From Heterodontus francisci (taxonomy: Eukaryota), in assembly GCF_036365525.1 (NCBI RefSeq), contig NC_090407.1, positions 11,847,441 through 11,911,440 on the forward strand: a stretch of 64,000 nucleotides of DNA, read 5' to 3'. The first letter of the stretch is position 1, and each line of letters begins with the position of its first letter. Under the pieces are notes generated by a model. The model was not told the origin of the DNA and did no database searches. It was given only the letters and a program-made list of their open reading frames with translations. The translations under genes and the position numbers were made by a program. This document shows positions 1 to 64,000 of this stretch, piece after piece.

Positions 1-609
1 CACAGGGGCCAGGACTGGTTGGACCAGCTGGTCACATGAACTAGCCACAGAGAGTTTGAGCAGAAAGTCTGTTTGCTCCTGGACTGAGCAGATCTCTCCT
101 GTCTGCTCCCATCTCTTTCTCACAGGCCTCTGAATCCACTGAAGACACATGAACCCCAAGAGCGAAAAGTCTCCTACAGCGAACAAGGTTTAAGTAGAAT
201 ACTGGGCCCCAACGAAAAGCAAGACCTACTTACAATCAAGGACTCTACAATAAGCTTGAAGAACTGTAACAACAACTCTTCAGATATTGCCTCAAACTTT
301 CCACTTTAATTTTCTTCTGCTCTTTTCTGTCTATTTGCATATGTGTATCGCATATGCATGCTAGTGCGGGCACGTCGTGTATCTGCATGTGTCAACCGAA
401 CTAGTTTAAGTTCAAGTTTAATAAATTTCAACTTTTCTTCTTTAAACCTAAGAAAATCTGTTTGTCTTTGCCTTATAATTGAAAAGCGGTGAACAAGGAT
501 TCGCCAAGGGGGAGCTAAAAACAGTGTGTTTAAAAATAAAACCCTGTTATGGTAAGACCAGGTGAAGGCTGAGAGGGACCCTTGACACCTTTCTCACCTG
601 GTCGTAACA
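1..609 (+). mobile_element. 5' LTR (truncated by window edge) of a Gmr1-like Gypsy element
   Basis: Co-linear with 4159-4770; ends ...CCTGGTCGTAACA and is followed by a PBS-like motif. Confidence 0.9.
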
Positions 610-615
610 GAAATT

Positions 616-636
616 TGGGTGCTCGCGTCCGGAATT
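616..636 (+). other. Degenerate tRNA-Pro primer binding site
   Basis: TGGGTGCTCGCGTCCGGAATT lies a few nt after the LTR and resembles the tRNA-Pro PBS TGGGGGCTCGTCCGGGAT. Confidence 0.6.
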
Positions 637-747
637 GACCCACAGACAAATGAGAAATTGGAAGTGGGAAGCCAAATTGTTCCCAATCAAAAACGAGCAA
701 GTTTTCAATACAGGTTTTCTTGTGGTTGTGAGTGCTTGAATACTAAC

Positions 748-3105
748 ATGTCTGCAACTGAAGCTAGTCGCTCTCCAAGCCAGGGTGAAGTAACTTGGGG
801 TAAGTTATAAGTACTGTCTATGAAAGAGTTGAGGAAAATGGCTGAGCAGTGTGGGATCACTGTACGTGGCAAGGCTAGGAAGTCTGAACTCTTAAGGCCA
901 GTGGCTAACCATTTTTCCCTTGAATCTGAAGAAGCAGAAATTGGGTTAGAAGCAGACTCCGTCAGGGTAGTGTTAGCAAAGATACAATTGGAACAGAGGA
1001 AACTTGAATTAGAGGAAAGGGAGAAAGAGAGAGCCTTCCAGAAGGAACATGAAGAGAAAGACAGGAGAGAGAGAGAGAAATAATATTCCGGAAGGAATGC
1101 AAAGAAAGAGAGCTGAAGCGGCTTGAGTTAACTCTGGGGGTGGCAGAGTAACTCCAGTGAAAGCATGGCCAATATGGAGGAGCATAATTCAGGGCTGGGT
1201 ACAAAATTGTTAAAACTATTTCAAATAATCCCAAAATTCAATTAGGAAGATGTAGAAACATCTTTTGTGTCCTTTGAGAAACTGGCAAGGCAGCTAAAAT
1301 GGCCAGCTGAGACCTGGCCACTTTTATTACAAAGCAAGCTAACCGGAAAAGCTCACGAGGTTTATTCCCTGTTGCCAGATGAGAGTTCATCAAGTTATGA
1401 ACTGACCAAAAATGCTCTCCTCAGGGCATATGAATTAGTATCCGAAGCCAATGCCAAAAGTTTAGAACCCTCAAGAAGCAAGCTAATCAAACTTATCTGT
1501 CGTTTGAAAGAAGTAAGCAGCTGGCTTTTGATCAGTGGCTGAGGGCTCTTAAAGTACAGCTCAGGTATGAGAATCTCAGAGATGTAATTCTGTTAGAGGA
1601 ATTTAAATACTCTCTCCCACTCTCCATAAAGACCCATGTAGAGGAGCAGTGAGTTCAGAGAGCCCAGCAAGCAGCCATTCTGGTTGATGAGTTTGCTTTA
1701 ATTTATAAGTCAGTTTCCCAGAGGAGAACCTTTCCTAATCATCTCCACAAATCCAAAAAGGACAAAGGGTGGAAAGAGGATAGGATCCAAGCAGTCCTGG
1801 GAGAGAAAGAAAAGCAGAAGACACAGGGGAGCCCTTTTCCAGCCAAAAAGGAAGGTGCTGGGAGCAGGAATGAGATCCGGAGACCTGTGTGCTTCCATTG
1901 TAATAAAGCAGGGCATTTAAGAGTTGACTGCTGGAAACTAAAGGGAAAACCTGTAGGATTAATCAGGGCACACCCACTCAGTGAAGTAGTGAACCTGATG
2001 GAAAGCACAGCAGAACAAGTCTGTGGCTTTAACTGCAGTAAGAGTGCAGCCCAGGAAGCTTACTAGGGCAAGTGCAGGAAAAGCTAATAGGATTCCTGAA
2101 GGCTATCAGGGTTTTGTGTCTGAAGCGAAAGTAACCCCATACCCCTCGAGTGGGGCAAGCAAGCCCGTAGTAATTCTCAGAGACACAGGGGCCACTAGAT
2201 CCCTTTCACTGGGAAAATGCCTGACCTTTCCCCCAGAGAGTGCAGTCAACACCAGAATGGTGGTGAATGGTATTTGAGGGCAGTGTATGCCTGTACCTGT
2301 ATACTGGGTGCAGCTGGAGTCCAACCTAGTTTCCGGACCGGTGACCATTGGGACTGTCCCTAGTTTGCCTGTGATGCAAGGTTGACCTGCTCCTAGGCAA
2401 TGATGTAATGATTTGGCGGGGGTGAAGGTGGTAGTCCCCCCAGTAGTGAAAGAAAGACCACAGGAGAAGGATCCCGACAGTTTCCCTGAATGTGTAGTGG
2501 ATCAGACCATGATCAAACCAGCTCCCCCAGAGGAAACTGAATTAGCACTGCAGGCAGATGACCAGGTCTGCCAGTCTGAGGCTTTCTTTGGAAAGTTAGG
2601 AGACCCAGGGAATGAATTAAATGGATTTTCCCTAGCTGAGGCTCAGTGAGCTGACCCAGTATTGCGAGAGTTAGCACAGGCTGCCCAGTCTGAAAGTGAA
2701 GCAGAGGGAGTCCCTGATTGCTTCTATTTAAAGAATGAGGTGCTGATGAGGAAATGGAGTTCTCCTCACAGACCTGAGGGCAAGGAGTGGACAGTAGTTC
2801 ACCAGTTAGTGGTGCCACAGAGGTACCAGACAGAAATATTAAGAAGGACCCACGAGACTACAGTGGCTGTACATGCCTGTATACGAAAGACCAAAGCCTG
2901 CATAAGACAGCAGTTTAACTGGCCAAAACTCCACAAAGATGTGGTGGAGTACTGCAGGAGATGCCACATTAGCCAGGTTGAGGAGAAACCCCAACCTACA
3001 GTGAAACCTGCACTCCTAAGTCCTGTACTGGTGTTAGGAGGACCCTCCAGCAGAGGGCTGGTGAACTGTAAGGGACCCCCGCCGCGAACAAAAAGGGACA
3101 GGTAG
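748..3105 (+). pseudogene. Disrupted gag-pol of Gmr1-like Gypsy: gag with SCAN-like region and CCHC knuckle, protease, integrase N-terminus; RT/RNase H not recognisable
   Basis: FEKLARQLKWP...LTGKAHEVY gag; WLRAL...ILLEEFK.SLP SCAN-like segment (~1535-1700); CFHCNKAGHLRVDC (~1888-1932); ILRDTGATRS protease; QLVVP...H...WPKLHKDV.EYCRRC integrase Zn domain; many stops and frameshifts. Confidence 0.85.
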
Positions 3106-3896
3106 GCACAAGGCTGGCAAAAGGTTAGACAGGGAAGGGGAAAAAGTGACCAAGAGGGCAGGTTAAAGGAAATCAGGGAGGAATCCCGGATGAAAACCCA
3201 TGCTATCCGGGCATCCAACCCCGAAAAAATGTGAAACATTAGACCCCCACATCCTCCTACATAAATGCAGACAATAGAAGCATCCCACCAGAGTTGCTAA
3301 GAGCATTTACAGGAACCTGCAGAGACAAAGAAAGGCCTCTAGGAGGCAGAGAAACCATGAAGGTGATGCCTCACCTAGTTGAAGTGCGACAGTGGCGTGC
3401 AGTAGAGTCTGCACAAATATCTACAGGTAGGAATGTCCCAGAGGACAAAGGGGAGATTAGTGAAGAATCCTCCCCCACAGTCAGAAAAAAAGTGAACCAC
3501 CCATCCCCTGAAGTCAAAAGCCTTTGCATAACTCAGCAAAGAACCCAAAGAGAGTTCAGGATAGACCTGCCCACGACTGACTCTCCTGAAAAGAAAATTC
3601 CAACTCAGGGTAATTAAACCTGACCATCGTAAAGACCCTAGGCAGCTATGGAAAAGGGCAAACTGAAGAAAACCTTCCCCAAAGAACCAAATGTTTACTG
3701 GGATGCCAAAAAGGGGGCAATTAAAGTAGCACTGGCACCAAGAAAAGACAGGCTGTAATAAGCTTTAGGATTTATGAATGAATGGGAATGAATGAAAGAA
3801 ATGCATGCTTTTTTTTCTAAATCTTATATTTCCTCTCGACCCTTTTAATGAAATGCACTTTCCTCAAATCGCATTTCATTCTGCTGAGTGAAGAGA

Positions 3897-4770
3897 TGTC
3901 ATGCAAGCCCCCACTTGCCAAGAATGAGGCACATTGGTTTTGTCATATGAACATTGATTTGTAACTGTTGCTGGAGCTAGGAAATGACTTGTTGAACAGA
4001 TCAGCCGAGGCTAGAAAAAAACATTTGCATACTAACAGACGGTGCTTGTGTAGACAAAGGGCCATTCTCTGACACATTCAACCCACAATGGATGTTGATC
4101 ACCGGACAGTGAGGGGGGCAGGGAAGTGCGTTCCAGGGCCTGCTGGGGTGATGAAATCCACAGGGGCCAGGACTGGTTGGACCAGCTGGTCACATGACTA
4201 ACTGGCTGTTCCAGGGATTTTTTGAACTAGCAACAGAGAGTTTGCTCCTGGACTGAGAAGATCTCTCCTGTCTGCTCCCATCTCTTTCTCACAAGCCTCT
4301 GAATCCACTGAAGACACATGAACCCAAGAGAGAAAAGTCTCCTACAGTGAACAAGGTTTAAGAAGAATACTGGGCCCCAAAGAAAAGCAAGATCTACCTA
4401 CAATCAAGAACTCTACAGTGAACTTGAAGAACTGTAACAGAATCTCTTTAGATATTGCCTCAAATTTTCCACTTTATTTTTCTGTTGCTCTTTTCTGTCT
4501 CTATCTGCATGTGTGTATCGCGTATGATGCGAGCATGCGTCAACCAAATTAGAGTTTAAGTTCAAGTTTAATAAATTTCAACCTTTCTTCTTTAAACCTA
4601 AGAAAATCTGTTTGTGCTGGTTTCTTTGCCTTATAATTGGAAAGTGGTGAACAAGGATTCACCAAGGGGGAGCTAAAAACACAGTGTGTTTAAAAATTAG
4701 ACGCTGTTGTGGTAAGACAAGGTGAAGGCTGAGAGGGACCCGTTGACACTTTTCTCACCTGGTCGTAACA
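3897..4770 (+). mobile_element. 3' LTR of Gmr1-like Gypsy element
   Basis: TGTCATGC...TCGTAACA termini; purine-rich GAGTGAAGAGA just upstream; homologous to 1-609 and 60449-61358. Confidence 0.9.
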
Positions 4771-5227
4771 GCACAGTAAAGCTTCCTCTTCTCCATCCCT
4801 GGAACACATCTCAGTCCCAACTGCACCAATGTGCATTTTCCCATTTCCCACACTATCTTAATGAGGTAACCAACGAGTGGCGAATTAGGGGCATTTACTT
4901 CTATAGGCCGTTGTCTAAATTCTTTTCACATTGCATCTTCACAACCAGTTAACCTCCATTATCCCTGGCCGAGAGTTAATACCATGTTCCAGTAGTGAAA
5001 GGAGAGTTTCTAACCCTTTGTGCCTCCCATTTCCCCACTTATTTCCTATTTCCCCCCCCCTCCCCCATATTGTACCAGCTTCCTTCGTCCGCTTGTTAGG
5101 CCTGTTTAGTTTTTTGTGCTTGTTAAGCTGAGGGAATGTTGCTGCTGAGAAAAGGAACGCTTTTCCATTGGAATCACTCAGCATGAAGTGATCCCAGGTC
5201 AGTTTTGATGCAAAGTAAAGCTCCTCA

Positions 5228-6295
5228 GGAACACAGGAACAGGAGTAGGCCATTCAGCCCCTCAGGCTTGCTCCACTATTCAATTATAGATCATGGCTGA
5301 TCTGCATCTACTCCATCTACCCTCCATAGTTCCATGTCCTCTTCATACATTTATCTAACAAAAATCTATCAACCTCAGTTTTGACATTTTCAATTGAACA
5401 CCTGCCCACCCAGGAATGACACCAGAGCTGTGAGGTTGTATTTTTTTTCTTTAGAAAGGGAAGGCTGAGGGATGACCTAATAGAGGTCTTTAAAATTATG
5501 ACGGGTTTAATAGATTGGGTGGTTCCAATTGTGGGGAATCCAAAACTAGAGGTTATATATATGATAGTCACTAATAAATCCAATAAGAAATTCAGAAGAA
5601 ACTTCTATACCCAGAGAGTGGTTAGAAAGTGGAATTTGCTACCACATTACAGAATCATTACAGAATCATTACAGTGCAAAAGGTGGCCATTCGGCCCATC
5701 GTGTCTGCACCAGCTCTCTGAGAGAGCAACTCCCTCAGTTCCATTCCTCTGCCTTCTCCCCGTAACCCTGTACATTCTTCCTTTTCATATAACTGTCTAA
5801 TTCCCTTTTGAATGCTTCAATTGAACCTGCCTCCACCACGTTCTCAGGCAGTGCATTCCAGACCTTAACCACTCGCTGCATGAAAAAGTTTTTCCTCCTG
5901 TCACTTTTTCTTCTCTTACCAAATATTTTAAATCTGTGCCCTCTCGTTTTCAATCCTTCCCTGAGTGGGGACAGTTTCTCTCTATCTACTCTGTCCAGAC
6001 CCCTCAGTATTTTGAATACCTCTATCAAATCACCACTCAGCCTTCTCTTCTTCAAGGAAAACAGTCCTAACTTCTCCAATCTATCTTCATAACTGAAATT
6101 CCTCATCCATATGGAGTAGTTGAGGCGAATATGCATTTAAGAGGAAGCTCGATCAGTACTTCAGGGAGAAAGAATAGGACACGTTGCTAGGGTTAGATGA
6201 GGTAGGGTGAGAGGAGGCTCGTGTGGAGCAAAGCACCAGCATGGACCAGTTGGGCTGAATGGCCTGTTTCTGTACTTTAAACACTTTGCTATTCT
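5228..6295. mobile_element. Cluster of CR1 3' fragments; a minus-strand copy (~5647-6108) is nested in a plus-strand copy
   Basis: SYEDRLEKLGLFSLKKRRLSGDLIEVFKI and TRGHRFKI CR1 C-terminal motifs; short-repeat tails. Confidence 0.85.
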
Positions 6296-7579
6296 ATGTA
6301 CTTTATAAACAGTCCATATTCTTGTACTAAAAATGTTTCAAAAATATCTTCCTATTTAACATCAATCATTCCCCCTTGTCGTCCTAGTTGTAGGAGATAG
6401 TTACAGAGTAAACAACTGAGGGAGGAGGAAATTAAAAGAAAATAATAGACATGAAGATCTTTTGGAGATAATAACAGAAAGGTCAGAGGAAGTGTCAAAG
6501 AGGAAATGGAAAAGTTGGAGGAAATTACAAAGGGATAGGCAGAGGGGTAGGAAGAAAAATTCATTAAGGATAGAGCTACATAAAATAAGGGACAAGTAGG
6601 AGATGCTGAAGGAGATAATTAACTGGTTAAGAAAATTGTACAAAGAATGATGGAAAGTTGTTTGGAGTCACATATTAGATAGAAAGAAGCAATTGCAGGG
6701 GAGCTGGAGAAGTCACATGGAAATTAACGGGATGCAAGAAAGAATTATATATGGAAACTGAAACCAAGAGGGAATTACACATAGAAAATGCAACACAGGA
6801 ACAAACTGTACAGGATCAATGGAATGCAAGAGAAAGTAATATAAAGAATAATGGAAAGCAGGAGATTGCACAAGGAATAAAGGGGATCTGTTACTCAGTT
6901 TTTCTCGTATTTCATTGCAGTGCAGGAGCTCAGTTATGAAAACAGACCCTACAAGTCTCCAACTCATGAAAGGTTGTGTGTTTGTTTTGTACTTCACAGG
7001 TCAACCATTATCCATTAAAATGAGATTAACAGATGCAAATTAGGGAATAACTATCCACCTTTTGATATTCCCAACTCTTTCTGAAGTACACATAGTCTCC
7101 CTGAGGACACAGTTCATTCCCTACTTCTTGTATGTAAAATGATTCATGGCACAGTTAAAATGGACTTGGATCCATCTCAAGGTTTGGGTTTAAATGGCCA
7201 CAATTAGCCTTTACCCAGTGTATGGTTTCACTACTATTTGCAATATAATGAGCATGATTATGATAATTGGGAAACATTAGAACTGAGTAGGGATTTATTC
7301 CCATCAATGGATCCTGTTACCATCTCAGGGCGCTAGCTATTTATGTTCAAAGATCTTTTTGGAAAACTTTGAGTGACATTTCCCTGTCCAGTGGGTCATG
7401 TTCCTGCAATCAGTTTTCCTCCGCCAGCCCCAAGCTCTACTACCCCTAACCCCAGCGCCCACCTCCCCAGATCCCAGTCTCATTACACTCAACCCCACTA
7501 TCCCTTCTCCAACTAGCAGCCCCATTGCCCCAGTCAGCCCCAGGTCCTTTCCATTCCCCCTGCCCCCAACCACTCAGAC

Positions 7580-8840
7580 CCCAGCTTCCGCCCCATTGCC
7601 CCCACCTCCACTTCCCCCAGCTCCTGCCCCATTTCCCCCAGTGCCTGCCCCGTTACCCCCAGTGCCTCCCCGTTATCCCCAGCTCCTGCCCCATTGCCCC
7701 CAGCTCCTGCCCCATTGCCCCCAGCACCTTCCCCAGCTCCTGCCCCGTTACCCCCAGCGCCTGCCCCGTTGTCCTCAGCTCCTGCCCAGTTAACCCCAGT
7801 GACTGCCCCGTTACCCCCAGCGACTGCCCCGTTACCCCCAGCGACTGCCCCGTTGTCCTCAGCTCCTGCCCAATTAACCCCAGCGCCTGCCCTGTTAACC
7901 CCAGCGCCTGCCCCGTTAACCCCAGCGCCTGCCCCATTGTCCTCAGCTCCTGCCCAGTTACCCCCAGCGCCTGCCCCGTTACCCCCAGCGCCTGCCCCGT
8001 TGTCCTCAGCTCCTGCCCCGTTGCCCCCAGCACCTGCCCTGGTCCTCAGCTCCTGCCCAGTTACCCCCAGCTCCTGCCCCGTTACCCCCAGCTCCTGCCC
8101 CGTTACCCTCAGCTCCTGCCCCGTTACCCTCCGCTCCTGCCCCGTTACCCTCAGCTCCTGCCTCATTGCCCCCAGCACCTGCCCTGGTCCTCAGCTCCTG
8201 CCCCGTTGCCCCAGCACCTGCCCCGTTACCCCCAGCTCCTGCCCCGTTACCCCCAGCTCCTGTCCCGTTAACCCCAGTGCCTGCCCCGTTAACCCCAGTG
8301 CCTGCCCCATTGCCCACAGCGCCTGCCCCGTTACCCCCAGTGCCTGCCCCGTTGTCCTCAGCCCCTGCCCCGTTGCCCACAGCGCCTGCCCCGTTGTCCT
8401 CAGCTCCTGCCCCATTGCCCCCAGCACCTGCCCTGGTCCTCAGCTCCTGCCCCGTTACCCCCAGCGCCCGCCCCGTTGTCCTCAGCTCCTGCCCAGTTAA
8501 CCCCAGCTCCTGCCCCGTTAACCCCAGCGCCTGCCCCATTAACCCCAGTGCCTGCCCCATTGCCCACAGCGCCTGCCCCATTACCCCCAGTGCCTGCCCC
8601 GTTGTCCTCAGCCCCTGCCCCGTTGCCCACAGCCCCTGTCCCGTTGTCCTCAGCTCCTGCCCCGTTGTCCTCAGCTCCTGCCCCGTTGTCCTCAGCTCCT
8701 GCCCCGTTGCCCCCAGCACCTGCCCTGGTCCTCAGCTCCTGCCCCGTTACCCCCAGCGTCTGCCCCGTTACCCCCAGCTCCTGCCCCGTTGCCCCACAGC
8801 TCCTGCCCCGTTGCCCCACAGCGCCTGCCCCGTTGCCCCC
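7580..8840. repeat. ~21-bp GC-rich minisatellite (CCTGCCCCGTTACCCCCAGCT variants) at the start of espin-like intron 1
   Basis: Direct tandem periodicity of 21 nt; explains the Pro/Ala- and Gly-rich ORFs in all frames. Confidence 0.95.
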
Positions 8841-8844
8841 TTAC

Positions 8845-9138
8845 CTGTAGCTGACATCCCCCCGAGGTGAGCATCCACTGCAAACAGACCAAATTACCGG
8901 TGGCCGCTGCATCGTGCGCCGGAGTTGCCCCATTGCGGGCTTTCTGATTCCCGGGGAATTTCGCCTCCTCCACCAGGTACTTGAGGGCGCTGAGTTTGCC
9001 GGAGCGAGCGGCGAGATGGACGGGAGAGGCTCCGAGATGGTCGCTCACCTTGTGGTGGAGGAGACCCTGTCTCCGCAGTTCCTGCAGTGTCTGCACATCG
9101 CCCTTCTTAGCAGCGACCAGACAGCGATCCAAAACCAT
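8845..9138 (-). CDS. ESPNL: First coding exon (98 codons) of an espin-family ankyrin-repeat protein, closest to espin-like (ESPNL); ESPN or a third paralogue not excluded
   Basis: MVLDRCLVAAKKGDVQTL...LGASPVHLAARSGKL...FPGNQKARNGATPAHDAAATGNLVCLQWMLTSGGCQLQ; AAGATGG Kozak context; phase-0 CAG|GTAAGG donor after GGCxLQ, where I recall mammalian ESPN/ESPNL exon 1 ending. Exon 2 was not found in the window. Confidence 0.88.
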
Positions 9139-9589
9139 CTTCAAAGTTTGTATTTTAAAGCATTAATTCCCAGATTTTCTTGCCCTCTTTCTTACGCGTG
9201 ACCATTTTACACTGGCGTCTGTTCCTTTGCAAATCCCACTGGGCTGTACCATGCTGAATATTTAATTCCAGGGGATTTGAATAATCTATGAAAGAGGCGG
9301 CACCAGATCAGACAACAACAGGCAACAGATAGTCACTTATTCCTTCCCTAAAGCGGCTCAATATTACTCGAGAAAAGTTTGCAGTGGGGCAGTTAGGGAT
9401 CCGCTATATTAAAGGGAGTTCAGAATTGGGTTCATTTCAACTGCTGGACATTTGGTTTTTATTGAACTGTCCTTTTGAAACACTCATTTTGAGCTGAAAA
9501 CCAGTAAATGGTTTCGCACTAAGAGCATTTTATTTGTCAAACTCCATTGTAAATTCATCATCTTCAGGACCTCCTCGATGCTCTTGTTT

Positions 9590-9990
9590 ATCTCAGAGAA
9601 ATAAGGCTTGGACACAGAGAATCCCCTCAGTTGTAGAATTTGCCTCTTCCTGTTCAAATCCCTCCATGGACTTGCCTATCTCACTGACCTCCCCATCCCC
9701 CCCAACCCCCAACCCCAACCCCCAACCCCAACCCCAACCCAACCCCCAACCCAACCCCCAGAACTCGGCCTTTCTCGACCTCTGGCCTCCTGTGTATCCC
9801 CCACCATTGGTGACCGTGCCTTCAGCAGTCTAGGTCCTAGACTCTGGAATTCCCTCCTATTCCTCTCCGTCAGCTCTCTCTCCCTCCACCTTTGAGAACC
9901 TTCCAGAACGTCGCTTTCACCAGGTCTTTAGTTAGCTACCCTAATGCCTCTTTCTTTGGCTCAGTGTCAATTTTTGACTGTCTACCCCTC
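9590..9990 (+). mobile_element. L2-like LINE 3' fragment containing a (CCCAAC/CCCCAA)n tract at ~9700-9760
   Basis: FKSLHGLAYL...GDRAFSSLGPRLWNSL C-terminal motif. Confidence 0.7.
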
Positions 9991-10039
9991 TGTAAAGGAC
10001 ACTAGCATTTTAGTGTACAACGATAATAATTACATCGAA

Positions 10040-10568
10040 ATATAGAGAAAATTTATAGTGCAGAAGTAGGCCATTTGGCCCATCATATCTGTGTCAGCCA
10101 AAAAAAAGCAATCCAGTCTAATCTCACTTTCCATCTCTTGGTCCGACTCTGTAGGTTACCGCACTTTAAGTGCATATCCAAGTATTTTTGTTTAATACAA
10201 TGAGAGTTTGTTGCCTCACCCGCCCTTTTAGACAGTGAGTTCCAGATCCACGCCATCCTCTGGGTAAAAGAATTCTCCTCAGCCCCACCCCCTGCCCAAT
10301 CCTTCCGTCAATTACTTTCAATCTATGCCCCTGGTTATTGACCTCACTGCTAATGGAAATGGGTCCTTCCTATCTACTATAACTTTATACTCCTTAATTA
10401 AATCTCTCCTCTGTTCCAAAGAAAACATCCCCAGTCTGTCCAATCTTTCCTCATTGCTAAAATTCTCCATTTCTAGAAATATCAACATAAATTTCCTCTG
10501 CAGCCTCTCTCGTGCAATCACATCCTTCCTGGAATGTGGTGATCAGAATTGTATATCGTACTCTAGCC
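10040..10568 (-). mobile_element. CR1 3' fragment
   Basis: EERLDRLGMFSLEQRR motif and CR1 tail. Confidence 0.8.
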
Positions 10569-11349
10569 TAGAGCGTGGCTACCCGACCCGAATCCAAGCA
10601 GACTCGACGACATGTGTCGTGTTCAGGTCGGGTCCCTCTTCCGGGTCCAGCATTCGGGCTCGGGTCGCGTCGGGCTGGACGTGGACAGCGCTGCCTTGCT
10701 CCGGGTAGTAATCGTCAAATGAACATTCAGGACGTCAAGGCAGAAATGTGCAGTCCGGACTCCACACTCTGCAGTAAAGCCTGGCTACCCTCCCAAACCA
10801 GACTACATTGGTCAGGTTCGGGTCGGGTCGGGCATTTAAAAAAAAAATTAAAGGACACGGACCCGGCCCGGGTCGGGTCGGGTTTGGGTTTGGGTTGGCT
10901 ATTGTTGGGTCGGGCCCGGTTCGGGTTTGGGTCAGGTCGGGTCGGGTTTGGGTTTGGGTTGGCTATTGTTAGGTCGGGCCCGGGTCGGGTTTGGGTCAGG
11001 TCGGGTCGGGTTTGGGTTTGGGTTGGCTATTGTTGGGTCGGGCCCGGGTCGGGTTTGGGTCAGGTCGGGTCGGGTTTGGGTTTGGGTTGGCTATTGTTGG
11101 GTCGGGCCCGGGTCGGGTTTGGGTCAGGTCGGGTCGGGTCGGGTTTGGGTTTGGGTTGGCTATTGTTGGGTCGGGCCCGGGTCGGGTTTGGGTCAGGTCG
11201 GGTCGGGTTTGGGTTTGGGTTGGCTATTGTTGGGTCGGGCCCGGGTCGGGTTTGGGTCAGGTCGGGTCGGGTTTGGGTTTGGGTTTGGGTTAGCTATTGT
11301 TGGGCCTGGCCCAGGTGGAGTTTTAATTTTATACTGGAGCCAGACTTTA
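10569..11349. mobile_element. Composite hAT-like MITE (units 10569-10771 and 10775-11349)
   Basis: TIR pairs TAGAGCGTGG/CCACACTCTG and TAAAGCCTGGCT/AGCCAGACTTTA; GGGTC subterminal repeats; outer flanks CTCTAGCC/CTCTCGCT (6/8). Confidence 0.7.
10866..11310. repeat. 64-bp tandem repeat (~7 copies) inside the MITE
   Basis: GGGCCCGGGTCGGGTTTGGGTCAGGTCGGGTCGGGTTTGGGTTTGGGTTGGCTATTGTTGGGTC repeated. Confidence 0.9.
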
Positions 11350-11367
11350 CTCTCGCTAGTACTTCTT

Positions 11368-13065
11368 GCTGTGGTTCAGTTGGCAGCACTCTTGCCTCAG
11401 AGTTTGAAGGTTCTGGGTTCAGGATTTAAGTACAAAAATCAAGGGTGATAATCTAGTGCAGTACTGAGCACTGCTGATGGTGTTATCTTGAAACATTTAA
11501 GATCTTGAACAGACATGGCAGGGTGGATACTGAAAGGATGTTTCCCCTTGTGGGAGAGAGTAGGGGCTGCACTTTACTAGCTCGTCGCTGTAGCATCTTT
11601 CTGGCATGATCTCGGCGGCGAGCTGCCAAAATGGCGGTCCGCCCGTGCGGATCGATATCGTGGCGGCTCATTTAAATGGTCAGGATGGACTGCGCCCCCC
11701 TCCCCACCCCCGATGACATGTAAGGGGGCGGGTGCGTCATCCCCAGCAACGGCGTCCGGTGCCACTGCGCAAGTGACACCGCCATTTTTAAAGAGCTTAG
11801 AGCCCTAAATGACAAGTTAAATTTTTAAAGAGACAATTAGTTTAAAATTATTAAAACTAAATAAAAACATCTTTGCAGCCCCTCTCCTACCACCACCTCC
11901 CCTCCCCAATAGCCATACATGTCATTCCCACCCTCTCCCCTCACAAAATACTTACCTTCAGTACCTAACCTTCCCCCACTACCAAAGTTCAGAAACTTTT
12001 ATCTTTACCCCTTCCCATCACCCCATCAACCAATCAGAATTGTTTAACCCTGCTTCCCCCTCCCCCCACCCCGTTCTGAAAATTCACCTCTTTCCCCCCA
12101 CCCCCCCCCCCTCCCCTCCCCCCTCCTCCCCACCAGTGTTCTGACATTCTTCAGCAGTCGGGGATCAAACAGGCGAGAATGACAGCCACCGACCTTAATG
12201 TAGGAGCGGGACGACCGGCGCGATAAGGTAAGTATTTATTCTTTAATTAACAATCATTAACATATTTTAATTATGTTCCGTTGCCAAGCAGCGGGGGGTG
12301 CCACCACGAGGCCTCACCACTACCGGTAATATGGGGCAGGGCCTTCCCAGTGTCGAGCCCCTTGGTGGGTCTCTCCCAGAGGTATTTTCTGAACCCCCCA
12401 CCACCACAACCTCTGATTTCGGGGGCCCGATAAAATTCACCCCTAGAACTAGGGGGCACAGTTTAAAAATAAGGGGTCGCCCATTTAAGACAGAGATGAG
12501 GAGAAATTTTTTTCTTCGAGGGTTGAGTGTCTTTGGAACTCCCTTCCCCAGAGAGCTGTGAAGGAAGGGTCACTGAATATTTTTAAGGCAGAGGTAGATA
12601 AATTCTTGACTAACAAGGGAGTCAAAGGGTATCAGCAATGGGCGAGAAAGTGGAGTTGAGGCCACAAACAGATCAGCCATGATCTTATTAAATGGCAGAG
12701 CAGGCTCGAGGGGCCGAATGGCCTAATCCTGCTGCTAATTCGTATGTTCATATCTCTCAAATGAGACATTAAACCAACACCCTGACTCAGGTGGACATAA
12801 AATAGCTCATCGTACTACTTAGATGATGAGCAGGTATTGCTGGTGTCTGAGGGATAAATATTGACTAAATCAAGATCACCAAAAAAACAGATTACCTGGT
12901 CATAAATACATTGCTGTTCATGGGACCTTGCTGTGTGCAAATTGGCTGCGGCATTTCCTATATTACTACACTGACTATACCACTTTGAAAGCACTTCATT
13001 AACTGTAAAGTGCTTTGAGGTGTCTGGAAGTTGTGAAAGGTGCTATATAAATACAAGTCATTCTT
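11368..13065 (+). mobile_element. SacSINE1/DeuSINE-type SINE split by a CR1 3' fragment (~11485-12750)
   Basis: tRNA-like head at 11370-11425; body resumes ~12752 and ends GGTGCTATATAAATACAAGTC. Confidence 0.7.
11564..12443. mobile_element. PIF/Harbinger-type MITE inserted in CR1
   Basis: TIRs GGGCTGCACTTTA/TAAAATTCACCCC; 3-bp TSD TAG (11561-63, 12444-46); interrupts the CR1 motif GGAGA...TAGAACTAGGGGGCAC. Confidence 0.75.
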
Positions 13066-13067
13066 TC

Positions 13068-13335
13068 TAGCATAATTCCCCCTGTTCTTATATTCTATGC
13101 CTTGGCTAATAAAAGTAACTATCCCGTATGCCTCCTTAACCAGTTTATTGACCTGTCCTGCTACCTTCAGGGATCTGTGGGCATGTACTCCAAGGTCCCT
13201 CGTTCCTTTACACTTCTCAGTATCTTACTATTTATTGTGTACTCCCTTGCCTTGTTTGTCCTCCGCAAATGTTTCACCTCACACTTCTCTGGATTGAGTC
13301 CAATTGCCGCTTTCTGCCCACCTGACCAGTCCAGT
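13068..13335 (-). mobile_element. CR1 RT fragment
   Basis: NPEKCEVKHL...REYTIN motif. Confidence 0.75.
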
Positions 13336-13597
13336 CCAGTGTTATTGTGATGCACTGGAGTAATAATGTCCCTTAGTCCTGTGATATAGTAGGATCATAA
13401 TGACCTTAATTACTTCAGTAATAATTGGCTTTAACACTCAGTTATCCTGGAGTATTAATGGGCTTTAGCTTGTAGTATTCTGGAGCAATAATGGGATTTG
13501 CTGTTGTTTATACAAGGGTACTGTGGTTTACATGGTAATAATAGACTTTAGTGCTGTGTTATAAAGTGGACCAAATTAATGTAATGTTGAGTAACAT

Positions 13598-13945
13598 TGG
13601 AACAAAAGCAAAATACTGCAGATGCTGGGAATCTGAAATAGAAACAGAAAATGCTGGAAATACTCAGCAGGTCTGGCTCCGTCTGTGGAGAGAGAAACAG
13701 AGTTAACGTTTGAGGTTGATGATCTTTCATCAGAACTGGAAGAAGTTAGAGATTTAAATTTTTTATTAAGTACAGGGCCAGGGGAAAGGGCTGGGTGGGT
13801 GGAGGAGGATTAAACAAAGGGAGGGAGAAAAGATGGAGGGCAGGAGTGATTAAATGGTGGAAAGGCTGATGGTGCAGAGCAAAAAGAGGGTGCTAATGGT
13901 ACATGTAAGGAAATAAAAGATTGGTCTAGAGGAACTTAAATGGTT
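13598..13945 (-). mobile_element. Penelope-like terminal fragment with degenerate hammerhead motif
   Basis: Homologous to 46929-47358; minus strand reads AGTT CTGATGA ... CAAAC GTT AACT. Confidence 0.6.
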
Positions 13946-14239
13946 ACAACAGAACTGTTGTGGGAAAAAAATCAGCCTGGGCCCCCTGATGCCTGATTGC
14001 TAACCAGTGACACCTGCTGGATATTGTATGTATGTGCAAGACAAGATTAGGTTTCGCTGTGTTCCCCTCTCCAAGCAAGTAGTCTGCTGCTAATAATCTA
14101 GATTCATGCACGGAGAATGGCTCTTGGTGTTGTAGGCATGGAACTTCTGGAACTGAACTCCAACACCAGCCTTTCCCTTCAGGAGCAGAAAAAAGAGTGG
14201 CCAAGAAAACAAAACAGTGGCACAATTCCTTTTATTAAA

Positions 14240-14930
14240 AAATTCATTCTTGAGATGTACGCATCGCTGGCAAGACCAGCATTTATTTCCTGTCCCTAGT
14301 TGCCCTTGAGAAGGTGATGGTGGATCGTCTTGAACCGCTGCAGTCCATGTGGTGAATACTGTTAGGGAGGGAGTTCCAGGATTTTGACCCAGTGACAATG
14401 AAGGAACAGCCGATATATGTCTAAGCCAGGATGGTGTGTGACTTGGAGGTGATGGTGTTGCCAGGTATCTGCACCTGTGTATGAAACAGCTTCTTTGCAA
14501 TTTCACTACTCCAAGCTTCAGGAAGTTTAAAAAGCCAATTTAAAGTTGTTCTGAACATATTGCAGTTATAGTGCAGCCAGTACAAACTCTGACTAGGATA
14601 CCTCCCCAGATAGTCTTACATTAAAATTGATAAACAGTTTAATTGGAGACTTCATTCCCCAGTTATATTGCGATTGATACAAAATGCAGATAATATACTT
14701 CACTAATGTTGAGGGATAAACATTAGCCAGGACACTGGCGAGAATGCCACTGCTCTTCTTCATTATAGGGCCATGGGATCTTTTATGCCTACCTCAGAGA
14801 GCTGACAGGGTCTTGGTTTAATGTCTCATCCAAAAGACGGCACCTGTAACAGTGCAGCACTCCCTCAGTACCGTACTGGGAGTGTCAGCCTAGAATTTAT
14901 GCTCAGGTCCCTGGATGAGGTGTTGGAACC
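14240..14930 (-). mobile_element. 3' tail of the tRNA-headed LINE family (~14240-14475) and a DeuSINE-type SINE fragment (~14705-14930)
   Basis: Similar to 23600-23830 and to 31296-31560 respectively. Confidence 0.7.
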
Positions 14931-17900
14931 CCGCCTGACTTCATCTCCTCCCTCTCCCAGAGGAATTGTGGTCAATTATAGTTCCCTAATTGGAATCAGC
15001 TAACTGAGTACAGGCAGGAATTGAGACTGGAAGCTGTGTGGCTGTTTATAGAAAACGCGTTGGTGTTACCATTTTTACCCACTGTACCTGGTGGATTGGA
15101 AAGCCGATCCCCCTCACCCCCCGCTATGAACACTGCTGATCCTGAAAATACCACTTGGTGTTAGGACAGAGATTCCACTCCATGCCTGTACTGGCCTAGA
15201 GAAGCATCAGTCTGCCAGCAGGGAGAGGAGTGTACGAGAGATATGTAGCAACATGAAGGTCGAAGAACTGCCTGGAACAGCCAGCATGTTTAATATGTCA
15301 CAAGTGGAGCCTTTGTAACTGGCTCATAGGGTACTGGCAAATGGTTAGCAGCATTTGTCCAATATATTAGCACAGCACAAGATCCAGAATGTTCCAATAT
15401 TAACTAGTGCTTATAGCTGATACACATCCACATCATTGTTTAAGAGTTGCTGCATAAAGACGGATTATCGTTGTTTTGGGCTGGCTGATACGAACATAGA
15501 AACATACAAATTATGAGCAGGAGTAGGTCACTCGGCCCTTCGAGCCTGCTCCACCATTCAATAAGTTCATGGCTGAACTGATTACTCCACATTTCCACCA
15601 ACCCCCAATAACCTTTCACCTCCTTGCTTATCAAGAATCTATCTGCCTTAAAAATAGTCAAAGACTCTGCTTCCACCGCCTTTTGAGGAAGAGAATTGCA
15701 AAGACTCACGTCCCTCTGAGAGAAAAAAAATTCCCTCATCTCTGTCTTAAATGGGCGACCCCTTATTTTTAAACAGTGACCCCTAGTTCTAGATTCTCCA
15801 CAAGGGGAAACATCCTTTCCACATCCACCCTGTCAAGACCCCTCAGGATCTTAAATGTTTCAATCAAGTCGCCTCTTACTCTTCTAAATTCCAGCGGATA
15901 CAAGCCTAGCCAGTCCAATCTTTCCTCATAAGACAGCCTGCCCATTCCAGTTATTAGTCTGGTAAATCTTCTCTGTACTGCCTCCAATGCATTTACATCC
16001 TTCCTTAAATAAGGAGACCAGTACTGTACACAGTACTCCAGATGTAGTCTCACCAATGCCCTTTATAGCTGAAGCATAACCTCCCTACTTTTGTATTCAA
16101 TTCCTCTTGCGATAAACAATAACATTCTATTAGCTTTCCTAATTACATGCTGTACCTGCATACTAACCTTTTGCAATTCATGCACTAGGACACCCAGATT
16201 CCTCTGCATCTCAGAGCTCTGCAATCTCTCACCATTTAGATAATATGCTTTTTTATTCTTCTTGCCAAAGGGGACAATTTCCCACTTTCCCACATTATAC
16301 TCCATTTGCCAGGTCTTTGCCCACTCACTTAACCTATCTATATTCCTTTGTAGCCTCCTTATGTTCTCTTCACAAGTTACTTTCCTACCAATCTTTGTGT
16401 CATCAGCATATTTAGCAACCATACCTTAGGTCCCTTCACCTAAGTCATTTATATAAATTGTAAAAGGTTGAGGCCCCAGTACAGATCCCTGTGGCACACC
16501 ACTTGTTACATCTTGCCAACCAGAAAATGACCCATTTATGCCTCGTCTCTGTTTCCTGTTAGCTAACCAATCTTCTATCCATGCCATTATGTTACCCCCT
16601 ACACCAAGAGCCTGGAAATCGAAGTACAATACATCCACCGGTTCCCCTTTATCCACAGCACATGTAACTCCCTCAAAGAACTCCATTGATTAAACAGGAT
16701 TTCCCTTTCACAAAACCATGTTGACTCTGCCTGATTACCTTGAATTTTTATAAATGCCCTGCTATAATGTCTTTAATAATAGCTTCTAACATTGTCCCTA
16801 AGACAGATGTTAAGCTAACTGGCCTGTAGTTTCCTGTCTCCCTCCCTTTTTGAATAAAGGAGTTACATTCGCTATTTTCAAATCTAACAGAACCTTCCCC
16901 AAATCTAGGGAATTTTGGAAAAATGAAACTAATACATCAACTGATGAAGTCCATCAGGACCCAGGACTTGTCAGCCCGCAGCTCCAACAATTTGTTCAGT
17001 ATCACTTCCCTGGTGATTGTAATTTTTTTGAGTTCCTCCCTCCCTTCCATTTCCTGACTTACAGCTAATACTGGGATGTTACTTGTATCCTCAATAGTGA
17101 AGATCGATGCAAAATATCTGTTCAATTCATCTGCCATCTCCTTATTACCCATTATTAATTCCCCAGACTCACTGTTTATATGACCAATGCTCACTTTGTT
17201 AACTCTTTTCTTTTTAAAATATCCATAGAAACTCTTACTATCTGTCTTTATATTTCTAGCTAGCTTTCTCTCGTATTCTAATTTTACCTTCCTTATCAAT
17301 CTTTTAGTCATTCTTTGCTGTTTTTTATATTCTGTCCAATCTTCTGACCTGCCTCCCATCTTTGTGCAATTATAGGCTTTTTCTTTAAGTTTGATACTAT
17401 CTTTAACTGTTTTAGCTAACCAATGGATGGTGGGTCCCACCCTTGGAATTTTTCTTTCTCGTTGAAATGTATCTATTCTGTGTATTCTGAAATATCCCCT
17501 TAAATGTCTGCCACTGCATCTCTATTGACCGATCCCTTAACCTGATTTGCCAGTTCACTTTAGCTAGCTCTGCTTTCATGCCCTCATAATTGCCCTTCTT
17601 TAAGTTTAAAATACTAGTCTTGGACCCACTCTTCACTCCCTCAAAGTGAATGAAAAATTCAATCATATTATGATCGCTGCTGGCTTGGAGTGCCTTAACT
17701 ATAAGATCATTAATTAATCCTATCTCATTGCACAATACCAGGTCTAGTATAGCCTGCTCTCTGGTTGGCTCCAAAACGTATTGTCCCAAAAAATTATCCC
17801 AAAAACATTCTATGTACTCCTCATCTAGGTTACCTCTGCCCATCTGATTTTTCCAGTCTATATGTAGGTTAAAATCCCTCATAATTATTGCTGTACCTTT

Positions 17901-19275
17901 CTGACAAGCTGATATTATTTCTTTCTTTATACCCCGTCCTACAGTGAGGTTAATTGTTAGGTGGCCTGTACACCACTTCCACAAGTGACTTCTTGCCTTT
18001 ATGATTTCTCAACTCTATCCAAACTGCTTCTACATCCTGGTCTCCTGAACTTAGGTCATCCCTCTCTATTGCACTAATACCATCATCAATTAACAGAGCT
18101 ACCCCTCCACCTTTTTCTAGCTTCCTGTCCTTCCTAAATGCCATGTACCTTTCAATACTCAGGTCCCAATCTATGTCATCCTGCAGCCATGTCTCTGTAA
18201 TGGCTATCAGATCGTACTTATTTATTTCTATTTGCGCTCTCAGTTCATCTGTTTTGTTTTGAATGCTACGTGCATTTTATTATTTTTGTGACCTCTAGCC
18301 TTAACTGCTGATTTACTGTTAGATTTGTATGCTCTGTCCCTTCCTGTCACAGTCTGTTTATCATTTCCCATATTAATACCTTTCTCTCTTGCATTATCTC
18401 TACTCCTTGATTTACCATATCTTCCCAAATTTGATCCCTTGCTCTCACTATTCAGTTTAAAACCCTCTCTACTTCCCAAGTTATGTGACTCACTAGAACA
18501 CCGGCCCCAGCACAGTTCAGGTGTAGACTGTCCCACCGATACAGTCCCATGAACCAGAACCCACTTCTACCACACCAGTCTTTGAGCCACGCATTAATTT
18601 CTCTAATCTTATTTGCCCTATACCAATTTGTACGTGGGTCAGGTAATAATCCAGAGATTATTACCTTTGAGGTTCTGCTTCTTAATTTGGTGCCTGGTTC
18701 CTCATACTGACTATGCAGAACCTCTTTCCTTGTCCTGCCTATGTCATTGGTACCTACATGGACCACGATGACTGGATCCTCCCCCTCCCACTGGAAGGTC
18801 CTCTCCAGCCCTGAGCAGATGTCCCGAACCCTGGCACCGGGCAGACAACACAGCCGTCTGGACTCTCGCTCTTTGGTGCAGAGAACAGTGTCAATCCCCC
18901 TAACTATACTGTCCCCTACGACCACTACATTCCTTTTTTCTTCCTGCACTTGAACTCTTCCTGTACCATGGTCAGGTTGCTCGTCCACACTGCAGCCCCC
19001 ATTCTCATCCAAACAAGCTGAAAGAACCGCAAACCTGATGGACAATTGCAAAGGCTGAGGCTGCTGCACTCCTGCCCTCTTGGTCCCATTACCTGTCTCA
19101 GCTGCAGCCACACTCCCCTGTCCCTAACCACTGATCAAATCAGAAGATCCTATCCTAAGGGGTGTGACCTGCCTCCTGGTACAAAATGTCCAGGTAACTT
19201 ACCCCCTCCCTGATGTGTCGCAGTGTCTGCAGCTCGGACTCCAGTTCAATGACTCTGAGCCGAAGCTCTTCGAGC

Positions 19276-19647
19276 TAAAGGCCTGATAACTGACCTGAAC
19301 CCGACGGCATGTTTCGGGTTCATGTCGGTTCGGTTCGCACTTCCAGATCTGGCATTCGGGCCTGGGTAGGGTCAGGCCGGAGCGGACACACTCTATCACC
19401 ACCTCAGGTAAGTGACTCTAATGTTAATTTATTTTTTGGACATTAAAGGTGGTTTTATTACAGTTATTTTAAGCTTGTGCAGGTACGGAACAAAGTGAAA
19501 AACGGAAGGTAAGTTAACTGATGGTCGGGTCGGGACGGGTCAGGCATGGGAAACAATGGAAGGATTCGGGCCGGGTCGGGCTTGGGGTCGGGTGGAGTTC
19601 TGTCGGGCTCGAGTCGGGTCTTATTTGCAGACCTGAGCACGCCTTTA
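19276..19647. mobile_element. hAT-like MITE inserted in CR1 ORF1
   Basis: TIR TAAAGGC/GCCTTTA; 8-bp TSD CTTCGAGC/CTTGGAGC; GGGTC-rich subterminal repeats. Confidence 0.85.
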
Positions 19648-19969
19648 CTTGGAGCCGCAAACACTGCAGACGTGTTTGCCCTGGATCACACTGGCATCCA
19701 AGAGCTCCCACATGCTGCAGCCGTGCCACATCACCTGTCCTGCCATCTTTAATGTGTTTTAATTAACTACTTAATTATTTTATTCAATTATTTATATTAT
19801 TTTCCTTTCTTTTATATATTTTATTTAGTTTACAACTAGTTCCTTTACTATTTTAAGCGTCAGGATTAGAATGGACCTTAAGCACATACCAGATACTAAC
19901 CAAACAGGTCGCTTCTTCCTTGCTCTCTCTGTTGATTGTGACGTCACTCTGATGCCACTTATCGATTTT

Positions 19970-20351
19970 TGCCTGCTCCGCTCCCGCCATGCTCCTCTCT
20001 CTCTCTGTCTCTCTCTCTGCTCCTGCCAAGTTCCTCTCTCTGTCTCTCTCTCTCTCTGCTCCCGCCATGCTCCTCTCTCTCTCTCTCTCCGCTCCCGCCA
20101 TGCTCCCCTCTCTCTCTCTCTCTCTCTGCTCTCGCCATGCTCCTCTCTCTCTGTCTCTCTCTCTCTCTCTCTGCTCCCGCCATGCTCCTCTCTCTCTCTG
20201 CTCCTGCCAAGCTCCTCTCTCTCTCTGTCTCTCTCTCTGCTCCCGCCGTGCTCCTCTCTCTCTCTCTCTCTCTCTCTGCTCCCGCCAAGCTCCTCTCTCT
20301 CTCTCTCTGCTCCCGCCAAGCTCCTCTCTCTCTCTCTCTGCTCCCGCCATG

Positions 20352-20386
<35 letters not shown>

Positions 20387-20390
20387 CTGT
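19970..20390. repeat. Compound repeat: CTGCTCCCGCCATGCTCC alternating with (CT)n
   Basis: About a dozen fixed cores separated by variable-length (CT)n. Confidence 0.9.
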
Positions 20391-20891
20391 CTCCGGTAAT
20401 GAATAAAGAATGCACCTTTTTCATCGCTCTTTGATATGATTCATTGCAGTTGACATGCACCATTTGGACCTGTCATTGAATGTAAGCTTTATCTATTAAT
20501 CGAGTTTTACATTAGTATCAGGGAGCTGGGAGAACAGCAAAAGCAACATTTGCAAGGGGTCTAACACCCGTTTTAGGCAGTGTTCCCAGATGTCTGAGGT
20601 GGCGGCGGACGTTTATCAGGTATCCTTGGGGTGCAGGGCACAGCCCTGTAAAATTGGTCATTTATGTTTCTGTTTTCCATCCTGAAATTGCTATCCCAAA
20701 GGATTTGTCAGCGTGTAAATATGGAGTTTTGTTTCTGATGTTTTAATCATTTTCATTTATTTTTCACAGTACACGTTTGTCATGAGACGTTGGCCAAGGA
20801 AAGATGTTGCATCAGAAATAGGAGCAGGAATAGGCCATATGGGCCCTTGGGCCTGCTCTGTCATTCAAAAAGATCACAGCTGATCTTCTAT

Positions 20892-21741
20892 CTCAACTCC
20901 ACCTTCCCGCACTGTGCCTGTATTCCTCAACTCCACCTTCCCGCACTATGCCTATATTCCTCAACTCCACCTTCCCGCACTATGCCTATATTCCTCAACT
21001 CCACCTTCCCGCACTGTGCTTATATTCCTCAACTCCACCTTCCCGCACTGTGCCTGTATTCCTCAACTCCACCTTCCCGCACTGTGCCTGTATTCCTCAA
21101 CTCCACCTTCCCGCACTGTGCCTGTATTCCTCAACTCCACCTTCCCGCACTGTGCCTGTATTCCTCAACTCCACCTTCCCGCACTGTGCCTGTATTCCTC
21201 AACTCCACCTTCCCGCACTATGCTTATATTCCTCAACTCCACCTTCCCGCACTATGCCTATATTCCTCAACTCCACCTTCCCGCACTGTGCCTGTATTCC
21301 TCAACTCCACCTTCCCGCACTGTGCCTGTATTCCTCAACTCCACCTTCCCGCACTGTGCCTGTATTCCTCAACTCCACCTTCCCGCACTATGCCTGTATT
21401 CCTCAACTCCACCTTCCCGCACTGTGCCTGTATTCCTCAACTCCACCTTCCCGCACTATGCCTGTATTCCTCAACTCCACCTTCCCGCACTGTGCCTGTA
21501 TTCCTCAACTCCACCTTCCCGCACTATGCTTATATTCCTCAACTCCACCTTCCTGCACTGTGCCTGTATTCCTCAACTCCACCTTCCCGCACTATGCTTA
21601 TATTCCTCAACTCCACCTTCCTGCACTGTGCTTATATTCCTCAACTCCACCTTCCCGCACTATGCTTATATTCCTCAACTCCACCTTCCCGCACTATGCC
21701 TGTATTCCTCAACTCCACCTTCCCGCACTATGCCTATATTC
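20892..21741. repeat. 34-bp minisatellite, 25 copies, amplified inside a minus-strand CR1 tail (~20812-21857)
   Basis: CTCAACTCCACCTTCCCGCACT(A/G)TGC(C/T)T(A/G)TATTC; 850 bp = 25 x 34; single-copy counterpart at ~31648-31685. Confidence 0.95.
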
Positions 21742-21857
21742 CTTGATTCCCTTACTGCCCAAAGATTTATCGATCTCAATATATTCAATAACTACAGCCC
21801 TTTGAGGTAAAGAATTGCAAATATTCACAAACATCTGAGTGATGACATTTCTCCTCA

Positions 21858-23830
21858 AGGAGGCGGTGGCGTAGTGGTGTTGTCACTGAACTAATAACCT
21901 AGCCACCCAGGGTATTGCTTTGGAGACATGGGTTCAAATCCCACCACTGCAAAAGGTGAAATTTGAATTCAATTAATAAATCTGGAATTAAAAGCTAGTC
22001 TAATAATGGCTGTGAAGTCATTGTTGATTGCAATCTGGTTGACTCTTAAATGCCCTCTGAAATTGACTAGCAAGCCACTCGGTTGCATCTAATTGCTATA
22101 AAGCCAATAAAGAATGAAACCCGATGGACCACTCAGCTTTGACCTAGGCACCAGAAATGACAACAGCAAACCCACCCCTGTCGACCCTGTAAAGTCCTCC
22201 TTACTAACATCTGGGGGCTTGTGCCAAAGTTGAGAGAGCAGTCCCACAGACTAATCAAGCACAATTCACTCAGTATGATATCAAAAAACAACTGAAGACA
22301 CTGGATACTGCAAAGGCTATGGGCCCTGCCAACATTCCAGCAATAGTACTGAAGACCTGTGCTCCAGAACTTGCCGCGCCCCTAGCCAAGCTACTCCAGT
22401 ACAGCTACAACACTGGTATCTACCTGGCAATGTAGAAAATTGCCCAGGTATGTCCTGTTCAAAAAGCAGGACAAGTCCACCCTGACCAATTACTGCCTCA
22501 TCAGTCTACCGTCAATCATCAGTAGAGTGATGGAAGGGGTTGTCCAAAGTGCTATCAAGTAGCAATAACCTGCTCAATTTGGGTTCTGCCATGGCCACTC
22601 AGCTCCTGACCTCATTACAGCCTTGGTTCAAACATGGACAAGAGAGCTGAACTCAAGAGGTGAGGTGAGAGTGACTGCCCTTGACATCAAGGTAGCATTT
22701 GACTGGGTATGGCCTCAAGGAGCCCTAATAAAACTGAAGTCAATGGGAAACAGGGGGAAAACTCACTGCTGGTTGGAGTCATACCTAGTGCAAAGGAAGC
22801 TGGTTGTGGTTATTGAAGGTCAATCATCTGAGCTCCAGGACATCACTGCAGGAGTTACTCAGGGTAGTGTCCTAGGCCCAACCATCTTCAGCTGCTTCAT
22901 CAATGACCTTCCTTCAGTCAGAAGTGGGGATGTTCACTGATGATTGCACAATGTTCAGCACCATTCATGACTCCTCAGGTACTGAAGCAGTCCGTATAGA
23001 AATGCAGCAAGACCGGGACAATATCCAGGCTTGGGCTGCTAAGTGGCATGTAACATTCGCACCACACAAGTGCCAGGTAATGACCATCTCCAACAAGAGA
23101 GAATCTAACCATCTCCCCTTGACATTCAATGGCATTACCATCACTGAATCCCCCACCATCAACATCCTGGGGGTTACAATTGACCAGAAACTGAACTGGA
23201 GTAGCCATATAAATACCGTGGCTACACGAGTAGGTCAGAGGCTAGGAATCCTGCGGTAAGCTACTCATCTCCTGACTCCCCAAGGCGTGTCCACCATCTA
23301 CAAGGCACAAGTCAGGAGTGTGATGGAATACTCTCCACTTGCCTGGATGGGTGCAGCTCCCACAACACTCAAGAAGCTCGACACCATCCAAGACAAAACA
23401 GCCCGCTTGATTGGCACCTCATCCACAAACATTCACTTTCTCCACCACTGACGCACAGTGGCAGCAGTGTGTACCATCTACAAGATGCACTGCAGCAACG
23501 CACCAAGGCTCCTTAGACAGCACCATTCAAACCCGCGATCTCTACCACCTAGAAGGACAAGGGCAGCAAATGGTTGGGGACACCACCATCTGCAAGTTCC
23601 CCTCCAAGTCACACACCGTCCTGACTTGGAACTATATCGCTGTTCCTTCACTGTCACTGGGTCAAAATCCTGGAACTCCCTTCCTCACAGCACTGTGGGT
23701 ATACCTATCTCACATGGACTGCAGCGGTTCAAGAAGGCAGCTCACCAGCAACTTCTCAAGGGCAATTCAGGATGGGCAATAAATGCTGGCCTGGCCAGCG
23801 ATGCCCACATCCCATGAATGAATAAAAAAA
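21858..23830 (+). mobile_element. tRNA-headed LINE (CR1/L2 group) with internal deletion of most of the endonuclease
   Basis: A box TGGCGTAGTGG (~21867) and B box GGTTCAAATCC (~21931); 5' UTR; KVLLTNIWGLVPK start, then a jump to RT (GPANIPAIVLKTCAPELA, QGSVLGP, FTDD); tail ATGAATGAATAAAAAAA. Confidence 0.85.
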
Positions 23831-24834
23831 GGTGATTTCCCTATCCTGGGTCTGAACCAGACTATTCAGCCAGGAGAAACAGCCTCTCACCTCTTGAAGA
23901 ATGCTATCTTTGCACTCTTCCCAAAGATTGACAATTCGGGCCTTGCTTCAAATTATTTATAATGTTCAATGCCTAAAGGATCACATCAGGGTTTCAGTGC
24001 TATGATGCAGGTAGATTTAATTGCTGGGTTTCTATGGAGACCTTAGAAGCAACCTTTGAAAAACCATGTGCAAATGGCAATCTGCAGTCCCTAATGTTCA
24101 CCACTGAGTGGCAATGTTCTCCAAGGAGTTTGAGGAAGTTTACATTCTTTACCAAAACACTAGTAAGATTTTAAGCTGCAAAGGCTGAAAATCTGTAAAC
24201 AATACAAAAAAAGCTGGAACAGCAGGTCGGCACTCGAAAGGAATGAGGAAAAAAATTGACATTGTGTTACAGAGTTTAGACAAAGAGCCTCTACTGAAAA
24301 TGTTAACCTACCTTTCCTCTGACGAATATTTCCAGAATCTTCACTTTCAATTTCAGGAAAGGCTAGTTTTTGATGGGATTTGATATTTTGCTGGGAGTGA
24401 TTTTTATTTTGAGTAACTCTTGGTCACCCTGTACCTGTCCATCTTGGTTGTAGATTGATTTCACAACTGGGGAAACAACACCAGGAAAAATGATCTGCTT
24501 GCTCACACCTCGAATTGTTCATGTGGTATAACCCATTCAGCACAATTTTCCCAGATCTGTTTCATTCTACGGATGGGTGTAACAGTAACACTCGCGGCTT
24601 TGGCAGCTTTCCTCCAAACACCCACGCGCTGGAGACTAACCACACTAAACAAATGTTCCCATAGAAACAGTCAGTGAGCAGCAAGCTTCAAAATGGCCCA
24701 TCAGTACCAATGCTGCGCCCACCGCCAAGGCAACAAGCCCAGAGCCAATGGGAAGCAAGATGGTGGACTGACCAGCCTTGTGCCCGCTCCAGTGCCATCC
24801 TTCCAGCAGCCGTCTGAGGAGACTACCTGATTCA

Positions 24835-27175
24835 TCAGGTTGCCAACCCTCCAGAATTATAGATTAATCTCCAGGAAACTGCTGTGAGCAAAATCCTGGG
24901 AGAAAAATCATTGTTGGCGGGTGGGGTTAAAATCTGTGGGGGTTTTTTACATTTTATTGGAAAACTTTTGTTTATTACATATAAAAATATCGGAGATGGT
25001 GGGTGAAAGCTTTTTTGACTGATAGTCAAGAATTATCCAGTTGGGTAAGAAACAATCTGCTTACTTTCCAATTGGTTGAGAGAGGTGGGGGTGCCGCAAT
25101 GATGGACATGTCAGGCCACCAATGGCGGGAGTGTGGTGGGGTGGTGTCGGGGTGGTTGTAGTCAGCAAGTCATGTCATGAAACTTCCAAGAATCGTAATA
25201 CTTTAGAAAGCCTAGAGGAGTATAGAAAGTGCAGGGGTGAAGTAAAAAAGGAAATTAGAAAAGCAAAGAGAGGACATGAAAAATTATTGGCAGGTAAAAT
25301 CAAGGAATACCCAAGATGTTTTATCAGTAAATTAAGAGCAAGAGGATAACTAAGGAAAGGGTAGGGCCTATCAGAGATGTACAAGGGAACTTATGTGTGG
25401 ATGCAGAAGAAGTGGGCAGGGTTCTTAATGAGTTTTTTGTCTCTGTGTTCGCAAAGGAGAGGGTTGATGTAAACATTGTAGTTAAAGAGGAGGAGTGTGA
25501 AATATTAGATACGATAAGCATAACGAGAGAGGAAGTACTAGAGGGTCTGACATCCTTGAAAGTGGATAAATGGCCAGGGCCGGATGGATTGCATCCCAGG
25601 TTGTTAAAGGAAGCCAGGGAGGAAATAACGGATGCTCTGAGGATCATCTTCAAATCCTCACTAGATACAGGCAAGGTACCAGAGGATTGGAGGTCTGCGA
25701 ACATTGTACCGTTGTTTAAAAAGGGTACGAGGGATAGGCCAAATAATTATAGGCCGGGCAGTCTGACCTCGGTGCTGGGTAAATTGTTAGAATTAATTCT
25801 GAGGGACAGGATAAACTGCCACTTAGAAAAGCACAGATTAATCAGGGAAAGTCAACATGGATTTGTTAAGGGATGGTCATGTCTTACTAACTTAATTGAG
25901 TTTTTTGAGGAAGTAACAAGGAGGATTGATGAGGGTAGTGCAGTGGATGTGGTCTACATGGATTTTAATAAGGCATTTGACAAGGTCCCGCATGGCACAC
26001 TGGTCAGTAAAATGAAAGCTTATGGGATACAGGGGAATGTGGCAGGTTGGATCCAGAATTGGCTCAAGGACAGGAAACAAAGGGTAGTAGTCGACAGATG
26101 TTTTTGTGACTGGAAGGCTGTTTCCAGTGACGTTCCACAGGGTTCAATGTTGGGTCCTTTGCTGTTTGTGGTATATATTAATGATTTGGACTTAAATGTG
26201 GGAGGTATGATTGGGAAATTTGCTGATGACACAAGAATTGGCTGTGTAGCTGATAGTGAAGAGGATAGCCATAGACTCCAGAATTATATCACTGGTTTGG
26301 TTGAGTGGGCGGGAAAGTGGCAAATGGAATTCAATCCGCAGAAGTGTGAGGTAATGCACTTGGGGATGGCAAATAAAGCGAGGGAGTACACAATAAACGG
26401 GAGGATATTGAGAGGAGTAGAGGAAGTGAGAGACCTTGGAGTGCATGTCCACAGGTCCCTGAAGGTGGCAGGACAGGTAGATAGAGTGGTGAAGAAGGCA
26501 TATGGAATGCTTTCCTTTATTGGCCGAGGTATAGAATACAAAAGCAGGGATGTGATGCTGGAACTATATAAAATGCTGGTTAGACCACAGCTGGAGTATT
26601 GCATACATTTCTGGTCACCACATTACAGGAAGGACGTAATTGCTCTGGAGAGAATACAGAGGAGATTTACAAGAATCTTGCCAGGGCTGGAAAATTGCAG
26701 CAATGAGGAAAGATTGGATTGGCTAGAGTTGTTTTCCTTAGAACAGAGGAGACCGAGGGGTGACTTAATTGAGGTGTATAAAATTATGAGGGGCCTAGAT
26801 AGAGTAACCATGAAGGACCTGTTTCCCCTAGCAGAGAGGTCAATTACCTGGGGGCACAGATTTAAGGTGATTGGTAGAAGGATTAGAGAAGACACGAGGA
26901 AAAGCTTTTTCACCCAGAGGGTGGTGGGTGTCTGGAATTCACTGCCAGGAACGATGGTGGAGGCAGAAACCCTCAATTCTTTTCAAAGGTACCTGGACCT
27001 GCACCTGAAGTGCTGTAACTGGCAAGGCTATGGACCAGGTGCTGGAAGGTGGGATTAGATTGGGCAACTAGTTTTTTTTCAGCCAGCACTGACACGACAG
27101 GCTGAATGGCCTCCTTCTGTGCGGTAATTTTTCTATGGTTCTTTGGAATACATCTGACCAATGTTGGCGACCATG
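24835..27175. mobile_element. hAT-like MITE split by a CR1 insertion
   Basis: TIR TCAGGTTGCCAAC/GTTGGCGACCATG; 8-bp flanks CTGATTCA/CTGATTTG. Confidence 0.7.
25397..27058 (+). CDS. Uninterrupted CR1 ORF2 reverse transcriptase and C-terminal region (5'-truncated copy ~25195-27145)
   Basis: 553-codon open frame: PGPDG, NYRP, QHGF, DFNKAFD, PQGS, FADD, DLGV; CR1 tail follows. Confidence 0.9.
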   Translation: MDAEEVGRVLNEFFVSVFAKERVDVNIVVKEEECEILDTISITREEVLEGLTSLKVDKWPGPDGLHPRLLKEAREEITDALRIIFKSSLDTGKVPEDWRSANIVPLFKKGTRDRPNNYRPGSLTSVLGKLLELILRDRINCHLEKHRLIRESQHGFVKGWSCLTNLIEFFEEVTRRIDEGSAVDVVYMDFNKAFDKVPHGTLVSKMKAYGIQGNVAGWIQNWLKDRKQRVVVDRCFCDWKAVSSDVPQGSMLGPLLFVVYINDLDLNVGGMIGKFADDTRIGCVADSEEDSHRLQNYITGLVEWAGKWQMEFNPQKCEVMHLGMANKAREYTINGRILRGVEEVRDLGVHVHRSLKVAGQVDRVVKKAYGMLSFIGRGIEYKSRDVMLELYKMLVRPQLEYCIHFWSPHYRKDVIALERIQRRFTRILPGLENCSNEERLDWLELFSLEQRRPRGDLIEVYKIMRGLDRVTMKDLFPLAERSITWGHRFKVIGRRIREDTRKSFFTQRVVGVWNSLPGTMVEAETLNSFQRYLDLHLKCCNWQGYGPGAGRWD

Positions 27176-27830
27176 CTGATTTGGATGGGAGCTTCGTTAA
27201 TTTATGCAAATTGGGCTCCTAGGATGTATATAAAATTCATTTTAACTGTCTGTTGGGCAGCGTGAGAATGGCACAAGAAGCCTGAAAAAGTAAGTGGTGA
27301 CATTTACTATTGTGGGCACAGGACTCCTCCCCCAGGCTGGTAAGTGGGGTTAAGATACTGATCAACTGTGATTTAATTGAATGGTGGAAGAGACTTGAGG
27401 GGTTAAATGGCCTAATCCTCTTCCTATGTGATTTGGGATAGATGAGGGATTGAATTTAGTTTCTGGGTTTATATGCTTCACTATACTGGGTATGGCTTTA
27501 TGCTCAACACTAGTCTTTATTTCCCAAGCATGATCAGCAGGGAACTGGGAGGGCAGTGCTCAAATGGAGAGTGACAACCATGAGTGCTATGCTGCCTGTT
27601 ACCTGATCTTAGGCCTCTCAATGGCCAAATGAAGATGAGGCCTACTTAATTGTGTAACTCTGGGTAGGCACCAAATTTAATGGCGCTGTTTATGTTTGGA
27701 GGGTGAAAGAGACCAGGAGTTAAACAGCACAGAAGTCAAAATCCCATTCCCTTCCCATATTTGTGTCTTTGAAACAATTTTGCTGGTCCATAATCTCACT
27801 ATAAAATTCCTTTATATTCGAACAGACTCA

Positions 27831-28553
27831 GGGCAGGATTTTCAGGCCCTGCCGAGATTGGGAATGGAGATAGACAGGGCCCGAAAATACCAGAACCGGT
27901 GGCATGTCGGTGTCCTGACCCTATTCCTGGTATCAGGCGGGTTCAGGGCCCGGCAGAGTTGCCCTCCTCCAAGGGGCAGGCAGCCAATTAGGCTCTTGAA
28001 GAGTCTTGTTAAAGGTACGTTTGGGAGGCCGACTGGGATTTTCCATTCGGCCTCCAGTTTCCTGACACAACAGGGAATAGATCAACTGGCTGGAGGTGGG
28101 CCGGGGATCCAGTGCTCCAGACAGGCCTTGAGGCCTTCCCTGCCTGCCTGGGTGTGGATGCAGTCAAAGGCCACTCTGTAGAGCTGCTTCCCCACAACTC
28201 CAACCCCCTTCCTCCCCCCCACCCCCACCCCTCCCCCAATGGTGGCCTGGTAGCCTTATTTATTACTTTTTTTTAATAAGTGGCTGAGAGGGCACCTGCA
28301 TGTTCATCCTTTCAGTTACCTACCTTCTACAACAGGCTGGTGCTCCTCTTAATTTGGAAGACCTCTGATTGGCCCTCCAGCTTCAAGAGCCCACCTGCTG
28401 CCCTTAATTGGATAGGGAACCTGTCTCCATGCCAATTCGGGGGGCACCCTGGTCAAAATGCCAATCAGCAACTGCTTCCCATTGGGAGGTGGGTTCAGGA
28501 CCTGGAAAAACACTCAGCTCTTGTTTTCCAACCCCCAAGTAAAAATTCAGCCC
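27831..28553. mobile_element. Harbinger-type MITE (older copy)
   Basis: TIRs GGGCAGGATTTT/AAAATTCAGCCC resemble those of 11564-12443; TSD not clean. Confidence 0.6.
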
Positions 28554-29569
28554 AAAGTGTCAGTGTTCAGCATCATTTGTCTGCTATTAGTTTGGTAAAT
28601 GTAACAATTTCTACTTCAGGATTTTCAGAACTGTGCATGTTCAAAACACCCAAATATTTGTCTAGACATGTTGCAAAAATCTTTACTATCAGCTGCTCTG
28701 ATGGGATTAATTCTCTTTCCATTGTTTCTGAGATTTCGCCACATGATGTCATTTAAAGAGAGGGCCCTGCCCAGCCCTCCTGTGCCTCTCTGTCAGCACA
28801 CTGTGTAAGCCCAAAACTTTCCTGTCCTAGCATGTTCATTCATCACACGACTTGCTCTCAGATGCACTTGCTCTCTCTACAAGATATTAGAAGTTGCTCT
28901 GGCTCTGCAGAAACAGGGGACATACGGCCTTTTTTAAACAGCTTTCCTTCCGGTTTCCTCCTCTGTGCCCCTGGAAGTTGGCGACTCTTATTGGGGTACC
29001 ATTCTGCAGTTTCAGTCACCAAACCCCCTCACCCGTTCCACCCAATTTAATTTACTTCACATGTCAGCTTAGACGGGAAAGTGATTCTCAGCTATTCAAC
29101 TGCAATCAACTTCGCAACCAAGCTTAATGCTGTTCTCATCAACACATCTGCCTTCCCCTGTAGGGACGGCTCGATAGCAGTCACCTCTCAGTGATTTTCC
29201 CCCTTTCCTAACACAAGGACACTGAGGTCAGATCTAACACCCCAACTGCCGCCCCCACTGAGGGGAGATAACTCAATGCTGATCAGCAAGTGTCCCTGGA
29301 ATCTTTCGGTCTGTCTGACCCAATACCAGAAGATATTTTTATCCAATGGATCCTTGTGGTAACTCAGGCCTCAAGGAGTGCACACACCTTTGATATTAGT
29401 AGTGAAGACACACTTAACGTTCTATCCATCATTTATACAAGTGAAAGGCACTGGTTGTATTTTGTTCTTATAATAAAGAATTCACACACGGGCACTGGGT
29501 CTATAACCCTATGTTAAGTGCATGTCTCGTCACAAACGTAATGAAATTACAGAAGTCTTGTCGCAAAGG

Positions 29570-30632
29570 GGTATTCTACAGGACAAGCAGGAAACTATTT
29601 AACCTACGTCACCTCCAGTCCAGAACCAAGGCCACTCCAACCTCTGTAATCAAACTGCAGTATGCTGGCGATGCTAGCGTATACGCACACTCAGAGGCCG
29701 AGCTTCAAACCCTTGTCGTTGCATTCACAGAAGCGTATAAAAGAATTGGACTTAAGCTAAACATCCGGAAGACAAAGTTCCTCTACCAGCCTGCTCCCCC
29801 AGCACAACTGCTCCCCAACTATCACTGGTCAATGTGGATCACTTCTCATACCTTGGGAGCCTCCTCTCAGCAAGGGCAGACATTGACGATGAAACTCAGC
29901 ATCGCGTCCAGTGTGCCAGCGTAGCCTTCGGTCGTCTGAGGAAAACAGTGTTTGACAAAAAAGACCTGAAGCCTGGCACCAAGCTAATGGTCTAAAGGGC
30001 TGTAGTGCTACCTGCACTCCTGTATGCGTCAGTAACATGGACACTGTACAGCAGACATCTCAAAGCCCTGGAGAGATATCACCAGCGGTGCCTCCACAAG
30101 ATCCTGCCAATTCAGTGGCAGGACAGGCGCTCCAATATCAGTGTCCTCTCTCAGGCTAACATCCCCAGTATCGAGACACTGGTCATGGCTAGTCAGTTAC
30201 ACTGGGCGGGCCACATCGTCTGCATGCCTGACACAAGACTCCCAAAACAAGCTTTCTACTCCGAGCTCGGTCACGGCAAGAGGCTACCAGGAGGGCAGAG
30301 GAAACACTACAAGGATGTCCTTAAAGCCTCCCTGAAAAAAATGTGACATCTCCACTGATTCGTGGGAATCTCTTGCCCGAGACCGCCCAAAATGGAGAAG
30401 AAGCATCTGCGAAGGTGCCAGCCAGTTCGAACAATGTCGACATGCCCAGGCAGCGACCAAGTGCAAACAGCAGAAGGACCATTTGGAAATTCAAGTATCC
30501 CATTCACTCGCCTCACCAAACACCACCTGCCCCACCTGTGGCAGATCCAGAATTGGACCAGTCACCTAAGGACCCACAATCCTGGAGTGAAAGAAAGTCA
30601 TCCTTGTTCCCGAGGAACTGCAGAAGAAGAAG
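29570..30632 (+). mobile_element. RTE-clade LINE 3' part
   Basis: KLFNLRHLQSRTK, LQYAGDA, YLGS, RLPKQAFYSEL..GKR.PGGQRKHYKDVLK; (GAA)n tail. Confidence 0.85.
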
Positions 30633-30639
30633 GTGATGA

Positions 30640-31045
30640 CAGCAGCATAGTGGATATGTTACTGGACTAGTGATCAAGAAGCCTGGGGTAATAATCCCGT
30701 GCATGAGTTCAAATGTGCAGCTCGGGAATTTAAATTCAATTAATTAAATAAATATGGAATAAGCTAACATAAGTAAACTACTGGATTGTCAGAAAAATCC
30801 ATCTGATTCACTAATGTCCTTTAAAATTTGCTGTCTTTACCTGATTTGGCCGATATGTGACTCCAGATCCACAGCAATATGGTTATATGGTTGGCTCATA
30901 ACTGCCCTCTGAAATGGTCTGACAAGCCACTCAATTCTATTTGAGATTGCAGCTCACCGCGACCATTTTCAGGGCAATTAGGGATGGGCAATAAATGCAG
31001 GCCTTGCCAGCGATGCTCACATCCTGTGAACAAACAAAAAAAAAC
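30640..31045 (+). mobile_element. Bipartite SINE-like derivative of the tRNA-headed LINE
   Basis: Decayed A/B boxes, LINE 5' UTR body, joined directly to the LINE 3' tail and an A-run. Confidence 0.7.
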
Positions 31046-31295
31046 TAGAGCATGATGTTATTGAGCCAAAAATAACATGAAATAGAAGCAGAAACTGCTG
31101 ATCCACTCCGTATCTTCAAACAAAAATGGCTCTAAGACTGCTATAGGAAGATGCTGTCCCCTTTAAGAAAATGTATGTTGTTGCAAGCGCACCTAACAGT
31201 ATCATGACTTCAATGTGACACATATCTGGTTCATCTGAATGTCATAGTTTCCCCCTGATAATCTGAATGCAAAAAACTGTCTGTTGTAACAGTTG

Positions 31296-33117
31296 TGGCT
31301 CAGTGGATAGCACTCGTCGCTGAGTCAGAAGCTTGTGGGTTCATGACCCACTCCAGAGACTTGAGCAAACCATTTAGACTAACACTCCAGTACTGAGGGG
31401 GTGCTGCACTGCAGAGGTGCCGTCTTTCGGATGAGACATGACAACTGAAGCCCCATCTGCCCTCTGAGGTGGATATAAAAGATCTCACAGCCACTATTGG
31501 AAGAAAAGTGGGGGAGTGCTCCCCGGTGGCCTGGCCAATATTTTTCTCTCAACCAACATAACAACATAAGAAATAGGAGCAGGAGTAGACCATACAGCCC
31601 CTCAAGCCTGCTCCACCATTCAATATGATCATGGCTGATCTTCTGCCTCAACTCCACTTTCCCACCCACTCTCCATATCCCTTGATTCCTTCAGAAACCA
31701 AAAATCTGTCTATCTCAGCCTTACGTGTATTCAATGATGGAGCATCCACAACCCTCTGGGGTAGAGAATTCCAAAGGTTCACAACCTTTTGAGTGAAGAA
31801 ATTTCTCCTCATCTCAGTCCTAAATGATCGGCCCCTTATCCTGAAACTGTGCCCATCTAGATTCTCCAGTCAGGGTAAACAACCTCTCAGTATCTACCCT
31901 AGCAAGCCCCTTCAGGATCTTGTATGTTTCAATGAGATCACCTCTCATTCTTCTAAACTCCAGGGAATATAGGCCCAATTTATTCAGCCTCTCATCATCA
32001 GACGACGCTCTCATCCCGGGTCCAATCTAGCAAACCTTCGCTGTACCGCCTCCAAGGCAAGTATATCCTTCCTTAAATATGGAGACCTAAACTGCACACA
32101 GTACTCCAGGTGTGGTCTCACCAAAGCCCTGTACAATTGTAGCAAAACTTCCTTATTCTTGAACTCCAATCCCCTTGCAATAAAAGCTGACATACCATTT
32201 GCTTTCTGAATTGCTTGCTTGTTCCTTATACAAGTACACCCAAGTTTCTCTGAACATCAGTACTTAGAAGTATCCTATCTTTTTTTAAAAATCTGCTTTT
32301 CTGTTCTTACTACCAAACTGAATAACCTCACACTTCCCTACATTATACTCAATCTGCCACCTTGTTGCCCATTCACTTAACCTGTCTATATCTCTTTGTT
32401 CTCCTCACAGCTTACATTCCCACCAAGCTTTGTATCATCAGCAAACTTAGATATATTACTCTCAGTCTCTTCGTCTAAATCATTAATATAGATTGTAAAT
32501 AACCGAGGCCCCAACACTGATCCTGGCAGCACTCCACTAGTTATAGCCTGCCAACTTGAAAATTCCCTGTTTATCCCAACTCTCTGCTTCATGTGTTAAC
32601 CAATCTTCTATCCATGCTAATATATTGCCCCCAACTCCATGTGCCCTTATCTTGCATGTTAGCCTTTTGTGTGGCACCTTATCAAATGGAAATCCAAGTA
32701 AACTACACCTACTAGTTCCCCTTTATCTACCCGATGAGTTATCCTTAAAAAACTCTAAACTTTGTCAAACACGATTTCCCTTTCATACAACCATGTTGAC
32801 TTTGTCTGACTATACTATGATTTTCTAAGTGCATTAAGACTTCCTCAATCATAGATTCCAGAATTTTTCTGATGACTGTAGTTCCCCATTTTCTCTCTTC
32901 CTCCTTTCTTGAATAGTGGTATTACATTTGCTTACTTTCAGAATAGATTATCTGGTTATTGTCTTAATTTTGCTTTGTGGGATCGTGCTGTGCACACATT
33001 GGCTCACTTCTCATTACTGACAATACAGAAGTGATATCACTTCCAAATTACTTCAGTGGCTGTAAAGGGATGTTCTGAGGTCATGAAAGGTGCTATCTAA
33101 ATGTAAGTCTTTCTTTG
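31296..33117 (+). mobile_element. DeuSINE-type SINE split by a minus-strand CR1 fragment (~31565-32940)
   Basis: SINE head and core at 31296-31560, remainder at 32940-33117; CR1 RT motifs (GSVLGP, FADD) in between. Confidence 0.8.
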
Positions 33118-33554
33118 CTTTCTAGAACATGGGAATAGAAGTATGCTATTCAGCTCATCAAGCCTCTTCCATAGCCCGTGTACAATCTACCCTATTATGG
33201 ACTCCAGCTCAGTCAGTGGATCTCGGGAACATTCTGCATGAGGTCTCCCTGTTCTCCACTGGCAATGAAAGCAAAACTCCAGAATATTTATCCACCTTCT
33301 CACTTTAAACTGTTCAAGCCATGAGACTATAAGAGACAAGGCAGCAAATGTTGAGAATCGGAAACAAAAACAGAAATTGCTGGTCTGCCAGCATCTTAAA
33401 ACAATTAACGATAAAACAGACTGTGGAGGGCTTCAACTCAAAACATTTAACCTGGTCAACTCCCTATCCTGTGTATTTCTAGTAATTTTTCCATAATTCA
33501 AGACTTGTTAGCCTCCAGAAACTATATGCTCCTCACCCAAAAGCACAGGACCAT

Positions 33555-36500
33555 AGCAAGTGTATAGAAAGTCCAGGAGTGAAATTAAAAAGATAAATAC
33601 TAAAGCAAAGAGATGGCATGCAAAAATATTGGGAAGTAAAATCAAGGAAAACACAAAGGTGTTTAATGAAAATATAAAGAGCAAGAGGATAACTAAGGAA
33701 AGAGTGGGGAAAATTAAAGACCAAAAGATAACCTGTGTGTGGAGGCAAAAGACTTGGGCATGGTTCTTAATGAATACTTTGCATCTGTCTTCACAACAGG
33801 TGGACAAGACAGATATTGTAGTTAAGGAGGAGGAGTGTGAAATATTGGATGACATAAAAAAGTGAGATGGGAAATATTAAAGGGATTCAGCATATTTGAA
33901 AGTAGGTATACCACCAGGCCCAGATGAAATGCATCCAAGGCTGCTAAGAAAGGGAGGAAATAACAGAGTCTCTAACCATCATTTTCCAATCCTCCCTGGC
34001 TACAGGTATGGTGCTGGAGGATTTTATTTTAAATATTTGTTCATGGAATATGGGCGTCGCTGACTAGGGCAGCATTTATTGTCCATCCCTAATTGCCCTT
34101 GAGAAGGTGGTAGTGAGCTGCCTTCTTGAACCGCTGCAGTCCATGTGGGGTAGGTACACCCACAGTGTTGTTAGGAAGGGAGTTCCAGGATTTTGACAGT
34201 GAAGGAACAGCAATATAGTTCCAAGTCGGGATGGTGTGTGGCTTGGAGGGGAACTTGCAGGTGGTGGTGTTCCCATGCATCTGCTGCCCTCGTCCTTCTA
34301 GGCGGTAGAGGTCGTGGGTTTAGAAGGTGCTGTCTAAGGAGCCTTGGTGAGTTGCTGCAATGCATCTTGTAGATGATACACATTGCTGCCACTGTAGACA
34401 GCGGTGGAGGGTGTGAATGTTGAAGGTGGTGGATGGGGTGCCAATCAAGCCGGCTGCTTTGTCCTGGATGATGTCAAGCTTCTTGAGTGTTGTTGGAGCT
34501 GCACCCATCCAGGCAAGTGGAGAGTATTCCATCACACTCCTGATGTGTGCCTTGTAAATGGTGGACAGGCCTTGGGGAGTCAGGAGGTGAGTTACTCTCT
34601 GCAGGATTCCTAGCCTCTGACCTGCTCCTATAGCCACAGTATTTATTTGGCTACTCCAGTTCAGTTTCTGGTCAATGGTAACCCGCAGAATGTTGATAGT
34701 GGGGGATTCAGCGATCGTAATGCCATTGAATGTCAAGGGGAGATGGATAGATTCTCTCTTGTTGGAGATGGTCATTACCTGGTATTTGTGTGGCACGAAT
34801 GTTACTTGCCACTTATCAGCCCAAGCATGGATATTGTCCAGGTCTTGCTGAATTTCTACACAGACTGCGTCAATAACTGAGGAGTCGCGAATGGTGCTGA
34901 ACATTGTGCAATAATCAACAAACATCCCCACTTCTGAACTATAATTGAAGGAAGGTCATTGATGAAGCAGCTGAAGATGATTGGGCCTAGGACACTACCC
35001 TGAGGAACTCCTGCAGTGATATTCTGGAGCTGAGATGATTGACTTCCAACAACCACAACCACCTTCCTTTGTGCTACGTATGACTCCAACCAGCGGAGAG
35101 TTTTCCCCCCGATTCCCATTGACTCGAGTTTTATTAGGGCTCCTTGATGACATACTCGATCAAATGCTGCCTTGATGTCCAGGGCAGTCACTTTTGCCTT
35201 ACCTCTGGAGATGAGCTCTTTTGTCCATGTTTGAACCAAGGCTGTAATGAGGTCAGGAGCTGAGTGGCCCTGGCAAAACCCAAACTGAGCGACAAGGGGG
35301 TGTTGATAGGGCAACTCTGACCCTGTCCTATCAACACCTTCCCTTTTGTTATCTCTTACCCCACCCCCACTTTATTTGCTTAAAACCTATTACACTTCTA
35401 GCCTTTGTCAGTTCTTATGAAATATCACTGACCCTGAAATGTTAACTCTGCTTCTCTCTCCACAGATGCTGCCAGACCTGCTGTGTATTTCCAGCATTTC
35501 TTGTTTTTATTCAACTTGATTGAATTTTTTGAGGAGGTAATAAGGAGGGACGATGAGGGTAGCATGTTTGATGTAGTCAACATGGATTTTAACAAGACTT
35601 TTGACAAGGTCACACATGGAAGAATTGTCTGAAAAGTAAATGCCCATGGGATCCAAAGAGAAAGTGGCAAGTTGGATCCAAAATTGGCTAGTGGCAAGAC
35701 GCAAAGGGTAATCATTGACAGGGCTGTTGTGACCGTTTCCCAATTGAGTACCAAAGGGCTCAGTACTGTGTTCCTTGCTTTTTGTGGTATATATCAATAA
35801 TATAGACTTAAATGTAGGGGGTACAATTAAGAAGTTTGCAAATAATACAAAAATTAGCCATGTGGTTGATAGTGAGGAAGAAAGCTGTAGACTGCAGGAA
35901 GATATCAATGGACTGGTCAGGTGGGCAGAAAAGTGGCAAATGGAATTCAATCCAGAGAATGTGAGGTAATGCATTTAGGCAGGGCAAACAAGGCAAAGGA
36001 ATACACAATAAATGGTAGGGTACTGCAAAGTGTAGAGAAACAGAGGGACCGTGGAATGCATGTCCACAGATCCTTGAAGGTAGCAAGGCAGGTAGATAAG
36101 GTGGTTAAGAAGGCCTATAGGATATTTTTCTTTATTAGCCAAGGCATAGAATATAAAAGCAGCAAGATTATGTTAGAACTGTATAAATGCTTGTTGAGCC
36201 ACAGCTAGAGACCTGCATACAGTTCTGATTACCATATTGCAGGAAGAGTGTATTTGCACTAATGAGGGTACGAAGAAATTGACAAGGATATTGCCAGGAA
36301 AAGGGAATTTTAGCTCTGAGGAAAAATTGGATAGGCTATGGTTGTTTTCTTTGGAACAGAGGAGGCTGAGAGAAGATTTATCAGAAGTGTATAAAATTAT
36401 GAGGGGCTTAGATAGAATGGTTAGGAAGGACCTATTTCCCTTAGCAGAGAGGTCAATAACCAGGGGAATAGATTGAAAGTAGTTCACAGAAGGATTAGAG

Positions 36501-36635
36501 GGGAGTTGAGTAGAATTTTTTTCACCCAAAGGGTGGTGGGGTTCTGGGACTCACTGCCTGAAAGGGTAGTAGAGGCAGAAACCCTCATCACATTTAAAAA
36601 ATACTTGGATATGCATTTGAAATGCTGTAATCTGG
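33555..36635 (+). mobile_element. Degenerate CR1 ORF2 interrupted by a LINE (34025-35292) and a Penelope-like fragment (~35330-35512)
   Basis: Co-linear with 25195-27050 on both sides of the insertions. Confidence 0.8.
34025..35292 (-). mobile_element. 5'-truncated copy of the tRNA-headed LINE family (RT and 3' tail)
   Basis: [36 protein letters not shown]. Confidence 0.85.
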
Positions 36636-36639
36636 GAAG

Positions 36640-37695
36640 TTAAACCAGGGCATGACATATACAGTGAATAGCAGGGCCCTGGGGAGTGTTCTTGAGCAGA
36701 GAGACCATGGGGTGCAAGTACATAGTTCCCTGGAAGTGGCAACACAGGTAGCCAGGGTGGTGAATAAGGCATATGGCATGCTTGCCTTCATCGGTCGAGG
36801 CATTGAGTACAAGAGTTGGGACGTAATGTTACAGTTGTACATAACGTTGGTTAGGCCGCATTTGGAGTACTGTGTGCAGTTCTGGTCGCCGAAACCCATC
36901 TGATTCACTAATGTACTTTAGGGAAGGAAATCTGCTGTCCTTACCTGGTCTGGCCTACATGTGACTCCAGACCCACAGCAATGTAGTTGACTCTTATATG
37001 CCCTCTGAAATGGCCTAGCAAGCCACTCAGTTGTATCTAACCGCTAGCACTGTGGGTGTACCTACCCCACATGGACGGCAGCGGTTCAAGAAGGCAGCTC
37101 ACCACCACCTTCTCAAGGGCAATTCGGGATGGGCAGTAAATGCTGGCCTGGCCAGTGATGCCCACATCCCATGAACAAATAAAAAAAACTACAGGAAAGA
37201 TGCTAGAGAGGGTACAGAAAAGATTCACGAGGATGTTGCCTGGTTTGGAGGGCTTGTTATAAAGAGAGATTGGATAGGCTGGGTCTGTTTTCCCTGGAGC
37301 GAAGGAGGCTGAGAGGAGACATGATAGAGGTGTATAAAATTATGAGAGGCATATATAGGGTAGATAGCCAGAGTCTGTTTCCCATGGTAGGGGTGACTAA
37401 AACTAGAGGGCATAGATTTAAGGTGAGAGGGAGGAGGTTTAAAGGGGATCAAAGGGGTAAATTTTTCACACAAAGAATAGTGGGTATCTGGAATGAGCTG
37501 CCAGAGGAGGTGGTGGAGGCAGGAACAGTCGCGACATTTAAGAGGCATCTGGACAGGTAATTAAATGAGCAAGGCATAGAGGGATATGGAATTAATGCAG
37601 GCAGGTGGGATTAGTATAGATAGGCATTATGGTCGGCATGGACGTGGTGGGCCGAAGGGCCTGTTTCTATGCTGTATGACTCTATGACTCTATAA
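36640..37695 (+). mobile_element. CR1 3' fragment with a nested bipartite SINE-like element (36892-37188)
   Basis: RPHLEYCVQFWSP is interrupted by the insert; (CTATGACT)n tail. Confidence 0.85.
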
Positions 37696-39439
37696 ATGTT
37701 CTATGTTTCCATATTGTTTCAGACTACTTGAACTGACTATCTAATCTGTCCCTATAATCAAGGCCACCAATCTACAGTTTTTAATGGACAAGTGGATGGA
37801 ATTGCAGATTTGGATTTCCCAAACAAAGCATTTGTCAAAATGTTCCTTATAATAATGAGAATTGGTCACCCTGCTTATAATCTCCAAGTATTGCCATGGT
37901 GTGCTGGTTGGGTCAAACTATAAAAGGTGTTCATTGGGACTCCTAGGGCAGTAAGTACATGCATAAAGCATCAAAAAACCAACATGTACACAGCAAGCTC
38001 CCACAAACAGCACTTAAGATAAATGAGCAAATAATCTGTTTTAGTGATGTTGGTTGAGTGATAAATACTGGCGAGGACACAGGGAGAACCTCTCTGCTTT
38101 TCTTCAAAATTGTGCCATGGTATCCTTTACTTCACTACAAGAGGGCAGACAGGGTCTCATTTTAACATCACATATGAAAGACGGGACCTCTGACAGTGCA
38201 GCACTCCCTCTTTGAGATGTTGGTTAAAAGGATAAATATTGGCCAGGACAACCGGGGAGCTTCCTGTTCCTCTTCAAAAAGGATCCTTTACATGAATTAG
38301 CATGCAGAGCCTCAGTTTAATATTCTCACCTGAAAGATGGCCCTACTGACAATGAGATACTCTCTCATTATAGCGCGGGAAATTTCTCTTAGATTATGTG
38401 CTTAGCCACAGAATTGGACTTTGAACCCAATTTGGAGGCAACCAGATTGTGTTTTTTATGGTCTGCCAGCTTCAATATAGAAAAAGCTGAAACACAGCTC
38501 TAGGGACAGATATGGCTTCCAACTATCCTTGCCACAAGTAGTGTTCGAAATGATCTTCCTCATTCCGTGATCTATGAATTCAGTGCTGAGACCATGAGCC
38601 AGGAACTTGGGTAACTGTTTGCCATACCTGGGGCGGTGGTGGGGTGGGGTGGGGGGTGCGGTGGGGGGGGGGTTGGTGGAGAAAGAGAGAGAGAAAGAGA
38701 ATGAGAGAGAGAAAGAGAAGAGCATTAAGTGCACAGACACAATCAGCAATTAAGGCAGGTTTCTCCCCTACCTAGGAGCTATTCTCTGTACAGAAACCTC
38801 CTGACTAGACTTGAATCCAAAAGGATAGATGAGTCATTGGCTGAAACCAAGAAAATTAGCACACATATCTGTCATCATCTTCCTTCAATCACTTTTCGCT
38901 TGTACCTCAAATTGAACAGGAGCCTTTCATCTTACACCTGACACATCAATTTGCAGCAAGTGCATGATGCGTCAACACTCTTGCCTCTTGTCCTATTCCA
39001 TGTCTTGAACACAATACTGGTATTCCAGTGCAGTATTGCGGAAGTACAGCATTATCACAGCTCCCACCCTTCAGACAGAGGTCCCATCTACGAAGGGGAA
39101 ATGGTTCAGGTGAATGTTAATGATCTCATGGTATTACTTGAAAAATAATACAAAGAAAAACTTTTCACACCTTTCACAATTTTAGGATCAAAACCAATTA
39201 AGTGCTCTTGAAGTGCAGTCACTTTTGTAGGAACATTGCAAGGTGTTCTCCTAGTGTCCTGGCCAACTTTTCCCTCCACTACCATCATGTGACTAGCTCC
39301 AAAAGCAGTTTAGCTAGTCAACCAGGCCATAGTTATTTGACAGAAATTATAAAATGGCTTCTGTTGTCTCCATAGCAATCACTGCATTTCAAAGTTATAT
39401 GTTAGGGATTTTGATGGAGTAAATAAGGCAAACTGGCAG

Positions 39440-39735
39440 GAAGGTCAGTAACCAGAGGACACAGATTTAAGGTAATTGGAAAAGAACCAGTGGAGGAGAT
39501 GAGGAGAAATGTTTTACACAGTGAGTAAAGATCTGGAATGCACTGCTTGAAAGGGCGGTGGAAGTAGATTCAATCGAACTTTCAAAAGGGAATTGGATAA
39601 ATACTTAAAAAGGTAAAATTTCCAGAGCTTTTGGAAAAAGCAGAGGAGTGGGACTAATTGCGTAGCTCTTTCAAAGAGCCAGCACAGGCACGATGGGGCA
39701 AATGGCCTCTTTCAGTGCTGCATGATTCTACGTGA
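39440..39735 (+). mobile_element. CR1 3' fragment
   Basis: TRGHRFKV-like end and CR1 tail. Confidence 0.75.
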
Positions 39736-40509
39736 GGTGCTTTGCAATGTTTCTGAGAGGCATGGAAAGGTGTTATGTAAATACAAGTCTTTCTTTTGTG
39801 TGGACAGCCACTAGAAACCCGAGTGGGAACACTAGGATGCTGATAAGAAGGAAGTCATCTCCTGAGCAAAATAGCACTGATTCATAAAAGTAATTTGGAT
39901 ATCACTAGTCCTCTGATAACTATGTAGAAGGTGAAAGCATTGCCACTTACCACAGTTATCTGCAAAGCCTAGATCTTCAGTCTCACAGAATGATTCCTCT
40001 TCTTGACACTGCTGGAATGTTATCAGCAGTCATCCTTTTCTCCTAGTCAACATGAAAACAATATGCACGAGATCAAACCTGTGATGAATCTCAAATTCAT
40101 TCGACGATAAGTCAAGCCAATTATACTCACCTTGGACTAACCATTGGTGAACCTACTTGTGGAATTCTAGGGGTGGGATTGGTCCTTGGTGGTACCACAC
40201 AAAATGGCTGACAGAGAATCATTCCACAGAAGACAATGGAATGGAAAATCAGGAAGGATGTAACACAGGCTGCTGATTCGCTATTGCCTGGTTTATATTT
40301 CCCCCCGCTGAGATCAATTTCACCTGCTCTATCAACAACAACTTGCATTTCTATAGCACCTTTAACATAGCAATACATCCCAAGATGCTTCACAGGGGGG
40401 TGGTATCAAACTGAGCACATAAGGAGGTATTAGTGCAGATGACCAAAGCTTGGTCAAAGGTGTAGGTTTGAAGGGGGAGGAAAGAGAGATGTATGGGCTT
40501 GGGGTTGGT

Positions 40510-40860
40510 AATTAGATTAGAGATACAGCACTGAAACAGGCCCTTCGGCCCACCGAGTCTGTGCTGAACATCAACCACCCATTTAGACTAATCCTACACT
40601 AATCCCATATTCCTACCAAACATCCCCACCTGTCCCTATATTTCCCTACCTCCTACCTATACTAGTGACAATTTATAATGGCCAATTTACCTATCAACCT
40701 GCAAGTCTTTTGGCTTGTGGGAGGAAACCGGAGCACCCGGAGAAAACCCACGCAGACACAGGGAGAACTTGCAAACTCCACACAGGCAGTACCCGGAATC
40801 GAACCCGGGTCCCTGGAGCTGTGAGGCTGCGGTGCTAACCACTGCGCCACTGTGCCGCCC
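40510..40860 (-). mobile_element. HE1-type V-SINE (young copy)
   Basis: A box TGGCGCAGTGG, B box GGTTCGATTCC, V-core GTGTGGAGTTTGCAAGTTCTCCC...GGTTTCCTCCCAC, CR1-derived tail. Confidence 0.85.
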
Positions 40861-43331
40861 TAATGCTGTTGAATGTCAAGGGGAGATGGTTAGATTCTCT
40901 CTTGTTGAAGATGGTCATTGCCTGGCACTTGTGTGGCGCGAATGTTACTTGCCACTTATCAGCCCAAGCCTGGATATTGTCCAGGTCTTGCTGCATTTCT
41001 ACACGGACTGCTTCAGTACCTGAGGAGTCATGAATGGTGCTGAACATTGTGCAATCAGCAGCAAACATCCCCACTTCTGACCTTATGATTGAAGGAAGGT
41101 CATTGATGAAGCATCTGAAGATAGTTGGGCCTTGGACACTGCCTAAGGGACTCCTGCAGTGATGTCCTGGAGCTCAGATGATTGACCTCCAACAACCACA
41201 ACCATCTTCCTTTGCACTAGGTATGATTCCAGCCAGCGGAGGGTTTTCCCCCTGATTCCCATTGACCTCAGTTTTGCTAGGGCTCCTTGATGCCATACTC
41301 GGTCAAATTCTGCCTTGATGTCAAGGGCAGTCACTCTCACCTCACCTCTTGAGTTCAGCTCTTTTGTCCATGTTTGAACCAAGGCTGTAATGAGGTCAGG
41401 AGCTGAGTGGCCCTGGCGGAACCTAAACTGAGCGTCACTGAGCAGGTTATTGCTAAGCAAGTGCCGCTTGATGGCACTGTTGATGACACCTTCCATCACT
41501 TTACTGATGATTGAGAGTAGGCTGATGGGGCGGTAATTGGCCGGGTTGGACGTATCCTGCTTTTTGTGTACAGGACATAGCTGGGCAATTTTCCACATTG
41601 CAGGGTAGATGCCAGTGTTGTAGCTGTACTGGAACAACTTGGCTAGGGGCGCGGCAAGTTCTGGAGCACAGGTCTTCAGTACGATTGCCGGAATATTGTC
41701 AGGGCCCATAGCTTTTGCAGTATCCAGTGCCTTCAGTCATTTCTTGATATCACGCGGAGTGAATCGAATTGGCTGAAGTCTGGCATCTGTGATGTTGGGG
41801 ACTTCAGGAGGAGGCCGAGATGGATCATCAACTCTGCACTTCTGGCTGAAGGTTGTTGCAAATGCTTCAGTCTTATCTTTCGCACTGATGTGCTGGGCTC
41901 CCCCATCATTGAGGATGGGGATATTTGTGGAGCCACCTCCTCCAGTTAGTTGTTTAATTGTCCACCACCATTCACGGCTGGATGTGGCAGGACTGCAGAG
42001 CTTAGATCTGATCCGTTGGTTATGGGATCGCTTAGCTCTGTCTATTGCATGCTGCTTATGCAGTTTGGCATGGAGATAGTCCTGTGTTGTAGCTTCACCA
42101 GGTTGACACCTCATTTTGAGGTATGCCTGGTGCTGCTCCTGGCATGCCTTCCTGCACTCTTCATTGAACCAGGGTTGGTCTCCTGGCTTGATGGTAATGG
42201 TAGAGTGGGGGATATGCTGGGCCATGAGATTACAGATTGTGGATGAGTACAATTCTGCTGCTGCTGATGGCCCACAGCGCCTCATGGATGCCCAGTTTTG
42301 CATTGCTGGTGATAGTGCCACACAACACGATGGACAGTATCCTCAATGTGAAGGCGGGACTTCGTCTCCACAAGGACTGTGCGGTGGTCACTCCTACCAA
42401 TACTGTCATGGACAGATGCATCTGCGGCAGGCAGATTGGTGAGGACGAGGTCAAGTACGTTTTTCCCTCGTGTTGGTTCCCCCACCACCTGCCGCAGACC
42501 CAGTCTAGCAGCTATGTCCTTTAGGACTCAGCCAGCTCGGTCAGTACTGGTGCTACCGAGCCACTCTTGGTGATGGACATTGAAGTCCCCCACCCAGAGT
42601 ACATTTTATGCCCTTGCCACACTCAGTGCTTCCTCCAAGTGGTGTTCAACATGGAGGAGTACTGAGTCATCAGCTGAGGGAAGGCGTTAGGTGGTAATCA
42701 GTAGGAGGTTACCTTGCCCATGTTTGACCTGATGCCATGAGACTTCATGGGGTCCGGAGTCGATGTTGAGGACACCCAGGGCAACTCCCTCCCTATTGTA
42801 TACCACTGTGCCACAACCTCTGGTGGGTTTGTCCTGCCGGTGGGACAGGACATACCCAGGGATGGTGATGGCAGTGTCTGGGACATTGTCTGTAAGGTAT
42901 GATTCCGTGAGTATGACTATGTTAGGCTGTTGCTTGACTAGTCTGTGGGACAGCTCTCCCAACTTTGGCACAAGCCCCCAGATGTTAGTAAGGAGGACTT
43001 TGCAGGGTTAACGGGGCTGTGTTTGCCGTTGTCGTTTCCGGTGCCTAGGTCGATGCCGGGTGGTCCGTCCGGTTTCATTCCTTTTTATTAACTTCGTAGC
43101 GGTTAGGTACAACTGAGTGGCTTGCTAGGCCATTTCAGAGGGCATGTAAAGAGTCAACCACATTGCTGTGGGTCTGGAGTCACATGTAGGCCAGACCAGG
43201 TAAGGACAGCAGATTTCCTTCCCTAAAGGACATTAGTAAACCAGATGGGTTTTTACAACAATCGACAATGGTTTCATGGCCATCATTAGACTAGCTTTTA
43301 ATTCCAGATTTATTAATTAAATTCAAATTCC
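40861..43331 (-). mobile_element. Longest copy of the tRNA-headed LINE family: 5' UTR, APE endonuclease, RT; head and 3' end missing
   Basis: TNIWGL, ILTESYL, GDFN, LDLVLTN, SDH, then RT motifs; only ~330 bp separates the 5' end from the endonuclease. Confidence 0.88.
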
Positions 43332-44399
43332 AGCACAGAAGGAGGCCATTTGACCCATTGTCCCTTTGTCAGCTCTTTGAAAGAACCAACCAATTAGCTC
43401 CACTCCTCCACCCTTTCGCCATTGCCCTGCAATTCTAAAGTATATATCCAATTCCCTTCAGACAGTTACTATTGAATCAACATCGCTAAAACAGATTATC
43501 TGGTCATTACCACATTGCTGTTTATGGGATTTTGCTGTGTGCAAATTGGCTGCTGCTTTTCCTACATTACAACACTGACTATGCTTCAAAATTATTTCAT
43601 TGACTGTAAATCACTTTGGGATGTCCTGAGGTTGTGAAAGTTGCTATATAAATGCAAGTTCTTTCTATATAGATAAAGCATGTTGGGTAGCCGTGGATGA
43701 TGTGGTAAAGAGCAATATTCTGGGTGATGGCTCTTTATCTCATTTAAACCTGTGGTATGTGTGAGATGTCACCAAGACATCACTGAATTGCATGAGGCCC
43801 ATTGCTACCCAATGAATAAAACACTTTCAAAGTGAAAAGGCCAGAATTATGAAAGGGTGTCGTCCTAGCATTGACAACGAACAGCATGAACATTGCTGCA
43901 GGTATCTGCTCTGTAATTGGTGGTAAGACATTCATGCCAATCTTATATGTTTATTTTAGTCCCCTCCTCCCTCAGCAGCATCTCTGAAAAGCATCCAAAG
44001 TTGGAAGCAGCTGGTAGTTTGGCATTCACCCTAGTTGTCATATTCTGCCCGCACGAATGATCAGGCTTCACCACCAGCTGTGTGGCACTAAATGGTTTTA
44101 CCTGGCACAGAGCTGTTCAACATACTGCCTGCAGGAGAATCCCAGCCCACACAACAAAGTAAAATGAATTCAGAGACAAGTCCCGAACACTTTATTGTCC
44201 AACAGTTTGGCCCATTAGCAACATTTGCTGGCAGACTGATCCTTCACTCCTGCCAGAGCTTCCATTCGTGTTTGGCAAAGATGAAGTTGGCCCTGCCAAG
44301 TGGTGAGTGACGTCATTGTTGGCTGTGGCTTTGGCTGTGCCGTCGATTGTGGCCATGGTTGTGGCGTTCTGTCGCAGACCATTTAAGTAGCAGCTTGGT

Positions 44400-45110
44400 T
44401 AAGTTAGTAACACTCTGGCCGCTGAGTCAGAAGGCTGATGTTACAGTGCAGGACTGAGGGAGTGGTACATTGTCAGAAGTGCCATCATTCAGGTGAGAGA
44501 TTAAATTGTCTATCTATTCAGGTGGATGTAAAAAACCCCCAGATAATATTCAAATCTTGGAGCTCGAGCCAAAAACTGAAACTGGTTATTAATTGCAGTT
44601 GCTATAATTTGCTACTCTATTTGCCTATGTAACTACACTTCAGAAAGTAATTCACTGTCAAACATGAGGAATATAATAACGTGTTATATAGGATGTCAGC
44701 CATGACCCAGTGGGTAGTATTCTTGCCTTTGAGATAGAAGGTTGTGGGTTCAAGTCCCACTCCAGACAGTTGAGCACGTAATCTAGGCTAACACTTCAGT
44801 GCAGTACTGGGGGAGAACTGTACTGTTGAATGTACTGTCTTTTCGATGAAATGTTAAACTTCAGGTGGGCAAAAAAGATCCTCAAAGAAGAACAGGAAAA
44901 CCTCCAGGCCAGTATCCTGGCCGATATATAAATCCCTCAACCAACATTGCGAAAACAGATGATCTGGTCTTTATGTTTGTTGGACCTTGCTGTGCATAAA
45001 TTGGTTGATACATTTTCTACATCACAACAGTGACTACACCTCACTGGCTGCAAAGGCACTCTGAGGTTGTGAAGGACATAATACAAATGCAAGTCTGTCT
45101 TTCTTTGCAT
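44400..45110 (+). mobile_element. Two tandem DeuSINE-type SINEs
   Basis: Heads at ~44400 and ~44700; B box GGTTCAAGTCC; terminal ATACAAATGCAAGTC. Confidence 0.7.
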
Positions 45111-45706
45111 TGCTGCAGTGGGAGCTGGCTCCTTGTTTGAATGCATCACCTTGGCTCCAGTTAGCTGTTAATGTAATTGGTGCAGAGGAGGAGGAAGAGG
45201 TTTACTAACTGAAGGTCTAATGATTAGAGTGTGCAGCCTAGCGGTGTGACTGAACAGCCACAGAGTGACGGAGCCTGTTCTACTGATACTTGGAGTGGTG
45301 CCCAGGAGGAGGAGAGAGAAACTCCTATGAACAGCTGGACCCCACACTGTTCAAACAAGAAAAACCTGGTCCTTAAACAAGCAATGTTTTGTAACAAGTT
45401 CCTTCATGCACCTTAATGTGGCAGGTTTCTCACCTCAAGTAATTACAAAATACCTTACTGACTCCAATTATAATCTTCTCTGTTACACACTCATCTCCCC
45501 TGCTGAAGGTACTAACTCGTGCCAGGGTACAGTTCCACACCCACTGGTTGCCGATGGTTATCTCAGCCAGTGGTCATTCAAGTGCAAAATTAAACAGTCA
45601 GCATTGGTGGGCTAATTGACCATGGGAGCCATCACATTCAAGCCTGATGTCATCCTCACTCCACAGGTGCACATTCCAGTAGGTGTTACTGGAGAACAAC
45701 AGTTCT

Positions 45707-46005
45707 CGGGGTGGCACAGTGGCGCAGTGGTTAGCACCGCAGCCTCACAGCTCCAGGGACCTGGGTTCAATTCTGGGTACTGCCTGTGTGGAGTTTGCAA
45801 GTTCTCCCTGTGACCGTGTGGGTTTTCACCGGGTGCTCTGGTTTCCTCCCACTGCCAAAGACTTGCAGGTAAATTGGCCATTGTAAATTGCCCCTAGCGT
45901 AGGTAGGTGGTAGGGAATATGGGATTACTGTCGGGTTAGTAGAAATGGGTGGTTCTTGGTCAGCACAGACTCGGTGGGCTGAAGGGCCTGTTTCAGTGCT
46001 GGCTA
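45707..46005 (+). mobile_element. HE1-type V-SINE
   Basis: Homologous to 40510-40860. Confidence 0.85.
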
Positions 46006-46928
46006 AAAATAAATAAAGAGCTGCTTGTTCCCTTCCACAGCTCAGTTGTTCTGGGATGAATCCTGTCAGCCTGCTACTATCACACTGGCTGAGATCAGCT
46101 AACTTGGACCAGGGACCAGACTTGGGCCCTTCCCAGTCTGCATGGCTGAGCCACTCACGAGCTGCCATTGGGAGATTCCAACTTCTTTTTAAGATTTATC
46201 AACTGACCTCAGTAGAAGCGAAGGTTCCCTCGATGTGAATGGCTGCTTGATAGCTATGTTAAACTAACAGTTACAGGCATGGTTCTGTAATCACACAGAC
46301 TTCATGTTATTTAGCTTGGAGAAGATTAAACTTTGTGCCTAGGAACAATTAAGTCATTTTTGCTGATGACAGGGTGACTTAGATAAACACTTTTCCATTA
46401 AGATCATGGCCAGTTAACAACAACTTGCATTTATATAGAACTTTAACATAGTACTACACCCCAAGGTACTTCACAGAAGCGTCAGACCAAAAAACTGACA
46501 CCGAGACAAAGAAGCGGACATTCAGGCAGGTGACCAAAAGCTTGGCCAAAGAAGTAGCTTTTAAGGAGCATCTTTAAAGAGGGAGAGGCGGAGAGGTTCA
46601 GTGAGGAAATTCCAGAGCTTAAGGCCTAGGCAGGTGAAGGCACAGCTCTTAATGGTGGGATGATGGAAATCAGAGTTGGAGGAACAAATCTCAGAGGGCT
46701 AGAGGATGATATAGAAATAGGGAAGAGAAGCCATGAAAATGAGGATAAGGATTTTAAAATTGAGGCTTTCCCTGACCGGGAGTTAGTGTAGCTCAGCGAG
46801 CATTGGGGTGATGGGGAATGGGACTTGGTGCAATTTAGCATATGGGCAGCAGAGAGTTTTGGGTGAGTTGAAGTTTACAGATGGTGGGAGATAGTATGGT
46901 CGAGTCTGGGGGTGGCAAAAGCATAGAT

Positions 46929-47358
46929 TTTTTACAATCTTTTTTTTTTTTGCATTTAGTTCATTTAATCTTAGTTTGTTCCGTTTGCTTACCCACTGTT
47001 TTTTTCAGGTTTGCACTTGCTGCTGTTCAATATTCAGTGTATTAACAGCTAATCTGTACTAATGCTTTGTCTTTCAACACACCATTAACATATTGTTTTC
47101 CTTTGCTCCGTGACCTTTTGGTCAGCTATGTGGCCTGGTCCAATCTAGACCTCCTTTGTTATCTCTTGCCCCACCCCCACCTCACTTGCTTATAACCTGT
47201 GACTTTTCTAATATTTGTCAGTTCCGATGAAGGGTCACTGACCCGAAACGTTAACTCTGCTTCTCTTTCCACAGATGCTGCCAGACCTGCTGAGTGGTTC
47301 CAGCATTTCTTGTTTTTATTTCAGATTTCCAGCATCCGCAGTATTTTGCTTTTATTTT
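46929..47358 (+). mobile_element. Penelope-like terminal fragment with 9-bp TSD
   Basis: AGCATAGAT at 46920-46928 and 47359-47367; contains a hammerhead motif. Confidence 0.7.
47220..47256 (+). ncRNA. Minimal type I hammerhead ribozyme motif (one core substitution)
   Basis: AGTT-CCGATGA-A-GGGTC/ACT/GACCC-GAAAC-GTT-AACT: stem I AGTT/AACT, perfect stem II, palindromic AACGTT. Confidence 0.65.
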
Positions 47359-47896
47359 AGCATAGATGAGGGTATCAGCAGCAGCTATGGCTGAGGCAGG
47401 GGCAGAGACGAGCCAAGTTACAGAGGTGGAAGTGAAAACAGTAGTTAAACTAGGCATTGTGCAGCCACAAAATTTCACTTTATTCAGCAGAATTAAAGCT
47501 AATCAACTGGTTAGCTAAAGTGCTGCTTGTGAGGATGGGATCAGGGTGGAGTTGAGGCTGTCGCGGGCCACACCGGTGGAGATACAGTGTGCTGGTGAAG
47601 CCCTGCGGTGGTTCATATGCGTGTTGCCATATGTTCAGTTGCCTGCAGGCACAGCAACTTGGCTGCTCCTTTTAGTTACAGACTTATGTGGTTTTAGGAC
47701 AGACAGCAGAAGCGACATTTCAGAACAGTTGGGCACGCCTTCTCAGTGACTTCATTTCAGGTGATGCCAACACTTGTCTGGATTTCAAAAAGAACAGAGG
47801 CAGCACAGAGGAGGAGATCCTTAACAGTGGGTGGACTGCCACATTTCATGGGCACAGGGTCGCTACAGTAGCTGAAACATATACAATGTCAGCCCC

Positions 47897-48330
47897 CCTG
47901 GCTCAGTGGTAACACTGCGCCTCTGAGTCCAAAGGTTGTGGATCATGTCCCACTCCATGGGCACAAGAAATCTAATGTGACGCTCCAGTGCCCGACTGAG
48001 GGAGTGCTGTACTGTTGAAGGTGACGCGTTTTGGATAGGTGTTAAAACTGAGGCTCTACCTGCTCTCTCAGCTGGCTGTAAAAGATCCCATGACATTATC
48101 TGAAGAGCAGGGGAGTTCTCCTGACAGAATAAATATTGGTCAGGACAATCAACATTTTGAATAGCCATTATCTGATTATTGTTTCATTGCTGTCGAGGAA
48201 TCTTGCTGTGTGCAAGTTGGCTGCTGCATTTCCTACATTACAACAACAAAAGTACTATATTGGCTTTAAAGCACTGGAGGACATCCTAAGGTCATGAAAG
48301 GTGCTATATAAATCCAAATCTTTCTTTATC
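47897..48330 (+). mobile_element. DeuSINE-type SINE, full length
   Basis: TGGCTCAGTGG A box, conserved core, GGTGCTATATAAAT tail. Confidence 0.8.
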
Positions 48331-48889
48331 TTTCAGATGTGTGATGACATTATCCTGATCAAGTCCAATGACTAGCGTACACAATTGTTTCCTCTAGTCC
48401 TCTCCCGAAGACACTGATTTATGGGTTGGGGAAGTTTAGAGAGTGCAAACAATACTTTGCCACCTTGCCCAAGTAACATTCCTCACGTGAATTTAGGCAT
48501 TGTGTCTGCAGCTTTATATAACTATGGGGAGTGGCGGGGGCTTGTCACACTTGTCCCAATCCTGTTCTAAACTTGATGCCTACACATCCATTTTTGTTAC
48601 TCAAGCCACCCTAACAAGGTTCAAATATTTGGCAAGGAAACCTGCCATCCTTAGCCACTACGTGCAACTCCAGTCCCACAGTAATATTGTTGACTCTGAA
48701 CTGCCATCAGTTGTTAGGAATGGGTAATAAATACTGCTTTGTTGCAATTTTAGCTGCCTTACAGGTTTTTATTTCCAAATGCAGTCACTTACTTTAAGTG
48801 GATGCTTGCCTTTAAATTTACCCAGTGCTCCCTTTGTCTGCAGCCCATCAAAAACTGCTTACATCTTCCTTCCTGCCCTTTTCCTCACC

Positions 48890-50475
48890 ACCATGACTGC
48901 CAACTTGATGGACCATCCGGCATTTACCTAGGCATTGGATTTGAACAAGACAAAGACATGCCCAGCCCAGTCAACCCTAAAAAACCCTCCTCACTAATGT
49001 CTGGGGACATGTGCCAAAATTTGGAGAGCTGTTCCACATTGTAGGCAAGCAACAGCCTGACATGACTACACATATGCTAAACAGTGGAAGCAGCATGAGA
49101 TAGACAGACCTAAGCGATCCTGGAACGGATCCAATCATAGCTCTGCAGTCCTGCCACATCCGGTTGTTGCACAATTAAACAACTAATGGAAGAAGGAGGC
49201 TGCATGAACATCCCTATCCTCAATGATGGCAGAGCCCAGAATATGAATGCAGAAGACAAGGCTGAAGCAGTCGCAACCATCATCAGCCAGAAATGCCAAG
49301 TGGATGATTCATCTCGGCCTCCTCCTGAGGTCCCCACCATCACAGATGCCAGTTTTCAGCCAATTTGGTTCACGCCACATGATACCAAGAAACAGCTGAG
49401 CATACTGGATGCAGCAAAGGGCGATGGGCCCCGACACCATCCTAGCTGTGGTACTGAAGATTTGTGCTCCAGAACTAGCCATGCCTCTAATCAAGCTGTT
49501 CCAGTGTATCTACAACACTGGAATCTACCTGACAAAGTGGAAAATTTCCCAGGTATGTCCTGTCCACATACAAAAGGCAAGCTAAATCCAATCTGGCCAA
49601 TTAGACCAACTGCTCCCCCGCCATCCCCCGACCATCAGTCTACTCTCAATCATCAGCATAGTGCTGGAATGTGTTGTCAACAGTGCTATCAAGCAACACT
49701 TACCAATAACCTGCATATTGATGCTCAGTTTGGATCCCATCAGGATCACTCAGGTCTAGACTTCATTATAGCCTTGATCTAATCATGGACAGAAGACAAA
49801 AGCAGAATACTACAGATGGTGGAAATCTGAAATAAAAATGGACAAAAGAGCTGAACTCCAGAGGTGAGGTGGGAGTGACATCAAGGCAACATTTGACCAA
49901 GTGACCAAGTAGCCATGGTAAAATTTAAGTCGATGGGAATCAGGGAGAAAATGCTTCACTGGCCAGAGTCATACCCAGCAAAAAAAGATGGCTTTGGTTG
50001 TTGGAGAACAATCATCTCAGCCCTGGGACACCATCCAGGACAAAGCAGCCAGTTTGATTGGTACCCTGTCCACCACCTTAAACATTCACTCCCTCCACCT
50101 TTGATGCACAGTGGCAGCAATGTGTACCATCTGCAAGATGCACTGCAGCAACTCACCATGCCCCCTTCAACAGCACCTTCCAAACCCGCAACCTCTACCA
50201 CTCAGATGAGAAGGGCAGCAGTTGCATGGGAACACCACCACCTGCAAGTTTCCCTCCAAGCCACACACCATCCTGACTTGGAAGTATATCACTGTTCCTT
50301 CACTGTCACTGGGTCAAAATCCTGGAACTCCCTCCCTAACAGCACTGTGGGTGTACCTAGACTAGACGGACTGCAGCAGTTCAAGCAGGCAGCTCACCAC
50401 CACCTTCCCAATTAGAGATGGGCAATAAAAGCTGGCCTGGCAGCAATGCCCACATGGCATGAATGAATATAAAAA
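48890..50475 (+). mobile_element. Older copy of the tRNA-headed LINE family with several internal deletions
   Basis: Leader and endonuclease start, jumps to linker, RT and 3' tail; short Penelope-like insert at ~49797-49838. Confidence 0.75.
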
Positions 50476-61624: not shown

Positions 61625-63889
61625 TTGCTTTGTCAGCAAACGCAGCCTTTAAAAAATGACAGGGACAAAGACTTGGGGGGGGGGGCGATGTAGTATAAGG
61701 ACCTGAAAGGGTTAATGCTTGAGACAGAGAGAGGAAACCCCTCCCACTGTCATGATGAGTTAATAGTCCATGGGTGTTAGGCTAGGAAGAAGAGAGGAGC
61801 AGCACAAGGTGCGCTGGCTAGACAGGCTTGTGGAGAGTGTAACTAGTTATATCTGTATATAATAAATGAGTTATTCTTTAGCCCTACAAAGAACCAGAGA
61901 CTTCTTTAAACATTTGATTTACATTACCACAATGCACAATGTGTTGCTGGATGATAGGGGTGTAGTGCATTCAGTAGTGAGACAGGTGCATGGTGTGGTA
62001 AGTTGGGATGTGGTGTGCAGATGCATTCACTCAGCTTGACCACCCAAGTAAGGTCACTAAACATTTTTTTGGCACTGCTGCCATGTCCTGGGAACCACAC
62101 TCTGGGCATTAACCACCCTTACCACATGCTCCCATTCCCTGGCTCAATCTTGATGGTTTTCTGCCCCCCTGGCAGAAACATGGCCTCCTTGCTGGCCTCC
62201 AAGTCTCTGACTAATGTGTGCAGGGTAGTAACACTAACGCAGGGAGTCCTTTCCTTCACCTTGTGCGCCATCCTCCTTCTCCCTCAGTGCCAAAATGTGA
62301 TTACCCAGCAGCTTGCTGTAGCATCAAATAAAGTATTGGATAAATGGGAAAGATTTCTGTGGCTTCGCGGGTAGCAGTCTCCACCCTCAGTCAGAAGGTC
62401 ATGGGTTCAAGAAAAATCGTGGCATTAGGAAGTTGGACAAGAAATGTGCACATATACATTTTTTTTAAGCGATGATCCCACAGTATCTGTTTCAGTTTGC
62501 CTCTGATGTCAGGGACCTCTTTTGCTTAGCTACTTTAGTGAACCTTCAATTGTGGGTTATAGTGGTTAGATTTTATTGTGTGTATGTTGGCTGCTACGTT
62601 ACAACAGTCACTACACCTCAACTACTTCATTGGCTGTAAAGTACCTTGGAAATTCCTGAGATTGTGAACGATGCTTATATAAATGCAAAATGTTTTCTAT
62701 CTTTTTCTGTCTTTTTTTCCCTGTCATTGCTACAAATGGATGCTAGTTTGCAAGGTGTCAAACAGATTTCAATGAAAAGACTCCTGCTATCTTCAGTATT
62801 TTATTTAATTGTACTGACATTTAGAAATTTCTGTCCTCCAACAGCTGGGTATCATGTGTGACATTTCTGATAAAGCTTAAATTTAAGGTCACCTTATCAC
62901 AGAGACAATTTTCCCTCAGCATCTTGATCCTTGTTTGACTGGGATCTATGAAAATGCTGCAACAGTAACTGGTGCAGAATGGTGTTTCAGGTAAAGACAG
63001 TACAGTCGGTGCCTGAATGTGCTTTCTCCAGCTGAAGGTTAAAAGAAAAGGCTGCAAATGTTGGAAATCAGAAATAAAAATAAGAAATATTGGAAATGCA
63101 CAGGAGGCCAGTCAGCATCTGAAAAGGAAAAAGGCAGGTTAACAGTTCTGGTCCAAATGGGTTCTGACAAAATATTAACCAGTTCAGACAAAGAAGGATA
63201 CATTTCTTAAATCTGTGCCCACTGCAACTGTCTATTGCAAAATCATAGGTACACTGACTGCCCATTGTAAACACCTCCCTCCCTATGTAAAAGTGAAAGC
63301 CTTCACTCACCATCTCCCCTGAAGATATGGCAGAAATCACCAAATTGGTCAGTGGGAATGTGTCGGCTTTCATTCTCTGCTTTGAGTGAAATTGTTTCAT
63401 ATTGTTTAAACAGTTGTGTAGTGAACATTTCTTTACTGTTTACAAAAATGTAGAGTTTTTTTAATAAGGAATTCTTGCTGAAGGTGTCGCCAGGCACTAT
63501 CCTTTGCCAACAACTTGGTTTACCCGGTGTCCTGGTCAACATTTATTTTTCACTGAGAAAATCGCTCGCCCCTCCCCCCTCCCCTACTCACCATTGCTCC
63601 CCTCTGCAATCTTCCTGTGACTATTGCACCTGTCGCACTCACCATTCCACCCGTGACCATCACTCCTCACTACAAGAGCCCCAATGGGGAAACCAGCCAT
63701 TGCGAGAGAAGATAAGCTGAATCGAGTATGTGTTAGGTGTTGCCAAGATTGAGTATGAAAAGCCTGTAGGAAGGGGGAATGGAAGAGTGAGGAAAATAAT
63801 ACAGAACAAGTGGGACACATCAAAGTTGACACTGTGAAGTTGGCCAAGAATGGAGATTTCAGCCTACTGTAATTAAAATGATTTTTTTT

Positions 63890-64000
63890 TTAGAGATACA
63901 GCACTGAAACAGGCCCTTTGGCCCACCAAGTCTGTGCTGACCAGCAACCACCCATTTATACTAATCCTACATTAATCCCATATTCCCTACCACATCCCCA
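63890..64000 (-). mobile_element. HE1-type SINE 3' end (runs off the window)
   Basis: Matches 40519-40630. Confidence 0.8.

Follow-up and report, generated by a model that had tools for sequence, protein, structure and literature searches.

R2 is a non-LTR element with a single ORF, made without Pol II, uncapped and reportedly translated without a conserved AUG; Pol I makes it as part of the rRNA transcript, from which a ribozyme frees it, and it inserts site-specifically with a restriction-like endonuclease. The working rule is that LINEs are Pol II transcripts that code and SINEs are Pol III transcripts that do not. “SINEs cannot encode a protein”, according to Kojima 2018 (PMC5786205). The same source describes tRNA-derived SINEs on bipartite RTE/Vingi LINEs, in which a small-RNA head is joined to the 5' and 3' parts of a non-coding, deleted LINE. 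Lepidopteran Zenon, a single-ORF 3.3-kb LINE of the CR1 group, yields 5'+3' deletion forms, the SIDE Persaeus, described as having neither tRNA homology nor a Pol III promoter (PMC6740152). Elasmobranch Zenon elements are reported to be ORF1-less with a poly-A tail (Stuart et al. 2026, PMC13343379), and according to that paper the loss of ORF1 is not unusual in the group, since Rex1 and L2 of clade B are without it just as Zenon is. An unconventional start of the endonuclease–reverse transcriptase (EN-RT) after an upstream stop, by termination-reinitiation, is described for LINE-1 ORF2 and SART1 (PMC5972666). A study of coelacanth tRNA-SINEs found no LINE partner for them (PMC4255032). Among the papers found by searching, as judged by titles and the starts of abstracts, none describes an autonomous LINE with a Pol III head; an earlier description elsewhere is possible.

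The window analysed here, 64,000 nucleotides of Heterodontus francisci contig NC_090407.1, contains several copies of one element (Table 1). The two originally singled out, copies A and B, are decayed copies of an abundant 3.3-kb Zenon LINE of sharks and rays with a fixed A/B-box head. Pol III probably transcribes this LINE from end to end, and its translation probably begins at a non-AUG codon just downstream of the conserved 5' UTR. Copy A (88-91% identical to the family majority) begins with an A box and a B box, as had been noticed in the original prediction. It aligns with element nt 5-174, 267-501 and 1699-3296 at 21861-22030, 22030-22261 and 22264-23830; its deletions, of nt 175-266 and 502-1698, removed 92 nt of UTR and 1.2 kb of EN and linker. 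The statement that copy A runs through a short UTR directly into the endonuclease holds for the start of that domain (22191), but the copy is doubly deleted and only ~24 EN residues are left. The endonuclease-start sequence KVLLTNIWGLVPK lies at 22191 (+) in copy A and at 43001 (-) in copy B. Copy B, 96% identical to the family majority, lacks the 3' end and, as predicted, the head, being 5'-truncated at element position 101; its other end adjoins another SINE at 40860. Its UTR of ~330 bp before the endonuclease, with no room for an ORF1, was confirmed. A search for the older subfamily gave mostly young copies. Canonical CR1 copies are also numerous in the window.

Table 1. Features of the Zenon family in the window (positions of the whole stretch).
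Feature	Position	Strand	Remarks
3' fragment of the Zenon family	14241..14452	-	
Copy A	21859..23831	+	both ends of the 3.3-kb element complete; two internal deletions
tRNA-derived head, copy A	21859..21957	+	Thr-like among compared tRNAs; 20-nt insertion between boxes
A box TGGCGTAGTGG, copy A	21867-21877	+	read in sequence
B box GGTTCAAATCC, copy A	21931-21941	+	read in sequence
In-frame AUG (22050) and family-wide UAG (22068-22070), copy A	22050..22070	+	
Endonuclease start (KVLLTN...), copy A	22191..22261	+	ended by deletion
RT half, 3' UTR and short A tail, copy A	22264..23831	+	AATAAA at 23778-23783
Old SINE-like deletion form	30635..31044	+	head and UTR joined to 3' 106 nt
5'-truncated copy (element 2026-3299)	34022..35294	-	
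Younger deletion form	36892..37188	+	fuses element 181-335 to 3155-3297; no head in this copy
Copy B	40861..43332	-	element nt 101-2603: 5' UTR, EN, most of RT; RVT_1 match
123-nt basic leader, copy B	43002..43124	-	spans UAG to endonuclease
Mini-ORF MPSEMA and UAG, copy B	43125..43145	-	in frame with EN-RT
Old degraded copy, earlier subfamily	48628..50475	+	69-86%

The family is abundant in the shark genome, and its 3.3-kb element carries a single EN-RT frame of 975 codons. Among 60 genomic copies chosen solely by their endonuclease start, 40 have the tRNA-like head ~426 nt upstream of it and the remaining 20 are truncated within the UTR. The 5' end is sharp, 34 of the 60 copies starting within 8 nt and 28 at nt 1; it lies 10 nt upstream of the A box and 430 nt from EN. 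Both element ends are present in 30 of the 60, so that the combination of head and EN-RT, originally deduced from two copies, exists intact in single copies. Copies with an ORF1, with another 5' end or with the head as an independent adjacent insertion, the counter-cases of the original prediction, were looked for in the same set and none was found; in no pair of copies is the sequence next to the element's 5' end shared. It had also been proposed to search for head and EN-RT inside one TSD pair, but the family shows no TSDs above chance (27 full copies, mean of 1.8 nt versus 1.6 nt for mismatched flanks). The A tail is short (~10 nt) in the copies inspected and follows AAUAAA by ~45 nt, an arrangement also compatible with Pol II. 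Runs of at least four T precede the A in 12 of 65 tails; the combined T and A length stays at ~10, which fits drift of the boundary after insertion rather than the trace of a Pol III terminator.

The head has the hallmarks of a tRNA-type promoter. Of 79 copies, 33 have the A box in its majority form, and CpG decays are the most frequent of its other forms; the B box is GGTTCGAATC or CpG decays of it in 78 of 89; the two boxes are 53 nt apart. Among the Thr and Lys tRNAs with which it was compared, the head resembles tRNA-Thr(TGT) of the H. francisci genome with a z of ~6; it may derive either from a SINE or directly from a tRNA. Neither ARAGORN nor Rfam called it as a full tRNA, and no Rfam model reached its gathering score anywhere in the window, head and UTR giving only chance matches. 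On folding, the head alone scored well (z of -4.2), and sliding windows over the UTR body revealed no outstanding structure (z of -1.5 or above). An unsupported possibility, judged by eye, is a small pseudoknot about the UAG hairpin.

The proposed check of the sense strand for terminators gave none: the 3.29 kb of the family majority contain no run of T4 or more, where base shuffles give 4.5 (P=0.011) and codons drawn at third-base frequencies 3.9 (P=0.014), and such runs are absent from 73 of 108 single copies. The strand is T-poor overall (20% T), the frame is without a TTA codon, and with codon usage fixed the deficit (0 versus 2.1 expected, P=0.087) is not significant. T4 runs occur in 5/5 other LINE frames of the H. 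francisci genome (2.8-4.1 per kb) and in 41/41 related metagenome frames (2.3-16.7 per kb), although these 46 controls come as single copies from other, more T-rich families; none of them contains an A/B box pair. An autonomous LINE transcribed by Pol II, with the head serving as a Pol II promoter or with host read-through, the boxes a relic and the lack of T4 a product of T-poor coding, is an unlikely account. In its favour, LINEs are regarded as products of Pol II (PMC5786205), an AAUAAA stands ~45 nt before an A tail, the T4 deficit weakens under synonymous shuffling and a capped RNA would be easier to translate. Host read-through, however, would not give a single sharp 5' end just before the A box, the boxes are preserved in sharks and a ray, all 46 control frames carry T4 runs, and ten upstream AUGs argue against cap-dependent scanning. 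In contigs from sequencing runs of other organisms, whose status as RNA is guessed and which carry no start, strand or level information, the element is covered from the 5'-end bin in 3 of 4 runs, and UTR-to-tail junctions are seen.

The 975-codon frame matches Pfam Exo_endo_phos_2, Exo_endo_phos and RVT_1 above cut-off, and its catalytic motifs are readable in the majority sequence. Variants common to at least 10% of 108 copies comprise 46 synonymous, 30 replacement and 0 stop changes, compared with 550:1640:92 among singletons (P=4e-11). Source copies have thus kept their EN-RT frame under purifying selection, indicating that the family is autonomous; this and the head as fixed 5' end support the first of the two readings originally offered, here that of an autonomous LINE lacking ORF1 and headed by a tRNA-derived sequence. 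The second, a non-autonomous SINE-LINE chimera carrying a dead EN-RT and moved by another LINE, is very improbable. It would accommodate the lack of an AUG-opened frame, the abundance of canonical CR1 copies in the window and the finding of no fully intact copy (the longest open frame among 150 scored has 916 codons), but not the purifying selection, the lack of a shared stop in source lineages or the open majority frame. Moreover, no headless partner with an ORF1 was present among the 60 copies, and the RT of the resident CR1s is no more than 29-32% identical to that of the family and falls in a different clade.

The claim that there is no in-frame AUG is incomplete: copy B has in-frame AUGs at 43145 and 43133, and copy A at 22050, directly followed by a UAG (43127-43125 in copy B) that is family-wide. 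At this stop, TAG stands in 77 and TAA in 2 of the first 100 among 2554 genomic matches; no other in-frame AUGs precede the stop, and the first Met beyond it is residue 285. The basic leader of copy B, its copy-specific stop (TAA, 43010-43008) and the out-of-frame AUG (43078) were all found as described. The sense codons at the UAG (20 GAG/AAG and 7 CAG copies) have no linked sites and are scattered over the tree, which does not fit a sense-codon master subfamily; CCTAG is a general mutation hotspot (5-13% at other sites), matching these codons.

For the same Pol III-type element, initiation at the AUG of AUG-GCC-UAG, with the UAG read through or edited, is unlikely. The motif, extended to AUG-GCC-UAG-CAA, is preserved in six published consensuses, on which conservation of the UAG in other species rests. 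Its frame is that of EN-RT in 111 of 124 copies, and inspection by eye gives the same for white shark, catshark and stingray; the sole length variant shared in the leader is exactly -3 nt (13/124 copies), and 3 of the 4 variants shared in the leader are synonymous (P=0.07). By eye, however, the frame from UAG to EN looks broken in the dogfish consensuses, which have a shifted spacer and another stop (TAA) six codons downstream, and in whale shark, whose spacer is 4 nt shorter; the consensuses may contain errors in this A-rich spacer. The non-coding SINE form keeps the motif too, and TGG, the trace of editing, occurs in only 1 of the first 100 of the 2554 matches. Initiation at the out-of-frame AUG (MKPDG...) followed by a -1 shift into the endonuclease frame is improbable. 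This AUG, present in six consensuses, follows an A-rich spacer in good context, and no shared variants occur at the 125 non-CpG sites between it and the stop codon of its frame, but several older copies have ATA or TTA in its place and the stretch up to KVLL has no canonical slippery heptamer. Taken together, the tRNA-type promoter, the absence of T-runs and the lack of a usable start codon make a Pol III-transcribed, protein-coding element likely; we infer both the transcription and the translation route, a non-AUG start being the likeliest.

In this respect the family resembles R2, with its single ORF, probable independence from Pol II and lack of a conserved AUG, and differs from it in that Pol I/rRNA co-transcription, the ribozyme, site specificity and the restriction-like endonuclease are R2 features. 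LINE-1 ORF2 and SART1 are a precedent for an unconventional EN-RT start after an upstream stop, but have a long ORF1 upstream, a capped Pol II RNA and an ORF2 AUG (PMC5972666). Family motifs were found in the Zenon rows of Table S2 of PMC13343379, where the first 400 nt were compared by eye. These rows are 3244-3314 nt long, and head and AUG-GCC-UAG are present in the first 400 nt of the six full elasmobranch consensuses and absent from those of hagfish and coelacanth. The Zenon-1 elements of CarCar, RhiTyp, ScyCan, HypSab and SquAca are likewise ~3.3 kb, without ORF1 and with poly-A, and their first 400 nt, in which both head and UAG lie, are nearly identical to those of the family. The main text of that paper, in contrast, does not mention tRNA, polymerase III, promoter or start codon, and the head, the lack of T4 and the missing start are undescribed in it. 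In an RT tree of proteins other than named Zenon, the family groups with unnamed relatives (support 1.0), apart from the resident CR1s; it differs from canonical vertebrate CR1 in having no ORF1 and no close kinship to esterase-bearing CR1. With SINE2 it shares the A/B-box head and the absence of internal T4, but the full 3.3-kb element is not short, non-coding and non-autonomous, as its deletion forms of 0.3-0.43 kb are.

These short head-plus-tail deletion forms are SINE-like. The junction of the 30635..31044 form has 67 exact matches and marks a family of its own. The UTR body and tail of the Zenon family may resemble those of LF-SINE; Rfam gave no match, and the coelacanth Zenon consensus is headless in its first 400 nt. 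The deletion forms parallel Persaeus (PMC6740152), except that they inherit a tRNA-type promoter, and the RTE/Vingi SINEs (PMC5786205), except that the shark head also stands on a full coding element. SacSINE1, with an L2 tail (PMC5499810), was not matched to them.

In the proposed cycle, TFIIIC and Pol III would use the internal boxes, so that each full copy keeps its promoter, and transcription would extend through the short A tail, or else the RNA would be polyadenylated at AAUAAA. On an uncapped RNA with ten upstream AUGs, ribosomes would be recruited internally or by reinitiation after AUG-GCC-UAG. The EN-RT protein would act in cis by target-primed reverse transcription and could in trans mobilise the head-plus-tail deletion forms as ready-made SINEs. 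The fuller picture, of an autonomous coding retrotransposon transcribed over 3.3 kb by Pol III, translated without AUG from uncapped RNA, kept in sharks and rays, giving rise to complete SINEs by single internal deletions and possibly the lost parent of LF-SINE, is about as likely as not. If true, a LINE on a tRNA promoter, with terminators purged from a 3-kb frame and no start codon, would break the LINE/SINE rule; it would provide for study a naturally occurring messenger RNA made by Pol III, together with a translation signal that needs no cap, and would show a one-step route to SINEs in which head, body and tail come from one parent.

Two decayed copies of a 3.3-kb LINE family had been described in the original prediction as a LINE with a tRNA-derived head and no ORF1, the frame usual in CR1/L2-group LINEs, and re-inspection of the sequence bore out its account of both stretches. 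In copy A, deletions have removed 92 nt from the UTR and 1.2 kb from the frame, and copy B ends at an unrelated SINE beyond which its 3′ part was not found. The TAA at 43010 is private to copy B, as proposed, but the claim that no AUG is in frame overlooked two in-frame AUGs in this copy (43145 and 43133), with a UAG immediately after (43127).

Features of the window (element nt, positions on the family majority sequence; EN, endonuclease)
Feature	Position	Strand	Remarks
Copy A	21859-23831	+	A box 21867, B box 21931, KVLL (start of EN) 22191
Copy B	43332-40861	-	element nt 101-2603, 96% identity
Older head+tail deletion form	30635-31044		~430-nt family; element nt 1-324 (85%) + 3194-3299 (94%)
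Second deletion form	36892-37188		junction differs from the older form
Unrelated tRNA-headed SINE	40510-40860	-	ARAGORN match 40784-40856; adjoins copy B end exactly; presumably HE1/V-SINE-like
Further copy of this SINE	near 45709-45852
34-nt tandem array	20756-21870		~30 units; immediately 5′ of copy A
Canonical CR1	15440-19123	-	GDSL esterase ORF1 remnant, 18455-19123
Canonical CR1	25331-27058	+
Canonical CR1	35507-36550
Host-gene coding exon, ankyrin repeats	8695-9162	-	presumably espin-like; next to the minisatellite
21-nt minisatellite	7580-8870
Gypsy-like LTR element remains	1653-3105	+	integrase zinc-binding domain
32-nt tandem array	10805-11390
23-nt tandem array	59885-60137

An EN query of the 6.0-Gb genome gave 80,619 candidate matches, 150 of which were scored, and 60 copies were drawn from these (the 40 top-listed and 20 with long open frames), the 5′ end playing no part in the selection. 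The head lies ~426 nt upstream of EN in 40/60 of these EN-selected copies. A common 5′ end is evident, with 34 copies starting within 8 nt of it (28 exactly at nt 1) and the remaining 26 truncated at scattered points from nt 15 to 411; both element ends are present in 30/60. Pairwise comparison of 5′ flanks revealed no two with common sequence abutting the element, and TSDs in 27 full copies did not exceed chance expectation. A majority sequence built from 29 near-full copies comprises 3,299 nt with one 975-codon frame, whose first Met is residue 285, and Pfam endonuclease and reverse transcriptase (RT) domains were found in one real copy. The sharp common 5′ end, the unrelated flanks and the head-EN spacing thus identify the head as the element’s own 5′ end and the family as one without ORF1, supporting the predicted architecture. 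The closest named proteins are shark proteins. Pieces of the element lie inside predicted shark proteins (an aldo-keto reductase and a sushi-domain protein), probably as gene-model artefacts or exonisation.

Non-CpG variants were counted in the 108 of 120 fetched copies that span >2.4 kb. Variants shared by at least 10% of copies split 46:30:0 into synonymous, replacement and stop changes, compared with 550:1640:92 among singletons (P = 4e-11). This difference in ratio means that the source copies were selected for the protein, and it marks the element as autonomous.

Counted from the 5′ end, the A box starts at nt 11, with the B box following 53 nt downstream. The head aligns to tRNA-Thr(TGT) of the same genome with a 20-nt insertion (z ~6; comparison set, 8 distinct Thr and Lys genes). 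The sense strand contains 0 T4 runs, T stretches of the Pol III terminator type, and A4 and C4 runs number 12-13. Base shuffling predicts 4.5 T4 runs (P = 0.011) and a third-base draw 3.9 (P = 0.014); when codon usage is held constant the expectation falls to 2.1 (P = 0.087), a result that counts against a Pol III reading. Single copies without any T4 run number 73/108. Among other LINE frames, five from this genome display 2.8-4.1 T4 runs per kb, and 41/41 metagenome LINE frames (those of at least 600 codons, from 80 loci) display 2.3-16.7, these control frames being single copies richer in T than the family; none of the 41 metagenome frames has an A/B box pair. Judged from these signals, Pol III transcription from the head boxes is likely. 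In the 3′ tails of fetched copies a run of 0 to 9 T precedes the A run, T(n)A(m), and the summed length n+m stays close to 10, which suggests that the T/A boundary drifted after insertion.

The older deletion form has 67 exact junction matches, and comparable junctions were seen in sequencing-run contigs of other organisms. The LINE could have acquired its head from such a SINE, or the SINEs may derive from the LINE; the occurrence of two different junctions within the window favours repeated deletion. These sequences may resemble LF-SINE.

Exact genomic matches numbered 2,554, and in the first 100 of these the family-wide stop site read TAG in 77, TAA in 2, GAG/GAA in 12, CAG in 6, and AAG, TGG and TCG in 1 each, and a control T was altered in 4. 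The sense codons were rejected as a subfamily marker, as the sense forms do not define one. T>G at CCTAG amounts to 5-13% at other sites of the element on either strand, against <1% for T sites overall. CCTAG is a strong context mutation hotspot in dead copies of this genome, and the source copies had the UAG.

Ten AUGs precede EN. Read-through from AUG-GCC-UAG is compatible with this genome, where 111/124 copies keep the motif in frame with EN-RT and the shared indel is -3, and with three other consensuses. Judged by eye, it does not fit dogfish, which has a second stop, or whale shark, whose spacer is 4 nt shorter. Translation from an out-of-frame AUG in the leader, the segment between UAG and EN, is at odds with several older copies, from which this AUG is missing. 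The least contradicted route would be a non-AUG start in the leader, via internal entry or reinitiation. R2 is one precedent for such an unconventional start. LINE-1 and SART1 are others (PMC5972666).

The family is a known Zenon. In an RT tree of 71 sequences, none of them named Zenon, it groups with unnamed relatives at 43-46%, apart from resident CR1s; a basic leader, there opened by Met, is present in the best relative too. Elasmobranch Zenon has no ORF1 and a poly-A tail according to PMC13343379, from whose main text the terms tRNA, polymerase III, promoter and start codon are absent. Among the consensuses of that study, the same head opens the white shark, whale shark, catshark, stingray and dogfish Zenons and AUG-GCC-UAG occurs in 6/7 from elasmobranchs, whereas the hagfish and coelacanth Zenons have no head within the first 400 nt. 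Persaeus is described as a deletion form of insect Zenon without a Pol III promoter (PMC6740152). No earlier description of the SINE-type promoter and missing start of Zenon was found in the literature searched, where one stated rule is that LINEs are Pol II-transcribed and SINEs cannot encode protein (PMC5786205). With its fixed tRNA-derived head, this LINE would be transcribed by Pol III and translated from a non-AUG start, and we regard the combination of a 3.3-kb single-ORF Zenon, a tRNA-derived head, Pol III transcription and a non-AUG start as fairly probable. Intact ORF2 counts of Zenon are near zero (0/2313, 1/1419 and 3/612; PMC13343379 Table S3), and the absent start codon may contribute to them.
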